In this document: one piece after another, positions 1 through 64,000 of the stretch | How the letters are laid out: each line of letters begins with the position of its first letter | Position numbering within the stretch: the stretch's first letter is position 1 | Origin: a virus | Lineage: Duplodnaviria; Caudoviricetes | DNA: 64,000 nucleotides | Virus record (IMG/VR): IMGVR_UViG_3300029982_000009 | Direction: 5' to 3' (one strand) | Program-made: the position numbers and the translations under genes | Notes under the pieces: generated by a model | Told to the model about the DNA's origin: nothing | The model's database searches: none | The model's input: the letters and a program-made list of their open reading frames with translations, nothing else

Positions 1-162
1 AGATGTTCCGCCGACAGAAGTAACAATACTTTCAAGAATTGGGCTTACAAAAGCAATATCGGTTTCTGCAACCTGTGCCCAAGATGGTTCTGATTTGAAT
101 AGTTTCTTAAATAGGTTTTCGATATCTTCGAAGTGAGTTTTAAAAGATAAAATAAAAGACAT
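1..162 (-). CDS. Hypothetical protein, partial (runs off window start)
   Basis: Manual translation MSFILSFKTHFEDIENLFKKLF... with AAGGAG RBS upstream; not in the ORF track. Confidence 0.4.
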   Translation of the reverse strand, partial: MSFILSFKTHFEDIENLFKKLFKSEPSWAQVAETDIAFVSPILESIVTSVGGTS

Positions 163-271
163 GTTGATCTCCTTAATAGTTACAATTGTTTTTTCAATTG
201 TGTTGTTTAAAATTGTTTCTGAAACAGCTTTCTGCACAGTTTCAACTGGTGACGTATGAGAGAGAAAATGA

Positions 272-844
272 CTAAATATGTTTTTTAATGTCATAAGGAA
301 TGCCCGCCGCGTGCATCAAGGTTTGAATCAATGGATCAGTTGATACATAACTTTCAGTTTTAATTCCCGCCGCCTGTTTTAAATTATCAATTGGCCTATT
401 AATTTGTTCTCTGTAGTTACGCGGGCTTAACGGAACAAATAATTTTAAATTCTTTTCGGATAATGGATGATATTCGTCATCCATATATTTAAATTTCCAT
501 TCATTTTGTTTTAGTTGTGACGCAGCCGATAAGTCTGAAATTAGTTGGAATATCTGGGTAATGAGGCGTCTTCGTCGTAAAATTTCTACATAAACTAAAT
601 AGCTACCGGGTTTAATTTCTGATGCAGAAATGTCGGCATCCAAAATAAAATCGTAACCATTTTCAAAAAAACCAATTACATCAAGAGCTGCTCGCTTATC
701 ATTAACCAAGAAACTTATAACGGCAATTTCATCATCTTTACCAATTTTAGAGCAAAATTCGTCGATGTGGATCGAGGGCTCGAGCACGAATTTTAAATCA
801 GAGATTTCAAAAGATTCTAATACTTTCATTTCACTCCCATGCAA
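272..844 (-). CDS. Hypothetical phage protein
   Basis: 190-aa ORF with TATAAATA late motif just upstream (about 847-854). Confidence 0.6.
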   Translation of the reverse strand: MHGSEMKVLESFEISDLKFVLEPSIHIDEFCSKIGKDDEIAVISFLVNDKRAALDVIGFFENGYDFILDADISASEIKPGSYLVYVEILRRRRLITQIFQLISDLSAASQLKQNEWKFKYMDDEYHPLSEKNLKLFVPLSPRNYREQINRPIDNLKQAAGIKTESYVSTDPLIQTLMHAAGIPYDIKKHI

Positions 845-862
845 CTATATTTATAGTCTAAG

Positions 863-1414
863 CTATTGGGCAGCCTGATTTTGTTCTTCGGCCGCTTTCT
901 GTGCGCCCGCGTGAGTATCAAGATCTTCTGAGTAGGCTTTCTCAATATTAGTTGAGTCGATATCATCCATATCGATTTCAGAATCCATAATTTCTTCGCT
1001 TCCTTGGGTAATGTCTTTCATTAGGAATCGTGGCATATTGATAGTTATTAGCCAAACAAGCATTTTTTTAAGTTTTGCTTTTTTAATTTTTGGACGAAAA
1101 TCATCGGCGTCTTCAATTTTTACAGGATATACAAGCCATGCTTTTCTATACCCAACTTTAACTCCATATGGTAATAATCTAGAGGCGCCGGATGGGTCCG
1201 GCATTTTGGATAACGGTGATGAAAATGTACATTGGACTCGGTATGCAGCAATTTCGGGGCCCGCTACTAACTCTAGTGTCTTCCAATTATGAAAGGCATA
1301 TAACCCATTTTCATCAATAACTCGTTCAAATTCTCGAAGAATAGACATAGCGCTTGCACTTATTGAGACTTGCCTAATATTATCGAGAATTTCGCTTATT
1401 TTAATATTTGCCAT
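863..1414 (-). CDS. Hypothetical phage protein with acidic C-terminus
   Basis: 183-aa ORF, AAGGA RBS, TAAATA motif upstream. Confidence 0.65.
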   Translation of the reverse strand: MANIKISEILDNIRQVSISASAMSILREFERVIDENGLYAFHNWKTLELVAGPEIAAYRVQCTFSSPLSKMPDPSGASRLLPYGVKVGYRKAWLVYPVKIEDADDFRPKIKKAKLKKMLVWLITINMPRFLMKDITQGSEEIMDSEIDMDDIDSTNIEKAYSEDLDTHAGAQKAAEEQNQAAQ

Positions 1415-1555
1415 TGTTATCCTTCACGCATATTTATCAATGAATATCCCACGAACTTAGTTCGCATACAAGTATTTAGCATTTTTAAAGGAATAATTTG
1501 CATTGAAATGCTGCCGGTAAATACTTGGCAGGGTAATTTAGGGGAGACACTTCAT

Positions 1556-2308
1556 ATGTCGAGAACCAAAAAGGTACGCTCCAACAACGAGTTTTCAGAA
1601 TCAACTAAGAAAAACAACCCAGATACCGCTCATTATACAATTAAAACAGGAATTAAAAAGGCTGTTCAAATTATCCCACGCAATATTCACCAAGAAGAAT
1701 ATCTCGAGTATTTATTAAACCCAGAAAAAATGATTGTAATAGTACAAGGTCCAGCCGGCACTGGAAAAACAGTTATGGCGATGCTTGCTGCAATTAAGGC
1801 ATTTAGTGAAAAAAAAGTAAATAAAATTATTTTATGCCGTCCTTCAGTTGGAACCGATGATGAAAATCTCGGATTTCTACCGGGTGATATTAATGAAAAA
1901 TTAGCGCCGTGGCTTCAGGCATTATTTGATGTTCTTTTAGAGTATTTTTCTGCTAAAGAATTGGCAACAATGATTGAAAATAAACGGATCGAATGTTTAC
2001 CATTGATGTATGTGCGCGGACGAAATATTTCATCGTTCGTAATTTTAGATGAATCTCAAAATTGTTCTAAAAAACAAATTCTTGCTTTAGGTACTAGATT
2101 GTGTGAAGGTTCCAAATTAGTATTAACGGGAGATAATGATCAATCAGATAAACGTAGCGGAGATAATGGATTAAAATATTTTTCAGAGTCACTTAAAAAA
2201 TACGGTAGAAGTGAGTTTATTGCCAGTATTGAATTTTCGGAAAACGATATTGAAAGGCACCCTGTTGTAAAAGAAGTAATCGACATATTTAGAAAAGGGG
2301 AAGAATAA
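1556..2308 (+). CDS. phoH: PhoH-family ATPase
   Basis: GPAGTGKT Walker A, LGFLPGDINEK, YVRGR, ILDESQN and GDNDQSD motifs; start moved to ATG 1556 (GGAGA RBS). Confidence 0.93.
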   Translation: MSRTKKVRSNNEFSESTKKNNPDTAHYTIKTGIKKAVQIIPRNIHQEEYLEYLLNPEKMIVIVQGPAGTGKTVMAMLAAIKAFSEKKVNKIILCRPSVGTDDENLGFLPGDINEKLAPWLQALFDVLLEYFSAKELATMIENKRIECLPLMYVRGRNISSFVILDESQNCSKKQILALGTRLCEGSKLVLTGDNDQSDKRSGDNGLKYFSESLKKYGRSEFIASIEFSENDIERHPVVKEVIDIFRKGEE

Positions 2309-2316
2309 AATAAGAT

Positions 2317-2346
2317 AAAAACGGTGGCCTGACGGCCACCGTTTTT
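2317..2346. terminator. Bidirectional intrinsic terminator
   Basis: AAAAACGGTGGCC-TGAC-GGCCACCGTTTTT between convergent phoH and tdk. Confidence 0.85.
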
Positions 2347-2908
2347 ATGATTCCAATATTGGATCAAAGCATTGCCGACATCGCGCCTCGTAAAGAGTAT
2401 CTGCCCCAACTAATACTCGACTAGTATCAGTGCTTAATCGTTGCGAATGAATTGCGGGTTCCCCGCATTTTACGCATACGGCTGATAATTTAATAACTTC
2501 GTCAGCAATAGCCATCAATTCTGGTATAGGATGAAATGGTTCCCCAGCAAAAGTTGTATCGAGTCCAGCGATAATAACTCTTTTTCCGGCACGTGCTAGT
2601 TCAATAGAAAATGATATTAGTTCATCCCCAAAAAATTGCGCTTCGTCAATTCCTATTACATCAAAATTATTAAGACATATTCCGGCAATAGTTTTTAGCT
2701 CGCCAGTAGTTTGAACTGTTTTCGCGGAGAAAGTTAATTTGCTGTGTGATGCAATATCGGTTACATTATATCTATTATCGATATTTGGTTTGAAACATTG
2801 TATTCGTTGTTTTGCAAAGGTAGCTCGGCGCAGCCGCCTTATTAATTCTTCGGATTTTCCTGAGAACATTGGCCCAGTTATTACTTCTATCCTACCGCTT
2901 TTCATCAT
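2345..2908 (-). CDS. tdk: Thymidine kinase
   Basis: GPMFSGKSEEL, IDEAQF, C-x2-C zinc site and YEARCRQC. Confidence 0.96.
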   Translation of the reverse strand: MMKSGRIEVITGPMFSGKSEELIRRLRRATFAKQRIQCFKPNIDNRYNVTDIASHSKLTFSAKTVQTTGELKTIAGICLNNFDVIGIDEAQFFGDELISFSIELARAGKRVIIAGLDTTFAGEPFHPIPELMAIADEVIKLSAVCVKCGEPAIHSQRLSTDTSRVLVGADTLYEARCRQCFDPILES

Positions 2909-3377
2909 GATCCTTTGATTCCGATATTAGTGTTTCTATTTGTTGCATTTGCTCGTTAAAAAATATTAATCCCCACTGAAATACTTTTTTTCTATCGGCA
3001 ATAGCCATAATACCCATTATGCGATCTTCTAAAATTTCATCTATAAAACCACACGAATTGGTTTCTTTAAACTGATCCGCGATAAAACCTTTTTTATCAA
3101 TATAACTGTGCGTTAACACTGCATTTGGGTGGGTATGAATAGTTCCAAAATATTTTAAATTTGTGCCCGCTTCTATTTCTTCCTCCGCACTCTGATAGGA
3201 AATTCCACGGGGGTTAGTTCTGTTAACCGATAAGTCGTCTAAGGCATAGATATAGAGCGTATCCATAACTTGCTTACCTAGTATGGCAGATATGCATTCG
3301 TTTGGATACGCTCTTAGCGCTTTTTGTTTAAATTCATTAACGATATCGTTATGAATAACAACTTGAGTTATGAACAA
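2892..3377 (-). CDS. JAB/MPN+ (JAMM) metallo-isopeptidase-like protein
   Basis: PNEC glutamate plus H-T-H-x7-S-x2-D (HTHPNAVLTHSYID), the full JAMM motif. Confidence 0.8.
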   Translation of the reverse strand: MFITQVVIHNDIVNEFKQKALRAYPNECISAILGKQVMDTLYIYALDDLSVNRTNPRGISYQSAEEEIEAGTNLKYFGTIHTHPNAVLTHSYIDKKGFIADQFKETNSCGFIDEILEDRIMGIMAIADRKKVFQWGLIFFNEQMQQIETLISESKDHDEKR

Positions 3378-3380
3378 GAA

Positions 3381-3677
3381 TTATTCCTCTGTGGTTAATT
3401 GCACCGCATCTAATTGTTCCGGATAAATTGCGTGAAAGTAGTCATATACATCTGAATAATTATCAGACGCAAATCGTGAATAATCACGGCATTTCTCTAT
3501 AGTTTTCTTTTTAAGATTTAACACGGTATCAGCTCTGTTTAATTCGGTAGCTCGCAAATTACGAACTAATGAGATATGTTCGTCCCTAGCTAAATTTCGT
3601 GAATCCGAGAAAAAATCTTTTTGACTAGTTGCCTTTTCATTAAGCGGTGCGATGAAAAATGTTGAAACTAAAAACAT
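3381..3677 (-). CDS. Hypothetical protein
   Basis: 98-aa ORF packed in the operon with RBS. Confidence 0.6.
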   Translation of the reverse strand: MFLVSTFFIAPLNEKATSQKDFFSDSRNLARDEHISLVRNLRATELNRADTVLNLKKKTIEKCRDYSRFASDNYSDVYDYFHAIYPEQLDAVQLTTEE

Positions 3678-3687
3678 TTATTGCTCC

Positions 3688-4614
3688 TTATGTAAGTTGT
3701 GATAATTCGATAAGCACTGCGCTGCAAAGAATTTCGGCATCTGCGCATACTGGTATTTGAACCATTGCTTTACGAATAATTAGAATAGCTTGGTCAGTTA
3801 ATTCATTAGTATTACCCCATAAATCTAAATTATCATAGCAGAATCGGAAGAATGATTCTAATTCTTCTGGCCGAATTTGCTCGCAAATTAATTTACGTGC
3901 CTCTCTAATTTTTCCAGCCTTGAATAATGCGATAGCATCAATTTTATAATCACTTGATGAAGTACTTTCGTTTTGTTTCAACAGTTTTCCATCGACCGAA
4001 TTTAATTGACAGCTATTAATACCTTTTCGCAGGTCTGGCCAAGTGCCCCTTACATAGTCATCTAGGGTATCAAGGTCAAAGTCGATATTTTCTGTTAAAA
4101 GAATCTCTGCTAATTTAGAAGTAAAATCGGTAACATCCATTTTACAGATTTCAAGACTCTGTGTTCTACTGTGAATTGCCGGAATAATTCGATTTGGATA
4201 ATTACAGGTGAGGATGAATCGACTGGAGGATGCGTACTGCTCAAGAATACCCCTTAGTGCTGCTTGAGCAACGGGCGTTAGCCCGTCGGATTCGTCTAGA
4301 ACCACAACCTTCATTGTACCAAAGGGCATTGTGCTGGCAAAGGTTGTAATACGATCTCGCATAGTATCGATATTTCGTTCACGACTAGCGTTAATCCATA
4401 AAACGTCATATGGATCAATATGCAATTCGTTAATTAACATTGCGGCGGCGCTTGATTTACCGGTTCCGGGACTGCCATGTAGCAAGAGGTTCGGTAGATC
4501 TTTATTTTTTACAAATGCTTCGATCTGCAATTTTTGTTGTGGATTACTGAAAACATATTCCGAGAGTGTCTTAGGTCGATAACGTTCAGTCCAAAGACTA
4601 TGTTCAATATTCAT
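3688..4614 (-). CDS. Sliding-clamp loader subunit (T4 gp44 / RFC small subunit-like)
   Basis: LWTERYRPKTL, GSPGTGKS, NAS, LDESD, IHSR motifs. Confidence 0.93.
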   Translation of the reverse strand: MNIEHSLWTERYRPKTLSEYVFSNPQQKLQIEAFVKNKDLPNLLLHGSPGTGKSSAAAMLINELHIDPYDVLWINASRERNIDTMRDRITTFASTMPFGTMKVVVLDESDGLTPVAQAALRGILEQYASSSRFILTCNYPNRIIPAIHSRTQSLEICKMDVTDFTSKLAEILLTENIDFDLDTLDDYVRGTWPDLRKGINSCQLNSVDGKLLKQNESTSSSDYKIDAIALFKAGKIREARKLICEQIRPEELESFFRFCYDNLDLWGNTNELTDQAILIIRKAMVQIPVCADAEILCSAVLIELSQLT

Positions 4615-4627
4615 AAGTCAATTATAC

Positions 4628-4999
4628 TTATTCCTTTCCATCAAAGCAAGAGATTTTTGCTAATTCATCTGAGTTAGAATATCCTAAAATTGCCTTAGGA
4701 TCTGCCCGACGGATGACAATATTTTGTTCTTTAAGTTGTACACCTCTAGACCACCGCCCGTGTTCCACTAATACCCATTGTCCCGGAATAAGATCATGAT
4801 TATCGTGGCCAACCGCATAGACTTTAGCCCACCGTGCATGAATACCACGGGATTTTTTATCATCGTCGATCAAGACAATTCCCATTGGGGTAATTTGTTC
4901 TCCAAAATATAAATCTTGAATAAGAACGTCCTTATGCAACGGAATAATTTCCTTAGCCGAAATAATCGGGGGAATTTCGTTTTGCTTCATTTCTTCCAT
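4628..4999 (-). CDS. groES: Co-chaperonin GroES-like
   Basis: PLHKDVLI, mobile-loop-like TPMGIVL, VYAVG, PGQWVL pattern. Confidence 0.8.
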   Translation of the reverse strand: MEEMKQNEIPPIISAKEIIPLHKDVLIQDLYFGEQITPMGIVLIDDDKKSRGIHARWAKVYAVGHDNHDLIPGQWVLVEHGRWSRGVQLKEQNIVIRRADPKAILGYSNSDELAKISCFDGKE

Positions 5000-5268
5000 T
5001 ATTTCCTACCTTTTTTGTGGTGCTCGGGAAAATCAATTGGCTCTTCAGTCGATGTTGCATCCGATTTAGCTTGTGAAGATACTGGCTTATTTGATGGAAC
5101 CGTGGCATGTAGTTTAGCTGCTACCGGAGTTACCTGTGTTTGCTCTTCTTTAGCAGTAATTTTCTTAGATGGTTTTAATCCTACAGGTGTGGCATTTGGA
5201 TTTTGGTTTCTCATTGCCGACATATCAATCTTTTTGCCTAAGGCAGTTGTTACATAATGTTTTCCCAT
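4999..5268 (-). CDS. Hypothetical protein
   Basis: 89-aa ORF abutting its neighbours in the operon. Confidence 0.55.
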   Translation of the reverse strand: MGKHYVTTALGKKIDMSAMRNQNPNATPVGLKPSKKITAKEEQTQVTPVAAKLHATVPSNKPVSSQAKSDATSTEEPIDFPEHHKKGRK

Positions 5269-5790
5269 TTATTTCTCCTTTAAAAATTCTTTATAATCTA
5301 GATTATAGAGTAGAGCATCAACGCGATGTATTTTTAATAAAAACAAACAATAAGATGAGCAAGAACTCCCACGGCCAACACCCCAGACAATATTATTTTT
5401 TTCGGCCGTATCTCGTAGATATTTAAGATATCGTAATAAATTTAATAAATTAAATTTTTTGTATAGCGTTAATTCTTCTTGCACTCTAAGTCGTTGGTCG
5501 TCGGTTGCGCACTGATTATATAGCCATAATTCGATATCAAATTGTGAATATTCTTCTGGCATTAACCAGATCTGTTGAAGCTGAGTATGATATTCTTCTG
5601 GAGTAGTTTCTCGAATATTATTCCATAAATTAACATTCGGCATAGCAAGAAAAGTTTCTTTTTTTGCTTGAATATATTTTTGCCCATTTTTCAAGAATAT
5701 ATTTTCAAAATCTAAATCGGGGTTTTTACGAAGTGCCTCGCAGATTTCTTCTTCTGTATATTCGATTTCACCATACTCGTCAATTTGCAT
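5269..5790 (-). CDS. Short DNA polymerase III alpha (DnaE)-like fragment protein
   Basis: VWGVGRGSSCSSYCLFLLKIHRVD matches the DnaE GRGS motif; only 173 aa. Confidence 0.8.
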   Translation of the reverse strand: MQIDEYGEIEYTEEEICEALRKNPDLDFENIFLKNGQKYIQAKKETFLAMPNVNLWNNIRETTPEEYHTQLQQIWLMPEEYSQFDIELWLYNQCATDDQRLRVQEELTLYKKFNLLNLLRYLKYLRDTAEKNNIVWGVGRGSSCSSYCLFLLKIHRVDALLYNLDYKEFLKEK

Positions 5791-6470
5791 TACTTATCCT
5801 TATCGTCGTCTTTCTTAATTCCACCTTCTAAAACAAATATTTTTGGATTTTTCTTTTTTGTTTCAGGATCAAAAATAATTTCTAATAATTCTTCGTCTTC
5901 ATCATTGGAAGTATTTTCTAATATATCTGCATATATAGTATCCCAATCGAGGTCTAAATCTTTCCAGGAAATATTATCGGCTGTTTGCTTAATATCCGCG
6001 GTTGTAATATCTGATCTATCCCACCAGGCGGTTGGGTGTTCGTCTGTAATATATGCGTAATCTGGAAAATTATTGTAGTCTTCGATGGTGTACATTATAT
6101 TATCGGATAGCTCACTTCCAATTATAACACTTTCTATTTCAAAATTCTCTTCTGTTATTGCAGAAAATTTTTGAAATAACATAATGCCGAGGATTTGATC
6201 ATATGGCTCTTCCGGTAAAAACACTAGATGATTATTGCCAAACATTTCCGATAATTTTAAAATATGTGGATTTTCGGAATTTAATATAATACTATTTTCA
6301 AAAATTTCTCTCATAAAAAATAAAATTCGTTGGAGAGCGATATTCTGATAATTGCTATTTTCTGTAGCAGTAATAACATTAACCTTCATTGTATACCGAT
6401 TTGGCAGAAGTCTATCACCATCACAAATAATAGCAGAAAAATTTAAATCGTAACTAAGTCTAACATTCAT
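5790..6470 (-). CDS. Hypothetical phage protein
   Basis: 226-aa ORF in operon. Confidence 0.6.
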   Translation of the reverse strand: MNVRLSYDLNFSAIICDGDRLLPNRYTMKVNVITATENSNYQNIALQRILFFMREIFENSIILNSENPHILKLSEMFGNNHLVFLPEEPYDQILGIMLFQKFSAITEENFEIESVIIGSELSDNIMYTIEDYNNFPDYAYITDEHPTAWWDRSDITTADIKQTADNISWKDLDLDWDTIYADILENTSNDEDEELLEIIFDPETKKKNPKIFVLEGGIKKDDDKDK

Positions 6471-6479
6471 AAGAGGCCC

Positions 6480-6722
6480 CTATCCGATGTTAAGTACACA
6501 CCCATCATTATCGTCTTCTTCTTTTTTCATATTACGTTTTTTTGTATATTCTTCTAATTTTTTATCAGAACGCTCACTCTGCTCGTCGATATATTGGCCT
6601 AACAGATTCTGGGCTTGCAGTGATAAATTTTGATTTAATGAAAATATAATTTTTTGAAGAGCTAGTATTTTTGAATCTAGCTCTTCATCCGTTAATTTTT
6701 CTAGTAATACATCTATTCCCAT
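6480..6722 (-). CDS. Hypothetical coiled-coil protein
   Basis: 80-aa ORF directly after dut. Confidence 0.55.
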   Translation of the reverse strand: MGIDVLLEKLTDEELDSKILALQKIIFSLNQNLSLQAQNLLGQYIDEQSERSDKKLEEYTKKRNMKKEEDDNDGCVLNIG

Positions 6723-7274
6723 TTATCGTCCTGTACTACCAAATCCTAAATCAGCACGATTTGAAGTTGGTAATTCATTAACTTCGACAATATCAACATT
6801 TGTTTTTACTTCTACCGGAATCATTTGAACGATTTTATCTCCGGCTTTTACCGTATAATTTACTTTATTGTGGTTAGTAAGTAATACTTTAAGTTCACCG
6901 GTATACCCGGCATCAATTACTCCGCCCGATACCGTGATTCCTTTAACTGCCATACTTGATCGATCTCGATATAATAGACCATAATTAATACCTGTTTCGA
7001 CTAGCCGAATATCAGCGCGAATATAATTTTCGTTGTTAAATGGATTTACAAAAAGAAGTTTTTCAAACATAGTTCTCGGCTGCCGTAGGACAACATCATA
7101 ATCTTCTTCAGCGTCTACGTACCGGGCACTAACAAAGGTATTTACAAGTGTAACTGTATTCTTATTTAAAACGGTATCTTCGGCGGCATATAGATCAAAG
7201 CCTAAATCTTCACCTGCAGTTGATACCGTTGGTAGAATTGCATGTGCGGCTAATTTCTTTACTAACAGTGGCAT
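6723..7274 (-). CDS. dut: Trimeric dUTPase with an internal insertion
   Basis: GFDLYA, RSS, GVIDAGYTGE, GDKIVQ and RADLGFGSTG motifs I-V. Confidence 0.95.
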   Translation of the reverse strand: MPLLVKKLAAHAILPTVSTAGEDLGFDLYAAEDTVLNKNTVTLVNTFVSARYVDAEEDYDVVLRQPRTMFEKLLFVNPFNNENYIRADIRLVETGINYGLLYRDRSSMAVKGITVSGGVIDAGYTGELKVLLTNHNKVNYTVKAGDKIVQMIPVEVKTNVDIVEVNELPTSNRADLGFGSTGR

Positions 7275-7325
7275 AAATTAAATCTCCTATTAATAATTAT
7301 AACATTACTAATAGGAGGTGTCAAT

Positions 7326-8072
7326 CTAAAGTGTTGTTAAGTGTGCATATGACCAAATTGAGGTATTGCCTGTGTATTCTCCGACGCAAACATATATGTT
7401 TCCGTTGCCGTATGCAAGTTGCCCAGGTGTATCTGAAGGAATACCTACAGATGTTGGTACATATGATTTTGCAACGCTCAAACTATTTTTACGAGTAAGA
7501 ATCCAGTTTGTTCCGTCAGGACTACCTAAGGTAAGCGTATGTGGGCCAGCAGCATTAAATGTTAATACGTTGGTTACCGAATTAAAGCCAGTAATACTAT
7601 TCCCGTGCTGGACTGCTAATCCGCCGAAACTTAAATTATGACTAGAATCTACCGCAGTTACATACAATGTCAATTCGGAATAACCTAAATTTGGAAAATT
7701 TGTAGGATTAACTGTGGTGGTAACATTACCAGTCCCCGCAAGAGATACCTCATGAAATGTGCCTAATGTAAAATCAAAATTTTCTGTGGCCGAAGTAGTT
7801 AATGATCCATGATTATAAATCTGTAAGCCGAAATCATTTAATTCTGTATTTGATATCGGCATCCCGCCCATATTATTAATATTTGCATTTGCTCCATAGG
7901 TAAGTGCAGATTTAACTACCACCTTATTAATTAAATCATTAATTTCCGCAGCGGTTTCGGCGAAATTGTTCAGAGTGGCAAGAAAATTACTACGAAAGCC
8001 TTGGGTACTCTGATTCACACCCGCTACAGGATAGGTTGGATCGATTGAATTTGGATTAATTTGTGATGCCAT
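7326..8072 (-). CDS. Virion structural protein (baseplate/tail)
   Basis: Asn/Thr/Gly-rich; YPVAGVNQSTQGFRSNF N-terminus; TATAAATA promoter at 8090-8097. Confidence 0.65.
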   Translation of the reverse strand: MASQINPNSIDPTYPVAGVNQSTQGFRSNFLATLNNFAETAAEINDLINKVVVKSALTYGANANINNMGGMPISNTELNDFGLQIYNHGSLTTSATENFDFTLGTFHEVSLAGTGNVTTTVNPTNFPNLGYSELTLYVTAVDSSHNLSFGGLAVQHGNSITGFNSVTNVLTFNAAGPHTLTLGSPDGTNWILTRKNSLSVAKSYVPTSVGIPSDTPGQLAYGNGNIYVCVGEYTGNTSIWSYAHLTTL

Positions 8073-8092
8073 ATTATTATCTCCTAATGTAT

Positions 8093-10885
8093 TTATACCC
8101 CAACTATTCTGCGATAATCCAATGGGGAATTTTTAAATTTTAGATAAATGCTGCCTTCATCTTGATGTAAAAATTTATCGCTAGTATCAACAAAAGTAAC
8201 ATTATAGAAAGTAGTAGAGTCTCCGATATCTATCTCTTCTGTGGAAATATTAATGCCTGCTTCTGTTGTTAATATTATGCCTAGTTCGGTTAACATATCG
8301 AATATGCTGCTTACTTTGGTGAATTCTGTTATTTCCGATAAACTCCAAGTATTTGTTTCTGTGTTCCAATTTTGCAAAATACCGTAGTTCCAAACATATC
8401 TATCAGTTTCTGCAAAAATTGTATTAAGCGGCCTATTATTATCATAGTATTGTTGTAGATAGAATAATATTTTTTGCCCCTGCCCAGGATTAACGTAGAC
8501 AAGCGGAATTGCGGGTACAAAACCCAATATTTCACCATTTGGCTGAGTATCAGTCATCCAAGTCGGGAGGAAGTTTTCATCAAATCCACTTAACGTTGTA
8601 TTAAGCTGATTAATCATATTTGGAATAGTCGGTGGATATAGCGTTTCATAATTGGCTGTCGTTATACTACCCGAATATGAATTACCGGCTAAATCGGTGT
8701 ATGAGTCTAATGGTTGAATGTAGATGATTTCGTAACCATCAGTTGTACTCTGGGCCCATTTAAGATTAGTAAATAGAAAAGTTTTTCGATGGTAATATTT
8801 GTCCAATGAGGCTGCAATTTCCGCAGGTGTTACTGCTGCAATTCCATATCCGATTAACATTCTTATAGTATTTTGAATGCCAAAATAAAAATCTTGCTGG
8901 CGATAAATTGCAGAGTTTGGAATTATTGCTTGGTCCAATAATGGTGTGAATAATGTTTCGCTATCCTCGTCGTTTAATAAAAATTCTAGGCTCAAATTTG
9001 TTTTCGGTGATGTATTATATGATGAGATCGGTGACGGCACTAAATTAAGAGTAAATGTTTGTGAAGTTTTTGCAAGATATTGGAAGTCTTTGTTCACAAT
9101 ATTATTGGGACCGGGTAAATCTGTTTCTGGAACCATTGACGATTTATTCGATCCTACAATAGCCGTTATGGTAAATGTGAATTGAAGGTCAAATTCTGTT
9201 TTATCGTTTAATAAGGTACAATCATTGAAACTAAAATATTGGAAGCTGGGGCTGCCAACTAAATCACCGTTCGATAATACTCTTAATCCGGTAGGTATCA
9301 TCCCGTCGATTAATGAATAATTAATTGGATTTCCTGGGGTTATTGCCGATCTTTCGGTTATTATGACCGGTGGAATTGCTAGATAATTGCTGCCTGTGTT
9401 GGTTAAGATTATATTTGATATACCGCCATTGTAGACTAGAACGGTTGCGCTAGCAGGTGATGTTTCTCCCGTTAGCCCAAATCCAACCAACGCGGAATCA
9501 TAAAATTCTCCGGTTGATAGTACATTAACCGTGTCAATTCCAAAGTTAAGATCAATAATTGCATTCAGCCCATTGGGATTATTCCATATAATATTAGAAA
9601 GATTTGGTAATTCTGTATATTGTTGAACCCCTGGGCTTATACTAACAGATGATATAGATCCATTGGAGGTATTTCCAGTAACGACAATATTTGCATTCGA
9701 AGAATTAATTCCCCCGGTAACAATGAACCATTCCCCAATGTTAAAATTGCTTCCCCCATTAATAATGGTAGCATCTATTACTTTTAATGTTGCATTTGCA
9801 GTCGCGCCGCCTGCAATTTGCGGTGTAGTAGATTCTAAAATTTCTGCTTTAAATGAAATTGTGCTAGGGACTCCCGGAGTCACGTTGCCAATATTAATAG
9901 GACTTGTCCATTGCACATTTTTTTGGTATGGACTTTCAACAGTAAGATACACGGGAAGAATAGTTTGATATGGATTAATTCCAGATGTCGGTTCAGTAAC
10001 TTTTTTGTAGGCTCTTACATTAAATTCATATGGGGAAGCATTGCTATAATAATTATCGACATAGCCGGTTAACCAGCCGGTATTTGCATTAAGCGATAAA
10101 TTACTATTGGGAAAAACATTTCCATTAATTAATTGGTAATTAATAGTATTGTTTTCATAATCTACCGCTTCAAATTGATGTTGTAAAAAATTGCCTGTTA
10201 TATTTCCGATATTAATATATTTTCCTTCATCTGATTCTAGAAAAATCGGAGAATAATAACTGCCGGAGGATGCTACGGTTAACGTAAAATTTGCAGTAAG
10301 ATTAGAACCGTATGCGGCGGTAAAAGAAAAAGTATTAGAAGACATGCTTAGAGAAATATTTGGCTTGCCAACTTCGATATTAGGATAAATTGCAGGAGTA
10401 TCATATAATACTGCGGGATTAATATACCCAGAAATATATCCGGATGAATCAATAGTAAGATTTCCCGGCAAGCCGCCGGATGAAAGACTAATATTAGGCG
10501 TGAATGGTAAACCGGCAATTGGCGCAATATTGGCCGACATCCAGGCTCCTGCTGGAAAAATTCCTAGATTTGCATTAGGAAAAATATCTAATAATTCAAC
10601 ATTAGATACACAAATTGAAAACGTTCTATCGGCTATTGAATTATTATCAGTTGCTCTAATAGTAAATGAATATGTTCCGGGTAGATTTTCGGAATTCGCC
10701 ATACCCCATATACTAGGAATAAATTGATTTTGCTTGGGAAGAGCTAATGTTACTCCGCTAGGTAACGATCCAGCAATAATATTATAGGTTGCTGTATTGC
10801 TAGCATTACAGTTTAGGTTAACAGAAAAGGTGTTACCTAAATTTACATTAGCGATATATCCTGGGGCTGTTATCCATGTTGGCAT
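8093..10885 (-). CDS. Large baseplate wedge-like protein with Ig-like repeats
   Basis: 930 aa with repeated GxLPxGLxLxxxGxIxG Ig-like motifs; late promoter at 10891-10896. Confidence 0.7.
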   Translation of the reverse strand: MPTWITAPGYIANVNLGNTFSVNLNCNASNTATYNIIAGSLPSGVTLALPKQNQFIPSIWGMANSENLPGTYSFTIRATDNNSIADRTFSICVSNVELLDIFPNANLGIFPAGAWMSANIAPIAGLPFTPNISLSSGGLPGNLTIDSSGYISGYINPAVLYDTPAIYPNIEVGKPNISLSMSSNTFSFTAAYGSNLTANFTLTVASSGSYYSPIFLESDEGKYINIGNITGNFLQHQFEAVDYENNTINYQLINGNVFPNSNLSLNANTGWLTGYVDNYYSNASPYEFNVRAYKKVTEPTSGINPYQTILPVYLTVESPYQKNVQWTSPINIGNVTPGVPSTISFKAEILESTTPQIAGGATANATLKVIDATIINGGSNFNIGEWFIVTGGINSSNANIVVTGNTSNGSISSVSISPGVQQYTELPNLSNIIWNNPNGLNAIIDLNFGIDTVNVLSTGEFYDSALVGFGLTGETSPASATVLVYNGGISNIILTNTGSNYLAIPPVIITERSAITPGNPINYSLIDGMIPTGLRVLSNGDLVGSPSFQYFSFNDCTLLNDKTEFDLQFTFTITAIVGSNKSSMVPETDLPGPNNIVNKDFQYLAKTSQTFTLNLVPSPISSYNTSPKTNLSLEFLLNDEDSETLFTPLLDQAIIPNSAIYRQQDFYFGIQNTIRMLIGYGIAAVTPAEIAASLDKYYHRKTFLFTNLKWAQSTTDGYEIIYIQPLDSYTDLAGNSYSGSITTANYETLYPPTIPNMINQLNTTLSGFDENFLPTWMTDTQPNGEILGFVPAIPLVYVNPGQGQKILFYLQQYYDNNRPLNTIFAETDRYVWNYGILQNWNTETNTWSLSEITEFTKVSSIFDMLTELGIILTTEAGINISTEEIDIGDSTTFYNVTFVDTSDKFLHQDEGSIYLKFKNSPLDYRRIVGV

Positions 10886-10900
10886 ATTGATATTTATGCC

Positions 10901-10934
10901 GACAAAGAAACGGCACTAGTGCCGTTTCTTTGTC
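10901..10934. terminator. 34-bp perfect palindrome, probably a terminator
   Basis: GACAAAGAAACGGCACTAGTGCCGTTTCTTTGTC is self-complementary and follows the minus-strand small-gene array. Confidence 0.75.
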
Positions 10935-10936
10935 AG

Positions 10937-11131
10937 TTACATGCTTAAGGTTTTTAAAAATTGCCGTTCTATTAGATATCTAGCCGCTGCCCAGGCAGAT
11001 TCTTCATTATGTGTCATTCCGGATAATAGAAAAATTTCGTGGGAAGAACGGTGAACTATTTCGTAAAATTTTCCAATTTTACGGCATCGTGCAGTCGTAT
11101 ATATAGTAGATACAAATTCTTTATCGGTCAT
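10937..11131 (-). CDS. Small paralogue, IYPxA...AW family
   Basis: MTDKEFVSTIY...ESAWAAA...FLKTLSM; ATGA overlap with upstream stop. Confidence 0.7.
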   Translation of the reverse strand: MTDKEFVSTIYTTARCRKIGKFYEIVHRSSHEIFLLSGMTHNEESAWAAARYLIERQFLKTLSM

Positions 11132-11346
11132 TGCGAAAATTGTTCTAAAACTATAAGCTGAGTGGTTTTCCATGCAATTCCCCATAATTCTGAATGGCCA
11201 ATAATTCCCGAAGGAAAAAATTTGGTTGGAGTTAACCGAGTGAATTCTTCCGGCTCATCACCGATGCTTGCAATATACGCATAGCCGCCAAACCAATAGC
11301 ATTTTGCATTTGGATAAATCGCTTTAACCTGCTCTTTGTATGTCAT
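11128..11346 (-). CDS. Small paralogue, IYPxA...AW family
   Basis: MTYKEQVKAIYPNAK...IAW...LEQFSQ. Confidence 0.7.
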   Translation of the reverse strand: MTYKEQVKAIYPNAKCYWFGGYAYIASIGDEPEEFTRLTPTKFFPSGIIGHSELWGIAWKTTQLIVLEQFSQ

Positions 11347-11567
11347 TCTGTGAATTTGTCTATCATATCTTCCGCAATTTTTGTATATGCGTTTTGCCAA
11401 GCGGCCTGCTCGTCGGCATACAACATACTAATTGCCTTATCATATTGCCCATATGAATCAACGTATTCTTCTCGCGGATCCGAGCAAATTATTTGGAAGA
11501 AATAATTATGCCATTCAATACATTTTGAATTTGGAAAAATCTTTTGAACTTGTTTTTTGTAATTCAT
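11343..11567 (-). CDS. Small paralogue, IYPxA...AW family
   Basis: MNYKKQVQKIFPNSK...EQAAWQNA...IDKFTE. Confidence 0.7.
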   Translation of the reverse strand: MNYKKQVQKIFPNSKCIEWHNYFFQIICSDPREEYVDSYGQYDKAISMLYADEQAAWQNAYTKIAEDMIDKFTE

Positions 11568-11608
11568 TCTGAGAATCCCCAAATTCTAGTATTAATTTTA
11601 AGAATTTT

Positions 11609-11824
11609 TTAAAATCGGTAAACAATCCTACCTAAAGAGAGCGAATACGGAGAAAGTTCAACCTGAACGAAATCCCCTGGTTCAAGACGAATATTGTTTT
11701 TACGCATTCTGCCGCCTAGGTAACCAATGACTGTTTGTCCACCAGGAATTTCTACAATCCATGTTGTGTTGGGAAGAGTTTTAACGATTTTACCTTTTAA
11801 TTCGACTAGATCAACTGATGCCAC
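11609..11824 (-). CDS. infA: Translation initiation factor IF-1
   Basis: GKIVKTLPN...GRMRKNNIRLEPGDFVQVELSPYSLSLGRIVYR; GTG start with AGGAG RBS. Confidence 0.95.
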   Translation of the reverse strand: MASVDLVELKGKIVKTLPNTTWIVEIPGGQTVIGYLGGRMRKNNIRLEPGDFVQVELSPYSLSLGRIVYRF

Positions 11825-11836
11825 GTTACTCCTGAT

Positions 11837-12037
11837 TCATTTTGAAAATTGGGTTAAAATTTTTGAGTTAATTGTTTTAGCAGCCCATTGCCATGCCATT
11901 TCTTCACTGATAAAACTAATTGCTAATATTTGTTCTACTTTAATTATAACATATTTAGTGTATTGATGCGTGGAAGAATTATCATTGGTGCATTTTGCGT
12001 CTGGATAAATCGATAATACAAATTCTTTATCGGTCAT
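11837..12037 (-). CDS. Small paralogue, IYPxA...AW family
   Basis: MTDKEFVLSIYPDAK...SEEMAWQWA...LTQFSK. Confidence 0.72.
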   Translation of the reverse strand: MTDKEFVLSIYPDAKCTNDNSSTHQYTKYVIIKVEQILAISFISEEMAWQWAAKTINSKILTQFSK

Positions 12038-12234
12038 TGCGCTAACCTATCTATTAATCGATCCGATAAAATCGCTGCCGCCGTCGTCCAGGCTTCTTCC
12101 TCGTTTTCGGCGATAACCGAAAATAAGAAAGGCCACTCCCCACGAAAAAATCCGTAGTGTCCTTTTAAAATAGATACCCCTGGGGAAATTCTAATTTTAG
12201 GGCATATTGAAATAGCTAGATCTTTATCAGTCAT
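12034..12234 (-). CDS. Small paralogue, IYPxA...AW family
   Basis: MTDKDLAISICP...EEEAWTTA...LIDRLAQ. Confidence 0.68.
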   Translation of the reverse strand: MTDKDLAISICPKIRISPGVSILKGHYGFFRGEWPFLFSVIAENEEEAWTTAAAILSDRLIDRLAQ

Positions 12235-12481
12235 GATTGTAATGCCATAAAAAATTCCGCTTCTCTGAGGTTTTTAAACGGACCATATTCATATGTTTCA
12301 CCGGTATTATATACTACTTCAACCTTTATTTTACGGCAAAAATTCATACGATAATACAGAATTAATTCTGGGTAATTATTAATAGTTTTAACTATCGTTG
12401 GATTTTTACGAAGGATCACGAATAAAATGAAGACAATCGTGAAACATATATATATATCGCATAAAATATTAATATAATCAT
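12231..12481 (-). pseudogene. Small membrane-protein gene frameshifted in an (AT)6 run
   Basis: ATG at 12481 overlaps the upstream stop as elsewhere in the array but is out of frame; removing one AT from 12446-12457 gives an 82-aa ORF. Confidence 0.5.
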
Positions 12482-12681
12482 TCTGATAATCTTGCTTGCA
12501 GCTCGGCATTAATAAAATTTTTTGCACTGCGCCACGCATCGGCGGCAGTCGAACACCAGGCTGATATTGCTTCCTTGTCGGAACGACCCGAAAAACTAAT
12601 ATTAAAGCATCCTAAAAATTGGTTGTGCCGAACATATGCACCGGGATAAATCGATAGCACGAATTCTTTATTGTTGTTCAT
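12478..12681 (-). CDS. Small paralogue, IYPxA...AW family
   Basis: MNNNKEFVLSIYPGA...AADAWRSA...LQARLSE. Confidence 0.72.
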   Translation of the reverse strand: MNNNKEFVLSIYPGAYVRHNQFLGCFNISFSGRSDKEAISAWCSTAADAWRSAKNFINAELQARLSE

Positions 12682-12896
12682 TCTGATAATCTTTCAACTA
12701 AGTTTTCATTGATCTTATCGGCCGCATCTTTCCAGGCATCGCTAGATGTTTTACTCCATTTCGATAGCGGATAAGGAAATACATCTACTATATTAGCATA
12801 CTTCTCAATGCGCCAACCATTAAACAGTGGGCTGAGATAGGCTCGCGCATATGGATATTGAGCGAGAACAATTTTTTTATTCGGGTTCTGCATCAT
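12678..12896 (-). CDS. Small paralogue, IYPxA...AW family
   Basis: MMQNPNKKIVLAQYPYAR...SSDAWKDA...LVERLSE. Confidence 0.72.
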   Translation of the reverse strand: MMQNPNKKIVLAQYPYARAYLSPLFNGWRIEKYANIVDVFPYPLSKWSKTSSDAWKDAADKINENLVERLSE

Positions 12897-13105
12897 TCTG
12901 ATAGACATCGTAAAAATTGCCATTCGATCCTTTCAATTGTATCTTCCCATGCAAATTCTTCGTCACACCCCCAACTTGACAGCGTCGCGCCGGAATTATT
13001 TTGAAGTATTCTCCAGATCGGCTTGCCTGTGACGGGTGAACGGCCAGATACCGCAATCGCGTCCGGATAAACTGCCCGGACGCGATTTATTAGTACGCTT
13101 TTCAT
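12893..13105 (-). CDS. Small paralogue, IYPxA...AW family
   Basis: RVRAVYPDA...EEFAWEDT...LRCLSE. Confidence 0.72.
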   Translation of the reverse strand: MKSVLINRVRAVYPDAIAVSGRSPVTGKPIWRILQNNSGATLSSWGCDEEFAWEDTIERIEWQFLRCLSE

Positions 13106-14283
13106 TATTTGATCGCTTTCAGCAGGATAGTATCTGCATTCATGCTTTCCCGCAATGAAGTTTCTACCGCCTTGATATTATCGAACCACTTGAACGCTCC
13201 AACCTTGCTCATACTGTTAAACTGCTTTAGTTGTTCGGCGATCTTGCGCAGCGTTTTCGACGTGCTCTTGGTCGGGTCCATGTTAAGAATTTTGTTGCCC
13301 TTAACGTCAAGTGTTGAATTCGGAAGAGCAACATAGCGTCCAATTTTTCTCGTCTTGGTATTTAGAACCCATAATACGGTTGACTTGAGAATTTGAACAG
13401 GGTCAATGCTAGTGAGATGCATTTCCGGCTGAACCTGAAGGAAGCGCAACTTGCTAACAACCTTATCAGGAGTTGTCATCTTCTTCTTGCGGGACTTGCG
13501 CGTGCTCTTCTTGACGATACCGAAACCGGTAATGTCAGTGATGGCTGTTTCCCACCAGGCAACCGATGCTTTCAATTCGCGCTTGCCAAGATGCGCATAC
13601 GCTTCGTTGATTTCATCATTCTTGCCAGCAAGTGCAATCTTGAATTCCGAAAGATACACATTTGCAAACTCAATCAGATCCTTGGTACGATTACCAGGGG
13701 CAGTCGTTTTCGGATCATGCAAAATCTGCATGATATTTCGTTCCGACTTCTGATAATTCGATTCAACGAACTGGTCGAACGCGGCGTTGATCTCACCCTT
13801 CACCCGACGCAATTTTGCGTCAATGAAGTCTTGAATATTCGGCTTCGCGACCCCGTCAACTGCCGGAACTGAAACTTTCATATTTTCAAGGCATTTGCGC
13901 AGGTCACGAACAATAAACTTGCTTTCACGGAATCGTATCTTGAATCCCATCTGAATCATGCGGATCATCCAAGCCGATGCGTGCGGAATTTGCAACTTGC
14001 TCTTTTTTAATGCCTGAACTAATTCTGGCATATTGTTTGAAACGGCCAAGGCTTTCAGAGCAAGCTCGTGACCATGATCGTCATCCTGGGTTGCTGTATA
14101 CCAGGCAAATGCTGCGAGCAGTTGGCGATCATATTCATCCTGGGACCACTGCGCCTGCTCTTCAACGGAAGGCCAATAGGGCTCGTCAAGGCCGATATAC
14201 TTCGCCCCTTCTCCCTTGAAACGGAGTATCGGGGTTGGCTTTACATGCTCTGGCTTGAATGATCTTTTTACTGTCTTCGTCAT
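13105..14283 (-). CDS. Hypothetical early protein (392 aa, basic C-terminal half)
   Basis: Long GC-richer ORF directly behind a sigma70 promoter. Confidence 0.75.
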   Translation of the reverse strand: MTKTVKRSFKPEHVKPTPILRFKGEGAKYIGLDEPYWPSVEEQAQWSQDEYDRQLLAAFAWYTATQDDDHGHELALKALAVSNNMPELVQALKKSKLQIPHASAWMIRMIQMGFKIRFRESKFIVRDLRKCLENMKVSVPAVDGVAKPNIQDFIDAKLRRVKGEINAAFDQFVESNYQKSERNIMQILHDPKTTAPGNRTKDLIEFANVYLSEFKIALAGKNDEINEAYAHLGKRELKASVAWWETAITDITGFGIVKKSTRKSRKKKMTTPDKVVSKLRFLQVQPEMHLTSIDPVQILKSTVLWVLNTKTRKIGRYVALPNSTLDVKGNKILNMDPTKSTSKTLRKIAEQLKQFNSMSKVGAFKWFDNIKAVETSLRESMNADTILLKAIK

Positions 14284-14289
14284 GATTTA

Positions 14290-14318
14290 AATATACAAGA
14301 ATACGATACACTTGTCAA
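14290..14318 (-). promoter_or_regulatory. Sigma70 early promoter
   Basis: TTGACA-17nt-TATATT. Confidence 0.8.
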
Positions 14319-14336
14319 CCACTATTTTCAGATTTT

Positions 14337-14466
14337 TAAGTTGTTGATTTTAAAGGGCCGATATCGTAAATATGGCGCCGTATGGCCCCAATATGACCCC
14401 AGGAGTAGCTGAGTACCATCATTATAGTGGGGTCATATTGGGGCGATATAAGTCCTTTGTTTTCAA
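14337..14466 (+). repeat. Conserved non-coding cassette, copy 1
   Basis: TAAGTTGTTGATTTTAAAG at 14337 and TAAGTCCTTTGTTTTCAA at 14449; internal 16-bp perfect inverted repeat 14385-14400 / 14429-14444. Confidence 0.85.
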
Positions 14467-14501
14467 TGGCGCATTTTTCTTGGTTTTTAGGCTGATTTCG
14501 C

Positions 14502-14603
14502 TTGCATTCGGTACCGGAGTTTGCTATACTTATTTTAGTGAATGGAACAGAGCTAACGAAGCAGAAGTTGGCTGTTGACAAGAATCAGGAACTTTGCTAC
14601 ACT
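14502..14603 (+). promoter_or_regulatory. Tandem sigma70 early promoters
   Basis: TTGCAT-17-TATACT (14502-14530) and TTGACA-17-TACACT (14575-14603). Confidence 0.8.
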
Positions 14604-14631
14604 TAACAAGTAGTGAAAGGGGTAACACCGC

Positions 14632-15669
14632 ATGGCAACAGTGAAAATCATTCAGGGTTCGTATCGCAACCAGGAAATCAAAAACCAAACGTTTACGCTG
14701 ATTAATGGGTACGTGGAAACGCCGAATTCGAAGCATGTTACGGTCGAAGGAACAAAACTTTGTGGCCGTCCGACAGCTCGAATTCGCGTGAAGAGCCAGA
14801 AGGATTTTGTCATTGCCGGCACGGTTGAAACGGTTGATGATCAGATTTCTGTTGAAGAGGAATCCTCTGAGCCGGAAGTTGTTGAAACAGATGCAGCCGT
14901 ACTTGCGCGTATCAGTGATAGGTTTCAGATTTTAACTGAACTGACCCAGGGTGCTCTCACTGGAGATATTCGCGCATTGTTTGTAACCGGCGCCCCGGGA
15001 GTTGGAAAGACTTTCGGTGTTGAAAAGACGCTGCAAGATGCGGGGTTGGTTGAAATTTTTTCCGATCTTCCTCCTCGGTATGAAGTTATTTCTGGTGCAA
15101 TGTCTGCGGTCGGTATGTATATGAAGTTGTACGAATTCCGTGACGATAACAATGTTCTCGTCATTGACGATTGCGATTCGGTTTTTACCGACGAACTTTG
15201 CTTGAACCTGCTGAAAGCTGCATTGGATACGAGCAAGCGCCGCATGATTCACTGGAACGTGGATTCGGTTTCACTTCGGAAGGGTGATTGCCCTAACCAA
15301 TTTGAGTTCAAGGGTTCTATTATCTTCATTTCGAACATTAACTTCAAGAAGGTTCGTTCTGAGCGTATGCGTAACCATCTCGAGGCCCTCATGAGCCGTT
15401 CGCATTTTCTTGATCTTACTGTTCATACGGATCGCGAAAAGTTGCTCAGAATTGAAGACCTGGTTACGAATCATAAGATGCTTTCCCAGTTCAAACTGTC
15501 CGATAAAATGAGCGCAAAGGTTATGAAGTTCGTGCGTGATAACGCTTCGAAATTTAACGAGCTTAGCCTGCGCACTGTCATTAAATTGGCCGGTCTCGCC
15601 AGGACGTTCGACGAGAATGACAAGTGGATGCGAGTTGCTGAACTTTCTATGATGGGAAACCAATTTTAA
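14632..15669 (+). CDS. AAA+/P-loop ATPase
   Basis: GAPGVGKT Walker A and VLVIDDCD Walker B. Confidence 0.85.
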   Translation: MATVKIIQGSYRNQEIKNQTFTLINGYVETPNSKHVTVEGTKLCGRPTARIRVKSQKDFVIAGTVETVDDQISVEEESSEPEVVETDAAVLARISDRFQILTELTQGALTGDIRALFVTGAPGVGKTFGVEKTLQDAGLVEIFSDLPPRYEVISGAMSAVGMYMKLYEFRDDNNVLVIDDCDSVFTDELCLNLLKAALDTSKRRMIHWNVDSVSLRKGDCPNQFEFKGSIIFISNINFKKVRSERMRNHLEALMSRSHFLDLTVHTDREKLLRIEDLVTNHKMLSQFKLSDKMSAKVMKFVRDNASKFNELSLRTVIKLAGLARTFDENDKWMRVAELSMMGNQF

Positions 15670-15703
15670 AATAGTGGGATTTAAATCCCACTATTTTAAA
15701 ATT
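15662..15703. repeat. 42-bp perfect palindrome (terminator or cruciform)
   Basis: AATTTTAAAATAGTGGGATTTAAATCCCACTATTTTAAAATT. Confidence 0.85.
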
Positions 15704-15718
15704 AAAGGAGATGCTTAA

Positions 15719-15916
15719 ATGAAAAATGGTGTTTACGAGATTACCGATCCTATCAATGTTAAGAAGGTTTCGGATGAATTGGGCAACATTGTTACCGGTA
15801 AGGGTGGCGCTGAAATTAACATTAATGGAATTACCATTGCAGGTAATAGAGTTACCATTCGATGGGACAACCTATCTAGAGAGGTAAATATGGTTGTTTT
15901 GTCGTCTGCTAATTGA
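15719..15916 (+). CDS. Hypothetical protein
   Basis: 65 aa with AAGGAG RBS. Confidence 0.6.
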   Translation: MKNGVYEITDPINVKKVSDELGNIVTGKGGAEININGITIAGNRVTIRWDNLSREVNMVVLSSAN

Positions 15917-16114
15917 GACGTCTGTTCTTCTTGCGGTCAAAATATGAACGCCGAAAACCTATAATTAAATGGCAAACAAAACAGATAAGAATGCGAAAAT
16001 TTAAGTTATTCTAGCTAGTTAAGTCGAATGCAAGATTAATGAGATGCGTGTTGCTGCTCTTTTTTGAAGAGTGGGAAACAATTTTAATCCATTAATTAAA
16101 GAAAGGATTGTATT

Positions 16115-16615
16115 ATGGTAAAATATTTAATACTCGCCTACAAGGCTGATAATGAAGATTACTGTATGGGGTGTCACGTGGCCTCCTACTCGTCCGATTT
16201 TCAGTATTTAAATACCACCGACCGCGAGGAGGCTCTTCGTTTCCTTGTGGATAAAATTACTTACAAAGTCGAGGACCGCGAATATGGCTATGACTTTACC
16301 ATTTTCATCGATGGCAAGACCTCGGAGTACAACAATCTTAATGGTGAAACTACAGATTATGACAATCTTATCACCAATTCCGAAGGTGAGTATGACTACG
16401 ACGAAGAGCCCGGTCGAAAACTCATGGCTGATGCAAGAGCCACGATTAAGCGTAACGAATTCGACGCGTTGGCAAAGGCCGCGGCCGCCGCACGCCGAGC
16501 TCAAACCGAGGCGGAAGAAGCATATAAGATTGAAGAAGCACGTAAAGAGCGGGAGAGGGAAGCGCATGATCGGAAAGAATTCGAACGCCTAACAGCAAAA
16601 TTTGGCGGTAAATAA
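16115..16615 (+). CDS. Hypothetical protein with C-terminal coiled coil
   Basis: 166 aa with AAGGA RBS. Confidence 0.7.
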   Translation: MVKYLILAYKADNEDYCMGCHVASYSSDFQYLNTTDREEALRFLVDKITYKVEDREYGYDFTIFIDGKTSEYNNLNGETTDYDNLITNSEGEYDYDEEPGRKLMADARATIKRNEFDALAKAAAAARRAQTEAEEAYKIEEARKEREREAHDRKEFERLTAKFGGK

Positions 16616-16797
16616 TGAAACGATTGATTGCTTTTTGGAAAGCGCTAACCGGTGGATACGATTGCCAGGTATGCGGGCGATCGGGGTGTAAGCCCGTTGA
16701 CTATACCGATGGTTCAACTCATTGGAGTTGTTATAATGGATGCCGTTATTGGGAGTACGACGACGGCACCATCGAACGTATGCTAGACGGCCTGTAA
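16615..16797 (+). CDS. Small Cys-rich hypothetical protein
   Basis: 60 aa with CQVC...C..C; TAATG coupling. Confidence 0.55.
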   Translation: MKRLIAFWKALTGGYDCQVCGRSGCKPVDYTDGSTHWSCYNGCRYWEYDDGTIERMLDGL

Positions 16798-16847
16798 AAA
16801 CATTTTGGAATTGCCCAAGGTAGAAAGAAGGATTATGTTCTTCATTA

Positions 16848-17084
16848 ATGGCAAATAATTTGGGAAAGTCGAATATAATGGCATCGAAGATTTCGCAGTA
16901 TGCAAAAGAACAAGTAAAATACCACTATCCCACCGCCCGAGTGATGCGCTGTGGATCCTGGTGTAAAATAATAACACACCTCGGTAAACCATTGCAGCCA
17001 GCTTGGAGTTCAAATTCCAATCGTACTTGGAGGGAAACATGGATCTGCTTGCAGGAGCTACTATTGAAGAGATTATCTCAGTAG
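16848..17084 (+). CDS. Small paralogue, IYPxA...AW family
   Basis: KEQVKYHYPTAR...RETW...LLKRLSQ. Confidence 0.65.
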   Translation: MANNLGKSNIMASKISQYAKEQVKYHYPTARVMRCGSWCKIITHLGKPLQPAWSSNSNRTWRETWICLQELLLKRLSQ

Positions 17085-17293
17085 AAGCGAAGAATAAAAT
17101 TCTTGCAATGTTTCCGAATGCCGTTACGAAAAAGGCATATCTCTTAGACAATGGATATCGAATTGTTGAATCCAATGCCAACTATCCTACTAGCACATTG
17201 CTTTCTGATAAATTTTCGCATTCAATAGATACTGCCTGGATAGATTCTTGGTATTATATTCAGGAAAAGATAGTAGAAAGATTGTCGATATGA
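17003..17293 (+). CDS. Small paralogue, IYPxA...AW family (true start probably 17039 or later)
   Basis: KNKILAMFPNA...DTAWIDS...IVERLSI. Confidence 0.62.
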   Translation: MEFKFQSYLEGNMDLLAGATIEEIISVEAKNKILAMFPNAVTKKAYLLDNGYRIVESNANYPTSTLLSDKFSHSIDTAWIDSWYYIQEKIVERLSI

Positions 17294-17520
17294 CCGAAGC
17301 AGAAAGAAAAATGCGAGAATTTAGACCCGGATGTTATTTAAAATACAATCCTTCCGGTAGATTTCAAATTCATCGATCCAATTTGTCTTGGTATGCCGGG
17401 TATACTGGATATAATGCACTTGGCATCGAATCAAAAACCAAGGACGGTGCCTGGGAAAACGCATTATCATTATATCAATTGGGTGAAGATCTATTGTTAA
17501 TTCGGGTATTAAGCCAATGA
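17290..17520 (+). CDS. Small paralogue, IYPxA...AW family
   Basis: MTEAERKMREFRPG...KDGAWENA...LIRVLSQ; ATGA overlap. Confidence 0.65.
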   Translation: MTEAERKMREFRPGCYLKYNPSGRFQIHRSNLSWYAGYTGYNALGIESKTKDGAWENALSLYQLGEDLLLIRVLSQ

Positions 17521-17726
17521 ATTACAAAGCAAAAGTTAGGGAAATTTATCCCAAGGCAAATTGGATATTCGAGATTAGAACTTCTAACGGCGAACAAAAA
17601 ATTTTATTTAGGATTTTTTTAACTCCGACTCGATCTCTGTATCCGGCTGATAAAAACCTAGAACTTGCATGGAAAAATGCATATGAGCATTGCGAGCAAG
17701 AATTGTTAAAACGATTGGAGCAATAA
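17517..17726 (+). CDS. Small paralogue, IYPxA...AW family
   Basis: MNYKAKVREIYPKA...ELAWKNA...LLKRLEQ. Confidence 0.72.
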   Translation: MNYKAKVREIYPKANWIFEIRTSNGEQKILFRIFLTPTRSLYPADKNLELAWKNAYEHCEQELLKRLEQ

Positions 17727-17974
17727 TGTCTTCTCCGAAACAACGGATGATTAAAGAAAAAGTCGTTAAAATTTACCCTGATGCCAAATTGCGTCGCAAG
17801 TATGGAATATATTATCGAGTTTTTCGCTCGCCTATGCTAGATTCTTGGATGGAGGAACCAGGCCTATTAACTTTTTGCACCCCAATTGATGGTTGGTTCA
17901 GATCATCCGACAAGGCGTGGGAGTATGCCTGGAAAGAAATACAAACAGATTTAATTGAGAGGTTTGCATATTGA
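17726..17974 (+). CDS. Small paralogue, IYPxA...AW family
   Basis: KEKVVKIYPDAK...DKAWEYAW...LIERFAY; TAATG coupling. Confidence 0.7.
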   Translation: MSSPKQRMIKEKVVKIYPDAKLRRKYGIYYRVFRSPMLDSWMEEPGLLTFCTPIDGWFRSSDKAWEYAWKEIQTDLIERFAY

Positions 17975-18486
17975 AAAATATTTTTCTATCTTCAGATGCC
18001 CATTTTTCGCATCGTAACATTATTAAGTATTGCGATAGACCATTTTTTTATGTCGAAGAAATGAATGAGCGACTCATTCAGAACTGGAATGAGGTTGTTC
18101 GAAATGATGATGAAGTTTATTATTTAGGTGATTTTGGATTACACAGTCCTGAAGTGCTTATGCCATTTAGAAATCGATTAAATGGTAATTGGAAAATGTT
18201 TATCGGCGGCAATCATGATCGAAATTCATTATTGCAAAGTCCGGGACTAGCCGAGCAAGTAGTTAAATTCAGTGAGAAAAAAGTTGTTAATTTTGAACTA
18301 GACGGTATTCCTTTATGGTTAAGTCATTGCCCAGCAAATGTTCTACCTAACGATCCAATTAATCTTTACGGGCACACTCACGATCATGTTCCTATGCTAG
18401 CGGGTAACAACCGTAAAATTAACATTGGGGTTGACGCTTGGAATTTATATCCAGTAGCTTGGGAGCAAATTAAAGCCTTGCTATAA
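17971..18486 (+). CDS. Calcineurin-like metallophosphoesterase
   Basis: DAHFSH, LGDF, GNHD, GHTH motifs. Confidence 0.9.
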   Translation: MKNIFLSSDAHFSHRNIIKYCDRPFFYVEEMNERLIQNWNEVVRNDDEVYYLGDFGLHSPEVLMPFRNRLNGNWKMFIGGNHDRNSLLQSPGLAEQVVKFSEKKVVNFELDGIPLWLSHCPANVLPNDPINLYGHTHDHVPMLAGNNRKINIGVDAWNLYPVAWEQIKALL

Positions 18487-18488
18487 TT

Positions 18489-19097
18489 TTAGGAGCCCTC
18501 TTCAATATTAAAATAGTTAGATGCATCCTGAATATAATACCGACTTAACGCAAAATAATTTCCATGAATAATAATTTCATTGCCGGAGGCTAACGCTTCC
18601 GGCAAATTGTCGTGTCTAAAACCCAAATTCTTAATGAAAGTTAATGCTTCTTCATGTGTTGGAATATTTCCGCGTTTTGAAAATGGATTTCTCGGGGCAA
18701 TCCAATTATGTAATTCTTTTTGAACAAGTCGACTAATACCGATATCCGAAACATGCTGACTCCAAGTAAAAGAAAATCCATCCTCTGGAAAAATCAAATA
18801 TGGATTTCCGAATAGGTAGACTTCTGTTATATTTGGTGTGCAGCTTCTTGAATTTGATCTTAACGCGGTAAATCCGTTTGTTTTAAGAATATGATCCAGC
18901 ATCGCCTGCTCTTGTAATGATTGCCCTAGCGGCATTCTAGTATTAGGTGTCGCCGCATTAAAAAATGGTTTTCTTGTATCAATACCACGATATAAAAATG
19001 TATTAGCGGCTTTGACACCGGAAATAAATTCCTTACAGGAATCATTTATTCGGGTTAATGTATCATTTATACTGATTTCAAATTCGTCGGCTTTCAT
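18489..19097 (-). CDS. ADP-ribosyltransferase-like paralogue 1 (putative)
   Basis: FLYRG / ALRSNS..CT / FG..YLIFP..GF.FTWS / GNEI; late promoter 19103-19108. CDS solid, function inferred. Confidence 0.6.
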   Translation of the reverse strand: MKADEFEISINDTLTRINDSCKEFISGVKAANTFLYRGIDTRKPFFNAATPNTRMPLGQSLQEQAMLDHILKTNGFTALRSNSRSCTPNITEVYLFGNPYLIFPEDGFSFTWSQHVSDIGISRLVQKELHNWIAPRNPFSKRGNIPTHEEALTFIKNLGFRHDNLPEALASGNEIIIHGNYFALSRYYIQDASNYFNIEEGS

Positions 19098-19227
19098 GTA
19101 ATTATTTAGCTCGATTACGAGATAAGCCCGTATTGTTCTTAAGAGCCACGGATGTAGCGAGTTAGAATTAAGATATACCTTTTAAGCTCTTAATTGTTAT
19201 ATTTTTCATAAATGGCTAAATATATTT

Positions 19228-19415
19228 ATGTTCAAGTCATTCAAATATCGATTAACTCCAACCAAAGAACAAGAGAAAACTCTTGTGGAATGGCAAGGGC
19301 AGTTGAGATTTGTTTGGAATAATTTTCTTAAGCAAAATATTGATAGATATCAATTGGAAAAGAGATTCATCTTGGAAACAGGAAGCCACTTCTCTTTAGA
19401 GAAGTGGTAGTTCAC
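19228..19415 (+). mobile_element. tnpB: Internally deleted IS200/IS605 element: TnpB N-terminal HTH fragment plus right end
   Basis: KSFKYRLTPTKEQ...G..RFVWN matches the OrfB HTH; followed by GGAAG-CCACTTCTCT-TT-AGAGAAGTGG-TAGTTCAC hairpin typical of the IS605 right end. Confidence 0.8.
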
Positions 19416-19443
19416 CGAATTACCTCATCGCATAAATATCTAT

Positions 19444-20376
19444 ATGACAACTTTTCCAGAACTTAATCCAGGCGAAACGACAAGTTTTCCGAGAGGACAG
19501 GCCCCCGAAATTCAAGCCAATCTTTTTTCAACGTATTCTAGGGTTGATAGAAACAGACTTATACAAGTGTGCAAATTTATCGAAGAACATTGCTCCGAAT
19601 TTTTAGCATCGGCCAAAGCCGCCAATAGATTTTTATATCGAGGAATTAAAACTTATGATTCGCCTTCAAAAATTTTTTTAGGCAGCCCACGCAATGACCG
19701 ACGTTCTAGAGATACCGATCCAGCGGTTCAGTTAATAGTCGATGAATATTTAACATTGCAAGGATTTAAAGCACTACGATCAAATAGTATTTTTTGCACT
19801 GGAGAAGAGCAGAATGCGTTGACATATGGCGATCCATATATTATTTTTCCTATTAATGGATTTGAGTATACCTGGAGCCTAGAGCATCTTGATTGGGTTA
19901 TTCAACCGCGCTTCTTATCCCCGAATTATAGTGCCCTGCGAAATATTTTTAACGACATCTATTATAGTACCCGAGACGATACACACAAGGCAACCCTTGC
20001 AAATATTGCTATAAAAAATGCTGTGGAAATATATGTTAAGCCTTTTACGTGGGGCGGTAGCGGAGATGGCTATTTTTATGATCTTGCCCAGTTAAGAAAG
20101 TTTATGCAAATTGCTGCAAAATTATCGGCAACTGTTGAAGAAGTTCGTCATTATTTTACACCCGAATTAAGAGCAAAAATTAATAGACTAATATCAAATT
20201 CACTTAATCCAAAAATTGCATCCCAACAATTTGTCAAACTGAATAAATTATTGAAAACTCGGCTAGATACCGCGATTAAATTAGATCACGAAGTTATGAT
20301 TCACGGTTCGTACGTAGCAGTAGAGTCAAATAAATTTAATGAAGCATTGGGTCAATATTTTCTTAATATTAATTAG
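19444..20376 (+). CDS. ADP-ribosyltransferase-like paralogue 2 (with large insertion)
   Basis: FLYRG / ALRSNSIFCT / YGDPYIIFPINGFEYTWS / DHEVMIHG; TAAATA at 19433-19438. Confidence 0.6.
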   Translation: MTTFPELNPGETTSFPRGQAPEIQANLFSTYSRVDRNRLIQVCKFIEEHCSEFLASAKAANRFLYRGIKTYDSPSKIFLGSPRNDRRSRDTDPAVQLIVDEYLTLQGFKALRSNSIFCTGEEQNALTYGDPYIIFPINGFEYTWSLEHLDWVIQPRFLSPNYSALRNIFNDIYYSTRDDTHKATLANIAIKNAVEIYVKPFTWGGSGDGYFYDLAQLRKFMQIAAKLSATVEEVRHYFTPELRAKINRLISNSLNPKIASQQFVKLNKLLKTRLDTAIKLDHEVMIHGSYVAVESNKFNEALGQYFLNIN

Positions 20377-21062
20377 GGCCGCCTACCAGAAAGTTTTGGA
20401 TATTTTCTACCTATTCCCGCAATAGCTTTTGTTTTAACACCCTTCATAATAGATTGCGCTTCTGGACTATTTGGAGACAGCAGGAAATTATTTAATTTTC
20501 TGCGGGCAATATCTAGATCTTGATCAATCATATTTTCATTATTCTGTACTAACGAAAAATATCGCCCAAATAATAATTCATATAATGCTATATTCTGTTT
20601 AACAGAAGAATATGCTTCCTGGAAATAATCAAGGTCTACTTTGCGTTTATCTGCACGATCTAGTGCCGTTTGATATCTTGATTCTATTCTCGCTCTTGCA
20701 ATAGATTCGTCAACGTCTACAAATATCATGAATGTTTGATAATAACATTCTTTTAATTTTTTGTTCAATCGAATTATTACGTCTGCATTTCTTCCGGTAG
20801 TATTAATAATTAATCCTAAATAATCATTGGCCCATAGATTAAAACGTTTTTCGGTAGTTTTACCGGCTGTCTCATAATCTGATAATGTTTTTAAATGTAG
20901 TTTGGTTCGATCTATATCTAATTGTTTGAATCCTCGGGTCTCGAGACCAAATTCTTTTTCAATGGTAGTTTTTCCACTACCGGGCGACCCGACTAAAAAT
21001 ATAGCCTTAAAGTTAAAATTATCGTGGACGCCCTCATTTAAAATCGCTTCAGATATTTTCAT
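20373..21062 (-). CDS. P-loop kinase (AAA_33/zeta-toxin-like) with MKISE leader
   Basis: KAIFLVGSPGSGKTT, LDID, INTTG; late promoter 21068-21073. Confidence 0.75.
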   Translation of the reverse strand: MKISEAILNEGVHDNFNFKAIFLVGSPGSGKTTIEKEFGLETRGFKQLDIDRTKLHLKTLSDYETAGKTTEKRFNLWANDYLGLIINTTGRNADVIIRLNKKLKECYYQTFMIFVDVDESIARARIESRYQTALDRADKRKVDLDYFQEAYSSVKQNIALYELLFGRYFSLVQNNENMIDQDLDIARRKLNNFLLSPNSPEAQSIMKGVKTKAIAGIGRKYPKLSGRRP

Positions 21063-21075
21063 ATTAATATTTAGT

Positions 21076-21744
21076 CTAGTCTGTTATGCCAAAATATTTT
21101 CTAGCTGCCTCGCCATACAACGACCCACTAATAGCGATGTATTGGCCATTGATTATTATTTCGTTTCCAATTCTAAGAGCCATATCAAAATGCTTATTGC
21201 CGAAAAATTCCCATTTATCAACAAATTTTTTAGCTTCATCACGGGTGATAGCATCTATTCTTCTCGAATCATTAAAATCTTTTAGTTCCCAATATAGATT
21301 GGAATTACTTCCGATATCCTTAATTCTTGCACTCCAGGTAAAATTAAAACCTGTCAACGGAAAAATTAAATAAGTTGCTCCAAATGACATTTCCACTTTC
21401 GACGTGGTACAAATAGAATTTTTTCGTAGGGCGGGAAAGTTATTCAATTCAAATATATGATCCAAGAGTTGTTGTCCATATGGGCTAGCCCATATGGACA
21501 ACCTACTTATGGGTGTAAGCCCGTGGAAAATAACAGGCCGGTTACTGATACCTCCAATACCCCGATATAAAAAGGTATTATTCTTCTGCATAATAGGTAG
21601 TACATCACAATGTGTTGTTATAAAATCGAGAACTTTTTCTAATTTTTCTGAGTTGTAATTTTTAATGCCACCGTAGTTATCGGCCCAGTCATCTACTGTA
21701 CTGGTATTAATGTCACTCGGATTTATTATTTCGTATATTTTCAT
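21076..21744 (-). CDS. ADP-ribosyltransferase-like paralogue 3
   Basis: MKIYEI leader; FLYRG / ALRKNSICTT / IFP..GFNFTWS / GNEI. Confidence 0.6.
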   Translation of the reverse strand: MKIYEIINPSDINTSTVDDWADNYGGIKNYNSEKLEKVLDFITTHCDVLPIMQKNNTFLYRGIGGISNRPVIFHGLTPISRLSIWASPYGQQLLDHIFELNNFPALRKNSICTTSKVEMSFGATYLIFPLTGFNFTWSARIKDIGSNSNLYWELKDFNDSRRIDAITRDEAKKFVDKWEFFGNKHFDMALRIGNEIIINGQYIAISGSLYGEAARKYFGITD

Positions 21745-21749
21745 TGTAC

Positions 21750-22424
21750 CTAGCCTGTTATCCCAAAATATTCTTTAACTGCATAGATATATGGATAATC
21801 TGATGATTTAATAGCAACATATTGCCCATTAATTGTAATTTCATTACCTACCCAAAGAGCTTGATCGAAATTATTATTTCGAAAGTCCCACTTTTTAATA
21901 AATTTATTTGCGGCATCCTGGTCTAATCGATTAATTCCTATATAGGAATTATATAATTTTTTCAGCTCATTATAAATTTCATTATTACCACCTACATCTT
22001 TTATAATTTTGCTCCAGGTAAAATTAAATCCATTCACCGGAAAAATATAATATATTTTTCCAAAATTTACATATTCATCGGGTTTGGTAGTTGCACATAT
22101 TGAATTTCTTCTTAATGAAATAAATCCTGTTAGCTTAAATATTTTATCTAATATCCATTGTTGATCTTTTCCCATACCATACGGTTCCCGCGTAACCGGG
22201 GTCGCCCCCAGAAAAATAGTCGGCGAGGGCGCGTTAATTCCGCGATATAAAAATTTATTCTTTGATTGCATATCTTTTACGGCCTGACTACAATGTTTAG
22301 ATATAAATTCGAAAACATGTTCCAATTTTTCTTGCTCGTAATTTTTAAAACCACCAAACCCGTTGGTCCAAACATCGAGGTTATCCTCGTCTTCAATTGG
22401 TTTCAATAATTCGAATATTTTCAT
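21750..22424 (-). CDS. ADP-ribosyltransferase-like paralogue 4
   Basis: MKIFEL leader; FLYRG / SLRRNSICAT / IFPVNGFNFTWS / GNEI. Confidence 0.6.
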   Translation of the reverse strand: MKIFELLKPIEDEDNLDVWTNGFGGFKNYEQEKLEHVFEFISKHCSQAVKDMQSKNKFLYRGINAPSPTIFLGATPVTREPYGMGKDQQWILDKIFKLTGFISLRRNSICATTKPDEYVNFGKIYYIFPVNGFNFTWSKIIKDVGGNNEIYNELKKLYNSYIGINRLDQDAANKFIKKWDFRNNNFDQALWVGNEITINGQYVAIKSSDYPYIYAVKEYFGITG

Positions 22425-23071
22425 TATATTCCTATACCAAATCGTTTTACTAGTTCGGTATGATACTTATCGGCCAATGCGATATATTGACCATGAATAG
22501 TAATTTCATTTTTACTGTGCAGAGCCATTGCAAAATTATTTTTTGAGAATTGCCAGTATTTAACAAATTTTTTTGGAGAACTAACTAGCTTTTCGCGTGC
22601 CAACGAACTTGCCAATTCGTTATTTGCTCCAATATCTTCAATTTTTGGACTCCATGTAAAATCAAAACCCTTAACGGGAAAAATATGATATAATTTACCG
22701 AATCCGTATAAATCTGTATTGCTGCCCGTGCAACAGATGCTATTTGAGCGTAATGAAGAAAATCCACACTGTTGTAATATTTTATCTAACAGCGGTTGAT
22801 CATATTCCGCGCTGTATGATTCACGCGCTGTCGGCGTTATACCATGAAATACATTGGGTACGCCAACATCATACCCTATTCGACGATATAAAAATGTTTG
22901 CGTATCTTGCATGGCTGTAACAGCTTTTTTACAGTGCTTATCAATAAAATTCATTATTTCTCTAGTAGGAGAGTTGTATACTTTTTGCCCGCCATGCGTT
23001 TCATCCCATAAGTCATCCGGATTCTCTTTTTCAAAATCTTTAAATGGTTTCATTAATTTATTTAGTCGCAT
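22424..23071 (-). CDS. ADP-ribosyltransferase-like paralogue 5
   Basis: Start moved to MRLNKL (23071) behind TAAATA at 23076-23081; FLYRR / SLRSNSICCT / KNEI. Confidence 0.6.
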   Translation of the reverse strand: MRLNKLMKPFKDFEKENPDDLWDETHGGQKVYNSPTREIMNFIDKHCKKAVTAMQDTQTFLYRRIGYDVGVPNVFHGITPTARESYSAEYDQPLLDKILQQCGFSSLRSNSICCTGSNTDLYGFGKLYHIFPVKGFDFTWSPKIEDIGANNELASSLAREKLVSSPKKFVKYWQFSKNNFAMALHSKNEITIHGQYIALADKYHTELVKRFGIGI

Positions 23072-23117
23072 ATTATATTTATTGACTTTTATTAGAAATA
23101 TAATGTATAATAAAAAC

Positions 23118-23663
23118 ATGAAGAATTATACAAATATTATGCTCGATCTCGAGACCTGTGGAACTATTCCAAATGCGAAAGTATTATCAATTTCTGCGGT
23201 AGCATTTGATCCGTTTGATTATACAGCAGATTTATCAGATAATCCAACCTTAGATTTATTGCTGTCTTTAGACGATCAGGAGAATCGTTATGAAGATCCC
23301 GCAACTCTAGAGTGGTGGGCCAAGCAAGATCCATCGGTTATTGAAAAGATTTTCAGCGATACCGGACGGGTATCAGTTGAACATGCACTAGCCCAGTTAA
23401 CCAAATTTGTATGGAATAAGGACCGACTTTGGGCACAAGGAATCGCAGTTGATTTTCCAATGCTTGATAATTTATATCGAGAACACAGCAAGAATATTCC
23501 TTGGCAGTATTGGCGTGTAACAGATAGCAGAACATTACGTGCATTGACGACTACACAAGAATATCCGGCTAGTCATGACTCGCTCGACGATTGCCGTCAG
23601 CAAATTAGAGCAGTCACAGAAGCATTGCATAAATTGGGTGTTGAAGAATTTTCCCGCAAGTAA
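23118..23663 (+). CDS. 3'-5' exo(ribo)nuclease, DEDDh family
   Basis: IMLDLETCGT, AQGIAVD, RVTDSRT, HDSLDDC; sigma70-like promoter 23082-23111. Confidence 0.85.
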   Translation: MKNYTNIMLDLETCGTIPNAKVLSISAVAFDPFDYTADLSDNPTLDLLLSLDDQENRYEDPATLEWWAKQDPSVIEKIFSDTGRVSVEHALAQLTKFVWNKDRLWAQGIAVDFPMLDNLYREHSKNIPWQYWRVTDSRTLRALTTTQEYPASHDSLDDCRQQIRAVTEALHKLGVEEFSRK

Positions 23664-23680
23664 TTTGCTATATAAGACAA

Positions 23681-23712
23681 GTGAAGGAGCCAATTGGCTC
23701 CTTCCTTAGTCT
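23681..23712. terminator. Bidirectional terminator
   Basis: GAAGGAGCCAATTGGCTCCTTC palindrome between convergent genes. Confidence 0.7.
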
Positions 23713-24428
23713 GTGACTTTAATTCCGTTTGGCCCTAGATTTCCGCTAACGCCTATTTTTGATAACTCTAAGGTATTAGGATGATTGCCGAAATATCTGA
23801 ACAATAGGTGCTCAATATCTTTATATTGTCCAATTTCTAATGCACTACTAAATTCTTCTAACATTAGATTATACCGATAAAAGACCAACGCTGTTCGATC
23901 AGCCGGCCAACTCCACAATCTCGACATAAACTGAAAATTTAACCCACCGGTAACCTGTGCTGGAAATTGGCTATTTCTTCGGGCGGCAAACATATATTTG
24001 TTCCTATGTTCAAACGTTTCCACTGAGAACCCGTCGGATAAAAAATACCTTCCACTCAATTTAAATACTCGATCAATATTTTCTAATAATTTCGGCCGGC
24101 TAACTACAAAATCTAAGGTCTTACCAGTTACAAGTAATTCTGTATACGATTTTACAACATCCCAATTATCGGTTGATTTATAAATTTGTTGAACCTGGAT
24201 ATCGGTATTATAATTAATAAGTCCTAATAGATACGGTTTAAGAATTGCAGATTCTTCTTCTGTAATACTGCTTTCCCCACTGCTTTCGGAAAGAATAATT
24301 TGCGCATCGGGAATTTTATCTTTCACACTTTTTAATGTATTAATAGTTTGCTCTAATCGTTGTTCGGCAGAATAGACACCATGCTTGGTATGCAATGCGC
24401 TACCGATTAAAAATAAAGTTTTGATCAT
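23706..24428 (-). CDS. Putative glycosyltransferase-like protein
   Basis: R..QT..T..S, FKLSGRY and DIEH motifs resemble GT-A-like phage proteins. Confidence 0.5.
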   Translation of the reverse strand: MIKTLFLIGSALHTKHGVYSAEQRLEQTINTLKSVKDKIPDAQIILSESSGESSITEEESAILKPYLLGLINYNTDIQVQQIYKSTDNWDVVKSYTELLVTGKTLDFVVSRPKLLENIDRVFKLSGRYFLSDGFSVETFEHRNKYMFAARRNSQFPAQVTGGLNFQFMSRLWSWPADRTALVFYRYNLMLEEFSSALEIGQYKDIEHLLFRYFGNHPNTLELSKIGVSGNLGPNGIKVTD

Positions 24429-24429
24429 A

Positions 24430-25269
24430 TTACTCCAAATTGAAAAGATATGGATTAGCCTGCGCCAATCGATTTCTATAAAAAATATAATGTTCTAATA
24501 ATTCATGGCGCCCACCGGAGATTGCCGCGGTTTTTATGTCGGACAACGAGCGCAGTTCATCTAAGATATGAGGCGGCAATTTTGTTTTATTTAGTAATTC
24601 ATCCCGTGTATAACGGTAATGTTCTACCTTTATATTATGATTTGTATTAATAAAGACACTAAACAGCCGTTCTACGACAAAGGTAAAATAAGGGAGTGCG
24701 GCGTTAGGTCCATAATGAGCGGCGGTTTTAAACATCATATCGTAATCGGCTGAATCCGTTTTTACCATATCGATAAAAAACTTTAAAAAATCAATATACT
24801 GTTTCCAAAATATTTTATTTCCAACAAAATAATTACAAAGCGCGAATGTCTCTGAATCCATCCAAAGTTTATTTAAATCTACAGATATGTGCATCTTATT
24901 AAGATTTCGTTGAATCAAATCTTTTAGTCCGGGATGACAATTCTCGCCTTGAGTAATTACACTAGGAGATAGACTTTCATTAATCGGAGTTGGATTAATA
25001 AAATAGACATCGGCTCGATTCGGATCTATTTCGATAAAATCGATAAATTGCTGGCCAGTAATATTAGTCTTTGCTTCAAACTTTGGACTAACAAATCCCC
25101 ATAGATCTAATCCGTGCTGTAATGCATATGTCTGTCCTGGTTCAAAAGATTGGTATTCACATAATTCGGGATGCAAATTTTCTAAATTATTATAGGGAAC
25201 AAACGGCAATTTAACTTTTTCCAGTTGTTCCTTTAGATAACATATTTGATATACTTGTATTTTGCTCAT
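24430..25269 (-). CDS. Putative glycosyltransferase-like protein
   Basis: VYQICY, WGFVSPKF, CNYFVG, ERLF motifs; paired with the previous gene. Confidence 0.45.
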   Translation of the reverse strand: MSKIQVYQICYLKEQLEKVKLPFVPYNNLENLHPELCEYQSFEPGQTYALQHGLDLWGFVSPKFEAKTNITGQQFIDFIEIDPNRADVYFINPTPINESLSPSVITQGENCHPGLKDLIQRNLNKMHISVDLNKLWMDSETFALCNYFVGNKIFWKQYIDFLKFFIDMVKTDSADYDMMFKTAAHYGPNAALPYFTFVVERLFSVFINTNHNIKVEHYRYTRDELLNKTKLPPHILDELRSLSDIKTAAISGGRHELLEHYIFYRNRLAQANPYLFNLE

Positions 25270-25302
25270 GTAATATTATAGCACATTGAAATAAATACTT
25301 AT

Positions 25303-26013
25303 ATGAAAATTGCAGAATTATTATTTGAGGGTGGTAATGCCTTTGTTGGCGACTTAGCTGTAATTCGTATTGCTAGAGCCCAAGTAAAACCTACGGTCGC
25401 TTTTCTAGAGGGTATTACCGGTCTCTCGCTTTTGAATAACATGCTCGGATCAACGGGTATTAAAGAAACGAGTGGAGATATCGATCTAGCAGTTGATAGG
25501 TCGGAAATAACTAAAGATGAATTATTAGTTACTATCAGACAATGGACAGATGCTCATAATATGACGGCCGTTATGCCTGCAAAAAAATTAGGCAGTAGTG
25601 TAACGATGCGTTGCCCGATCTCTGGCAACCCGAAAAATGGTTTCGTTCAGGTAGATTTAATGTTTGTATCCGACATTGAATTTGCGAGATGGGCAATTCG
25701 TGCGAATCCTGATAGTAAATATAAAAATCTAGTAAAGAATAAGCTATTATATAATCTTGCAAAGTCGATGAATTTACGATATCAAGAGCAGGAAGGATTA
25801 ACTACTCTTGACACAAAGAAACTTCTTAAAAATGGCAATAATCCAGATTTCATTGCGAAAAAATTATTGAATGCTAAAGCAACGAGAAAAGATATTGAGT
25901 CAGTTGAAAGTATAATGGCTGCATTGAAAAATGATCCTAAAAAAGAGGAAAAACTTCGATTTGCTTATCCTGCGGTATTGGCAGAAGTCGGAGTTGATTT
26001 GAGATCGATATGA
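25303..26013 (+). CDS. Pol-beta-superfamily nucleotidyltransferase with MKIAEL leader
   Basis: LGSTG-x4-SGDIDL and VQVDLM third aspartate; ATAAATA at 25291-25297. Confidence 0.75.
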   Translation: MKIAELLFEGGNAFVGDLAVIRIARAQVKPTVAFLEGITGLSLLNNMLGSTGIKETSGDIDLAVDRSEITKDELLVTIRQWTDAHNMTAVMPAKKLGSSVTMRCPISGNPKNGFVQVDLMFVSDIEFARWAIRANPDSKYKNLVKNKLLYNLAKSMNLRYQEQEGLTTLDTKKLLKNGNNPDFIAKKLLNAKATRKDIESVESIMAALKNDPKKEEKLRFAYPAVLAEVGVDLRSI

Positions 26014-26597
26014 AAATATGCGAAATTGAGAACTCAACTCCTCTGGAACGATTGGAGATGGCAGAAATGGTAGCAAATAATATTCAAGACAATTGTTCTA
26101 CGGCTATCAAGTCATTTAATGTATGTCAGAATCTTTTGTTTTCCGGAATTTATAACCACACCGAATTTTCATTTACCAGCCACTCGCCGGAACATAGAAC
26201 GCCCAGAGGTATGTCAAAAGAGCAACAACTCTATCTTGATTCATGCCTAAGAATAATGGGGTTTACTGCATTACGAAGTAATAGTATGTTTTGCATTGCC
26301 GATTATATGCAAGCTAAAAATTTTGGAGAATTGTATATAATTTTTCCTTGTGATGGATTCTCGTTTACATGGAGTAAGAAACGAAAATATATGTCCTGGA
26401 TTAATACCCCGCATGGTCCTTTACTTGCTAGCAGAGCTGATGCGTCGGCAACAATTTCTATTTTTGGATTAAAGAATAAAAATTTTGTCAATGCGGTTAA
26501 CTCGGGGAATGAAATATTAATACATGGTGACTATTATGCGTTGAAAGTATATACAGATGGCGCCGCACGGGTTTTGAAAAAATTAGGTATATTCTAG
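26010..26597 (+). CDS. ADP-ribosyltransferase-like paralogue 6
   Basis: MKICEI leader; LFSG / ALRSNSMFC / IIFPCDGFSFTWS / GNEILIHG. Confidence 0.58.
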   Translation: MKICEIENSTPLERLEMAEMVANNIQDNCSTAIKSFNVCQNLLFSGIYNHTEFSFTSHSPEHRTPRGMSKEQQLYLDSCLRIMGFTALRSNSMFCIADYMQAKNFGELYIIFPCDGFSFTWSKKRKYMSWINTPHGPLLASRADASATISIFGLKNKNFVNAVNSGNEILIHGDYYALKVYTDGAARVLKKLGIF

Positions 26598-26609
26598 GTA
26601 AATACTAAT

Positions 26610-28112
26610 ATGCGATACTTTGAATTGTTTGAATCGAGTCGAGGAATTTTTGTAAGAACCCAGGAAGCCGCAGCGGGCAAAACTATTACGGTTTCAAATA
26701 AGGAAGGAGAAGTTTTAACGGCAATCGGAAATTATCTTCTTCCCGAGACTGGATTGTTTTATGCAAATGATGATGTTTCCAGCCTTCCGGCTAAAGCAAG
26801 ATTGCTGCCTTTAGGCGAGCAGAAAAAATTATTAAAGACCGGGCAGCAAAAAGTAATGGATGCATTGGAACAATATAAAATCACCGCAAAAATTTTACCC
26901 GCCAATTGGCATATTACGAATACTGCGGGAAGAGCGGCAATGATTACTCTCTGGACAAATAGCCGTAATCAAAAAGTTGCGTTTGTAAAACTATTTGTAT
27001 CCAAGAGTCCGAGTGCAATCCCATTTTATTGGAGCAATAGCAATTTCGCTCGAGATACCGGGTTTGCATTATCAAATGATGCTCAACAAAAATCTGAATT
27101 AAATCTTAAACCATTAACCGTTGTTGGGGTCGATGCGAGATTTACAATTGACGATCTATTGGAACAAATTGACGAAAATATTATAACCCATACCGAACTT
27201 CCTTTAGAAGTAATTGAGCAGGTGCCCAAACTTCTTAAGAATATTCAAGTCGGGTTTTCAAGTCCTATTGCAAATGCAGCCCAGTATATTAGTTCATATG
27301 AAGTTGATTTAGGTGAAACCGGGGCTCCGATTGCATTAATGACCGGTCATTTTATATCCGGCGCATACCAACAAGTTGAGGAACAATTATTGAAGCCAAT
27401 GGGATCAAGCTGGGCAAAGATTAAAACCTGCTCTTTTCCGATGGCAGGCAACGAACAGTTGGTAGATAGTTATTTAAACATTGACGCTGATACAAAATTA
27501 GGTATTAGTTCAAAAAATTCTAAAGGCGGCGCCGCTGCTAGCATTACAAGTTTATCCTCGGTAATTGAAAAAAATCCTGAAAGATTTAAAGATCTTGTTA
27601 AAAAGAAAAAATACAAATATCTATTTAATGTAATTAATCTTTTAAAGAATAAATCCGCAATTGATGGTCCACTTGAATTAGGTGTTATGTATGGAATTAT
27701 TGACGCCGCTGATTTGATTAAAATTAAGGCGGCCATTGATGATCCCAATCTTGTTAAAACCGACGTAACTAAAAAGCTGCAAAAATTGTTGGCCAATAAA
27801 ATTTATAACCCAGTTACCACAAGTCCTAATTATACTGTCGGGTTGCATCTTCTTACGGTAGTTGCTCATTTAGTAACTGCTCACCTTAATGAGCAAGAAG
27901 ATTTAGTTACCGAATTTTTCAAAGCTATCTTAGCTAGGTCAAATATGATTCAGGTAATGACCAAAATAAGTAAGACCGGAACCGGGGCAGCATTCACAGA
28001 TTTCAATGTTATCTGGCCACCAGTATTTCAGGGAAAGGTCCAATTTCAGTCCCAAAAAGCGTATTCAGCGAGTGCAAGGCCAAACGGACGAATATGTTTT
28101 AAAATTCACTAA
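26610..28112 (+). CDS. Hypothetical 500-aa protein, possible PD-(D/E)xK nuclease fold
   Basis: MRYFEL leader; DLGE...LVDSY...GISSK pattern; TAAATA at 26599-26604. Confidence 0.5.
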   Translation: MRYFELFESSRGIFVRTQEAAAGKTITVSNKEGEVLTAIGNYLLPETGLFYANDDVSSLPAKARLLPLGEQKKLLKTGQQKVMDALEQYKITAKILPANWHITNTAGRAAMITLWTNSRNQKVAFVKLFVSKSPSAIPFYWSNSNFARDTGFALSNDAQQKSELNLKPLTVVGVDARFTIDDLLEQIDENIITHTELPLEVIEQVPKLLKNIQVGFSSPIANAAQYISSYEVDLGETGAPIALMTGHFISGAYQQVEEQLLKPMGSSWAKIKTCSFPMAGNEQLVDSYLNIDADTKLGISSKNSKGGAAASITSLSSVIEKNPERFKDLVKKKKYKYLFNVINLLKNKSAIDGPLELGVMYGIIDAADLIKIKAAIDDPNLVKTDVTKKLQKLLANKIYNPVTTSPNYTVGLHLLTVVAHLVTAHLNEQEDLVTEFFKAILARSNMIQVMTKISKTGTGAAFTDFNVIWPPVFQGKVQFQSQKAYSASARPNGRICFKIH

Positions 28113-28147
28113 CGAAAAGCCCACCTATCTAGGTGGGCTTTTCGTTA
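28110..28147. terminator. Long bidirectional terminator
   Basis: TAACGAAAAGCCCACCTA-TC-TAGGTGGGCTTTTCGTTA. Confidence 0.85.
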
Positions 28148-28231
28148 ACTGGTTGTTCAATATTATCAATTTTCTATTTTAATTTTCAAATCGTCAGGTC
28201 ATATTTTCCTCATTCCAAAATTAAAACTTTT

Positions 28232-28663
28232 TTATCCAATAGGAAATAAATGTGGGATAATCGGCTGCTTCGGACGATTACGTTGCAAAAATAAATTATG
28301 AGTAGCAAACGGTGTAACAATTGAGGCATCCGTAGCTAACCACACTCTAGCGAGCCTACGATGCCCATGCCGATTTAGATATCGTGCGGCAAAATAATCA
28401 ACGCCGACCATTCCGCCTTCAAATCCTATCAGTGCCGCAGTATGATTTGTAATCTTGCTGGGCAAAAAATCTTCACGGTCGTGATCGTTTCCCGTTAGCA
28501 TGTATCGAGTAGAAAATGTATCTAGCCCTCGAGCAGTAATGTCAGCCCCAAGTAAAATCTTTTCAGATCGATCAAGATTTGGTGTGGGGACCGATGGCAG
28601 TTCTTGCGCTGCAAGTGACATAGCCGCTAGCGAAAGTGCCAGAATACCAATGTGTGCTCTCAT
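28232..28663 (-). CDS. Exported/membrane protein with signal peptide
   Basis: MRAHIGILALSLAAMSLAA-QELPSVP; AAGGGG RBS. Confidence 0.65.
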   Translation of the reverse strand: MRAHIGILALSLAAMSLAAQELPSVPTPNLDRSEKILLGADITARGLDTFSTRYMLTGNDHDREDFLPSKITNHTAALIGFEGGMVGVDYFAARYLNRHGHRRLARVWLATDASIVTPFATHNLFLQRNRPKQPIIPHLFPIG

Positions 28664-28664
28664 A

Positions 28665-28886
28665 TTACCCCTTCTTTTTCGGCGTCGAATCAAACTGGAT
28701 TTCTGCGATTCGAATTTGCGGTTCGTTTGCACTATTAACGAACGCAGTGATTTTCAGCCACTTATTGTCCGTGAATACAATAACATTTTCACAATCTCCC
28801 GATCGAACAATTTCCAGGTGCCTAACGTTCGAGGTAATAAATGTGGTGATTGAATGTGGTCCTTCTGCAATAATCGGATCTGTCAT
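28665..28886 (-). CDS. Hypothetical protein
   Basis: 73 aa with AAGGA RBS, fits the operon. Confidence 0.5.
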   Translation of the reverse strand: MTDPIIAEGPHSITTFITSNVRHLEIVRSGDCENVIVFTDNKWLKITAFVNSANEPQIRIAEIQFDSTPKKKG

Positions 28887-28901
28887 ATGTTCCTTTCTGA
28901 G

Positions 28902-29225
28902 TTAGCAAAGGTAATTCGCACCGTACAAATTAACTGCGGTTCCCCAGCCGAAATTGGCATCAAAAATATTTCCGCGCACATGCTTTGCCGCAGCGGCCCA
29001 GCTAGCGGCCCTGTAGATGTCGCCGGCTTGCTTGTCAATGAAGCAATAAACGCTTCTGCTGCCTTGGTCACTTTTAATGACCTTAAAAAACTTCCCGCCA
29101 TTAGAAATTTCGATAATGGACGGCGTGAGATTCTTGAAGTTTTCGGCATAATATTTGTTCGTTTCGTCTTGAATCTTGGCAACAAAACCAACCACCTGAG
29201 CAGCAACCTTTTCGTTAGCTTTCAT
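28902..29225 (-). CDS. Phage hypothetical protein (GDIYxxASWxxxAKxVRGNI type)
   Basis: Start moved to MKANEK behind GAGGG RBS and TTGACA-17-TACACT promoter (29245-29273). Confidence 0.7.
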   Translation of the reverse strand: MKANEKVAAQVVGFVAKIQDETNKYYAENFKNLTPSIIEISNGGKFFKVIKSDQGSRSVYCFIDKQAGDIYRAASWAAAAKHVRGNIFDANFGWGTAVNLYGANYLC

Positions 29226-29280
29226 CCATTCCCTCACTGAAATAAGTGTATCAAAAATCAGATCACTTGTCAACCGAAAA

Positions 29281-29580
29281 TTACAATTGATTTTTATATT
29301 TCTGCTTTCCCATCCACCATTCGTCGGAAACGGAGTCATACAACGGATGACGATAATCATCCTCATCCCATTCGCCGCCGCACAAATATTCGCTTTCGGT
29401 ATTGCCCGCACGATCCGGCCCCTCGCCGTTTTCGCTATAGCCGTACGAATCAAATCCTTCGTCGTCATCGTAGCATTCAGGATTAATACCGTTACCGCGT
29501 CCTCCGCCATTTTTTGCCCACCAATTTTGATCCTTGGCATACCAACGGCTTACGGTCGGACTGTATTTTCCTACGCTCAT
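29281..29580 (-). CDS. Hypothetical acidic protein (GFDSYGY...DRAG)
   Basis: 99 aa behind TTGCAT-17-TATACT promoter (29603-29631) and GAGGA RBS. Confidence 0.7.
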   Translation of the reverse strand: MSVGKYSPTVSRWYAKDQNWWAKNGGGRGNGINPECYDDDEGFDSYGYSENGEGPDRAGNTESEYLCGGEWDEDDYRHPLYDSVSDEWWMGKQKYKNQL

Positions 29581-29666
29581 ATCTTATTTCCTCACTGAAA
29601 TAAGTATAGCAAAGTTCGGTACCGAATGCAAGCGAAAAATGATCGGAAAACACAAAAAATGATCTG

Positions 29667-29796
29667 TTGAAAATAAAGGACTTATATTGCCCCAAAATGC
29701 CACCAATTTTTTCGACAATATAATGCTACTCCAGAGGCTAATTGGGGCCCTGCTGGGGTAAAATCAGGAAATCGGTCCTTTAAAATCAACACTTTA
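29667..29796 (-). repeat. Conserved non-coding cassette, copy 2 (inverted)
   Basis: TAAAGTGTTGATTTTAAAG at 29796 and TAAGTCCTTTATTTTCAA at 29684; similarity to copy 1 continues through the downstream promoter. Confidence 0.85.
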
Positions 29797-29814
29797 CCGA
29801 TGTAAAAATTGCAG

Positions 29815-29843
29815 TTGACATCGTGATCGTCATTTGCTATAAT
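29815..29843 (+). promoter_or_regulatory. Sigma70 early promoter, perfect consensus
   Basis: TTGACA-17-TATAAT with TG extended -10. Confidence 0.88.
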
Positions 29844-29865
29844 TATTTCAGTGAGGAGAACAACT

Positions 29866-30114
29866 ATGCCGGATCAATCAGTTGCCCCGAAAAAGTTCAT
29901 CATTCAGATTCCCATGTATCGTGGGAAAGGGCGAAATAAGTCCTTTGTTTGCAACTGGTATGTGACTGGCTTCTCATGGCGCAATATGTCCGACGCAGAA
30001 CCCAACAAAATTCAGTATGGCGCGGATCGTTCTAGAGCTATTTCGATGGGGAAAATCACTGCGCAAGACCGGCTCTCGCAGTTTAGGCTTATCGGGGAAG
30101 TGGTTCCCGAATAA
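29866..30114 (+). CDS. Hypothetical early protein
   Basis: MPDQSVAPKK..., GAGGAG RBS. Confidence 0.6.
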   Translation: MPDQSVAPKKFIIQIPMYRGKGRNKSFVCNWYVTGFSWRNMSDAEPNKIQYGADRSRAISMGKITAQDRLSQFRLIGEVVPE

Positions 30115-30121
30115 ATTTTGG

Positions 30122-30150
30122 TTGACAATGTATTCGAATTTTGCTATAAT
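30122..30150 (+). promoter_or_regulatory. Sigma70 early promoter, perfect consensus
   Basis: TTGACA-17-TATAAT. Confidence 0.88.
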
Positions 30151-30463
30151 TGGTTTAGTGAATGAGAAAGAGGTTTCATGAGAAATCGATTGCTCTGGTG
30201 TTCGCAGGTGTTGGTGCTTACCTCAGCGTGCGCACTATTAACACACTTTCCCATTACCGCGATGTGTTGCGTAATTACATCTGCCGTAATTGGATTTTTT
30301 TCTGTAATTTTTGGTAGGTAACGGTTGACAAGTAAATCCAAGTTTGCTATACTGATTATGTTGATGAGATAAACGTAACGGAAATGACGACTGATCATTC
30401 CGTTATAAAAGTTAACCCGGTGACTGCAAAGCAGCGCCCCAACCGAAAAGGACAAATTCAATT

Positions 30464-31108
30464 ATGAGTAATGTAGACACAAAGCTGTTCACTGTTGCCG
30501 GTACTTCACTTTCTAACGGTTCCTACAAGGCGCGTTTCGCGCAGGACGTTGCTGGACGTGTTAAGATGCTGGAGCGTTATGGCGACACCGATGTTGTACT
30601 GGTCGAGCTGCCCAATCCTATGACCAAGACTGATGCCATTGCATTCCTGCAGGAAGCGAAGCCCGTGGGCGTTAATCTCGAAGCACTTGCCTCCAAGGAA
30701 ACTTCATTGGTTGTGCGTAGCACTCCTCGCGCTACCAAGGCAACGAAGACCGATGAAGAGAAGGCTGCTGCGAAGCTCGCCAAGGAAACGGCAAAGGCCG
30801 CGAAGGTATTTGAGCGTGCCGCGGCAAAGGCAGCGAAGGAGCTCGCCCGTGCTAATGCAAAGATTGTGAAGGATGCCGAGAAGGCAACGAAGGCGGCCGC
30901 AAAGGCTGCTGCGAAGCCGGTTGCTCCCGTACTTCCGACGCCGGTCAAGCCGGTAGGTCCTGAGCCCATTGAGAAGCGTCCGGTTGCCGCCGACTCGCTG
31001 GTTACTACCATTGTCAATTCCGCTCGCAAGGGTCATTCGATCCGCGCCAAGGCGCAATCTGCACTAACCTCCACTCCCCAGGTTGCAACCGTCAACGACG
31101 TAGCCTAA
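30464..31108 (+). CDS. Phage protein with Ala/Lys-rich histone-H1-like tail
   Basis: FTVAGTS...KARFA...ELPNPMTK globular N-terminus followed by KAAK repeats; GC-rich codons. Confidence 0.75.
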   Translation: MSNVDTKLFTVAGTSLSNGSYKARFAQDVAGRVKMLERYGDTDVVLVELPNPMTKTDAIAFLQEAKPVGVNLEALASKETSLVVRSTPRATKATKTDEEKAAAKLAKETAKAAKVFERAAAKAAKELARANAKIVKDAEKATKAAAKAAAKPVAPVLPTPVKPVGPEPIEKRPVAADSLVTTIVNSARKGHSIRAKAQSALTSTPQVATVNDVA

Positions 31109-31123
31109 TTCGAAAATCAATTA

Positions 31124-31158
31124 AAATAACGGGCTGACAGATTCAGCCCGTTATTTTT
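31124..31158 (+). terminator. Intrinsic terminator
   Basis: AAAATAACGGGCTGA-CAGAT-TCAGCCCGTTATTTT. Confidence 0.85.
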
Positions 31159-31181
31159 ATGGTAATTCAAGGAAAAATCAT

Positions 31182-31397
31182 ATGAAGCTATTTTGGGGAT
31201 TGATTGAAACCGCATCGCCGCATCGTCATACGTTTGATAAAGATAAATGGAAACTTGTTTCGGAATTTAAATCTGTAAGAATATATCGCGATTCACTGTA
31301 TAACGAACGGTCAGATGGGCATGTATTGCTCTACACGAATACCTGTCTTACCTGTGGGGATTTTCTAGAAAAGCAATTAGTTCAAATACCGGAATAG
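31182..31397 (+). CDS. Small hypothetical protein
   Basis: 71 aa with H-x-H and C-x2-C; AAGGA RBS. Confidence 0.55.
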   Translation: MKLFWGLIETASPHRHTFDKDKWKLVSEFKSVRIYRDSLYNERSDGHVLLYTNTCLTCGDFLEKQLVQIPE

Positions 31398-31409
31398 AAG
31401 GCCATTTAA

Positions 31410-31634
31410 ATGGATAGACGATTTGTTATGCAATGCGGCGCCTGTGGCGCACATCTTTATCGGAACTGTTGCAGTGGGTATGATCCGTACGACCGTTGTC
31501 CGGCTTGCAGCAAATTTTTGAATACCGGAAGTCGTTCGTTATCTCTTGTGCGTACTGAGCAATACGTATCTACATCGGTATGGTATAATCCAGGCACATG
31601 GTTTTCTGGTAAATGGGTACCAATTGTGAACTAA
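31410..31634 (+). CDS. Small zinc-ribbon protein
   Basis: CGAC and CPAC motifs. Confidence 0.55.
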   Translation: MDRRFVMQCGACGAHLYRNCCSGYDPYDRCPACSKFLNTGSRSLSLVRTEQYVSTSVWYNPGTWFSGKWVPIVN

Positions 31635-31645
31635 GGACATTATAT

Positions 31646-32425
31646 ATGAGAATCATTAAACCCGTTGTTATCGTCGAAGACGACCTCGAAATGCTGTTGC
31701 CTAATGGAATGACATTGGCGCAACACATGTTAAAGAAAATTGAAATGTTTTCCAGAAAGTGTTATAAATCAGAAGGTCGAATGACCGATGATTCCTATCT
31801 CACATTTCCCGGTAGACTTTTCAATACAAATCGGCATACCGGAATTGCCGAGCATCGAATGATTTCGTCGACATTCATTACAGATCGAGGAGTCTCCCAC
31901 GAAGGCGTGCGTCACAGAATGGCGGCCTACCTGCAGGAAAGTACAAGGTACGTTGATTATGCAAAAGAAGGCGAGTTAAATAAAGGTGCATCATATATTT
32001 TGCCACCGTGGGTTAATGAATATTCCTCAGATAACAATGATGATTGGGCAGAATTTGTTAGTGATACACGAGCCGATGATTCCCGATACGCAAAATGGCG
32101 GACTCGTGGGTGGACCCCAGAAAAGGCTCGGTATTGGCTTCCTCAAGGCGTGAAGACAGAATATGCTGCAAGTCTAAATTTAGGTAGCTGGTGGAATTTT
32201 TTCTATAAACGAACACCGGAAACTGCACATCCTTCAATGCGGCAGGTTGCAATTCCATTGCATCAATATTTTGTAAAACATCTTCCGCAATTTTTTGAAA
32301 AGTTAACGAATTATGTAGTAGTCGACGATAGATTTTTGCACAAGGGACAATGGTATCCGATGGCGAAATTAGTTGTTAATCCGTATTACGACCAGGTTGA
32401 ATTCGAAGAAGTATATTCAGAATAA
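31646..32425 (+). CDS. thyX: Flavin-dependent thymidylate synthase
   Basis: RGVSHEGVRHR-x7-S (RHRMAAYLQES) ThyX motif and EKAR..LP. Confidence 0.92.
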   Translation: MRIIKPVVIVEDDLEMLLPNGMTLAQHMLKKIEMFSRKCYKSEGRMTDDSYLTFPGRLFNTNRHTGIAEHRMISSTFITDRGVSHEGVRHRMAAYLQESTRYVDYAKEGELNKGASYILPPWVNEYSSDNNDDWAEFVSDTRADDSRYAKWRTRGWTPEKARYWLPQGVKTEYAASLNLGSWWNFFYKRTPETAHPSMRQVAIPLHQYFVKHLPQFFEKLTNYVVVDDRFLHKGQWYPMAKLVVNPYYDQVEFEEVYSE

Positions 32426-32437
32426 CAAAAGGAAAAA

Positions 32438-32728
32438 ATGTTAAACGAAAAAGAAAAAATCAAAACAATCCAATCACATTTAGAAAAGGTTGGTAGTAGA
32501 TATCTGCTGGCAACAATGGTAATGGCCCGAACAAATCAGCTTATCAACGGAGCGTCGATTAAGCATGGACTTTCAAAAGAATTTAATCCGGGCCGAGAAG
32601 AAATACCTTTTTGCCGGCTACCAAAGATTGCATTGGAAGAAATTCGAACCGGTAAATTAACGTGGAAGCATGTTTCAAATGAAAACGGGGCTCCGCCCGA
32701 GATCGAATCACCGGTATTTCACGAGTAG
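32438..32728 (+). CDS. rpoZ: RNA polymerase omega subunit-like protein
   Basis: VGSRYLLATMVMARTNQL..GA and KIALEEIRTGKL match the omega signature. Confidence 0.78.
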   Translation: MLNEKEKIKTIQSHLEKVGSRYLLATMVMARTNQLINGASIKHGLSKEFNPGREEIPFCRLPKIALEEIRTGKLTWKHVSNENGAPPEIESPVFHE

Positions 32729-32776
32729 AAACTATCGGAAATATTTCCGTTAACATTTATACCGAGAGGAAAAAGT

Positions 32777-33388
32777 ATGCTGCTAATTGGTGACGTACAT
32801 GGAAAATTTAAGGAATGCAAAAAGATTGTAACGGAAAATCCCGGCAAGACAATTATTCAGGTGGGGGATTTTGGTGTCGGTTTTCCAGGGCAATCTACGC
32901 TTCCAACTTTCCCTGAAAATTTTTATTTTATTCGCGGAAATCATGATAACCCCGCAGTAGCAAGAGCACACCCCAATTATCTGGGTGATTATGGTGTTAA
33001 AATTATCGATGATCGAAAAGTATTTTACTTGTCTGGCGCTTGGAGTATCGATCAAAGATTTCGCCGATCGGGATTAACCTGGTGGTACGATGAAGAGCTT
33101 TCGATTAAGGAACTCGAAGATGCATTTGAACTTTATATCAATGAACGACCAGAAATTGTGCTCTCACATGATTGCCCCACGAAAGTAGCAGCGCACATTT
33201 TACTTCGGCATTCATTGTATGGCAATCCGGAAGTTTATCCGACTCGAACAGGGCAAGCACTGTCCGCAATGTTTTCGGCATATCAGCCGAAATATTGGAA
33301 TTTTGGGCATTACCATGCCGACTGGGAAAAGACAATTGAAGGCACAGAGTTTCAATGTCTAAATGAACTTTCGATTTCAGAACTGTAA
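32777..33388 (+). CDS. Calcineurin-like metallophosphoesterase
   Basis: GDVHG, VGDFG, GNHD, SHDCP, GHYH. Confidence 0.9.
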   Translation: MLLIGDVHGKFKECKKIVTENPGKTIIQVGDFGVGFPGQSTLPTFPENFYFIRGNHDNPAVARAHPNYLGDYGVKIIDDRKVFYLSGAWSIDQRFRRSGLTWWYDEELSIKELEDAFELYINERPEIVLSHDCPTKVAAHILLRHSLYGNPEVYPTRTGQALSAMFSAYQPKYWNFGHYHADWEKTIEGTEFQCLNELSISEL

Positions 33389-33417
33389 ACAGTTTATAGC
33401 AAAGACTTTATATTCGG

Positions 33418-33446
33418 TTGACATTTAGACTGATATTTGTTATACT
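33418..33446 (+). promoter_or_regulatory. Sigma70 early promoter
   Basis: TTGACA-17-TATACT. Confidence 0.85.
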
Positions 33447-33466
33447 TATTTAAGTAAGGAGATCAA

Positions 33467-33661
33467 ATGAATTTAATTTTAGGTGCAATTGTTTGGATTG
33501 TATTCGGAGGAATTGCGCTTGTGTCCTTTGGTTTTTTGATGTTTTTGATTAGCCAATTGGCCGGATGTTTTCATTGGACTCCCGAACAACGAGCAGCTAA
33601 TTTTGCTGGCATTGTTGCTGGATTTGTTCTTTATAAAACCTTAAGAAATCGGAGAAAATAA
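33467..33661 (+). CDS. Small two-TM membrane protein
   Basis: Two hydrophobic segments and basic C-terminus; AAGGAG RBS. Confidence 0.65.
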   Translation: MNLILGAIVWIVFGGIALVSFGFLMFLISQLAGCFHWTPEQRAANFAGIVAGFVLYKTLRNRRK

Positions 33662-33846
33662 TGTCGAAGCGTAAAAAGGATGTTTTCAGTGCTGTTGCTC
33701 AAGTGAAATCGAATGCCCGAGATCGTATTGGTACACCTAAGGCTTCGTTTGCAATCACACCAAAGCATGAAAAACCCGCTCGTTATAAGACTTCTATGCG
33801 AGATCTTATTGCCAAGGCCAACGATGAGGACCACGATACCGATTAA
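33661..33846 (+). CDS. Small basic hypothetical protein
   Basis: 61 aa, TAATG coupling. Confidence 0.6.
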   Translation: MSKRKKDVFSAVAQVKSNARDRIGTPKASFAITPKHEKPARYKTSMRDLIAKANDEDHDTD

Positions 33847-33973
33847 GTCATTGATTTAAAAGGGTCGATATATTATAATTCCCCCACCAGGGCCCCAATA
33901 TGGGCCCGTTGTGGTCTGGTATGGCGGAATTGAATCAGGGCATACTGGGGTGATTTAAGTCCTTTGTTTTCAA
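33844..33973 (+). repeat. Conserved non-coding cassette, copy 3
   Basis: TAAGTCATTGATTTAAAAG at 33844 and TAAGTCCTTTGTTTTCAA at 33956; CCCCAATATG / CATACTGGGG inverted repeat; followed by TTGACA-17-TATACT (33988-34016). Confidence 0.85.
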
Positions 33974-34022
33974 CCAGTAATTTTCTCTTGACAAACTAAC
34001 CGAAAGTTGATATACTTTAAGC

Positions 34023-35342
34023 ATGGTTGAGATGAATCACAATGCGATGGTAGCACTAGTCACCCTTAAGAATGCGGGATTTGAATCCTACTTCGCGGGT
34101 GGTTGCGTGCGAGATTCACTGTTGAATCTTCCGGTTCATGATTGGGATCTGGCCACGAGTGCAACTCCTGATCAGGTCACCGAATTGTTTTCTACCTCGA
34201 AATTGGTTGGTAAGAATTTTGGCGTTTCGGTTGTTAATGTGAATGGTGAGCAGTTCGAAGTTGCAACCTTCCGCGAGGATGGTGCGTATTCTGACAATCG
34301 CCGCCCGGATTCTGTTAAGTTTACAACGGATCCTAGGGAAGATGTTAAGCGCCGTGATTTTACAGTCAATGCACTTCTGATGGACGAATCGGGCAAGGTA
34401 TTTGACTTTGTTAATGGCCTTGCCGACCTCGAAAATAAGGTTTTGCGCACGGTCGGCAATCCTAGCGATCGGTTTCAAGAAGATGCTTTGCGCCTGCTGC
34501 GAGCCGTTCGATTTGCAGCTCGTTTGGGGTTCATGCTTGATCCGCTTACCGTGTCCGCAATGACATTGCGTTCGAAGGATGTTACGACTTTGCCCGCTGA
34601 TCGTGTTGCTGGTGAACTGGCAAAGATTCTTACTGGCGGTAATGTACAGGTAGCTTTTCAGACAATGGACACCACCGGTTTGCTAGTTCATTTTATGCCG
34701 GAACTGTGCAATATGCATGGGGTTACGCAGAATTCAATGTGGCATCCGGAAGGCGATGTGTGGCAGCATACAATGAAGATGCTTTCTATGCTCGAATCCG
34801 GCTGCTCTCTTACGTTGGCGCTTGCAACCTTGCTTCACGATGTAGGGAAGCCGGTCACAGCAAAGACAAATGAAAAGACCGGACATAATCAGTTTCACGG
34901 GCATGAGCACGTTGGGGCTCGTATGGCTGAACGGCTGCTTCGTGATTTTCGGTTTTCAAATGAAGTTGTCGGCACGGTGTCGTCTTTGGTTGAAAATCAT
35001 ATGCGGTTTTTTAACACGGAAAAGATGTCGTTGTCAAAGATGAAGCGGTTTGTTCGTATGGAAAATTTTTCTGAACTGCTTGAACTTAACCGGGTTGACA
35101 GCCTTGGTAGTAATGGCGATCTCACCGCAAACAATTTTTGCCGTGGGTTTCGCGACAACATGAAGGATGAACTTCATCCCGTTCGTTTGCTCACCGGAAA
35201 CGATTTGCTTGCTATGGGATTTAAGGCAGGCCCGGTATTCAAGACTTTGCTAGAAGCGGTCGAAACTGCTCAACTCGAAGGCGTAGTTACTACAAGGGAA
35301 GAAGCGGTAGCGTTGGTTACCGCTTCTTCCGGAAAGGTATAA
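34023..35342 (+). CDS. cca: CCA-adding tRNA nucleotidyltransferase with HD domain
   Basis: GGCVRD, DWDLAT, EVATFR, RRDFTVNA, EDALRLLRAVRF, LLHDVGKP. Confidence 0.92.
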   Translation: MVEMNHNAMVALVTLKNAGFESYFAGGCVRDSLLNLPVHDWDLATSATPDQVTELFSTSKLVGKNFGVSVVNVNGEQFEVATFREDGAYSDNRRPDSVKFTTDPREDVKRRDFTVNALLMDESGKVFDFVNGLADLENKVLRTVGNPSDRFQEDALRLLRAVRFAARLGFMLDPLTVSAMTLRSKDVTTLPADRVAGELAKILTGGNVQVAFQTMDTTGLLVHFMPELCNMHGVTQNSMWHPEGDVWQHTMKMLSMLESGCSLTLALATLLHDVGKPVTAKTNEKTGHNQFHGHEHVGARMAERLLRDFRFSNEVVGTVSSLVENHMRFFNTEKMSLSKMKRFVRMENFSELLELNRVDSLGSNGDLTANNFCRGFRDNMKDELHPVRLLTGNDLLAMGFKAGPVFKTLLEAVETAQLEGVVTTREEAVALVTASSGKV

Positions 35343-35345
35343 TCT

Positions 35346-35546
35346 GTGGCTGAAACCTACAAAATCGTTCGGTATTATGCTGATTCCAATAAGCGGAAAC
35401 GAACCATGTATCGAGGATATACTTTGGAGCAAGCACAAGAATGGTGCAAGCGTGAAGATACTAGTTCGGCGACCACGCAAACCCCGTCTGGTAAGGAGGC
35501 AACTCGCCGAATGGGTCCGTGGTTTGAAGGATATGAAAAGGAATAA
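35346..35546 (+). CDS. Small phage hypothetical protein
   Basis: YKIVR...LEQAQEWC...PWFEGY. Confidence 0.6.
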   Translation: MAETYKIVRYYADSNKRKRTMYRGYTLEQAQEWCKREDTSSATTQTPSGKEATRRMGPWFEGYEKE

Positions 35547-35582
35547 ATGCCTCATTACTGAGGCAGAAATGGATGTGTTTGA

Positions 35583-35867
35583 ATGAGTCATTACGGTAAA
35601 AATATGAAGGTTAAAAAGACCGTTGTTGTTTCGTGTTTCGGAAAAAATTACGTAACATCGAAAGGCCTGGGATCAGTATTAGCGGACCAGGCGGCCTCCC
35701 GAGTTCTTGAGCGGATTCGATTTAACGTGCAACTATATGGAACGCCGAATTACTCGAACCGCCACGAAAACTTTTTAGCTCTTTGGAGAAAGAATCATGC
35801 GCGTGTTCGCGCCAAGTTTTATCGTCGTGCATTACCTATTTTGAAGAAATTGTTTGAAGAGGAATAA
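35583..35867 (+). CDS. Basic hypothetical protein
   Basis: 94 aa in operon. Confidence 0.55.
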   Translation: MSHYGKNMKVKKTVVVSCFGKNYVTSKGLGSVLADQAASRVLERIRFNVQLYGTPNYSNRHENFLALWRKNHARVRAKFYRRALPILKKLFEEE

Positions 35868-36074
35868 ATGCCTGATTTTTACGAACTAACAGGAACGAAG
35901 AATAAAAACCCACTATATCGAATTGTAGTTCAGTCTAGATATTCGGACGACGAATCTTCGGCCTTCGGTAGGAGGATAGTAGTTCAGTATTATCGATTTT
36001 ATGGGAAGAATTCTCTTAAGGAAGCCGAAGAGTTTATTCGAGATCGTAATTTGATTGAACGATTTTCTCTATAA
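35868..36074 (+). CDS. Small protein with EAE...LIERFSL tail
   Basis: 68 aa; C-terminus resembles the LSE-tail family. Confidence 0.6.
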   Translation: MPDFYELTGTKNKNPLYRIVVQSRYSDDESSAFGRRIVVQYYRFYGKNSLKEAEEFIRDRNLIERFSL

Positions 36075-36152
36075 TTTTGGGATGTTGCTTGACTTTTCAT
36101 GCTAAATAGTTTACACTGGTAATGTGAGTAAAATCACAGGAAGCAGGACATT

Positions 36153-36443
36153 ATGAACTGGATGAACGAAATTGATTCTGAAATCGCTATTAAAATTCGT
36201 GAAGCAGGTAATCATGTAATTGTTGTACCTGCGCAAAACAGTTCTGCGCCCATTGATACCTTCGATGTTTATAATGGCGCAGCAAATGAATTTATCGCAA
36301 TTGATGTACCCGAGCAAACAGCCCGCGAGCTTTCCGCAATCTGGAATGGTCTATTAGATAATGGCGAGCAAGTTTCCAATATTCGAAAAATTAATCTTGC
36401 GTGGTTAACTGGTGTTCCTGCGGGAAAGCGATATGCAAGGTAA
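36153..36443 (+). CDS. Hypothetical early protein
   Basis: 96 aa; TTGACT-17-TACACT promoter at 36089-36117; AGGA RBS. Confidence 0.65.
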   Translation: MNWMNEIDSEIAIKIREAGNHVIVVPAQNSSAPIDTFDVYNGAANEFIAIDVPEQTARELSAIWNGLLDNGEQVSNIRKINLAWLTGVPAGKRYAR

Positions 36444-36684
36444 GAAGAAAATTTCTTTAAACTTTGCATTTGGTAAGATTTGTAGGCCGCCTATCTGGGA
36501 TGGGTATCGCGCCGCATTTAAATTGTTGCCGAAGGAAAATGAAAAATATCCTGTGGAAATTAAACATTATGATATAAAAACCGGTATGCTTATTGCCCCC
36601 GGTGACATATGCAATATATGATTCATTGAAAGAAGCCGAATCAGCGATTTTAATCGAAAGCTTATCAGAATAAGAAAGGATATT

Positions 36685-36852
36685 ATGAAGCAGAAGACAT
36701 CTGAATTTGAAACGACCAAGGCCGCCCTTGATTTTATTGATTCTCTCAGAAAAGAAAAAGTTGCCGGATATCTAAATTTGTCAAAAAATAAAGATGGCAG
36801 TTATGCCTGGTTGGTGACGTACACTCCCAAGAAAGGTATGAAATTTGAATAG
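36685..36852 (+). CDS. Small hypothetical protein (55 aa)
   Basis: Manual translation MKQKTSEFETTK...; AAGGA RBS; below the ORF-track cutoff. Confidence 0.5.
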   Translation: MKQKTSEFETTKAALDFIDSLRKEKVAGYLNLSKNKDGSYAWLVTYTPKKGMKFE

Positions 36853-37072
36853 GTGTGATAAATCCGAGGTGAATTACCACTTCATTGTGAAAACTTCCTT
36901 GAAGATCGTTAAAGATGATCGGGTAGATAATAAATGGAACGTTATTAAAACCTACGATTTTTCAAATAGTCGAAATCCATGCGACGAGTGTATTCCTCCT
37001 ACGGTTATTCATTCGTGCTCTACAAAAAAGGAAGCAGAAGATTGGTTATTGCTCGAAAGATTAAGTATGTAG
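36845..37072 (+). CDS. Small LSE-tail family protein
   Basis: ...TKKEAEDWLLLERLSM. Confidence 0.6.
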   Translation: MNRCDKSEVNYHFIVKTSLKIVKDDRVDNKWNVIKTYDFSNSRNPCDECIPPTVIHSCSTKKEAEDWLLLERLSM

Positions 37073-37100
37073 TAATAAGTCCGAATCCTTTCTGATTCGG

Positions 37101-37142
37101 TGGTGGAGGCGGCGCATGTTGATTATCGCTTCGTGCGCCCCC
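37101..37142 (-). ncRNA. Putative tRNA-Ala/tmRNA acceptor minihelix ending in CCA
   Basis: GGGGGCG...CGCCTCC-A-CCA 7-bp stem with G3:U70, followed by hairpin CCGAATC-AGAAAG-GATTCGG. Confidence 0.45.
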
Positions 37143-37343
37143 AATTTTAAATATGAAAAATAATATGATTTTATGCAGTTGATTTAAAAGAATTAAGATG
37201 GTATCGAGCTCGAGGATAGAAATCGATATCCTGAATGGAGTATCACCGATTGCAAATATTCTTAAATTAGACTTATTTAAGGTGTATCATATTTGTAAGG
37301 CGCAAATACCAACGTTCGATATCTTCTTAATATTAGGAGTGAT

Positions 37344-37625
37344 ATGCGACAATTTTTAATCGATTTTCTGAAAGCAGTAGAAGCCGATATTCCGCCGCCG
37401 GCGCGTTGCCATCATGTATTGACCTACGCTAGATATGGTAGTAATGACACCGGTTGGGAAGATAAGCTCGCTCTTCAAATTAATGATGCCGGAGATTTTA
37501 AGTGCTTTTTCCTAGAGGATTCCGACTTGTTAGATATACCTAAATTAATAATCGAAATTAAAGAGAGTTTGAATTCATCAGACACCGGCCAATTAGGTGT
37601 TAGTATTGGGCAATATGTAAAATAA
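37344..37625 (+). CDS. Hypothetical protein
   Basis: 93 aa with AGGAG RBS. Confidence 0.6.
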   Translation: MRQFLIDFLKAVEADIPPPARCHHVLTYARYGSNDTGWEDKLALQINDAGDFKCFFLEDSDLLDIPKLIIEIKESLNSSDTGQLGVSIGQYVK

Positions 37626-37679
37626 GTTGTTGCTATATTTTTATTATTGTTGTATACTATAAATATTGAGGAAATAAAA

Positions 37680-38339
37680 GTGAATATTAAGGTTAATTGG
37701 AATTCGATTGATTCGCTGAAAGGTAAAGTTCGATATTTAAAATCTAGAATTCGAGCGTTAGAAAAGAATGGTCTAGGAGCGGAGAATATCGTTAGGCAGG
37801 GTCCAAAATTCGAAGCATATAATTCTATATGGAATTCCGATATTAGCTCGATTTATGAAGATTTAGAATTATCAAACGAAAAGAAATATTTTGTGTATGC
37901 TCACTTGAATCCATTGTTTGATCTTGATTTAGAAAAAGCAAAAGACGCGTTTGCCGCTAGCCTGGGTATGGAGTATGTTCCTTTTTATATAGGAAAAGGA
38001 GTAAATGATCGTGATAAAAATTCGCGGCGAAATGAAACACATCGAAAAATTTTGCAATCTATAAATTCGTTAAATGAAAAGCATATAGTATTTCGAGTTA
38101 AAGGAAGTTTAACTGAAGCAGAAGCATTTCAAGCTGAATCTAAATTAATCGATATTTTTGGACTTTTAACTAATGGTGGTTTATTAACTAATTTGGATGA
38201 AGGGCATCATGCAATACTCAGAAAAAGATTATATCGGGATCATCTTAAGACATTGTGTACTAATTCAGTCGGTTATGCAAAAGTAATGAAAGAATTGTAT
38301 TCGAAACCAATTATGATCAACGAAAAAAAATTTGCATAA
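37680..38339 (+). CDS. GIY-YIG (LEM-3/Seg-like) homing endonuclease
   Basis: YFVYAH...PFYIGKG..DR, EAEAFQAESKLI, LTN; GTG start after TTGCTA-17-TATACT promoter (37630-37658). Confidence 0.82.
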   Translation: MNIKVNWNSIDSLKGKVRYLKSRIRALEKNGLGAENIVRQGPKFEAYNSIWNSDISSIYEDLELSNEKKYFVYAHLNPLFDLDLEKAKDAFAASLGMEYVPFYIGKGVNDRDKNSRRNETHRKILQSINSLNEKHIVFRVKGSLTEAEAFQAESKLIDIFGLLTNGGLLTNLDEGHHAILRKRLYRDHLKTLCTNSVGYAKVMKELYSKPIMINEKKFA

Positions 38340-38340
38340 G

Positions 38341-38694
38341 TTAGAGTCGTACGAAGCATGAATTTCTTTATGCGGACCGGAGTTCAACTCTCCGCGCGTC
38401 CAAAAGAATACTGAACTAGTTAGATAGTTTCGTATTAGATGGATGTGGTGTTACACCCCAGTATTCTACTAGGGCGCGTCACGGTTTCGACGGATAAATG
38501 AAAGTCATGTGGACGGCTTGGGTCTTTGTTATTTTCGCCCATAATTGAAAAATGATATGTATAATTGCCGATTCAATCGTCAATGGCGCGACCAAGATTT
38601 TTACGTACCCTGTAAAAATTAGCAATCGCGAGCTCGCACTAGCCTAAAAACTGTGCGCCGTAGGGTGACCCCGCCTATGTAAAAGAAACGGGGT
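38341..38694 (+). ncRNA. ssrA: Circularly permuted (two-piece) tmRNA
   Basis: T-arm CGGAG-TTCAACT-CTCCG plus CGCGTCC-A (38378-38402) precedes the 5' strand GGGCGCG-TCACGGTTTCGAC (38472); G3:U70; tag ORF 38567-38647; pseudoknots on both sides of the tag. Outer ends approximate. Confidence 0.9.
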
Positions 38695-38705
38695 ATACAA
38701 ATTGT

Positions 38706-38867
38706 ATGAATACTGAATATACATATGAAATTTTGCCACCTATATTAATATGCGATAGATGGCTAGTTTATCGCTTAGATTATCGAGGGCTCGCCCAATT
38801 TTTACGAGTATTTGATACTGAAATCGAAGCTAAAAATTATATTTTGATAGAAAAATTATCCGAATGA
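38706..38867 (+). CDS. Small LSE-tail family protein (53 aa)
   Basis: Manual translation ...FDTEIEAKNYILIEKLSE; ATGA overlap with next gene. Confidence 0.6.
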   Translation: MNTEYTYEILPPILICDRWLVYRLDYRGLAQFLRVFDTEIEAKNYILIEKLSE

Positions 38868-39100
38868 ATCTTGATACCAAATTAATAATTGAGATGTGCA
38901 AAAATTTTACGTTTTCCGAGATACAGCCATTGCCGAAATTAATTAGAGAATATCGAATAGAAGAGCTGGGTAATTGGTATGGAATTCAAACTCGATTTCA
39001 TTCAATATTGCGGGGCGGCTGGTATTATCTTAGCCCAGAGTTATATACAACGAAGGAAGAAGCGGAAGCTGCATTACTAATTTTAAAATTGTCCGAATAA
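38864..39100 (+). CDS. Small LSE-tail family protein
   Basis: ...YTTKEEAEAALLILKLSE. Confidence 0.68.
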   Translation: MNLDTKLIIEMCKNFTFSEIQPLPKLIREYRIEELGNWYGIQTRFHSILRGGWYYLSPELYTTKEEAEAALLILKLSE

Positions 39101-39109
39101 TAAAACAGA

Positions 39110-39373
39110 TTGGATTCACAAATGAATGAAACAAAATATCAAATTGGAGATCGGGTTGTAGTATACGGCAATATTTTTGATAGGTTTTCCGCTCGCACGC
39201 GAGAAGAGTGCATAGTAATGGCGTGTACTAATACCAACCGTTGTTATAAAATACGAAGTTGCCGTATGCATAGAGTATTCTTTTTCCCGTTAGAACGATG
39301 GATAGACACGGTAGATATTTATGGCCGAATTGCCACGGTGAGCGATCAACTAGATGATCGACTATCAGAATGA
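39110..39373 (+). CDS. Small LSE-tail family protein
   Basis: KYQIGDRV...LDDRLSE; true start probably an ATG at 39122-39125. Confidence 0.6.
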   Translation: MDSQMNETKYQIGDRVVVYGNIFDRFSARTREECIVMACTNTNRCYKIRSCRMHRVFFFPLERWIDTVDIYGRIATVSDQLDDRLSE

Positions 39374-39525
39374 AATATAAGATAGAAAGTTATAAAACTA
39401 TAACCGGGCTAATTAGATGGTGTATACGTCCTTATTTTAATGGACAATGGTATGTACGATCTGGCCCGTTTGCATCTGAAGCAGAAGCCAATTCTGCATT
39501 ATTGATTATGAAATTATCCGAGTAA
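39370..39525 (+). CDS. Small LSE-tail family protein (51 aa)
   Basis: Manual translation ...FASEAEANSALLIMKLSE. Confidence 0.62.
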   Translation: MKYKIESYKTITGLIRWCIRPYFNGQWYVRSGPFASEAEANSALLIMKLSE

Positions 39526-39527
39526 TT

Positions 39528-39722
39528 ATGCCAAAACTTCAATCAACCTGGTATCTATCAGATGCCGTTGTTAACGCATATCCTACTAGAATATATCCAG
39601 CCGAAGGCAATACATTTGGTATTCAAGTTAACATGCTTGAAGATTGGTTTTGGTTGAAGGATCGATATATTACTGCTCACGAAGCCAAGTCTGCATTATT
39701 GATTATGAAATTATCTGAATAA
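39528..39722 (+). CDS. Small LSE-tail family protein
   Basis: ...YITAHEAKSALLIMKLSE. Confidence 0.66.
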   Translation: MPKLQSTWYLSDAVVNAYPTRIYPAEGNTFGIQVNMLEDWFWLKDRYITAHEAKSALLIMKLSE

Positions 39723-39732
39723 GAAAGATGTA

Positions 39733-40305
39733 ATGACAAAGAATTTATCATCACAAAAAATTAGTTTTATGGATTTAGAAATGTTATGCTGGCCGGATGG
39801 AAAATGCCCATTGGGCCAATCGAAGCATATCATTCAAGTCGGTATATGTGAAATTGACTCATACGATTTGAAAATTACTCGAACAGCTAATTATTATATT
39901 CGTCCGAATTATAAAGATTTTGAAGTATCTGAGTATTGTACTAACCTCACCGGAATAACAAAAGAATTATTATTAAAAGAAGGGAGACGATTTTCGGATG
40001 TTATGAATACCATTCGAAATGAATTTTCTCCGCGAGGAAAAGTTTCTTACGCATGGGGATCGGACAATGATGCTATCATTGAGCAATGTTTAAAAGATAA
40101 TATTGAAAATCCTTGGGGTAATACCGGTATTTGGGATTTGGGTGTTATTTTTCGAAGTAACTATTCGATCAAGAAAAAATTGACGTTAGCAAATGCGTTA
40201 AAATATCTTCATTTAACATTCGAAGGAAAACCGCATAGCGCAGTAACGGATGCTATTAATTTAGGAAGGCTGCATATTGAAATGATTCGAAAGATTCGAG
40301 GATAA
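39733..40305 (+). CDS. DEDDh 3'-5' exonuclease (KapD/ERI1-like)
   Basis: FMDLEMLCW, IIQVGI, WGSD, HSAVTDA. Confidence 0.88.
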   Translation: MTKNLSSQKISFMDLEMLCWPDGKCPLGQSKHIIQVGICEIDSYDLKITRTANYYIRPNYKDFEVSEYCTNLTGITKELLLKEGRRFSDVMNTIRNEFSPRGKVSYAWGSDNDAIIEQCLKDNIENPWGNTGIWDLGVIFRSNYSIKKKLTLANALKYLHLTFEGKPHSAVTDAINLGRLHIEMIRKIRG

Positions 40306-40306
40306 T

Positions 40307-40741
40307 ATGAAAATAGAATTAGATAGGGAAGAAATTGAAACTCTTCTAAATTTATTATCGCCGTTCTCTAATCCGGATAGTTGGGATGATGAAAAGTTAA
40401 CTCATCTTGAAAATCGAATTAAACACCAATTGTCGAGGTTGTTTGCATTTTCAATGAGATATTCATCAAAGATATTCTTTCCTGGTGAATGGTCGATTGA
40501 ATTACTACAGCAGTATATTTTAAGTAATTCGGATAAACCTATTTTTATATTTTGCGAGAACCGCGGTATTTTACCCAGTATAATTCAAGAGAATTTAAAG
40601 GTGTGGGCGGTCTTTATTTCGGCGAATTTTTTGGAAAGTAATAGGAATGACCGTATGACATTTTCAAATGGGAATACCGTTATTTTTGCTGATCCAGAAA
40701 AAGAATTGCGTGGGTACAATTTTGATGTGATATTTTTGTAA
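40307..40741 (+). CDS. Hypothetical protein
   Basis: 144 aa; C-terminal ELRGYNFDVIF is reminiscent of an ATPase fragment. Confidence 0.55.
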   Translation: MKIELDREEIETLLNLLSPFSNPDSWDDEKLTHLENRIKHQLSRLFAFSMRYSSKIFFPGEWSIELLQQYILSNSDKPIFIFCENRGILPSIIQENLKVWAVFISANFLESNRNDRMTFSNGNTVIFADPEKELRGYNFDVIFL

Positions 40742-40772
40742 CTGTATGCTATAATAAATTACTAGGAGATAT

Positions 40773-41321
40773 ATGAATATTATTTCAAAAGAAATTCGAA
40801 TAGATTACGGCCACCGAGTGGCAAGACACCAAAATGCAGAAGGCGGACCAGGGAAATGTTCATCCTGTCACGGGCATTCGGGTGTGATTATTGCAGAAAT
40901 GGTGGGTGAGTTATTCGGTAGCGGCCCGCAAACTGAAATGGTTCTTGATTATGGAATTCTTAAAAATTTAATGATGACCCATATTGATGCAATGTGCGAT
41001 CATGCCATGATTATTTCCTTACAAGATGCGAAGTATGTTGGTCTGGCATATGAAGAGTCCTTGCCCTCAGCTAAGGGCATTATCTTTTCTGATTGGGTAA
41101 ATAAAATTACGGAAACTGTTCGACAACATTCGTTTTGGTCAGGAAAAACTGCATTTGGTAAAACATATATTATTAATGAGTTTCCTACGGCGGAATCTTT
41201 GGCAGAACATTTTTTCTATATACTAGCGCCGCAAATTTTAGAAGCCACAAATAAACAGGCATACCTTACCGGTGTTACTTTTAAGGAAACGCCAACTTCT
41301 GTTGCAATTTATCGTCCATAG
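40773..41321 (+). CDS. queD: 6-carboxy-5,6,7,8-tetrahydropterin synthase (QueD)
   Basis: GHRV, C-x2-CHGHS, LDYG, CDHA, PTAE.LA, ETPTS. Confidence 0.9.
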   Translation: MNIISKEIRIDYGHRVARHQNAEGGPGKCSSCHGHSGVIIAEMVGELFGSGPQTEMVLDYGILKNLMMTHIDAMCDHAMIISLQDAKYVGLAYEESLPSAKGIIFSDWVNKITETVRQHSFWSGKTAFGKTYIINEFPTAESLAEHFFYILAPQILEATNKQAYLTGVTFKETPTSVAIYRP

Positions 41322-41348
41322 AAATTAATCTTTTAAACGCGGGTAGTT

Positions 41349-41382
41349 AGAAACGGCCAATCTTAGTGATTGGTCGTTTCTC
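41349..41382 (+). terminator. Intrinsic terminator
   Basis: AGAAACGGCCAATC-TTAGT-GATTGGTCGTTTCT followed by CTTT. Confidence 0.75.
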
Positions 41383-41513
41383 TTTGTAAAAAATATTCAT
41401 TAACGTGAGCCGCCACATTTATGCGGCAGGCCACACAACTCGCTTATATCTACTAACTCTAGTTATTGGTTTTACATTTGCGAGTTGGATATAAATATAA
41501 GAGAGGAATCTTA

Positions 41514-42164
41514 ATGGCTATCAAGCAAAATTCTAGAATTCAAATTCGTTCGGGCCTTCAGCAGAATTTGCCGCAATTGGCGAAAGGTGAACTTTGCTGG
41601 GCTGTAGATACTCAACGATTATTTGTTGGAAATGGAACCATCGTCGACGGCGCCCCATATTCTGGCAACACCGAAATTGTTACTGTTCCTAATTCAACGG
41701 AAACTAGTTCCGGCTCAGGTCTTCCGATTGCCGGAGTTCCGTCCGGCTCAGTTGATGGAAGCAATAATGTTTTTCATCTTCCATCCACGCCGATGGGAAA
41801 TACATTAATTGTATGGAAAAATTTTCCATTAATACCTGGGGTAGGATATTCTATCGCCGGAAGCACAATTACTTTTACAGAAGCTCCGCAGCCGGACGAT
41901 AATTTATATTTTTTTTATTGGCAGTATTTAATATCTACTGGAAGTTCAACCGTATATGGAAATACTACGGTATCCGGCATTATAAATGGTGTCAACTTAA
42001 TTTTTAATTTGGCATCTTTACCGTCAACGCCGGATTCACTTATTTTGACGTTAGGCGGGGTAGTCTTATCACAAAATGACGATTACACGTTATCGGGAAC
42101 TACTATTACTATGTTTACAGCACCGCAAACAAATTCTATATTGAAGGCTTATTATGTTAGCTAA
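41514..42164 (+). CDS. Tail-associated structural protein (Mtd-N-like GELxxxxD motif)
   Basis: RIQIRSG...LAKGELCWAVDTQRLFVGNG; TATAAATA at 41490-41497; GAGGA RBS. Confidence 0.7.
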   Translation: MAIKQNSRIQIRSGLQQNLPQLAKGELCWAVDTQRLFVGNGTIVDGAPYSGNTEIVTVPNSTETSSGSGLPIAGVPSGSVDGSNNVFHLPSTPMGNTLIVWKNFPLIPGVGYSIAGSTITFTEAPQPDDNLYFFYWQYLISTGSSTVYGNTTVSGIINGVNLIFNLASLPSTPDSLILTLGGVVLSQNDDYTLSGTTITMFTAPQTNSILKAYYVS

Positions 42165-45100
42165 AAAATTATTATTCTTATTTTTATGTTTATTGCCCAT
42201 TAATTTAATTGCCCAAAATATAACAACCGTTAACATCCATAATGGGGGAACCGGAGCAAATACCGCCGCAGGAGCTTGGGCAAATCTTTTTACTGGCGCC
42301 GGCATTGCGGCTAACTGTCCTGTATTAGCAACCGCATCTAATGGAGCAATTACTTGCTCTAGTTTTACAGGATTGCCGTCTGGATGGACCGCAACAGGCA
42401 GTGGTAGTTCGCAGGTTGTAACAGCTCCTGGTACCTTCGCGGTAGGCACTCCGATCGCACCGTCGATTACCCTGGACGGGTCCACTGGTAATGGCACATT
42501 CTCAGGCAACGTCGCGGCTGGCGCTGTGAACAGTATTGTCTCTTCCTGCTCTTATGCTGGGGCGACCGCCGATGTGCAGATTACGGCGGCTCTCGCGGAC
42601 ATCTCTAGCGGCGGCACAGTGGATGCGCGATGCTACGGAGCATTAACAATCTATATTGCGGCGCAGGTGCATGTTGCTCCGGGTAGCATGTCAGGGCCTT
42701 CCCAAACGTTGCTCTTTGATCCTGCCACCAATGTACTTCCTTCGACAAACTCCACGAACATGTTCCTAAAGGGACCGAACGGAACGATCAAGGGCCTTCA
42801 TACTACTTTTCCTAGCACAGCAGCTTATACCGGGAAGGAAATCACAATCAACGAAAACTCTATTGATGGTGCCACGGGGGGAGTTGAGGACTTCAACTTC
42901 AATGTGAGTGCGGAGTCTGCCGAAGGGCAGCCGGGCGGTTATGGCATTTATGTATCTTCAACCGCCTCGTATTATGGCATTGCCTTCATTCCATTCAAGC
43001 ACATCCGCTGCTACGGAGGTTATCGCTGCATTTATATATCGGCTTCTTCTAACGGGTGGGTGAACGATAATATATTCGAAGATGTGCAGGCTACCGGAAG
43101 CGGGGCTGGAATCGAACTAAATGCCACGGGCAATCCTACTCTAGGCAATGCGATTAATAATACGTTTTTTGGCTATACCTATGAAAATCCGAGCGGAATT
43201 GGTGGTGTCGGAATTCTGTACTCAGGCACAAGTTTTATACAAAATAGCTTCATCGGCGGAGGCGCTTCTATAGACGGCACCGGCGCTGTATTTCAAAACA
43301 CAAACACCTTTGCAGCTTCGATTGGAAGCTTAAGTTACTTCAGCCCGATATGGGGAAACGTCAGTAATAATAGTTTCGCTTCTGGTACAGCCACGAATGG
43401 AACGGCGACGACTTCTTTTCAGACTAACTCTTCTCTGCTCAATAATGGGGTTACTTCCGCTGGAGAGAATCTAACTGGCTACGGTTTCGGGGTAAACGGT
43501 GCTGGTGGAAACTATTACCAGCAGGGCGCAGCATTCGGTGCTTATCTCAAAACCTTCAACACAGCAGGTTTCAAGTGGTACTGCATGTACGGGTCCAATA
43601 ATCCATCTCTCTGTGCGACGCTTGATCCAAGCGGAAATTTTCTAGTTCCAGGATCGATGTCTTCTCCGGCGATTATTCCTACTAACATCACTCCCAGCAC
43701 GTCTCCGGTCTGCGCCAACGGCACAGGCGGGGCGCTTACAACGACGGGGTGCGCAGGCGGTAGCGGCAGCTATCTTCCCCTCACTGGCGGCACGCTGACC
43801 GGCGCACTCAGCGGCACCAGCGCATCGTTCTCAGGCAACGTCGCGGCTGGCGCTGTGAATGGAGTTTATTCTGTGGCACAGTTTCCCGGCGCAGATGTGG
43901 GTGCAAAGATCAATGCCTGCCTTGCCGCGCTGCCGTCTGGAAAAGGAACATGCGATACACGCGGACTTGGCACAGGCGTCTTCCCAATGGCGCAGATTAC
44001 TATAGGGAACGGCCAGAAGTTACAATGCGACTTTGGGCAGGAATTTCAGCCGACGACCGCCGCTGAAACGATGGTGATTCAGAACAACAATTCTATCATC
44101 ACCGGATGTTGGTTTGACGCCTCAAATCAAGCGGCATTCTCTGGCGAAGTCATAAGCTATACTGACAATTACCGCGATGGAAGTCAGACAACCTTAGAGC
44201 ACTCGAAACTCACCGCCTATCCCGTCAGAACGGGCACTGCGATCTATATATCTGCAACGAACGCGGCTACGCAGTCGATTTACACGGTCGCGTTCAACGA
44301 TGTGACGATTGAGGGCTTTCAATACGGTCGATACCTCACAGCCACAACGACAGGTTTCATCAACTCGGTAAGCTTTAATGGGGTGCAGGATTCATATTCG
44401 ATCATCGGCACGGAAATCAATCCGACATCGACGGGACTGATAGCACGAAATAACTTTATCGCGGACAATTTTCAGGCCCTGATCCCCGGCGATATTGGAA
44501 TCCAAATCGATGGAGCGGGCACCTGGCAGCAGAATTATTGGACCAACCTCTCTATCTGGGACACGAACAACGGGATCGTCATCAACAACACGACGACTAA
44601 TGCAGGAAACTTCTTTTTCGGATCATTTGATGGGTATGCTGTAACCGACCCAACAGGTACTAACACCTTTTGCAATCAATACAATGGAGTTTGCAAATAT
44701 GGAAATACAATCACGCTGGAAGCAAGCTCTATCCGCTCGTTTGGTAGCGTCGGGGGCGCTAATCTCTATGCAGGTGGCGTGCTTCCGTTCGCGTCTCAAT
44801 CTGAGGCAATGGCGGGCTTCAACGCCTCCACGGGAAACGGAGAGGCAGACTGGTACACGGGACTCTATACCGGGGCGTCTTCTTATGCCCATCAGTGGTG
44901 GGCTCCGAATAGCAGCGGAACTGCATGGCAGTCGCTTATGACGCTGAACGATTCGGGGACCCTGACTCCAATCGGAGGTTTGAGCACTCCGATCCTAACT
45001 GTAGGCTCGATTACATCTCCGGCAGCCACATCAGCCACAGATTCCGCCTCGCTTGGACCAGAACTGACCACCAGCGGAACATGCAGCGGCACCGGCTGGA

Positions 45101-46104
45101 CAGGGACTTATCCCAACTACGTTGCACCTGGAACGACCGCACCGCTGACTTGCACAGGATTTACGAGTGGAAGTTTTTACCAGATTTCGGCAGGAATAAC
45201 AGGCAACACGGGCAGTGGGACGGTAACAGTCGCAATCGGGACAGCACAGACGTATACCAGCAGCACGGCGGCAAGCAGCACACTCACATTCAGTCCGAAG
45301 GCGAATGGAACTTCGCTTACCTACACGCCGACTGCGGCTTTTAACGGGACGATAGCGATCAGCGCAAAGAAGATCAACCCCATCACAACCTTTTCGTACA
45401 CGGGGAAAGACTCGACTGGCGCAGTATCGACTACCATGCTGTATCAAGGCTTGGCTTCTTTGCACAACATTTTCGAGGGCGGGGGCGGAACATATAACAC
45501 GACCGGCAGCTACAACTCCGCGCAGGGGTACAATGCCCTCTACTCCAACACGACCGGCAACTACAACTCCGCGCAGGGGTACAATGTCCTCTACTCCAAC
45601 ACGACCGGCAACTACAACTCCGCGCAGGGTTACCAGGCTGGTCAATTTATCAGCGACGGTTCGACAGCCAACGCAACCTCTTCAAACAGCGTCTACCTAG
45701 GCGCTAACACGGAGGCAAAGGCCAGCGGCGACACGAATGAAAATGTGATTGGCAACGGAGCAGTTGGGAACGGCAGCAACACCTCAACGGTGGGCAACAC
45801 TGCAACGGTGGGAACCTGGTTGAACGGCACTCAGCACATCACAGCAACAGCGCCCATAACCTCAGCGGGAACTATCGCGGCCTACTCCACCAATGCGGGT
45901 GGCGAGATCACCGGCCTGAGCGCGGCAACATCCGTGACTATCACCTTTGCCAATTCTGGATGGACAAATGCGGCGTTTTGCACGGCGAACGCGAGTACAA
46001 CGCTGGCAACCAACGTCTACAACAGCGCACAAAGCAACACGGCGGTGACGTTCACCTTCCCATCACTGACCGGCAACCTCTTCTATCACTGCGAAGGAAA
46101 CTAA
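42154..46104 (+). CDS. Tail fibre/spike-like beta-helix protein (receptor binding or depolymerase)
   Basis: 1316 aa, Gly/Ser/Thr/Asn-rich; two beta-helix-like modules; YadA-like 17-aa repeats; much GC-richer than the flanks. Confidence 0.75.
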   Translation: MLAKKLLFLFLCLLPINLIAQNITTVNIHNGGTGANTAAGAWANLFTGAGIAANCPVLATASNGAITCSSFTGLPSGWTATGSGSSQVVTAPGTFAVGTPIAPSITLDGSTGNGTFSGNVAAGAVNSIVSSCSYAGATADVQITAALADISSGGTVDARCYGALTIYIAAQVHVAPGSMSGPSQTLLFDPATNVLPSTNSTNMFLKGPNGTIKGLHTTFPSTAAYTGKEITINENSIDGATGGVEDFNFNVSAESAEGQPGGYGIYVSSTASYYGIAFIPFKHIRCYGGYRCIYISASSNGWVNDNIFEDVQATGSGAGIELNATGNPTLGNAINNTFFGYTYENPSGIGGVGILYSGTSFIQNSFIGGGASIDGTGAVFQNTNTFAASIGSLSYFSPIWGNVSNNSFASGTATNGTATTSFQTNSSLLNNGVTSAGENLTGYGFGVNGAGGNYYQQGAAFGAYLKTFNTAGFKWYCMYGSNNPSLCATLDPSGNFLVPGSMSSPAIIPTNITPSTSPVCANGTGGALTTTGCAGGSGSYLPLTGGTLTGALSGTSASFSGNVAAGAVNGVYSVAQFPGADVGAKINACLAALPSGKGTCDTRGLGTGVFPMAQITIGNGQKLQCDFGQEFQPTTAAETMVIQNNNSIITGCWFDASNQAAFSGEVISYTDNYRDGSQTTLEHSKLTAYPVRTGTAIYISATNAATQSIYTVAFNDVTIEGFQYGRYLTATTTGFINSVSFNGVQDSYSIIGTEINPTSTGLIARNNFIADNFQALIPGDIGIQIDGAGTWQQNYWTNLSIWDTNNGIVINNTTTNAGNFFFGSFDGYAVTDPTGTNTFCNQYNGVCKYGNTITLEASSIRSFGSVGGANLYAGGVLPFASQSEAMAGFNASTGNGEADWYTGLYTGASSYAHQWWAPNSSGTAWQSLMTLNDSGTLTPIGGLSTPILTVGSITSPAATSATDSASLGPELTTSGTCSGTGWTGTYPNYVAPGTTAPLTCTGFTSGSFYQISAGITGNTGSGTVTVAIGTAQTYTSSTAASSTLTFSPKANGTSLTYTPTAAFNGTIAISAKKINPITTFSYTGKDSTGAVSTTMLYQGLASLHNIFEGGGGTYNTTGSYNSAQGYNALYSNTTGNYNSAQGYNVLYSNTTGNYNSAQGYQAGQFISDGSTANATSSNSVYLGANTEAKASGDTNENVIGNGAVGNGSNTSTVGNTATVGTWLNGTQHITATAPITSAGTIAAYSTNAGGEITGLSAATSVTITFANSGWTNAAFCTANASTTLATNVYNSAQSNTAVTFTFPSLTGNLFYHCEGN
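45496..45633 (+). repeat. Tandem 51-bp coding repeat (about 2.7 copies)
   Basis: Units start at 45496, 45547 and 45598, encoding NTTGxYNSAQGYNxLYS. Confidence 0.9.
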
Positions 46105-46112
46105 GGAGCATC

Positions 46113-46484
46113 ATGGCAGACAGAATCACAACTATGCAGAGCAACTCGGATGGGAGCTACGACTTCGGCTTCCTGTTTGATAACGGCGCGGGAATCACCG
46201 GGGAGACGGATGTTAATGTTCTCGCTCCAATCGGCACCCCAGCGGTCTACGCCAGCGACGGAATTACGATCCTGACGGCGGCTGTCCCTGCGGAGAGCGG
46301 TTCTCACCCATCCAATTACTGGGCAAGCATGGTGTCGGGGGCTGAGGTCCAGTCAAGCAGTCATCATATCTGGATCAAGAACGTGGAGATCAGCTACATC
46401 TGGAGCACAGGTAGGTCCATAATGAAACTTCCTCCCCCATCCTTGTTTTTAGACCAAATAGGTAACTACATTAACAGGCTCTAA
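46113..46484 (+). CDS. Probable tail-fibre accessory protein
   Basis: MADRITTMQ start with AAGGAG RBS; same GC-rich block as the fibre gene. Confidence 0.6.
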   Translation: MADRITTMQSNSDGSYDFGFLFDNGAGITGETDVNVLAPIGTPAVYASDGITILTAAVPAESGSHPSNYWASMVSGAEVQSSSHHIWIKNVEISYIWSTGRSIMKLPPPSLFLDQIGNYINRL

Positions 46485-46515
46485 ATCTACTATTTTTCAA
46501 AGCATAAATATACTT

Positions 46516-49500
46516 ATGCCAATATCAAAAACAATAGATTTTTTACCGCCATATTTACGAACGCGTCCGAATAAAAGATTTCTAGATAGCACGTTAGATG
46601 TGCTAACTTCCCCACCACAACTATCTAGATTTAATGGTTATATCGGAAGACAATGGAAAAATGGCACATTGCTAGACGGCTCTTACCTATTAGAGTCAAC
46701 CGCGCCTAGGCAGAATTATCAATTAGAATCAGCGTTTGTTACGACAGACGACCAAAATAACATAACCAATATTTCTAATTTTATTGATGTACTTAATGCT
46801 ACCTCAAACAAAGATGGCATCGTATCTGACTGGGCTCGAATATTAACTTCCGGAATGTATAGTTGGAAGGGATTTGTCGACATCGACAAATTAATAAATT
46901 ATCAAAATTATTATTGGCTGTATCAACCGGTAGATAATATTCAATCCGTTAATGCATGGTACTGGAATAATAGCATAGAAATTAATGATTCTATTAATAA
47001 TGTGCAGGGCCATATTTCTTATATAACATCAGATAATATAACATTATTAGACGGCATGATTGTATCAATTGCTAACGTAAGTTATATTGTTGAAGGTGTT
47101 GGAAAAGAAATTGTTTTAATTCCGTTAACAAACATTCTAACTCCTTCGTTTGCCGCCGATCAAAATAATCCTCCTGATTATTTGACAATAAACCGTTCTG
47201 CTCCAGATCTTAATTTATGGAGTCGCTCAAACTTATGGGTACATAAAGATACAGTCAATGCTATAATATCAGCGCTGTCCTTGGAAAATACTCCCCAGAG
47301 TTTCATAGCAGCAAATCGGCCAATAATTGAATTTATACCTTTAGTTTTATTTGATCAGGGAAGAATTGGTCTATCACCAGTTACATACGTCGATTTTTAC
47401 ACACCTAATGCTTTTTCAATTGTACAAGGTGCAGCTAGTTTTTCATATAATGGTACATCACTAAAATCTGGTGATAGTGTAATTTTTGCCGGCGACAAAA
47501 ACAGCAACGTACGAGCAACACTTTATACCGTTAATTTTATTGATCCAAATAATACAAATAACTTTGTAATTCATCTTTCCCCATCGCAAGTCGCGGTCGA
47601 GAATAATTGTACATTGGTTACAAGCAGCAATGAGACAATAATATTTGACGGATCAAATTGGGCTGTATCCTCGCAGAATAAAACCGGTATTAATCAGGCG
47701 CCGTTATTTGATGTGTTTGATCTGAATGGTAATAGTCTTGCTAATGTTTCATTTTATCCAGATTCAGATTTTGCCGGCAGCAGTCTTTTTTCATATGAAA
47801 TTGGAGTAGGATTAAATGATTCTGTATTGGGATTTCCGCTGTCATATGGTCCAATTGGCAATCTAAACGATGTTATTTTTACAAATAATTATGTATCTGA
47901 TACTTTTTCCTATCTAACTACAGGAACCAATCCGCAAAGCATTATTATAGGAAGAGCGCACCAAATTGATTCGATTTCCCATGATGAATCAATATATGAT
48001 GCGTGGCAATATGTTAACGGTGATAGGCAATTATATCAAAATACTGTCGCTTTTGGATCGAATATTATTCGAATGGTTGGAACATTATTAAATGGATTGT
48101 CACCACAGATTTTTGTAGATGGCACCAAACTATCAGCCGATCAATTTACCGTTGTCCAACTCGGTGAAAAAATTGTTGTTACCATTAAATTTGATCTAAT
48201 CTCTGTAAATAGTGTTGTTTTTCTTAAAATTCAAAGTGCAACACCAATAACAAATGCTTGGTACGACGTTCCTTCGGCATTTAGCAATAATCCTCTAGGC
48301 CAAAGTTTGCCTGTATTAACAATGAGTAATATTAGAGATCATGCTACTACAAGCCAGGTTAACGCAAATGATTCTAGCCGCATAATAGACTTACAGCTTA
48401 ATTCTTATCAGGGCGTTGCTGGAAGTATGCTATATCAAGAATCATTACCAATTTTGCCAGCCCTATTATTAACAAACCCCCAGTTTGATATAGATCAGGC
48501 TATTAGATCAGCGGGTGAAGACTATATTTCCTTTAAACAAAAATTAATTAATACGTTTTCCCAGATTTCAAATGCGCAAAATTTATCATCGAAACAGGTG
48601 GTTGATACCGCATTACAGACTATTGCCTCGATTTACACATCTGGCCAACCCTGGGCTTCAAGCGATATGTGTTACTGGGGCGGGAAGCAAACGTCGATAA
48701 CAGTTTCTAATGTTAGAGCTGTTACATTTAATTTAACACAAGTTTATAATTGGAATGCTTCAAATTATCAATCGTTACAGGTTTACATAAATGGAACCCA
48801 ACTTACGTATGGAATTGATTATAAAACTACAGATAATATACTAACTATATTACGAACATTAAACCTAAAAGATTTAATTAATATATATGAGATTTCCAAC
48901 ACTAGTGGATCTTTCATACCGGCAACTCCAACTAAGTTAGGTCTTGCTGCGGCATTCATTCCGCAAATGTATATCGATTATACATATCAAACTCCTAGAA
49001 AAGTTATTCAAGGTCATGACGGAAGCATAACAGAATGCTTCAATGATTATCGTGATAATTTACTTTTGGATTATGAATTACGTGTATATAATAATCTTAA
49101 GGTTAACAATCAACAGTGGGTTGATATTATAGAAACCCGGGTTCATCAAACAAGTAAATTTGCAACCGGCGTTTATTCTGAAGCCGAACAATTAAATATT
49201 TCGCAAAGAATGTTTTATGAATGGACGGCACAATATAATATCAGTTCAGATAATAATTTCTACGACGAGAATAATCTATTTACCTGGAACTGGAATTCAA
49301 GTCTTGATAAATTTGGGCAACCATTATTAGGATACTGGAGGGGAATTTATGATTGGTTCTATAATTCCGAGAATGTAAATACTCGTCCATGGGAAATGCT
49401 TAATCTGTCGATTAAGCCGTCATGGTGGGATGCAACATATGGTCCAGCACCATATACCGGCGAAAATAATGTAATGTGGAATGATATTGCAAATGGTATT

Positions 49501-52500
49501 ATTCGTAATCCAAATGGCATTTCCCTTAGTAGTTATGGAACCAGAGTGGGAATGCTGGATGTTATTCCCGTGAACGAAAATGGTATTTTATTGAATCCTA
49601 ATGAGGCAGTAGTAGGAACATTTAATAATAGCTCCTCACCCGATGGATTTATTTATGGAGACTGCGGCCCAGTAGAAACTGCTTGGAAACGAAGTAGCAT
49701 ATATCCGTTTTCAAGATTACGCGCATTAATTCTTCAAAATCCTTTATTCATGCTAGGTACCACGTGGGATATGAATAATTATACCCCAACGAACGGGGCA
49801 TATCAATTTAAATTTCAAAATAATTTTTTCGCTTCAAATAATCAGATAATAATTAATAGCGTCGATGCAACCCCTGTTAATAGCATCGTTAATTATTCAG
49901 TAGAATATATTCGACGCAATGGGCAGGATCCTTCTATATTAAGAACAACATTAAATTCTACATTTGTAGAATTAGCTTACAGTATGGCAGGATTTACCGA
50001 TGTTCAAAATTTATCGGTATTTGCTTCGCCGAACAACCCAGCAGATGTCGGGGCCGAGGAAATGATCCCGGATGCCGATTACTCCTTGTTCCTTAATACT
50101 AGCACCCCGGTAGGTACAATCAATTATAGTGGGGTAATTATCTCAATTGCCGGCAATAATACGGGGTATAAAATAACTGGATACAATCGTAATAATCCAT
50201 ACTTTACCATTTATGCCGCTGCCACCACCGCGGCGTCGATTCCGTTGGGAGTTGGAAATAATAACTTTACATATCCTGCTATTTTCAGTAGTAAAACAAC
50301 AATTATACCTTATAATACAACATTGCCGGATCAGCAATCGGTTATTAATTTTCTTGCAGGATATGGTCAATTTTTATTAACAAATGGAATTTCATTTAAT
50401 GTAAACATCGATCAAGATAAAATCGACTGGTCAAATGCGGCTCTGCAATTTGTTAAATGGAGTCTAGTTAATTGGGGAAGCAATGATCTATCATTAGTTC
50501 TTAATCCTAGTTCTGCAATAATTGAATACACAGCAACGTCCGGAACTTTATATGATTTATCGGATCCACTGTCTAGTCTAGTTCTCGATGTAAATGGTAA
50601 TTCTGTTGATCCTAAATATTTCGATGTATATAGAACTGGGAATACAGTATCTATAACAAATCAAGACGGCAGCGTATTTGCGTGCATCGCTGCAAATATT
50701 GTTAACTATGAACACCGATTTGTTATTAATAATGTTTCAGAATTTAATGATATAATTTACGACCCCGTCACTGGATCGCGACAAAATAGACTCTTAATAT
50801 CTGGGCAGAAAACAGCCAACTGGACTGGCTCTCTAGATATTCCTGGCTTTATTTTAACAACAAATCAAGTTGATTCCTGGATTCCAAATAAAGATTATCT
50901 ATTGGGTGCAGTGGTTAAATGGAAAAATTTTAATTACATCGCGAACTCTGACATTATAGGAGCTGCTTCTTTCCAATATAGTCAATTTAAGCGTATTTCT
51001 ACAACTTTTACAAATCAATTACTACCAAACCTATCACTTAAAGCTGTTGATTTAAGTAATGCATACAATATTAATTATCGACCATATTTAACAGACTTAG
51101 TGACACTAAGAAATAACACTATTGGGTACGTCGAGCGAGACTGGCTATCTTCATTGGGCATCGATCCAGCCGGGCAAACAAATTTTTATCGAGGATGGAT
51201 TAAAGAAAAAGGCACGGTAAATGCGCTGAACAGTTACGGACGCGGGTCTACCTCGAAGTTTAACACCCAGGTTTCATTAAATGAAGAATACGCAATGAAA
51301 GTCGGTGAATACGGTGCCACAGCTAGAACCGGATATGGTGACGTGAGTCTTCCACCCTCAACCAATACACAAAATCCATTGGTTATATCGTTTGTCTCTA
51401 CTCCAGATATCAACGATACCTCAACAATTCAAGTTACTCCATTTAATCTATATGAAAAATCTACTAACTGGCAGAATGATTTTATTCAAAATTATGGTAA
51501 TCTTAAATTAACCAATCCTAAATTCATTGACGGCGGGCCAATATTACCAGAAAATATTATTTCTCAGGCCTATCAAAAAATTCCAGAATTTATCGAATCA
51601 GATGAAGCATCATTATTCTTTGCAAATATTTCGACAATGATGCAAAGCACCTCACAAGATAATATATTAAAAATCGCTGAAAATCAGGGTTCATTTTGGA
51701 TCGAGTCTAATACACTTGCCGATGGACCAAATCAATGGGATGTTATAACTTTTACCGGAGCAAACACAAAAATAAACTCTATAACCCAACTAACATCTAA
51801 TTCTATTAGTTTTGGAATTTCGACGGATATCGGAGTAGTTAAAAATGATGTTATTATTATTGATCATTCTGATACTAATTCAAATATTTCCATCAGAGGA
51901 ACTTTTAAAATTTTAGATTACTATATTGCACCTACTGCAAATAGCTATGCAAATCTAACGATTGTAGGTAATTTTGCAAATTCAAATATCTCAAATATTA
52001 GTTACGTTCCGGCGTGGGATGAATTGTCAATATGGACTAACCGAAGTCTAAGAGGAAAATCTATAGCCGAAAGTAATATATCAGCGGTTGACGATCATAT
52101 ATATGTTACAACCGATTCTTTTGGTGAAGCAGCATATACACTAATTACCCCATATGCCACCGAAATAGCATATGAGGATGTAATTAATCAAGATTTAGTT
52201 GCCTCTTTATTCTATGATTCTGCTTCACAAATGATATGGTCCGGAAAACCATCATCGGCTGATGGTTTTGGAGAAGTAGAAATACGAGTGTTATCACAAA
52301 CAATTACTTCAAATAATATTGCTCTACCTGCGTTAGATTCTAAAATATATGCAATTGAGCCGTTAAATCCGACAACCTTTAATTTGGGCCGAAAAGTTAT
52401 ATGCCATCAAGGAATAGGAGCAATCTCAGCAACAACAAGATACAATAATATTCTTACTAATATTGGACAGGTATATATTACTCAATTAAACGACTTAAAT

Positions 52501-53838
52501 GTACCAATTGTCACTCAAATTTTAAGCGGCGATGGTGTTACCATGCCAACTTTAAATAATTCAAATTTTGGTTATAATTTTGCAATGAGTGATAATAATT
52601 GGTTATATGTCTCAATTCAATCTATGACCGCTGCGGGATTTGCCGGTATAGCAGTATATTCACTGCAAACGGTTCCGTTACTTTCATATTCAGTTCTTTC
52701 AACGACAAGTAATTCAATTACAGTTAATAACAGCATTCTAGATGAATATAGCATAAAAATTGTTTTAAATTATCCTAATGCTATTCCAAATATTCTAGTA
52801 CCCGGAATTGATTATAGTATATCTTCGGGTAATGTGATTAATATAATTAATCCAAATATAATAATTTCTGATTCGGATATTGTTTCAGTATCTGGCTTAA
52901 CCAAATATTATAAATTTCAAGGCAGTTTAATTGATCCGACGGGACAAAATTCTGGGTTTGGGACATCGATGGCGTGCGACGCAGCAGGAGAAATAATAGC
53001 TGTCGGCGTACCACAATTTAATAGTAATTTTGGTGGAATTATAATTTTTAATAGAGTTATTGAAAAAACTTATAAAGCCGCAGCTACGGCCAACATAACA
53101 ACAATAAATCCATTTTCATCTATTTCTTCAATAACTGTTAATGGACAATTATTATCACCTTCGAAATACTCATATCCGAGTGATAATCCTACTAATATTA
53201 GTTTTTCTCCTAATTTATTAGCGGGGAGTGTCATTCAAATCGAAGGATTTTGCTTCGCACTTTCACAATTTATACAGCCGCCAAATGGTACAGATTACTA
53301 TTTTGGGATGTCATTAGACGTACAGAATAATCAGTTAATAGTAGGCAGCCCTGGTAGTAACAATAATACAGGAGCAATTTATTTGTACTCACTTGATACT
53401 CAACTAGCATCTACAAAAAGTATTCCTCTGTCAGATTTAGTATTGAATACACCGTCATTTAATGTAAATGATTGGGTTATCACTCGATCTGGAACTGATG
53501 CATTAACTTTGGTTAATGATATTAATTCTTTATCTAATTATTCGGGGATTACAGCATCTATAGCTAATAATAATTTGATTTTATTTATAGATCAAACATT
53601 ACAATCCACCGGTATAACTAATTTTCCATATACCTGGACAAATACCGAAATTACTTTTACTCCGCCTGCAATTACCGGAAATATTTTTCGAGATCGCCCG
53701 CCAACATCAATTTTTCAAGCATTGTGGAGTCTTAAGAACTCCGGCGGCGACCTTGGGAATATTTCGCCAATTATCCCCCCTGGTATTCATCACTTCTCTC
53801 CGATGACAACGACTGCACCGTTAAGAGGCATTATTTAA
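46516..53838 (+). CDS. Giant virion structural protein (baseplate wedge-like)
   Basis: 2440 aa; TAAATA at 46505-46510; R..YQLE, DxDKLINYxNYYW and PWE...KPxWW patterns seen in jumbo-phage baseplate proteins. Confidence 0.75.
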   Translation: MPISKTIDFLPPYLRTRPNKRFLDSTLDVLTSPPQLSRFNGYIGRQWKNGTLLDGSYLLESTAPRQNYQLESAFVTTDDQNNITNISNFIDVLNATSNKDGIVSDWARILTSGMYSWKGFVDIDKLINYQNYYWLYQPVDNIQSVNAWYWNNSIEINDSINNVQGHISYITSDNITLLDGMIVSIANVSYIVEGVGKEIVLIPLTNILTPSFAADQNNPPDYLTINRSAPDLNLWSRSNLWVHKDTVNAIISALSLENTPQSFIAANRPIIEFIPLVLFDQGRIGLSPVTYVDFYTPNAFSIVQGAASFSYNGTSLKSGDSVIFAGDKNSNVRATLYTVNFIDPNNTNNFVIHLSPSQVAVENNCTLVTSSNETIIFDGSNWAVSSQNKTGINQAPLFDVFDLNGNSLANVSFYPDSDFAGSSLFSYEIGVGLNDSVLGFPLSYGPIGNLNDVIFTNNYVSDTFSYLTTGTNPQSIIIGRAHQIDSISHDESIYDAWQYVNGDRQLYQNTVAFGSNIIRMVGTLLNGLSPQIFVDGTKLSADQFTVVQLGEKIVVTIKFDLISVNSVVFLKIQSATPITNAWYDVPSAFSNNPLGQSLPVLTMSNIRDHATTSQVNANDSSRIIDLQLNSYQGVAGSMLYQESLPILPALLLTNPQFDIDQAIRSAGEDYISFKQKLINTFSQISNAQNLSSKQVVDTALQTIASIYTSGQPWASSDMCYWGGKQTSITVSNVRAVTFNLTQVYNWNASNYQSLQVYINGTQLTYGIDYKTTDNILTILRTLNLKDLINIYEISNTSGSFIPATPTKLGLAAAFIPQMYIDYTYQTPRKVIQGHDGSITECFNDYRDNLLLDYELRVYNNLKVNNQQWVDIIETRVHQTSKFATGVYSEAEQLNISQRMFYEWTAQYNISSDNNFYDENNLFTWNWNSSLDKFGQPLLGYWRGIYDWFYNSENVNTRPWEMLNLSIKPSWWDATYGPAPYTGENNVMWNDIANGIIRNPNGISLSSYGTRVGMLDVIPVNENGILLNPNEAVVGTFNNSSSPDGFIYGDCGPVETAWKRSSIYPFSRLRALILQNPLFMLGTTWDMNNYTPTNGAYQFKFQNNFFASNNQIIINSVDATPVNSIVNYSVEYIRRNGQDPSILRTTLNSTFVELAYSMAGFTDVQNLSVFASPNNPADVGAEEMIPDADYSLFLNTSTPVGTINYSGVIISIAGNNTGYKITGYNRNNPYFTIYAAATTAASIPLGVGNNNFTYPAIFSSKTTIIPYNTTLPDQQSVINFLAGYGQFLLTNGISFNVNIDQDKIDWSNAALQFVKWSLVNWGSNDLSLVLNPSSAIIEYTATSGTLYDLSDPLSSLVLDVNGNSVDPKYFDVYRTGNTVSITNQDGSVFACIAANIVNYEHRFVINNVSEFNDIIYDPVTGSRQNRLLISGQKTANWTGSLDIPGFILTTNQVDSWIPNKDYLLGAVVKWKNFNYIANSDIIGAASFQYSQFKRISTTFTNQLLPNLSLKAVDLSNAYNINYRPYLTDLVTLRNNTIGYVERDWLSSLGIDPAGQTNFYRGWIKEKGTVNALNSYGRGSTSKFNTQVSLNEEYAMKVGEYGATARTGYGDVSLPPSTNTQNPLVISFVSTPDINDTSTIQVTPFNLYEKSTNWQNDFIQNYGNLKLTNPKFIDGGPILPENIISQAYQKIPEFIESDEASLFFANISTMMQSTSQDNILKIAENQGSFWIESNTLADGPNQWDVITFTGANTKINSITQLTSNSISFGISTDIGVVKNDVIIIDHSDTNSNISIRGTFKILDYYIAPTANSYANLTIVGNFANSNISNISYVPAWDELSIWTNRSLRGKSIAESNISAVDDHIYVTTDSFGEAAYTLITPYATEIAYEDVINQDLVASLFYDSASQMIWSGKPSSADGFGEVEIRVLSQTITSNNIALPALDSKIYAIEPLNPTTFNLGRKVICHQGIGAISATTRYNNILTNIGQVYITQLNDLNVPIVTQILSGDGVTMPTLNNSNFGYNFAMSDNNWLYVSIQSMTAAGFAGIAVYSLQTVPLLSYSVLSTTSNSITVNNSILDEYSIKIVLNYPNAIPNILVPGIDYSISSGNVINIINPNIIISDSDIVSVSGLTKYYKFQGSLIDPTGQNSGFGTSMACDAAGEIIAVGVPQFNSNFGGIIIFNRVIEKTYKAAATANITTINPFSSISSITVNGQLLSPSKYSYPSDNPTNISFSPNLLAGSVIQIEGFCFALSQFIQPPNGTDYYFGMSLDVQNNQLIVGSPGSNNNTGAIYLYSLDTQLASTKSIPLSDLVLNTPSFNVNDWVITRSGTDALTLVNDINSLSNYSGITASIANNNLILFIDQTLQSTGITNFPYTWTNTEITFTPPAITGNIFRDRPPTSIFQALWSLKNSGGDLGNISPIIPPGIHHFSPMTTTAPLRGII

Positions 53839-53917
53839 ATCGTGAACTGCCATGTCCGTTAGAGATATGGCAATTCAAGCTCAATAATTGGGGATAAATA
53901 AGAAGAGGGAGTAATCT

Positions 53918-56900
53918 GTGATAAGTCAAAGCGTATTCAGTAAATTCGTATTGGTTGATTCTATTGTTCCGTCGGACTCTGTATTTCAGCAAGTGGGACA
54001 AAACACCAAATGGTTAGGACCCGATCTTATTGGCACCGTTAAAACTATAAACAATCAATCCGTGCCAAACCCCGAAGATTCTTTTTTGGACGGTACATAC
54101 TTTGATGGGTTACAAAATAAGTTTATAGAATTAACAACTGAATCCGCTCAAAATATTACAATTTATCAGGTATTAACAACGAAAAGAACCTGGGTAGATT
54201 CTACACAGGATATAATTCAGCTTACCCCTGTTAACAATATTATTCTAGAAAAAAGTGTTCAGCCGAATCTAATATATGCTGGAAATATCGAAAACATTTT
54301 TATTACCGATTCGGCAAATCCCGAAGAAACAATAAAAATTTTTAATAATACAAATTTATCGCATGGTTGGACTGTCGAAACTTCACAAGAGCTGCCTATT
54401 GACCCGGCTAGCATAAGCAGAGCTTGGATTTATGACTCTGTTACCAAAATTAAATTAGTTGATCTAGAAGTAGTCGACCTATCATCTGGCATATTACCAG
54501 GTACACTTGATGAAAATTTAGATTATATATGTGACAATGATCCAGCAATTTATAATATTCCAAATTGGATGCCTGGAGCATTGTATAACATTAGCGATCG
54601 TGTGCTTTACGGTGGATTACTTTATCAAGCCCTGCACGCTGGAAAAAGTGGAAGCGTTTTTAACAGTAAGTTATGGACATTAATTGAATCTAAAAACACC
54701 TTTACTAGCCCGGGTAATGAAAAATGGGGAAACGCTCAACTAGGAAAAACCTGGTTCAAGACACAAAATCTTAAGACAGTAAATGCACAATTAGGCACGA
54801 TTTCACAACGGGCATCTGATTGGAATCAATGGTTCCCAAACTCCCAAATCGAAGTATATGAGTGGGTATCTAGCGCTGTTCCACCCGCAGCATATTCAAG
54901 TTCGGATGCAAACGGATATATAACCGACCCCAATTGTCCATATACATTTGACGCAGCATCTAATGCTCCCTATGGATTCTGGGTATATGATAAAACTCTG
55001 CCCGGTACAAGACATGATATGTCTACTGATCAATTAATATCTGCCTTGGCAAATATTCCAAATTCTGGAATTCCTATGTTAACGGCTATCGATACTAATG
55101 CCGTCGCTGTGTGGAATATTAACCAATTTATATCTGCAAACACCGTTATTTTACATATAGATTATGTTCTAGAATCTGCCGATAATCAACCCCACAATGA
55201 ATTTGCGTTAATTAGTAACGATGGTACAAAGTCATGGTATCACACTCCAATCTATCAAAAATTTATCGATAGTTTAACTGGAGTTACCTCATTCGACCTT
55301 CTAGTACCCGACATTACATTACCTAGTAGTCAGCAAACCGGAATCTTAGAAAACCCGGTTCAATCAATTTTTGTTAATCGAGTAACAGCACTAGACATTT
55401 ATTATTCTGTTATTAATTCACAATTAGCAAATTTAGCAGTGACATCTAGCGCAATTATATCTGCATTAAGCGCGAGCGATCCATTACCTATTTCGGGTTT
55501 TTCTCAACAACTGTCGAATAGAACTATTCTTAATCAACTAGACATTACTCTTTTTCCTGAAAATTACCGAATTTTATTAACCGAAGATTCTACTCTTAAT
55601 AATTATTGGTCAATAGTAGCCGTATCAAATGGTGAGTGGCAAATCGTACAAACGCAATTATATGATCTTAGTAAGAACTGGAAATATATTGATTGGTATT
55701 CCCCAGATTATATTTCGACTCAGCCAACTTACAGCCTAAATTCAATCGGTGATCTTCCTCAAATTACCTATAAACTTAATGACGTTGTTCAAATTAATGG
55801 GGAAAACGGTAATAGTAGCATATATCTAGCAACCGCAAATTCTTTAGATTCAAATATACTTGAACTAGAACCTATTTTAATTCACAATGGCTCTATTCAA
55901 TTTTTACCAAATCTTTATGATTTTATTTCTTCTGGCATTGGGTTTGATGTGTCTTCCTTTGACGCGGAACCATTTGATAATGATCCATATCTCGAAATTA
56001 GAATGATAACCAGCATTCTTAACGACATGATTTTAGTTGGAAACGATGATCTTACTAAGGCTGCCGATCGGGCATTTTATGCGGTTATCCAATATATTAT
56101 GTCTGAAAATAAAAATCTTGATTGGTTATTTAAAACTAGTTTCGTATCTGTGAATTATACAAATCGTAGTCTTAATATTCAAGGAAATTATGAGCCAGAC
56201 AATCAATCAACAATAGAAAATTTTATTCAAGAGACTACTCCATTCCATACTCGAATACGTCAATTCAATGATACATACACATCTGACGATTATGCAAATA
56301 TAGGAATATCAGATTTTGATTTACCTGCACAATACGATAATAATTATGCAAATATTGTTCTAGAATATACTAATAACGTACGACCAAATGGTCTGTTACA
56401 ACTAAGCCAGTTTTCAAATATAACCGGCGTCTTCGCAGACGCAACCTCTTTTTATGTTACAAGTAATGGGTTACCAAATTATGCAACTAACTTTCCTCAG
56501 GTAGATGATGAAACCGCGGTAGAACCGCAAAATTGGTCCTTTGGCTTTCCACAAAGTATTCAAACCGCCAATACTACATTTACCACTATTATTAATGTTA
56601 ACGGGCCAGAGGCATTAGCTACAAATGGAATTCCATTTTATAGCTCCAACAGTGGTGAAAACGAAACACTCTATCAACTAGGAAATATAGCAAATCAACA
56701 AACATTAACAATAAATTCGGTATGGGAAGCAATACAAGATGGTCTAGACCCCGGTGCCGGTTATCCAAATGAAAATGGTGTTTTTCAATATTTTTCGGAT
56801 CCGTATTTGTTATACACTAAAAATTCTTCTTCTCATAGCCCAATAATAGGATATGCATGGGACGGTAGTCCAATTTATGGCCCATACGGATTTGCAAATG

Positions 56901-58897
56901 CCAATGGCACCGGGGGAATAATTAAAAATACTAGTAGTTATGAGTTGTCATTAATCCCTAGATTAGATGCGAGTGGGCAACCTATTGTTAACGGCTTGCA
57001 GTTAGCAATTTATTCGGCGCCTTCCGGCAAATATATTCAAGATTTTAATTATGTTGCTAATTTAGGTACATTAGACGAAAATAATGGTCGTCAATGTGTT
57101 ACCCCGGAATATCCAAACGGAATTTATGCATATTTTATTACAGTTGATAACAATAATGTACCAACTTATCCATACGTACTGGGACCAAATTATAACGGAA
57201 TACCGTTTAATACCGCGTATACCTATATAAATGGTAATAATATTCCTGTATATTCCAACGGAAATATAACTATTCCCTTCCTTCCTGTAATAGATACCGT
57301 TAACGGGTTTATTAGAACCCCAGACGGATCTGTTAGTTCGGATCCAGTAACCTTACAATTACCAGTTTATTCAGCATGGAACAATAATTACATTAACAAT
57401 AGTAGTCTTATTAGGTCAATAGATACGACATTGCGCTTTGATCGTGTAAGTTCTTCCATCGAATATCTAGATGCGAATGTTTCTTATCCTGTTAGCTCGG
57501 TCTTATATGATACCGCCAATAGCGCTTTCGTTGAAGGTGCAATTTTTTCAGTTGCTAATGTTGAGCTAGTTAACTCCGGACAGCATTATAAAGTATTTGA
57601 CCTATTAAACTTGGAAGGAGGAACATATTCAAATAGTGCAACTATATTAGTTACATCGATTGATAGTTCACATAATAATTCTATATCAACTTTTTCATTA
57701 GTACCCGCAGAAGACGAATATTATACTTCTTTTCCGTCCAACATCGCAAATGTGTTAACGACTGATATTACCGTGAATTCTATTGGTTACGGCGCGACAT
57801 TTAGTGTTAATTTCCAAAGAAATATAGCAAATAATAATTCTATTGCTGAATCAACGGCAATGAATAGAATTACAGCATTATATGAACCAACAAATAATAT
57901 GTTTGCAAATCAGGCGCGACTATTAATGAATAACGTGGAGTATCCAGGTGTTTTTGTTAATGGCGGAGACATGGTTCAAACGTACTCAATTCCAACCGGA
58001 TCTCTATATGATATAGATGACGATTCTGAGTTTACATCTCTTAATGTTGCATGGCATCCAAATCTTATAACTAATACAGGATTATCTATGGTCAATGCTA
58101 GGTTTGGAAATTCGTCCGGGTATTTTGGGGGCGCATCATCCCAGTATATAACGGCAAATCAAGCAAGTCCTGATATAAATGATTTAGGAAATACTTCCAA
58201 TATTTTTACTATTGAATTTTTCTGTAACTTTTCAAATATCAATTCAAATATTATGACGTTGATTGATACCCGGTTAAATAATTCTAGTAATAATGGGATG
58301 GTTATTTATAAAAATAGTGCAAATTATATTTGCTTTGGTGAAAACACAAGTAATGCATTCATATCTAGTCTTCTCCCAGTAACTATCAATGACTGGACTT
58401 ATATTACTGTACAGGGCAACGGCAATAATCTTTATATATATTTTAATGGAATGTTAAACGAATCTGTCGCAAATATTGGGTTACCAATTTTTTCGGATTC
58501 AAGTCTAACTATAGGAGCTGAAATTTCAGGTGCAAATATTTTTTCTGGATACCTCGATGAATTACGATGGACGACAGGCATTACTAGATATACGCCGGGA
58601 ACAATAATAATTCCTATTCCAAATCAGCCATTCCCTAGAAATTTAGCAGGAGATCCATATTTTAATTTACCATACACTCCAATAATTTATGGATTTGAAT
58701 CGTTAAATAACGAGGCTAGTCCAACTATTACTTTCGAAGCGGTTAATTCAGTAACATATATTAACGATTTATCCTGGAATCAAAAACAATTAGAGTTAGT
58801 CAATTATGGGTCGAATCTTAAAATAGATTCTTCTCTATTAAATACTAATATACAACCACAAAACAGCTTAATAATGGCATTAACTTTGAATCAATAA
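53918..58897 (+). CDS. Giant virion structural protein with YHYH-like and LamG domains
   Basis: 1659 aa; SPIIGYAWDGSPIYGPYG...LDENNGR...YAYFIT; FTIEF...W...LYIYFNG...GYLDELR. Confidence 0.75.
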   Translation: MISQSVFSKFVLVDSIVPSDSVFQQVGQNTKWLGPDLIGTVKTINNQSVPNPEDSFLDGTYFDGLQNKFIELTTESAQNITIYQVLTTKRTWVDSTQDIIQLTPVNNIILEKSVQPNLIYAGNIENIFITDSANPEETIKIFNNTNLSHGWTVETSQELPIDPASISRAWIYDSVTKIKLVDLEVVDLSSGILPGTLDENLDYICDNDPAIYNIPNWMPGALYNISDRVLYGGLLYQALHAGKSGSVFNSKLWTLIESKNTFTSPGNEKWGNAQLGKTWFKTQNLKTVNAQLGTISQRASDWNQWFPNSQIEVYEWVSSAVPPAAYSSSDANGYITDPNCPYTFDAASNAPYGFWVYDKTLPGTRHDMSTDQLISALANIPNSGIPMLTAIDTNAVAVWNINQFISANTVILHIDYVLESADNQPHNEFALISNDGTKSWYHTPIYQKFIDSLTGVTSFDLLVPDITLPSSQQTGILENPVQSIFVNRVTALDIYYSVINSQLANLAVTSSAIISALSASDPLPISGFSQQLSNRTILNQLDITLFPENYRILLTEDSTLNNYWSIVAVSNGEWQIVQTQLYDLSKNWKYIDWYSPDYISTQPTYSLNSIGDLPQITYKLNDVVQINGENGNSSIYLATANSLDSNILELEPILIHNGSIQFLPNLYDFISSGIGFDVSSFDAEPFDNDPYLEIRMITSILNDMILVGNDDLTKAADRAFYAVIQYIMSENKNLDWLFKTSFVSVNYTNRSLNIQGNYEPDNQSTIENFIQETTPFHTRIRQFNDTYTSDDYANIGISDFDLPAQYDNNYANIVLEYTNNVRPNGLLQLSQFSNITGVFADATSFYVTSNGLPNYATNFPQVDDETAVEPQNWSFGFPQSIQTANTTFTTIINVNGPEALATNGIPFYSSNSGENETLYQLGNIANQQTLTINSVWEAIQDGLDPGAGYPNENGVFQYFSDPYLLYTKNSSSHSPIIGYAWDGSPIYGPYGFANANGTGGIIKNTSSYELSLIPRLDASGQPIVNGLQLAIYSAPSGKYIQDFNYVANLGTLDENNGRQCVTPEYPNGIYAYFITVDNNNVPTYPYVLGPNYNGIPFNTAYTYINGNNIPVYSNGNITIPFLPVIDTVNGFIRTPDGSVSSDPVTLQLPVYSAWNNNYINNSSLIRSIDTTLRFDRVSSSIEYLDANVSYPVSSVLYDTANSAFVEGAIFSVANVELVNSGQHYKVFDLLNLEGGTYSNSATILVTSIDSSHNNSISTFSLVPAEDEYYTSFPSNIANVLTTDITVNSIGYGATFSVNFQRNIANNNSIAESTAMNRITALYEPTNNMFANQARLLMNNVEYPGVFVNGGDMVQTYSIPTGSLYDIDDDSEFTSLNVAWHPNLITNTGLSMVNARFGNSSGYFGGASSQYITANQASPDINDLGNTSNIFTIEFFCNFSNINSNIMTLIDTRLNNSSNNGMVIYKNSANYICFGENTSNAFISSLLPVTINDWTYITVQGNGNNLYIYFNGMLNESVANIGLPIFSDSSLTIGAEISGANIFSGYLDELRWTTGITRYTPGTIIIPIPNQPFPRNLAGDPYFNLPYTPIIYGFESLNNEASPTITFEAVNSVTYINDLSWNQKQLELVNYGSNLKIDSSLLNTNIQPQNSLIMALTLNQ

Positions 58898-58905
58898 GAG
58901 GAACA

Positions 58906-60522
58906 GTGGGCAACGGATACGCAAGAGCGATAGGCGATAGCGATTATAATTTTGGTTATCAAGATTTCACGATAGAATTTTTCGTCGAGACCTTTAGCCA
59001 CATTGGGGCGCAAACATTATTCGAAATTACTAATAATGAATCCTCGGCTACCGATTTATACAAAAAAACTAGATTCGTTACATTATTGGAAAATGGAAAT
59101 ATTAATACATATGCCCTTCAAAGTAGCTGGCCAATAATTCTTTCGAGCGGCAACAATTTTTTCCAATTACCAGGAGCCGAAGCCAGTAATATTAAAATAT
59201 TTTATAACGGCACATTATTAGCTACCGATCAATATACTTTTATTAATGGAAATGTAACATTGTCTAGCGATGTAATCGTATCTGGAACTGTTCTAGTAGA
59301 GGCCTGCGAGATATTATTTTCAATACTAGGGAATCAAGTTTCTGAAACTACTACCCATTTTGTTAGTGTTGAACGTAAAGACAGCAAATGTTATTTATTC
59401 TTAGACGGAGTATTACAAGGTAACGCTGCTACCGCATTAATTAGTATTCCCGATCAATTAATAACAAATTCGATACCCCCGTATCAGGTACTTAATCGGA
59501 CCAATGGTCCGGCGCTATTAACTATTGGCGCCAACAAAAATGGGGAAAATCCATTATTAGGAAAATTCGGTGATATTCGAGTAACAAAAGGGGTTGCGCG
59601 GCATGTAGTAACTTTAAACGAGCAAAATTCTATTTATAGTCTATCAACGGATACTACTTTAGGTACCCGAGCGCAAGATATTAATATTTACGGTGGAGGA
59701 TTTGTAGATAGCATGACTAGTCATGCTCCCGAAGAACGAATAGAGGGACAAATTTTTGATACTCTAGAGATCGATGTTTTTCAAAATGCAAACTGTTCAT
59801 ATTTAAGTTCAAATATATCAAATATCTCTGCTCCAATTTCTAATATAGCTAATCCTTATTTTAACGCAAATGCCTTATTATTAGGCTATAGAATTTTCAA
59901 AGATAGCATTTCGATTGGCCCATTCGATTCTTATCAATTTACTACAGCAAATTCCTTTATCTATAAAGTGCCATGGAGTACATTAGATAATGACTCAGCT
60001 ACTATACAAATCGATGGAATAAGTCTTCCATCGGCTAGCTGGTCCATTAAAAATAATAATTTAGTTTTGCCGTCTGATATACCGGCAAATAGTAATGTAG
60101 TTATTACTTTAACTGGCGACGTTACGTATTATAGCCTAGGAGCAAATGCGGTATCCACATTAACTGCCAATCTTAATTCAACTGATTCAACTATATCTGT
60201 TCAAAATACCAATCAATTTATAACTCCCGTATTAGCGGCTAATCTTCGAGGGCAAGTTTTTATAAATGGCGAATGTATAACTTATCTATATATTAATCGA
60301 ACAAGTAATATTTTATCGGGATTAATGCGCGGCACTTCCGGCACAGGTATACCAAATGTTCATTTAGCTAATTCACAAATCGTGGTGGCATCGTTCACCC
60401 AACAAGTTACCGCGAATCCGGGTTCAACCTCGTGGTATGATTCGGCTAATGTTCCATTAGCTAATTCAAATTCTGCAATTTCGACATTTTTGCTTTCACA
60501 AGGTGCATTTATCCCGGCATAA
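58906..60522 (+). CDS. Virion structural protein with LamG domain
   Basis: DFTIEFFV, HFVSVER...LFLDG, SHAPEERI, INGECITY...GLMRGT.GT. Confidence 0.72.
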   Translation: MGNGYARAIGDSDYNFGYQDFTIEFFVETFSHIGAQTLFEITNNESSATDLYKKTRFVTLLENGNINTYALQSSWPIILSSGNNFFQLPGAEASNIKIFYNGTLLATDQYTFINGNVTLSSDVIVSGTVLVEACEILFSILGNQVSETTTHFVSVERKDSKCYLFLDGVLQGNAATALISIPDQLITNSIPPYQVLNRTNGPALLTIGANKNGENPLLGKFGDIRVTKGVARHVVTLNEQNSIYSLSTDTTLGTRAQDINIYGGGFVDSMTSHAPEERIEGQIFDTLEIDVFQNANCSYLSSNISNISAPISNIANPYFNANALLLGYRIFKDSISIGPFDSYQFTTANSFIYKVPWSTLDNDSATIQIDGISLPSASWSIKNNNLVLPSDIPANSNVVITLTGDVTYYSLGANAVSTLTANLNSTDSTISVQNTNQFITPVLAANLRGQVFINGECITYLYINRTSNILSGLMRGTSGTGIPNVHLANSQIVVASFTQQVTANPGSTSWYDSANVPLANSNSAISTFLLSQGAFIPA

Positions 60523-60655
60523 ATATATGATGAAGCCAAATGAAATTCCGATTATTACTGCGGTTGAACACCTTAAGATAATTATAATCGAAAAAAAAGA
60601 CAACGGCAATATAATACTAACAAATAGTAAAATATGCATTAACCAGAGAGTATAA

Positions 60656-61264
60656 ATGGAAAACGAAAATATTATTTTAAGCGGTCATCTTAAAATTATC
60701 GACCCAATAACCAAAGAAATTTTAGTTGACAAGTCAAATTCTATTAACTTTGAAACAATGTCTGTCGCTATTGTACAAAGTCTCATAAGTGGGCCGCTTA
60801 ATGCTTCTACCTATAGTCAAACTGGATTTGTGTATTCATTAGCGTTCGGCAATGGCGGAACAACGGTTAGCAGTTCGGGTATTATAACCTATAATCCTCC
60901 AAACACTATTGGCACAGCCGCAGCATTATATAATCAAACGTATAGCAAAATAATAAACAATAATTTTTCAGCCGATACCGATTCAACAGATAATAATATT
61001 ACGTACGACCATGTTCCCGGGAAAGCATATACAGATATGGTAATATCATGTATGTTAAATTACGGTGAGCCGGCTAATCAAATAGCATTTGATAATTCAA
61101 ATAATATTAATAGCCAATATGCATTTGACGAAATGGGAATCGTTAGTAGTTCCGGGCAATTGTTAACACATGTAATCTTTACCCCCGTTTTAAAAAGCGC
61201 TAATCGTCTGCTTAACATAACTTATACGATTCGTATATCAACACTATCTTCACTCGCGGCATAA
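60656..61264 (+). CDS. Baseplate/tail structural protein
   Basis: GHLKIIDP, FGNGGT, FDEMG, THVIF.PV.KS.NR motifs. Confidence 0.7.
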   Translation: MENENIILSGHLKIIDPITKEILVDKSNSINFETMSVAIVQSLISGPLNASTYSQTGFVYSLAFGNGGTTVSSSGIITYNPPNTIGTAAALYNQTYSKIINNNFSADTDSTDNNITYDHVPGKAYTDMVISCMLNYGEPANQIAFDNSNNINSQYAFDEMGIVSSSGQLLTHVIFTPVLKSANRLLNITYTIRISTLSSLAA

Positions 61265-61273
61265 GGAATACTA

Positions 61274-63004
61274 ATGGGATATAAAGTAAATTTAACTAAT
61301 GGAAATATTTTAACAAACGTCCCCGATTCTCAAATGGTATCTGCTTATGGCGGCCTTACTCTTATCGGAAAAAAATATCCAGGTTTCGGTACGGTCTTAA
61401 ATGAAGATTTAGTTAGAATAACTGAAAATTTTGCAAACTCTACCCCTCCCCCAAATCCATTCATAGGACAATTTTGGTTCGATAGCGTTTCTAATATCAT
61501 TAAGTTCTGGAATGGAACAATTTTCAAACCAATAAGTGTTATTACTACCGGCGCGGTAGCCCCATTAAATCCATTAGAAGGTGACGAATGGTTTGACACC
61601 GTACATAAACAACTTTTTGTATGGGATATAACTCTTAATCAATGGATTTTAATTGGGCCTCCGGGAAGTGAAGGCACCGGGCTAGAAGGATTTGTGGTAA
61701 CTGCATTAGCGTCTAATAGTAATATTATCTATCTAGAATTATATGCTAATGATAATCTTATTGCTATTGTCTCTTCAGATAATCTCATTAGTCCAGGTAT
61801 AGCAGGGTTTGGAAATATTAGACCCGGCATAAATTTTGTCACTTCACCGACGCACGGTATTACCGGCAGCGGAATTTATAACGTCAACGATATATCAATT
61901 GGCGACAATGACCAACTTCGCATGTCTATTGATGTTAATGACAATACAGTACTATCGGTTAACAATGGCAATGTTCTTTATGCTACTAATGGAAACACGT
62001 TGGTTGCAGGAGAATTAGCAAATATAACTGGTACCGTGTATATAAATAATTTAGTTGTAGCTAATTCGCTTTATAGTACTGTACCTGGCAGTAATAATCA
62101 AGTATTGTTTAATCAAAATGGTATTTTATCCGCTACTGCTAATCTAACATTAGATAGCACGGGTGAGAATGTAATAATTCCAAATACTTTAAATGTTGAA
62201 AATATTGAAGTTTACGATACTGTTGATATAGCAGGCAATGTAAATTCAACCGGTGCAAATATAATTGGTCCGTTAACGGTAGCAAATTCGGCTGCTATTA
62301 GTGAATCATTATTAATTTCAGAAAATCTTTCTGTATTGGGTACTGCTATACTAGGCGGGCTGATTACAGGAGCGGAAACGGCAAGTTATGTAACAATACA
62401 GCCCGGCGCGACCGCACCAAAAGCTCTTGTAGTTCAAACTTTTGGCGGCAGCACTAATCTATTAACAATTGATTCGGTTGGTGACACCACTGTTAATGGC
62501 ACTCTTACGGTACAAAATCAACTTTCAGTAGATGGTGTTTCAACTCTAGACGCACTAGTTACTGCGCAAAGTGATTTACACATTCAAGGAACTACGGTAA
62601 TTAATCAAGGAGGTGCGGGCCAAATATCATTACCTACGGCAGCGCCACCTTCTGTAGGATCTCCGCTTATAAATGCAGGCTCGGCATTAGCAGCATGGGG
62701 TAACTACAATCTTAATTCATTTTTAACTCATGCTCTTAGCGGCAATGGATATCAATATTTTCCGGGTGGCCTAATCTTGCAATGGGGTACGACTCCGTCA
62801 CTTGTGGATAATACTACACAAAATTTTCCCTTTACTACCCCATTTACCCATGCTTGTTTTGGAATGGTTGCTACCGATAACGGGCCGCGTGTAACACTAG
62901 GAGTACCCCAACCAATGGCGGCAGCGCCAACAGATTCCGATCATTTTAATATAATTTGCGGTGGTAGTGGGGAAACTGCGTTCTGGATAGCAATAGGATA
63001 TTAA
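61274..63004 (+). CDS. Tail fibre/baseplate protein with C-terminal gp53-like PGGLILQWG domain
   Basis: LTLIGK.Y.G.G...ENFA...PxNPxxGQxWFD; GYQYFPGGLILQWG. Confidence 0.72.
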   Translation: MGYKVNLTNGNILTNVPDSQMVSAYGGLTLIGKKYPGFGTVLNEDLVRITENFANSTPPPNPFIGQFWFDSVSNIIKFWNGTIFKPISVITTGAVAPLNPLEGDEWFDTVHKQLFVWDITLNQWILIGPPGSEGTGLEGFVVTALASNSNIIYLELYANDNLIAIVSSDNLISPGIAGFGNIRPGINFVTSPTHGITGSGIYNVNDISIGDNDQLRMSIDVNDNTVLSVNNGNVLYATNGNTLVAGELANITGTVYINNLVVANSLYSTVPGSNNQVLFNQNGILSATANLTLDSTGENVIIPNTLNVENIEVYDTVDIAGNVNSTGANIIGPLTVANSAAISESLLISENLSVLGTAILGGLITGAETASYVTIQPGATAPKALVVQTFGGSTNLLTIDSVGDTTVNGTLTVQNQLSVDGVSTLDALVTAQSDLHIQGTTVINQGGAGQISLPTAAPPSVGSPLINAGSALAAWGNYNLNSFLTHALSGNGYQYFPGGLILQWGTTPSLVDNTTQNFPFTTPFTHACFGMVATDNGPRVTLGVPQPMAAAPTDSDHFNIICGGSGETAFWIAIGY

Positions 63005-63567
63005 TGAGAGAATTTGAAATTACTCCAGACCTCAATAATATTAAAAAATTTATCAGCAAATCTTGCTCTCAAATTGTTGATTTCTACAAATCTTCGGGTG
63101 AATTTCTTTATCACGGATCACACCGATTAGAAAATATGTTTATTATTTCTAAGGTTGCCGATAGGCACCCAATGTCATTTTCTATTAAACAACAAAAAAT
63201 ATTTGATGAAAAATTATCAGCAGCAGGATTTAAGGCTCTACGATCGAATAGTATTTTCTGCACAAATAAAAGATCTGTGGCAAATAGATATGGAAAAATT
63301 TTCATAACCTTCCCATTCAATAACTTCGAGTTCACATGGTCAGAAACGATGCAAGATTTATATACGAATTATGATCAGGGCAAATATTCAAAATACGCAC
63401 CTAAAATTATAGACATGGATCCCAACGAGTTTACTTCGTTATATTCATTTAGGCAGGATAATTTGTTAAAGGCAACTACATCAGGTAATGAAATACTAAT
63501 TACTGGAAAATGTATGTTCTTGGCGGAAGAAAAATTCAATGCACTTATCAAGGAATTAATAGCTTGA
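63004..63567 (+). CDS. ADP-ribosyltransferase-like paralogue 7
   Basis: MREFEI leader; FLYHG / ALRSNSIFCT / YG..FITFP..FEFTWS / GNEI. Confidence 0.6.
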   Translation: MREFEITPDLNNIKKFISKSCSQIVDFYKSSGEFLYHGSHRLENMFIISKVADRHPMSFSIKQQKIFDEKLSAAGFKALRSNSIFCTNKRSVANRYGKIFITFPFNNFEFTWSETMQDLYTNYDQGKYSKYAPKIIDMDPNEFTSLYSFRQDNLLKATTSGNEILITGKCMFLAEEKFNALIKELIA

Positions 63568-63592
63568 CATTCGGCATAAAATCAATTATAAT
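63564..63592 (+). promoter_or_regulatory. Sigma70 promoter, perfect consensus
   Basis: TTGACA-17-TATAAT. Confidence 0.85.
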
Positions 63593-63598
63593 CAAACG

Positions 63599-64000
63599 AT
63601 GATAAGATATATTAATTCGTTGTGCGGGGCCGGCAAAACATATTTTGCTGTTAACTTATCTAAAGAACTCGTTAATAACAAAAAACGAGTGCTTTTCGTA
63701 ACCCCCTCAACCGATTTGCAATACGAAATTGCTAAACGATTGGGAAATACCCCATATAAAATTATCAATTATATGGAAAATGACAGTATGGGTGTTACTA
63801 AGGCAATCAATGCATATCTAACAATACCATTACGATGCGAAGTCCTTATTATTACACATGCGGCATTTAAGAATATTTTGAATTTTCCGAATAAAAAAAA
63901 TTGGACTGTTTTTGTTGATGAAGAAATAGAACCAACTGACTTCATTACTTTTGATTCGGACGATGCATCAAGTTATGAATTCGGTAATGACCTAATGGCA
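63599..64000 (+). CDS. SF2 helicase-like protein, partial (runs off window end)
   Basis: Manual translation MIRYINSLCGAGKT...VLFVTPS...ITHAAF...FVDEE. Confidence 0.75.
   Translation, partial: MIRYINSLCGAGKTYFAVNLSKELVNNKKRVLFVTPSTDLQYEIAKRLGNTPYKIINYMENDSMGVTKAINAYLTIPLRCEVLIITHAAFKNILNFPNKKNWTVFVDEEIEPTDFITFDSDDASSYEFGNDLMA

Follow-up and report, generated by a model that had tools for sequence, protein, structure and literature searches.

Seven ART-fold-like genes and their neighbours

The window, i.e. the whole 64,000-nt stretch of IMGVR_UViG_3300029982_000009 analysed here, belongs to a large T4-like phage. Its ORF list contains seven ADP-ribosyltransferase (ART)-fold-like ORFs, all present where the first-pass annotation had placed them, six in one region and one at 63004. 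A family HMM built from 80 members recognised exactly these seven among all window ORFs of at least 70 aa, and each of them matched phrog_11975 with an E-value between 3e-18 and 8e-36, which is a similarity far beyond chance. The genes, with the associated genes of the same region, are:

18489..19097 (-): paralogue 1, 202 aa, Arg at the first motif position, N-terminus MKADEFE (phrog_11975 E 3e-22, family HMM)
19444..20376 (+): paralogue 2, 310 aa, long form, Arg at the first position (ORF, phrog_11975, AF2 model)
20373..21062 (-): Zeta-toxin-like P-loop kinase, 229 aa, leader MKISE (Pfam Zeta_toxin 5e-13)
21076..21744 (-): paralogue 3, 222 aa, Arg, leader MKIYE (ORF, phrog_11975, family HMM)
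21750..22424 (-): paralogue 4, 224 aa, Arg, leader MKIFE (ORF, phrog_11975, family HMM)
22424..23071 (-): paralogue 5, 215 aa (start ATG at 23071), Arg with a second Arg instead of Gly behind it, N-terminus MRLNK
25303..26013 (+): Pol-beta-like nucleotidyltransferase-fold gene, 236 aa, MKIxE leader
26010..26597 (+): paralogue 6, 195 aa, Ser at the first position, leader MKICE (phrog_11975, motif states)
26610..28112 (+): associated gene without known family, 500 aa, leader MRYFE
63004..63567 (+): paralogue 7, 187 aa, His at the first position (phrog_11975, AF2 model)

An alignment of the seven copies showed pairwise identities of 26-50% and 24 invariant columns. The copies at 21076, 21750 and 22424 form a local triplet (50% identity between the 21750 and 21076 copies) and an operon in the order 22424-21750-21076. 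The frame of the leading paralogue 5 is open up to 23119, and its start at 23071 was picked by the paralogue alignment and a TAAATA 4 nt upstream. The start of paralogue 6 overlaps the stop of the 25303 gene, while the start of paralogue 7 overlaps the stop of a tail-fibre gene with a Gp53-like_C domain. For paralogue 1, orthologues were found in L018, L019 and L038. Paralogue 2 comprises the shared core and a helical insertion (approximately residues 154-266). Alignment and model place this insertion, about 90-100 residues as compared to the about 90 aa read before, between the TWS strand and the conserved Glu, and it resembles a generic helical bundle.

Conserved motifs and residues

The four ordered motifs described in the first-pass annotation were recovered by the alignment in all seven copies, as was the variation of the first motif position (H in 63004, S in 26010, R in the remaining five). 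Across the family this position accepts R, H, K, S and T, an unusual range if the residue is catalytic. R54, R80, P104 and E163 (63004 numbering) were invariant in 80 of 80 diverse members, and R54, R80, N82, S83, D68, D118 and E163 were invariant or nearly so among members that are only about 27% identical on average. The invariant set includes two extra arginines, Asn-Ser and one Glu. The canonical Q/E-x-E of arginine-specific R-S-E enzymes is absent from the family, and in the window copies the residue two positions before the Glu is G, D or K. Among the seven copies, identity amounts to 41-48% in the core, against 21% in the stretch linking strand 4 to the Glu.

In paralogue 6, a Tyr additionally replaces the conserved Asp118. 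The orthologue of this copy in a related contig, L018:35-643 (100* pair), carries the same Ser and Tyr and keeps the other invariant residues. Judged by this conservation, it is unlikely that the Ser copy is a decayed or inactive decoy, as had been suggested for it.

Fold assignment

AF2 models were obtained for the 63004 copy (mad7a8bc63472; pLDDT 92.6, pTM 0.88) and the 19444 copy (mfd504dc39c43; pLDDT 92.6). In an unbiased structural alignment against 48,161 PDB representatives, the ART superfamily made up about 27 of the top 32 rows, among them BC2332 (Z 6.0), Arr (5.2) and a PE-like toxin (4.3), together with AcrIF11, cholix toxin, exotoxin A, PARP16, DarT, OspC3/CopC, diphtheria toxin, Tpt1 and pertussis toxin. 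In a second structural look, all 50 of the 50 rows listed were ARTs, the best being BC2332 with a Z of 6.8 over 125 residues; PARP13 and AvrPphF ORF2 were also among the structural matches. All Z values lie below 8, a range in which the tool warns of a mere common arrangement, and the argument for the ART fold comes from the uniform identity of the matches and not from their strength. The Foldseek E-values against the PDB were 0.02 or worse. An independent ESM Atlas model had DUF2441, DUF3841, ART-PolyVal and DUF3990 as structural neighbours. DUF2441 and DUF3990 belong to the Pfam ART clan, and ART-PolyVal is contained in known ART domain sets (PMC7955679).

In the predicted structure, H/R37 lies in strand 36-39, N82-S83 before strand 84-87 and E163 before strand 164-167. 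The R/H, N-S and E motifs map to strands 1, 2 and 5 in the canonical ART order. On the level of sequence, no Pfam ART model matched any window copy even at E<=1, no PDB sequence was found by the family profile, and no relation to T4 ModA/ModB was detectable (hhalign probability <3%), LYRG(I) being the sole segment that hhalign aligned to ModB. Altogether, the models support the ART reading at fold level. Of the ART catalytic core proposed in the first-pass annotation, the fold and the motif order hold, the proposed comparison with ART structures having returned almost only this superfamily, whereas neither the Q/E-x-E nor a kinship with ModA/ModB or Pfam ART families was found.

Size and spread of the family

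The seven genes belong to a very large ART-fold family that has no name and is almost confined to viruses. It comprises at least 5,653 representative clusters at E<=1e-3, with 7 to more than 15 diverged paralogues per genome, and in other jumbo phages its arrays reach 10 or more copies. What had been taken for a special seven-member expansion is rather one instance of such arrays, which occur in many phages. All seven copies belong to phrog_11975, grouped here with phrog_12810 and phrog_15932; this PHROG has no function or fold annotation. Relatives are fused to the kinase, to GNAT or to KOW/SH3 repeats, and one relative of 2,645 aa contains five tandem family copies.

The kinase and other neighbouring genes

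The kinase is a conserved partner gene of the ART-fold family, as seen from adjacency and two fusions. Of 64 related loci, 33 have a homologue of it, in most cases right beside a family gene, and it is fused to an ART-like domain in Atu_ph07 gp53 and in L050, in opposite domain orders. In phrog_12810, the ART-like copies align to positions 17-153 and the kinase to positions 261-457. The copy at 19444, which overlaps the kinase gene tail-to-tail, belongs to a kinase-linked subfamily; a clade with a support of 96 includes it and holds 8 of the 11 convergently kinase-adjacent copies. Among viral kinase relatives there are fusions to CTP_transf_like or NTP_transf_2 domains. Zeta-family kinases (zeta toxin, AvrRxo1) act on nucleotide sugars and NAD.

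The Atlas structural neighbours of the 25303 product carry NTP_transf_2 or DNA_pol_B_palm. It is a homologue of Atu_ph07 gp65, which is present in the virion proteome of that phage (PMC6102473). Homologues of the 26610 gene adjoin ART-like arrays in L038, L053, L041 and L033. The window also encodes a CCA-adding enzyme, an exoribonuclease and a metallophosphoesterase, the latter two being kept as neighbours only in close relatives.

Virion presence of homologues, leader and probable late expression

Eleven proteins of Atu_ph07, another jumbo phage, are family members (gp53-gp63), and all 11 were detected in purified virions, each by 3-31 unique peptides (PMC6102473 Table S5). These virions were PEG-purified and 131 proteins are listed, and such proteomes can hold contaminants; the homologues are about 20-38% identical to the window copies. 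Since relatives are carried in the virion of another jumbo phage, the paralogues are probably injected with the DNA and modify the host like T4 Alt, and the analogy to packaged T4 effectors drawn in the first-pass annotation gains support.

A start of the form M-x-(I/L/V/M/F)-x-E was found in 76 of 81 short members vs 18 of 71 long ones. The strict form occurs on 6 of 70 window genes, all inside 20.3-28.1 kb, and on only three of the seven ART-like copies; 18489 and 63004 show x-F-E, 22424 has Lys for Glu, and 19444 has a different N-terminus. The Atu_ph07 copies have a different leader, likewise ending in L-x-E. In the first 54 kb of that genome, 12 of 12 ORFs with this leader encode virion proteins, compared to 28 of 67 genes overall. 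The T4 protease gp21 cleaves after L/I-x-E, and Alt sheds an N-terminal propeptide of 7 residues (PMC9026906). By its sequence, the (I/L)-x-E leader of the short forms fits this prohead-protease rule. Three of five related records, among them the one that is 91% complete, contain a gp21-type protease (Peptidase_S77). By analogy, the paralogues of the window phage would be packaged and their leaders cleaved. The motif TAAATA precedes the ATG by exactly 5 nt in paralogues 1 and 2, in the kinase, in 25303 and 26610 and in a gene of 2,440 aa, and by 4 nt in paralogue 5.

Proposed mechanism and alternative explanations

We cautiously favour, with slightly better than even confidence, that the paralogues are virion-carried, injected ART-fold effectors using NAD+ on host targets. 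The genes, which follow TAAATA-N5-ATG motifs or share an operon with a tail-fibre gene, would be expressed late. The short forms would be sent to the prohead, trimmed after the (I/L)-x-E leader by the T4-type protease, ride in the virion and enter the cell with the DNA as T4 Alt does. Each paralogue could then move ADP-ribose from NAD+ onto a different host target. The putative active site would consist of the strand-1 Arg/His, the two invariant Arg, the Asn-Ser before strand 2 and the Glu before strand 5, while the target could be chosen by the helices of low conservation that lie between strand 4 and this Glu, where known ARTs have their ARTT target-recognition loop. Given the extra arginines and the missing Q/E-x-E, the acceptor may be rich in phosphate (nucleic acid or nucleotide) or a protein side chain other than arginine. 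The kinase and the Pol-beta-like nucleotidyltransferase, which share the leader, might be delivered together with the paralogues.

Alternatively, the ART-fold enzymes, together with the kinase and perhaps the nucleotidyltransferase, might process small nucleotides or RNA ends instead of host macromolecules, which we consider unlikely but the most serious competitor. Possible activities would be consuming or regenerating NAD+/ADP-ribose, breaking down ADPR-derived immune signals or, within RNA repair, a 2'-phosphotransfer like that of Tpt1. The recurrent kinase linkage with its two independent fusions, the clade gathering most kinase-adjacent copies, the nucleotide substrates of Zeta-family kinases and the fusions of viral kinase relatives to nucleotidyltransferase domains all point in this direction, as do Tpt1 and Arr among the structural matches, the three RNA- or phosphoester-related genes of the window and the two extra invariant arginines with the missing Q/E-x-E, which fit phosphate-bearing small substrates. 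However, so many diverged paralogues per genome and a hypervariable putative target region ill suit a single metabolic reaction. The GNAT, KOW/SH3 and tandem-copy fusions resemble polyvalent injected effectors, so that fusion would reflect co-delivery and not a shared pathway; the Tpt1 matches are weak (Z 2.2-2.9), the family is without Tpt1's second lobe, and the exoribonuclease and phosphoesterase are neighbours in close relatives only.

Still less probable are non-catalytic virion components on an ART-like scaffold, such as internal head, DNA-condensing or ejection proteins, or stoichiometric inhibitors or decoys of host defences like T4 IPI. The Atu_ph07 virion proteins are abundant and multi-copy, the internal proteins of T4, too, are small and diversified and bear a leader (PMC9026906), inactive ART-fold domains exist (PARP13 and AvrPphF ORF2), and the first motif residue is not strictly conserved. 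Against this, the seven polar or charged residues from R54 to E163 are (nearly) invariant over thousands of clusters, which at a mean identity of about 27% indicates catalysis or ligand binding rather than a scaffold, and even the Ser variant and its orthologue keep the remainder. That the fold call itself is wrong, with an unrelated alpha/beta enzyme sharing a mere strand arrangement with ARTs, appears very improbable. The low Z (<=6.8) and Foldseek values and the missing sequence-profile link to any ART family would agree with it, but both structural searches converge on one superfamily, the independent Atlas model yields the same kind of neighbours, and three motif positions coincide with the ART triad sites.

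Comparison with known systems

Like Alt, ModA and ModB, the family members are ART-type proteins of T4-type phages, and each genome holds several paralogues. ModB has the identical strand-1 motif LYRG, and the leader of the short forms ends in (L/I)-x-E as the short N-terminal propeptide of Alt does. For Alt, head carriage and ejection were demonstrated; for the ART-fold family, virion presence is known from the Atu_ph07 homologues. In contrast to the E-x-E of the T4 enzymes, the family shows a single Glu and the two extra invariant Arg, a genome carries 7 to more than 15 copies instead of three, a Zeta-like kinase is linked to the family, and its members are much smaller than Alt.

Polyvalent proteins of phages and conjugative elements resemble the family in that some relatives are multi-domain and both are predicted injected effectors, whereas in the window each domain has a small gene and a leader to itself, and the ART-PolyVal Pfam model matched none of the copies. 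The best structural match, BC2332 of Bacillus cereus (PDB 2AUA; Z 6.0-6.8, 125-128 residues, rmsd 4.0-4.4), is only 12% identical. We take BC2332 itself to be a member of DUF2441 (PF10386), of which a cluster is an Atlas structural neighbour (TM 0.51); the Pfam DUF2441 model matched no window copy. Unlike the phage family, DUF2441 is bacterial and single-copy, and since its function is likewise unassigned, the match names a fold and not an activity.

The rifampin ADP-ribosyltransferase Arr, the DNA ART DarT and the phage anti-CRISPR ART AcrIF11 are similarly small, minimal ART domains (Z 3.3-5.2). They share no sequence similarity with the family, and their H-Y-D/E-type catalytic sets differ from its R/H, R, R, N-S, E; to our knowledge, none of them is a multi-copy virion protein. 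They illustrate that such small ARTs can have small molecules, DNA bases or defence proteins as targets.

Seven paralogous genes in the window

The first-pass annotation had described seven paralogues with similarity to the ADP-ribosyltransferase (ART) fold, which are named here by their start coordinates (copies 18489, 19444, 21076, 21750, 22424, 26010 and 63004, or paralogues 1-7). All seven open reading frames (ORFs) were found at these positions and could be aligned from end to end with 24 invariant columns, at pairwise identities of 26-50%. A search of the window ORFs of at least 70 residues with a profile from 80 diverse relatives returned exactly these seven family matches, and each of them matched the profile HMM of phrog_11975, a PHROG without function, with E-values from 3e-18 to 8e-36. 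The alignment also reproduced the four ordered motifs of the annotation and the variable residue after L-Y/F, which is Arg in five of the seven copies, His in copy 63004 and Ser in copy 26010.

The insertion reported for copy 19444 was borne out with a length of about 90-100 residues. It falls as a helical bundle into the segment between strand 4 and the conserved Glu, which shows an identity of 21% among the seven copies compared to 41-48% for the core. In ARTs, the target-recognition loop sits in this segment. When the insertion was submitted to a structure search, the matches were limited to generic helical bundles.

Predicted fold

AlphaFold2 models were obtained for copy 63004 (pLDDT 92.6, pTM 0.88), which provides the residue numbering used here, and for the long copy 19444 (pLDDT 92.6). 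Foldseek alone gave nothing significant against the PDB and the Swiss-Prot models, the best match being 2aua, the PDB entry of BC2332, with an E-value of 0.022. However, in an unbiased VIA-align comparison of the model with all 48,161 PDB representatives, almost every top row was taken by a chain of the ART superfamily, led by BC2332 (Z 6.0), Arr (5.2) and a PE-like toxin (4.3), whereby no Z of this or the second comparison below exceeded 6.8 and the tool cautions about values below 8. Further top matches were cholix toxin, exotoxin A, PARP16, DarT, AvrPphF ORF2, tankyrase, CopC/OspC3, diphtheria toxin, an Rhs ART toxin, Tpt1, pertussis toxin and the anti-CRISPR protein 6kyf, which we take to be AcrIF11, an ART. 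In a second VIA comparison, all 50 of the listed matches were ART-superfamily entries, with a best Z of 6.8 over 125 residues.

For an independent ESM Atlas model, the nearest named structural neighbours were DUF2441, DUF3841, ART-PolyVal and DUF3990. DUF2441 and DUF3990 are included in the Pfam listing of the ART clan, and ART-PolyVal belongs to the known sets of ART domains (PMC7955679). Based on the near-uniform identity of the VIA-align and Atlas matches, rather than on the strength of any single Z, it is assumed that the family very probably has an ART fold.

A split beta-sheet ART core is predicted from both AlphaFold2 models and their ART-superfamily matches (Z up to 6.8). In the model of copy 63004, a strand at 36-39 carrying the variable residue 37 (R/H/S) is followed by a long helix and by Asn82-Ser83, which lead into the strand 84-87. 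After two further strands and a helical excursion at 119-159, Glu163 leads into the strand 164-167, so that the triad occurs in the order known for ARTs. This predicted order of secondary structure fits the canonical ART core. At the sequence level, only noise (His_kinase, YpsA and nicotinamidase at E 0.11) came from scanning Pfam at E<=1 and from searching the PDB sequences with two profiles of the family; neither a curated ART family in Pfam (E<=1) nor an ART sequence in the PDB was matched.

Family size, distribution and arrays

When 1.84 billion representative proteins were scanned in full with HMMER, 5,653 family clusters were obtained at E<=1e-3; with a cut-off of E<=1e-10, the number was 3,211. 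Among the ESM Atlas neighbours of the family, the viral share was 94-100%. A pattern-limited scan of 185,579 genomes of prokaryote species gave two family loci, both from one Candidatus Dojkabacteria MAG (L003 and L004), which are probably phage contigs that were binned with this MAG. Together, these two contigs comprise three family copies and one kinase homologue.

The 62 related viral loci contain tandem arrays of up to ten family genes per 20 kb. Scans of whole records gave about 12 copies for the Agrobacterium jumbo phage Atu_ph07, about 15 or more for a 242-kb contig and about 8 for the closest relative. In one relative, a protein of 2,645 aa (P0004), five family domains are arranged in tandem. 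Besides such tandem self-copies, the fusion partners of the family domain were GNAT and KOW/SH3 repeats; in L055, L057, L058 and L061, proteins of 743-1,198 aa combine the domain with runs of KOW/SH3-like repeats, and the kinase gene described below is always divergently adjacent.

A recent local burst as origin of the seven copies was ruled out by the tree, since a local triplet is seen only for copies 21076, 21750 and 22424, while related contigs contain orthologues for each of the copies 18489, 19444 and 26010. The seven-copy set can therefore be regarded as a maintained repertoire. A megablast search of GenBank phages with the gene island gave no match, and the island is consequently without an annotated close relative among these phages. 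No paper was found that names or describes the family, whereby the supplements of two Aravind-lab surveys could list it. As a named entity the family is new, and the residues it conserves, the number of its copies and its linkage to the kinase distinguish it from the known ART clades.

Kinase and other neighbouring genes

Genes next to the array
17971-18486, plus strand, calcineurin-like metallophosphoesterase, flanking the array
20373-21062, minus strand, Zeta-toxin-like P-loop kinase (Pfam 5e-13; Atlas)
23121-23663, plus strand, Rv2179c-like 3'-5' exoribonuclease, interrupting the array
25303-26013, plus strand, 236-aa protein with MKIxE leader and G-S...D-I-D motif; Atlas neighbours with NTP_transf_2 or DNA polymerase beta palm domains
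26610-28112, plus strand, 500-aa protein with leader MRYFE, without Pfam or PHROG match

The closest connection was observed for the kinase, of which a homologue is present in 33 of the 64 related loci, in most cases directly beside an ART-like gene. In phrog_12810, the kinase matches positions 261-457 and the ART-like copies match positions 17-153. Exactly such a fusion, with an ART-like N-terminus followed by the kinase, is found in gp53 of Atu_ph07 (gp, gene product), and one metagenomic protein shows the reverse domain order. Moreover, a well-supported clade of the family holds 8 of the 11 copies that are convergently adjacent to the kinase, including copy 19444. The linkage may stem from a pathway in common or, as in polyvalent proteins, from co-delivery alone. 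When a complex of the 19444 protein, the kinase and NAD was predicted, the score was 0.01, which speaks neither for nor against binding.

Based on its Atlas structural neighbours, gene 25303 probably encodes a nucleotidyltransferase of the Pol-beta fold; the virion proteome of Atu_ph07 includes the homologue gp65. Homologues of gene 26610 adjoin ART-like arrays in several viral contigs. In general, the other window neighbours recur among the 64 related loci in close relatives only, in the case of the metallophosphoesterase and the exoribonuclease in the closest ones (L018, L019, L038).

Probable virion packaging and the N-terminal leader

Eleven family members of Atu_ph07 were identified as gp53-gp63, whereby gene products were matched to accessions by a fixed offset that was checked with lengths and masses. 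In the virion proteome of this phage (ESI-MS/MS, Table S5), gp53-gp63 were all detected with 3-31 unique peptides each (PMC6102473). The family thus accounts for 11 of the 131 virion proteins.

A start of the form M-x-(I/L/V/M/F)-x-E was present in 76 of 81 short family members compared to 18 of 71 long forms, and the leader stretch is disordered in the model of copy 63004. Long forms (e.g. 19444-20376, residues 5-12) show a conserved N-terminal motif, L-x-P-G-(E/Q), in place of the MKIxE leader; in the model of copy 19444, this motif is followed by an extra strand at residues 12-14. A scan of the 70 window genes for the strict I/L-x-E leader gave six genes, which all lie within 20.3-28.1 kb.

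Window genes with the strict leader
Paralogues 21076, 21750 and 26010
Kinase gene 20373-21062
Gene 25303
Gene 26610

In Atu_ph07, gp43 and gp53-63 (record 32108-50592, L001/L002) share another leader, M-(K/R)-(W/L)-x-x-L-x-E or, in narrower form, M-(K/R)-W-x-Q-L-x-E. Within the first 54 kb, all 12 ORFs with this leader encode virion proteins compared to 28 of 67 genes overall, although these are not 12 independent trials, since 11 of the 12 are paralogues. The leader thus follows the phage and not the protein family, which would be expected of a signal that is read by a phage-specific assembly machinery. In T4, the prohead protease cleaves after L/I-x-E, virion components shed N-terminal propeptides that range from 7 residues (Alt) to 65, and a capsid-targeting sequence of 10 residues is enough for packaging (PMC9026906). 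Of five related records, three were found to encode a protease of the gp21 type (Peptidase_S77), among them the most complete record, and the two without it are fragments. Taking together the virion presence in Atu_ph07, the leader, the T4 cleavage rule and the protease in relatives, it is likely by analogy that at least the leader-bearing copies of the window phage are packaged and ejected. The proposed analogy to packaged T4 effectors gains support from the virion presence of the eleven Atu_ph07 homologues; in the window, three of the seven copies carry the strict leader.

Expression context

The canonical T4 late promoter TATAAATA showed no enrichment in the window (8 found compared to 12.6 expected), and none was located near the family genes. 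The late -10 element of T4-type phages is a TAAATA-type box, and such boxes were observed directly upstream of eight genes.

TAAATA boxes in front of start codons
10891-10896 (minus strand) and 46505-46510 (plus strand), 5 nt before ATG, a 930-residue and a 2,440-residue gene
19103-19108, minus strand, 5 nt before ATG, paralogue 1
19433-19438, plus strand, 5 nt before ATG, paralogue 2
21068-21073, minus strand, 5 nt before ATG, kinase
23076-23081, minus strand, 4 nt before ATG, paralogue 5
25292-25297, plus strand, 5 nt before ATG, gene 25303
26599-26604, plus strand, 5 nt before ATG, gene 26610

In all eight cases, no Shine-Dalgarno sequence lies between box and ATG. If TAAATA acts as the late -10 element, the transcripts would begin at or beside the start codon and would be leaderless. 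The remaining copies are situated downstream in operons or have a start overlapping the stop of a tail-fibre gene. As a sequence context, this arrangement is compatible with late expression.

Proposed role

ADP-ribosyltransferase activity is predicted for the family, in line with the fold, the motif order and the Alt-like life style. The ART-like reading of the first-pass annotation is sustained by the models, the order of strands and the Atu_ph07 virions, but not by a sequence match to a curated ART family. It is possible, though rather doubtful in its entirety, that the family represents an unrecognised major class of phage-ejected ART-fold enzymes with a signature of its own (R/H, two invariant Arg, Asn-Ser, one Glu). 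These would act on nucleic acids or nucleotides instead of protein arginine and would be delivered from the capsid as a kit with the Zeta-like kinase and the Pol-beta-like nucleotidyltransferase under one cleavable (I/L)-x-E leader, while the arrays of 7 to >15 paralogues would result from an arms race of T4-like jumbo phages against host defences.

Host takeover and counter-defence by phages have been worked out mainly on ARTs such as Alt, ModA, ModB and AcrIF11. The present family is without a function in Pfam or PHROG and occupies as much as about 10 kb of a jumbo-phage genome. Should its members prove to be active enzymes that use NAD and enter the cell together with the DNA, they would form one of the largest reservoirs of injected phage effectors not yet characterised. 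In that case, the paralogue arrays would offer a ready panel for new ADP-ribosylation targets, possibly including nucleic acids, and the short conserved leader a testable, portable capsid-targeting tag outside T4. Since Atu_ph07 is a cultured phage, its recombinant proteins allow direct testing.

Putative active-site signature and comparison with known ADP-ribosyltransferases

In an alignment of 80 members with a mean identity of 27%, Met1, Arg54, Arg80, Pro104 and Glu163 were invariant (Glu163 in 80/80), while Asn82, Ser83, Trp112, Asp118, Gly38, Asp68 and others were conserved in at least 90%. The R-S-E (cholera-toxin-like) clade, to which T4 Alt, ModA and ModB belong, is characterised by an Arg in strand 1, S-T-S in strand 2 and Q/E-x-E at the ARTT loop/strand 5. 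The strand-1 Arg is shared by five of the seven window copies and by 117 of 137 sequences from related loci, the others including H (6), K (6), S (5) and T (2).

Such exchanges could point to decayed copies, and inactive decoys had been considered in the annotation. However, the orthologue of copy 26010 in a related contig (100%-supported pair) shows the same Ser and the same exchange of Asp118 to Tyr, while all other invariant residues are kept. Decay of the Ser and His copies was rejected, and the conserved orthologue argues against the decoy option for the Ser copy.

Compared to S-T-S, the strand-2 motif of the family is R-(S/K/R)-N-S, in which Asn and the final Ser hardly vary, unlike the first Ser. 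Q/E-x-E is not present in the seven copies, where the residue two before Glu163 is G, D, G, G, K, G and G; among the 137 related sequences, 51 have G and 15 have E at this position. Homology to T4 ModA and ModB was not detected by hhalign (probability 0.7% and 2.7%), and the sole stretch aligned was the strand-1 motif LYRGI of ModB, which is as in the family. The RNA 2'-phosphotransferase Tpt1/KptA comprises two lobes and an R-H-R-R tetrad. Its NAD lobe gave weak structural matches (Z 2.2-2.9), whereas the family model is single-lobed. Altogether, the family differs from known ARTs by one Glu instead of Q/E-x-E, two extra invariant arginines and a tolerance for R/H/K/S/T in strand 1; since the hhalign probabilities also stay below 3%, it resembles the ARTs in predicted fold and motifs and yet, as judged from the sequence comparisons with ModA, ModB and Pfam, is a member neither of the Alt/Mod family nor of any curated ART family.

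Follow-up and report, generated by a model that had tools for sequence, protein, structure and literature searches.

A conserved two-hairpin element beside a phage tmRNA locus: a candidate antisense RNA to the tmRNA of a likely Terriglobales host

Locus, relatives and conservation

All credible genes between 32.7 and 41.3 kb of the window (the whole 64,000-nt stretch of phage DNA analysed here) were on the plus strand. They ran from a CCA-adding enzyme gene through several small ORFs and an ORF ending at 37072 to the element, which started 2 nt past a stop codon, and onward through a 93-aa ORF, a GIY-YIG-type homing endonuclease gene (37647-38339) and a tmRNA to an RNase T-like gene. The early promoters of this phage are sigma70-like, and a plus-strand candidate promoter resembling them followed the element. 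A similar plus-strand candidate was found at the matching place in the related contig L019 and ahead of the tmRNA in the related contig L007. Three variants of the element were available, those of the window, L007, and L019/L020, with the following features.

34023-35342, plus strand: CCA-adding enzyme gene, heading the operon that ends at the element
37074-37080, plus strand: conserved 7-nt lead-in from the stop of the upstream ORF to hairpin 1, invariant in the window, L007 and L019/L020
37081-37100, strand unassigned: hairpin 1, invariant throughout in all variants, with 7 perfect base pairs closing a 6-nt loop
37101-37114, plus strand: 14-nt block, unchanged among the three variants and perfectly antisense to the Terriglobales tmRNA 3' end including CCA; its minus-strand reading is ACCA together with the 3' strand of the acceptor and 3 nt from the T stem
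Opening 7 nt of this block: single-stranded linker, predicted unpaired at 0.57-0.96
37108-37142, plus strand: hairpin 2, with a lower stem of 37111-37114 with 37136-37139, outer pairs of 37108-37109 with 37141-37142, covarying pairs 37115:37135, 37116:37134 and 37117:37133, a next pair 37118:37132, and an invariant apical loop
37101-37142, minus strand: the 42 nt read as an "alanine minihelix" (sequence confirmed), with G3:U70, A73 and CCA on an acceptor register of 7 bp
37143-37152, plus strand: weak U-containing tail after hairpin 2 (number of U: window 4, L007 4, L019 3)
37293-37322, plus strand: sigma70-like promoter candidate after the element
37163-38559, plus strand: segment absent from L007, containing the 93-aa ORF, the GIY-YIG-type endonuclease gene and the tRNA-like domain of the window tmRNA
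38313-38738, plus strand: the phage's own permuted (two-piece) tmRNA, with an acceptor stem unlike the element's and no encoded CCA

The original prediction read the minus strand of 37101-37142 as a stand-alone alanine acceptor minihelix with an encoded CCA and its own terminator, and its description of the sequence held. The minus-strand letters were as it gave them and occurred as a single copy in the window, they can form the 7-bp stem, G3:U70 included, ahead of A and CCA, and a hairpin with a 7-bp stem and a 6-nt loop came directly after the CCA. The element was GC-rich within AT-rich surroundings (36% GC), and its distance to the permuted tmRNA, put at about 1.2 kb, was 1171 nt. G3:U70, A73 and the 3' CCA were present and invariant in the three variants. 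A generic version of the pattern (a 7-bp stem with at least four GC pairs, then NCCA) occurred four times in the window, the plus-strand mirror of the element included, so the pattern on its own was not rare.

Conservation in relatives, which the original prediction had made a test of its claim, was borne out by L007, L013-L015, L019 and L020. Contigs L013-L015 carried an element identical to the window's, and L007, with 97.7% identity over 3.2 kb, had one change within it. L019 and L020 were more distant, with a homologue of the 93-aa protein that was 63% identical; there the stem and loop of hairpin 1 were unchanged, as were the 7 nt ahead of this hairpin, the 14 nt that come next, the apex of hairpin 2 and the last 7 nt, and the middle of hairpin 2 was changed. 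In all, 34 consecutive nucleotides, loop and linker included, were invariant across lineages whose neighboring protein shared 63% identity. When the window was aligned with L019, the element block had 95% identity, the highest in 1.3 kb, with 60–82% in flanking coding sequence and 0–35% in other non-coding sequence; the best-conserved stretch of this neighborhood was the ~70-nt block 37074-37144.

No copy of the element was found in the distant syntenic relatives L001, L009, L010 and L012, two of which represent tmRNA-bearing lineages, and a search for the 3'-end 7-mer in L189-L192 had no match, though three of these contigs end too early to judge. Among GenBank phages there was no relative of the region or the element. 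In IMG/VR, a pattern search that fixed the positions variable among the known variants had no match, a scan with the CCA enzyme found no relatives, and a tmRNA-tag pattern matched the L010 lineage only. One metagenome scan returned only the same contig. A further relative, P0002, had 78% identity. The longest contig bearing the 93-aa protein was ~293 kb, and the relatives originated from peat samples. Given the pattern of conservation and the absence from distant relatives, we consider the element real, under selection and confined to one clade.

The tmRNA side of the locus was variable. The left edge of the segment absent from L007 was 20 nt from the element, and a 14-nt direct repeat (13/14 identical) was found at its two edges (37154-37167 and 38546-38559). 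The counterpart in L007 (3792-4086) held only a promoter and a different tRNA-like domain, the acceptor stem of which was that of the host tRNA-Ala, and the tag-coding part of the tmRNA was common to both from 38560 on. This difference in cassette content looks as if an endonuclease had driven the co-conversion of part of the tmRNA gene, a process by which homing endonucleases would exchange the tRNA-like domain of a tmRNA among close relatives. In L012 (14664-15440) the tmRNA was abutted by another homing endonuclease gene, unrelated to the first (phrog_314, E 1e-38), which suggests a hot spot for homing at the tmRNA locus. In the window, the acceptor piece of the tmRNA (38395-38405) had the discriminator A followed by AAA, with CCA encoded in L007, L010 and L012; the CCA-adding enzyme gene lay 3 kb upstream of this piece. 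The extreme 3' end of the CCA-adding enzyme gene also had structure of its own, with a strong hairpin in the window (35287-35332; -28 kcal/mol, plus strand) and another hairpin at the equivalent place in L010 (11311-11337). In L009, where no tmRNA was found in the locus, a tRNA-Met gene (11305-11379) began within the last codons of the CCA-adding enzyme gene.

Folding and strand

The original prediction had allowed for a competing fold, and this was the minimum-energy fold of the 42-mer in the window (-14.4 kcal/mol vs -13.7 for the best acceptor-register fold). The predicted probability of the acceptor register was 0.23 in the window, 0.996 in L007, where it was the minimum-energy fold, and 0.009 in L019, where it cost +4.0 kcal/mol over the minimum-energy fold. 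Minimum-energy folds of the minus strand differed among the three variants, and those of the plus strand shared one hairpin 2 (RNAalifold -24.2).

Covariation, also named in the original prediction as a check, was found at three adjacent pairs, all part of the inner helix by which the competing fold is extended. They did not decide between the folds, since they fit the shifted helix and also an acceptor stem with a 3-nt bulge; they were incompatible with a 3-bp relic of a T stem. From a hand-registered alignment of the three variants, we read the plus-strand states of these pairs (window/L007/L019) as C-G/U.G/U-A, A-U/A-U/U-A and U.G/U.G/C-G, so that all nine of the nine cells pair, and the same variable pairs gave three C.A mismatches on the minus strand. 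Two of the three went through G.U states that pair on the plus strand only. This argument for the plus strand agreed with gene orientation and is suggestive rather than strong, because it draws on only two independent events in three variants. In the other direction, the G3:U70 pair of the minus strand is an A.C mismatch on the plus strand.

Annotation tools did not recognize the element. Rfam had no match in 37000-37260 up to E 10, which also left no sign of a T-box riboswitch, and ARAGORN called only the tmRNA at 38313-38738 in the window and nothing at the element. There was no T arm, and no more than 3 bp could play the part of a T stem; the element was not recognizable as a tmRNA or as a tRNA-like-domain-only (TLD-only) tmRNA. 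We found no sigma70-like promoter conserved on the minus strand across the variants. Intrinsic termination on the plus strand was also poorly matched: hairpin 2 had an apical region of 13–17 nt and a tail with only 3–4 U, and together with its tail it did not pass a plus-strand terminator scan, whereas the clear terminators of this phage have tight loops and long U runs.

The claim of a stand-alone minus-strand gene with its own terminator was not supported: the covariation was in the inner helix, the G.U states pair only on the plus strand, every flanking gene is on the plus strand, the T arm, the Rfam or ARAGORN signal and the conserved minus-strand promoter were all lacking, and the U run of the supposed terminator was interrupted. 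On balance the evidence from structure, strand and context leans toward the plus strand.

Correspondence with host tmRNA termini

The nearest named bacterial relatives of the phage CCA enzyme were Acidobacteriota, and from these relatives together with the peat origin of the related contigs the host is likely a member of Terriglobales (Acidobacteriota). The minus strand of the element, taken as acceptor stem plus ACCA and three more bases, was an exact match to Terriglobales tmRNA termini over the 7 nt of the 5' end and the 14 nt of the 3' end. The first 7 nt of the tmRNA in three Acidobacteriota genomes equaled the 5' arm of the element (37136-37142), and the 3' end of the tmRNA in genome G002 equaled the 14-nt block (37101-37114). 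A 17-mer including this block was found in 208/301 genomes of the order to which G002 belongs, mostly as a single copy, with ~0 for a reversed control. Two of the genomes counted, G030 and G091, are unpublished; leaving them out gives 206/299, and no claim depends on them. Thirty of these loci were tmRNAs of 349–396 nt that began with the 5' start of the element. With 208 of 301 genomes matching at the tmRNA 3' end against ~0 for the control, the specific content of the element is far from chance.

The host tRNA-Ala(UGC) had a different acceptor stem, and the phage tmRNA alleles of the window, L007, L010 and L012 differed in theirs at positions 4–7. In a blastn comparison of the G002 tmRNA with the window, the two best matches were the tRNA-like domain of the phage tmRNA and the element. 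The original prediction had judged the stem to resemble bacterial tmRNA ends and not the end of the phage's own tmRNA, and it was right in this, given the exact host-type match and the different stems of the phage tmRNAs.

For the plus strand, of five 3' ends tried, the host tmRNA end had the strongest predicted duplex. Contiguous complementarity extended over 14 nt for the host tmRNA, 8 nt each for the L007 phage tmRNA and the tRNA-Ala of the host, and 7 nt for the window tmRNA after CCA addition. The element also had the traits expected of an antisense seed, namely a perfect 14-nt complement, a linker predicted to be unpaired, and invariance of the block while the middle of hairpin 2 covaried.

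Two contigs carried related sequence. L192, a short contig from a related phage, had a tmRNA T arm, acceptor strand and CCA (1185-1236) of the Terriglobales type except within the T loop. Since a phage can thus carry a host-type tmRNA 3' end, the match of the element may reflect an ancestral phage tmRNA allele and not the host's. In the IMG/VR contig L021 (2940-3135), an ssrA 3' fragment flanked by a 22-nt direct repeat preceded 7 nt identical to the opening of hairpin 1, and the identity between L021 and the phage element spanned 21 nt. The arrangement in L021 raised the possibility of hairpin 1 being the terminator of the host ssrA, which we rejected for lack of support. The 30 Terriglobales ssrA loci carried other flanks; a junction 15-mer with 15 matches in 401 Acidobacteriota genomes was in ssrA context in 0 of 10 inspected; and an 18-mer with at least 123 genome matches had no tRNA-like (T-loop) context among the matches listed.

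Candidate functions and comparison with known systems

Weighing structure, strand and context, we ranked a plus-strand antisense RNA first, ahead of a minus-strand mimic, a purely structural element, and a DNA-level site or micro-ORF, in that order. The first of these, to which we give a probability of about 0.42, is a two-hairpin RNA of ~70 nt (37074-37144) that would be antisense to the tmRNA 3' end of the inferred host. The case for it, built from sequence comparison and predicted folding, consists of the identity to host tmRNA termini, the conservation, the covariation compatible with the plus strand, and the genomic context. Such an RNA would form the 3' end of an early operon starting with the CCA-adding enzyme gene, ahead of the next promoter and the tmRNA locus. 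The 7-nt linker between the hairpins and the 7 nt that open the hairpin 2 region would together provide the 14-nt complement of the host tmRNA 3' end, and the 3' arm of hairpin 2 would be the complement of its first 7 nt; the "alanine minihelix" would then be the mirror image of this antisense sequence. The linker may dock onto the free ACCA end of the host tmRNA or its precursor, after which the RNA would invade the acceptor stem and block maturation or alanylation. The phage tmRNA would presumably be spared, as its different acceptor stem limits pairing to 7–8 nt.

Several points count against the antisense RNA. The RNA would need to invade its target, an acceptor stem of 7 bp rich in GC, and the U tail after hairpin 2 is poor. 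The invariant nucleotides would be needed equally by a minus-strand acceptor mimic, G3:U70 is lost to the A.C mismatch, and the complete invariance of hairpin 1 is unaccounted for.

A more ambitious scenario is that the sense-strand small RNA pairs with the host tmRNA at its CCA end and acceptor strand and shuts off trans-translation, leaving rescue to the phage tmRNA. The different acceptor stem and the different, longer tag of the two-piece phage tmRNA would suit it to take over ribosome rescue in this way. We regard this whole chain as decidedly doubtful; if true, it would amount to replacement of a host quality-control system at the RNA level.

Known RNAs offer partial parallels to the proposed antisense RNA. 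The UGGN bulge of T-boxes pairs with NCCA, and retroviral primer-binding sites complement a tRNA 3' end. Like these, the plus-strand block starts with the complement of ACCA and runs on into the acceptor strand; the element differs in having no T-box architecture, Rfam match or nearby reverse transcriptase, and in a proposed target that is a tmRNA and a proposed outcome of inhibition rather than sensing or priming. Bacteria also have trans-acting small RNAs derived from 3'UTRs, which the element resembles in its position at an operon 3' end and in its order of 5' hairpin, exposed seed and terminal hairpin with a U tail. It departs from them in that its U tail is short and its proposed target is the end of a stable RNA, not an mRNA. 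No phage antisense RNA directed at tmRNA came up in our literature search.

The same conserved nucleotides can be read as a minus-strand small RNA with its 5' end at 37142, CCA at 37101-37103 and then hairpin 1, acting as a mimic or decoy of the host tmRNA acceptor stem. We consider this unlikely, although it comes closest to the antisense RNA. Possible targets would be AlaRS, RNase P, or a nuclease or modifying toxin directed at the CCA end or the acceptor stem. The original prediction had also listed EF-Tu and SmpB; given how tmRNA tRNA-like domains work, neither would be expected to bind, as the mimic has no T arm or D-loop analogue. A mimic would explain why the match to the host tmRNA termini is exact through the full alanine identity set (G1-C72, G2-C71, G3:U70, G4-C69, A73 and CCA), why these nucleotides are invariant in all variants, and why G3:U70 forms a pair on this strand only. 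The minimum-energy fold of L007 is the acceptor register, and hairpin 1 with its conserved U-containing tail was terminator-like in our scan on the minus strand and on that strand only. Set against this, the RNA would be antisense to all neighboring genes, no conserved promoter was found and the upstream DNA of L007 and the window diverges beyond 20 nt, the acceptor register has a probability of only 0.009 in L019 and 0.23 in the window, the inner-helix substitutions become C.A mismatches, and neither Rfam (even at E 10) nor ARAGORN gave a call.

Francklyn and Schimmel reportedly found in 1989 that synthetic minihelix-Ala and microhelix-Ala are substrates of AlaRS. The minus strand of the element shares with these a 7-bp acceptor helix, G3:U70, A73, CCA and the want of an anticodon. 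It differs in being natural, in having no T stem-loop stacked on the acceptor helix, and in an acceptor register that competes with the shifted helix and loses in two of the three variants.

A phage parallel is mycobacteriophage DS6A, for which PMC4131195 describes a TLD-only tmRNA and, citing Mao et al. 2009, the inhibition of tmRNA by similar tRNA-like-domain fragments, a precedent that favors the mimic. As in DS6A, the element is phage-borne, derived from the tRNA-like end of a tmRNA, without a tag frame, and could disturb host trans-translation. DS6A retains the whole tRNA-like domain, whereas the element retains just the pair of acceptor strands with 3 nt of T stem, is recognized by no covariance model, and belongs to a phage that additionally has a complete two-piece tmRNA.

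Phage tmRNAs, two-piece forms included, are already known (PMC9004378 and PMC4131195), the former paper reporting two-piece tmRNAs in the Methylophilales phage Melnitz and in pelagimyophages. These share the neighborhood and theme of our locus, a large phage bringing its own tmRNA, but concern the tmRNA genes themselves, and the available portion of PMC9004378 describes no companion element matching host tmRNA termini. There is also a phage protein known to bind fragments of t(m)RNA (PMC11662646). Phage tmRNA genes are thus not new. What this locus adds is a complete phage tmRNA beside a conserved element matched to the termini of the host tmRNA only, whether as antisense or as mimic. On the question of why a phage brings its own tmRNA, it offers the testable idea that a phage may displace the host tmRNA and not merely add one, and if the reading of either strand were true, the element would be a new kind of phage tool against the acceptor end of a host stable RNA.

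More improbable still is a purely structural role on the plus strand, in which the element, located between transcription units, would serve for weak termination, for insulation or to stabilize an mRNA 3' end. Its likeness to a tmRNA end would have been inherited from a captured or rearranged tmRNA fragment and would have no present role in base pairing. The placement directly after a stop codon and before a promoter suits this role, as does the stable plus-strand hairpin (-17.6 kcal/mol, among the most stable ~1% of the window) with a short U run after it. Pieces of tmRNA do move at this locus, as the adjoining tRNA-like domain has been swapped among close relatives along with a homing endonuclease. 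However, the element is unlike the clear terminators of this phage and fails the plus-strand terminator scan, and terminators keep structure and not sequence, yet here 34 consecutive nucleotides are invariant.

We give the least credence, and very little of it, to a DNA-level site (homing-endonuclease recognition or recombination, or a protein-binding inverted repeat) or to a translated micro-ORF. The first would fit the 20-nt distance to the left edge of the variable segment with its GIY-YIG-type gene and the 14-nt direct repeat flanking that segment, but compensatory changes with wobble intermediates indicate RNA, and the element is present in L007 despite the absence there of the endonuclease gene. 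As for the second, GGAGG at 37105-37109, a 6-nt spacer and ATG at 37116 open a 15-codon frame (region 37105-37163), whose in-frame stop is retained in L007 and which has a TTG-started 11-codon version in L019. The frame is probably not coding: its conserved core has no synonymous changes, its sole codon changes are the paired stem substitutions, and neither start codon nor C-terminus is conserved.

Two further origins named in the original prediction were set aside. A collapsed one-piece or permuted tmRNA relic would require a standard-order gene with its whole interior lost, on the strand opposite to the phage tmRNA, and the strong conservation argues against a dead relic. An att site or its relic is improbable for a T4-like phage of roughly 293 kb with no integrase seen nearby. 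We also discarded stop-codon readthrough of the upstream ORF, as the open frame past the stop is lost in L019, and kinship with three non-coding cassettes, which had only two short strings in common with the element, in a different order.

The 8-mer ATAAGTCC was enriched in the window, with 7 copies vs 1.85 expected (14448, 24217, 29678, 29936, 37075, 45104 and 58395). Two of these copies were within promoter-proximal cassettes, and one overlapped the lead-in before hairpin 1.

Follow-up and report, generated by a model that had tools for sequence, protein, structure and literature searches.

tmRNA is an RNA that rescues stalled ribosomes. Two-piece tmRNAs, whose genes are circularly permuted, are known from Alphaproteobacteria and Cyanobacteria and from part of the Betaproteobacteria; the two-piece tmRNA of Caulobacter was reportedly described by Keiler, Shapiro and Williams in 2000. 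Phage tmRNAs have been studied mainly in mycobacteriophages and in phages from the sea, and to our knowledge function has been demonstrated for none of the phage-borne tmRNAs. A 366-bp gap between two ORFs of a peat phage, one ending at 38339 and the other starting at 38706, raises the question whether such an RNA is encoded there and what its unusually long tag might do.

All positions refer to the window, i.e. the whole 64-kb stretch of DNA that was analysed. Judged from its sequence, the window is phage DNA. It carries genes for tail-fibre and virion proteins, a QueD-like protein and a CCA-adding enzyme, and further genes for PhoH, thymidine kinase, ThyX, dUTPase and a clamp-loader-like protein. 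The G+C content is ~36%. The same DNA is present, identical, in many peat metagenomes. The first-pass annotation, made from the letters alone, had proposed a permuted two-piece phage tmRNA with a 26-residue tag. This proposal is borne out by ARAGORN, by the Rfam family RF04321 and by covarying homologues, which support reading the element as a circularly permuted tmRNA gene that is encoded by the phage and specifies a long tag. We put the probability that this gene yields a working two-piece tmRNA for the phage at about 0.8; the biochemical steps would be those known from bacterial tmRNA, from which they are extrapolated.

The tmRNA gene and its parts

ARAGORN and the Rfam covariance models, which the first-pass annotation had recommended as checks, both call a permuted tmRNA at the locus. 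On the whole window, ARAGORN reports a single gene, a permuted tmRNA at 38313-38738, with a tag identical to that read before. RF04321 (tmRNA_permuted), which we take to be the merger of RF01849 (alpha), RF01850 (beta) and RF01851 (cyano), matches 38345-38647 with 60.3 bits (gathering score 47; E = 3.5e-9) and is the sole Rfam family above its threshold in the whole 64 kb. When only the sub-region is searched, the score is 61.0 bits. The parts of the gene, all on the plus strand, and three further genes of the window are:

38341-38402, +, acceptor piece (delimited by sequence, ARAGORN, RF04321 and covariation)
38374-38377, +, GGAC in the acceptor piece
38378-38394, +, T-arm CGGAG / TTCAACT (7-nt loop) / CTCCG
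38395-38401, +, acceptor 3' strand CGCGTCC
38402, +, discriminator A (A73); the next bases are AAAG, no CCA
38403-38471, +, intervening segment (spacer) of 69 nt, geneless, with a perfect 9-bp closing stem 38405-38413 / 38459-38467
38472-38518, +, 5' end of the coding piece (RF04321 alignment, cofold, compensatory changes in acceptor stem and P2c)
38472-38478, +, acceptor 5' strand GGGCGCG, forming 7 pairs with CGCGTCC including G3:U70
38479-38491, +, D-loop analogue, ending in TTTCGAC
38345-38375 pairing with 38491-38518, +, helix 2 (RF04321 alignment, cofold)
38519-38556, +, pseudoknot 1
38519-38522 / 38538-38541, +, pseudoknot 1 stem 1, TGGG/CCCA, covarying in the family
38532-38536 / 38547-38551, +, proposed pseudoknot 1 stem 2, TTTTC/GAAAA, inferred in the window
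38567-38647, +, tag frame: resume codon GCC at 38567, 26 codons ADSIVNGATKIFTYPVKISNRELALA, TAA at 38645-38647
38661-38694, +, H-type pseudoknot (PK2) 3' of the tag, TAGG/CCTA (stem 1) and ACCCCG/CGGGGT (stem 2)
34023-35342, +, CCA-adding tRNA nucleotidyltransferase with HD domain (Pfam PolyA_pol, PolyA_pol_RNAbd and HD), 3 kb upstream of the tmRNA
37647-38339, +, weakly GIY-YIG-like gene (PHROG homing endonuclease, E = 3.6e-5; Pfam below cut-off)
39733-40305, RNase_T-type exonuclease

The gene order is permuted: the 3' tRNA-like half comes first, and a segment separates it from the 5' half downstream. Together, the halves form a tRNA-Ala-like domain with a 7-bp acceptor stem, G3:U70, A73 and a 7-nt T-loop. 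All positions given in the first-pass annotation agree with the sequence. Its 7-bp acceptor pairing with G3:U70 is found in GGGCGCG/CGCGTCC, and its 69-nt segment is indeed closed by a perfect 9-bp stem. Helix 2 is likewise confirmed, with the extent listed above. RNase P, acting at 38471/38472, and 3' processing past 38402 presumably take out the spacer.

A pk1-like pseudoknot had been suggested ahead of the resume site. Its stem 1 covaries, and its stem 2 is tentative in the window, where just 5 bp are evident. In the six relatives described below, complementary two-part strands for this stem were recognized by eye in the segment alignment and in the Tunturi_5 sequence. The H-type pseudoknot proposed after the tag stood up as well, both of its stems being retained, with wholly different sequences, in five peat relatives.

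Several features of the flanks are recorded here. The 10-nt word GAATACTGAA occurs twice, at 38406-38415 (5' arm of the spacer stem) and at 38708-38717 (14 nt past pseudoknot 2). Because of this repeat, the spacer 3' arm CAGTATTC (38459-38466) can pair with either copy, and pairing with the downstream copy would bracket the entire coding piece. Tunturi_5 has a similar pairing, GTGTTGA / TCAACAC, and the other relatives have none. A processing stalk formed by the spacer 3' arm and the trailer was rejected, as it is significant in the window alone (z = -3.2) and not kept across the family. Next to the window tmRNA gene, neither a promoter nor a terminator was predicted. Just past pseudoknot 2, TATAAAT(A) words resembling T4-type late promoters were found in L046 (4045-4060), L025 (9198-9210) and L008 (7148-7158); the only counterpart in the window is TATACAAAT at 38695-38703. 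In the relatives, these words suggest that the coding piece may end there and that the next gene may have its own promoter. Directly 5' of the helix-2 strand, a tetraloop hairpin (e.g. GTC-GAAA-GAC) is visible by eye in several relatives, at approximately L023:7577-7592, L025:8856-8868 and L030:1214-1226, and upstream of P2 in Tunturi_5. The window is without this hairpin; there, the endonuclease-like gene abuts the tmRNA gene.

RNA libraries contain the locus. Six peat metatranscriptome runs match parts of the window, and four of them were aligned to it as assembled contigs. At the tmRNA gene, these contigs cover 38341-38608 (X18) as well as 38342-38492 and 38495-38645 (X19) at a depth of 2-6, and the RNA-contig depth of the neighbouring genes is similar. 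Contigs start at 38341 and 38342 in two runs of one study, which is a weak hint at the RNA 5' end. The contig 38341-38608 (depth ~6) bridges the spacer; it therefore represents a precursor or DNA carry-over and not the mature pieces.

Homologues in peat phages and in Tunturi_5

Relatives were sought with the neighbouring exonuclease as bait, and contigs encoding its homologues were retrieved. Five further distinct permuted tmRNAs were found on peat phage contigs, which together with that of the cultured Tunturiibacter phage Tunturi_5 makes six homologues:

Peat loci with a permuted tmRNA: L008 (also L015, L022), L023, L025 (also L052), L030 (also L041), L046 (also L029)
Tunturi_5 permuted tmRNA: PP885688.1:157899-158195, minus strand, RF04321 86.4 bits

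The five peat relatives reach 63-73 bits with RF04321, all above threshold, and two of the five are called by ARAGORN. The neighbourhood is shared: CCA enzyme, small genes, tmRNA, RNase_T-type exonuclease and QueD recur on three other phage contig types.

Covariation was checked by script; the family alignment spans 381 columns. In all members scored, the two strands of each tested helix pair along their full length despite different sequences. All seven members share G1-C72, G2-C71, G3:U70 and A73 without change. Covariation is seen at the acceptor pairs 4-7: position 4 is occupied by four different Watson-Crick pairs, and positions 5-7 by two each. Complementarity is kept in 7/7 by the T-arm, by P2c (the distal stem of helix 2) and by pseudoknot 1 stem 1; pseudoknot 2 was scored in six members, and both of its stems pair in all six. 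Stem 2 of the latter occurs as ACCCCG/CGGGGT, GTTCCG/CGGAAC, TACCACTT/AAGTGGTA, ATGGCCC/GGGCCAT, CCGCAT/ATGCGG and GCCCTGA/TCAGGGC. Helix 2 and the pseudoknots thus covary, with stem 2 of pseudoknot 1 tentative in the window. By these comparisons, the feature is more than a chance pattern: every helix appears to be retained in the homologues via compensatory changes. Tag, helix-2/pseudoknot layout and synteny place the window gene in a long-tag lineage of peat/tundra jumbo phages.

Tunturi_5 has a genome of 308.7 kb and infects an acidobacterium. Its tmRNA is missed by ARAGORN and absent from the GenBank annotation, where it lies in a gap of 667 bp (L050:2265-2935, minus strand = PP885688.1:157764-158434). 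This gap also contains an intrinsic terminator. Tunturi_5 belongs to the same lineage as the window phage and shares with it a long tag, a stem-closed spacer and a related CCA-adding enzyme, which at 46.6% identity is the best GenBank match to that of the window. Its pseudoknot-1 motif is that of L008 and L030, and its acceptor stem is identical to that of L023. It differs in that CCA is encoded, that the tag has 34 residues (ending in FAMAA) without an obvious KIFTY core, that an intrinsic terminator follows the tmRNA and that the genomic neighbourhood is unlike that of the window.

The gene is not found in all members of the phage group. Among the long-contig relatives, L004-L007 are closest by exonuclease identity (69%); no tmRNA was detected in their syntenic interval (~9224-9600) or elsewhere in the 16.5-20.5-kb loci. 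This means, the gene is variably present. The more distant exonuclease-bearing peat phage contig L040 has no tmRNA match; a cluster of tRNA genes for Trp, Asp, Met and Lys is located at L040:8162-9123. Among GenBank phages, neither the tmRNA (blastn) nor 24 kb of the window (megablast) found anything. In IMG/VR, exact patterns of the tRNA-like domain gave no match, and with the CCA enzyme as bait no relatives were recovered. A degenerate pattern matched just ordinary beta-type tmRNAs and was discarded as not identifying close relatives. Of the matches to the tag-motif pattern, 9 were due to chance and 2 were copies of the L008 type. Similarly, the exact pseudoknot-1 motif of L008, L030 and Tunturi_5 was rejected as a probe for species-representative genomes, where its one match was a chance match in a coding region of Lachnospiraceae.

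The gene upstream of the tmRNA was considered as a conserved partner. In the window, it is the GIY-YIG-like gene, which stops 2 nt before the tmRNA gene. The same slot is occupied in L023 (6826-7602) by an unrelated gene with an N-terminus that is GIY-YIG-like by eye, and in L008 by an unrelated gene of 210 aa. A conserved partnership was rejected, as the L008 and L023 genes are unrelated both to that of the window and to each other.

The lineage-specific models RF01849, RF01850 and RF01851 reach their gathering score in no family member. The best one for the window is beta (34.6 vs 84), and for the relatives the best scores are 49.9 vs 50 (alpha) and 44 vs 84 (beta). Since the best model flips between alpha and beta and none is at threshold, the lineage is not assignable to a bacterial donor group. 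Two further window proteins, compared for host prediction, gave no useful phage matches. A 2025 tmRNA census lists for Acidobacteriota 1589 standard, 0 alpha-type and 5 'beta-type' permuted tmRNAs (PMC11915505 Table S2). By these figures for its host phylum, Tunturi_5, the only cultured carrier, has a host with a one-piece tmRNA.

The missing CCA and the long tag

The window copy is unusual at its 3' end. After the discriminator AAAG follows, whereas 6/6 relatives encode CCA, and the spacer comprises 69 nt vs 21-36 nt after the encoded CCA in the six relatives. An encoded 3' CCA is not a strict criterion for a tmRNA gene. CCA encoding is not universal among tmRNA genes, so that its loss does not disqualify the window copy (PMC11915505). 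Maturation consequently depends on a CCA-adding enzyme. The phage enzyme at 34023-35342 is the likely source of the missing CCA. Its score with the NCBIfam model for CCA tRNA nucleotidyltransferase is 285.7 bits, below the cut-off of 290. It is syntenic with the tmRNA in the relatives. We infer the link between enzyme and tmRNA, which is plausible and not specific, because relatives that encode CCA also carry the enzyme. ARAGORN found no tRNA genes in the window, nor were any found in the fetched 10-20-kb loci of the closest relatives.

A CCA-adding enzyme with HD domain is conserved in the phage group (L008:2554-3879, L023:2163-3533, L004:6075-7397). In addition, an RNA ligase of the T4 Rnl1 type is encoded near it in some relatives (L025:880-2001). 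The combination suggests that the two enzymes may form a tRNA/tmRNA end-repair module.

Loss of CCA and enlargement of the spacer in this copy alone could mark early decay, with helices and tag intact. The stronger proposal that the window copy is decaying or inactive, correct 3'-end formation being blocked by the lost CCA and the enlarged spacer, draws on the fact that it is the only one of seven without CCA and with a 69-nt spacer. Furthermore, the GIY-YIG-type endonuclease-like gene abuts its 5' end and may have replaced the 5' hairpin that is visible by eye in several relatives. We nevertheless regard a dead gene as very unlikely: nothing is broken in the helices, the identity elements, the two pseudoknots or the tag frame, CCA is not always encoded in tmRNA genes (PMC11915505), the phage has its own CCA-adding enzyme and the sequence is unchanged in many peat samples. 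A functional gene is thus the preferred reading for the window copy, too.

The 26-residue tag at 38567-38647 was read correctly in the first pass: the ARAGORN tag is the same, and the frame is open in the homologues. In all seven members, it is open, starts with GCN and ends with an Ala codon and a stop. Peat-phage tags comprise 25-27 codons, and that of Tunturi_5 comprises 34. A core [K/E/D]-I-[F/H/A]-T-[Y/V]-x-[V/Y] is common to six tags, with Tunturi_5 as the one without an obvious KIFTY core. Within this core, synonymous variation is seen (TTT/TTC, ACG/ACC/ACT, TAC/TAT, GTA/GTG/GTT). Between the window and L008, 8 tag codons are identical, 7 differ only synonymously and 12 non-synonymously, with most of the changes at third codon positions (15 differences vs 10 and 6). 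Because this substitution pattern is rich in synonymous changes and biased towards third positions, the tag is considered a translated sequence. The frame thus combines an Ala resume codon, coding-type conservation and a hydrophobic/Ala C-terminus followed by a stop. The C-termini vary between members (LALA, VNA, IAA, VLA, VAA, LVA and MAA), and the C-terminal portion of the window tag is ...KIFTYPVKISNRELALA.

The commonest length of tmRNA tags is 10 residues (PMC11915505). The RNA might be a real tmRNA whose main role is not recycling: the long tag would give tagged proteins another fate than the short host tag does, through a different protease such as Lon, through an adaptor or through some factor of the phage. 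The tags of 25-34 residues with a conserved internal core and variable C-termini, set against the usual 10 (PMC11915505), would fit this proposal. So would the use of standard one-piece tmRNA in the host phylum of the cultured carrier. There is also a precedent in Mollicutes, where long tags have moved from ClpXP to Lon: the longer tag of Mesoplasma florum is read by Lon and not by ClpXP (PMC9382460). On the other hand, conservation of the tag may in part stem from constraints at the RNA level, and redirection of tagged proteins overlaps with rescue instead of excluding it. As an account of the main role, redirection is unlikely, and ribosome rescue is still preferred. The first-pass annotation had offered two speculative ideas, immunity to host tRNA/tmRNA nucleases and altered protease targeting; the latter is indirectly favoured to some degree, as the long tag and the motif inside it are conserved throughout the lineage.

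Proposed mode of action and comparison with known systems

By analogy with bacterial tmRNA, a single precursor comprising acceptor piece, 69-nt stem-closed spacer and coding piece would be transcribed. Host tRNA-processing enzymes would excise the spacer: RNase P would make the cut just before G38472, and an endo- or exonuclease would trim the 3' end after A38402. The CCA end would then be built by a CCA-adding enzyme, most likely that of the phage (34023-35342), else that of the host. Acceptor stem and helix 2 would hold the two RNAs together, and host AlaRS would charge them via G3:U70 and A73. With host SmpB, the RNA would enter ribosomes stalled on broken mRNAs. Translation would resume at GCC 38567, and the 26-residue tag would be appended. 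The likely benefit for the phage would be that ribosomes are kept free while mRNA is degraded during infection. In addition, the tag may set the fate of the tagged chains.

SmpB was not among the matches listed for 35 window ORFs of 123-930 aa, nor was it found in the 127-kb contig of a relative or in the complete Tunturi_5 genome. Accordingly, the phage presumably relies on the SmpB of its host. Function would hence depend on host SmpB accepting a foreign tmRNA, which counts against the preferred reading. The same lack of a phage SmpB in the listed window matches, the 127-kb contig and Tunturi_5 would suit an RNA that acts as a decoy, titrating host SmpB or blocking host trans-translation, as proposed for the RNA of phage DS6A, which is nothing more than a tRNA-like domain. 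A phage RNA consisting of a tRNA-like domain only inhibits tmRNA in E. coli (PMC4131195, PMC11915505). However, a decoy needs no tag, and here the frame, the resume context and pseudoknots 1 and 2 are conserved and substitutions are of the coding type. A decoy role is therefore very unlikely, and the locus is better read as a gene for a working tmRNA.

A more far-reaching idea is that peat/tundra jumbo phages run a trans-translation arm orthogonal to that of the host, with a two-piece tmRNA that fits no bacterial lineage, a phage-specific tag signal and, in the window phage, dependence of the RNA on the phage CCA enzyme; the hosts, at least those among the Acidobacteriota, have one-piece tmRNA. 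We consider it unlikely. If it were true, the long tag with its core [KED]-I-[FHA]-T-[YV] would direct tagged proteins away from the reader of the host tag, to some other protease, an adaptor or a factor of the phage. Independently of this idea, the long conserved tag should be traceable by mass spectrometry, and the CCA-less window copy offers a natural test of whether the phage CCA-adding enzyme serves stable RNAs of the phage.

How does the gene relate to known systems? The bacterial two-piece tmRNA shares the permuted order, G3:U70, the joining of the pieces by helix 2 and a pseudoknot 1 before the resume codon. In contrast, the window gene is phage-borne, cannot be placed in one of the three lineages, lacks CCA and has a tag far longer than ~10 residues. 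The one-piece tmRNAs of the Bxz1 group and Bacillus phage G are phage-borne rescue RNAs, too, but have the standard, unpermuted gene order (PMC4131195). The M. florum tag is similar in being unusually long and in having determinants beyond its C-terminal residues (PMC9382460). It belongs to a bacterial one-piece tmRNA, and no resemblance in tag sequence was seen; the parallel is functional and hypothetical.

Closest in kind are the Methylophilales phage Melnitz and the pelagimyophages (Buchholz et al. 2022, PMC9004378). They also carry a permuted ssrA in a large T4-like lytic phage, with the order acceptor piece, spacer, coding piece, and host SmpB is presumed to be used (PMC9004378). The Melnitz group differs in being marine and in grouping with alphaproteobacterial tmRNAs (PMC9004378), whereas the window derives from peat and reaches no lineage threshold. 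In addition, Melnitz carries a glutamine riboswitch (PMC9004378), while the window has no riboswitch match; the 26-residue tag is counted as a further difference.

The first-pass annotation had stated that phage tmRNAs are mostly one-piece. This is outdated: in one survey 53 of 133 unique phage tmRNA structures are two-piece, and 50 of these 53 come from marine or aquatic phages (PMC9004378). Earlier phage lists contained only one-piece genes of mycobacteriophages and Bacillus phage G (PMC4131195), and the current tmRNA database holds 79 phage sequences (PMC11915505). The two-piece phage tmRNA is therefore already known (PMC9004378), and the system is not new in kind. A soil/peat jumbo-phage lineage with long conserved tags and no assignable donor was not met in the tmRNA literature searched. 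The present gene is of value as a well-founded annotation and as material for comparison: to the mycobacteriophage and marine phage tmRNAs, it adds a soil/peat lineage with a cultured representative, Tunturi_5 on Tunturiibacter.
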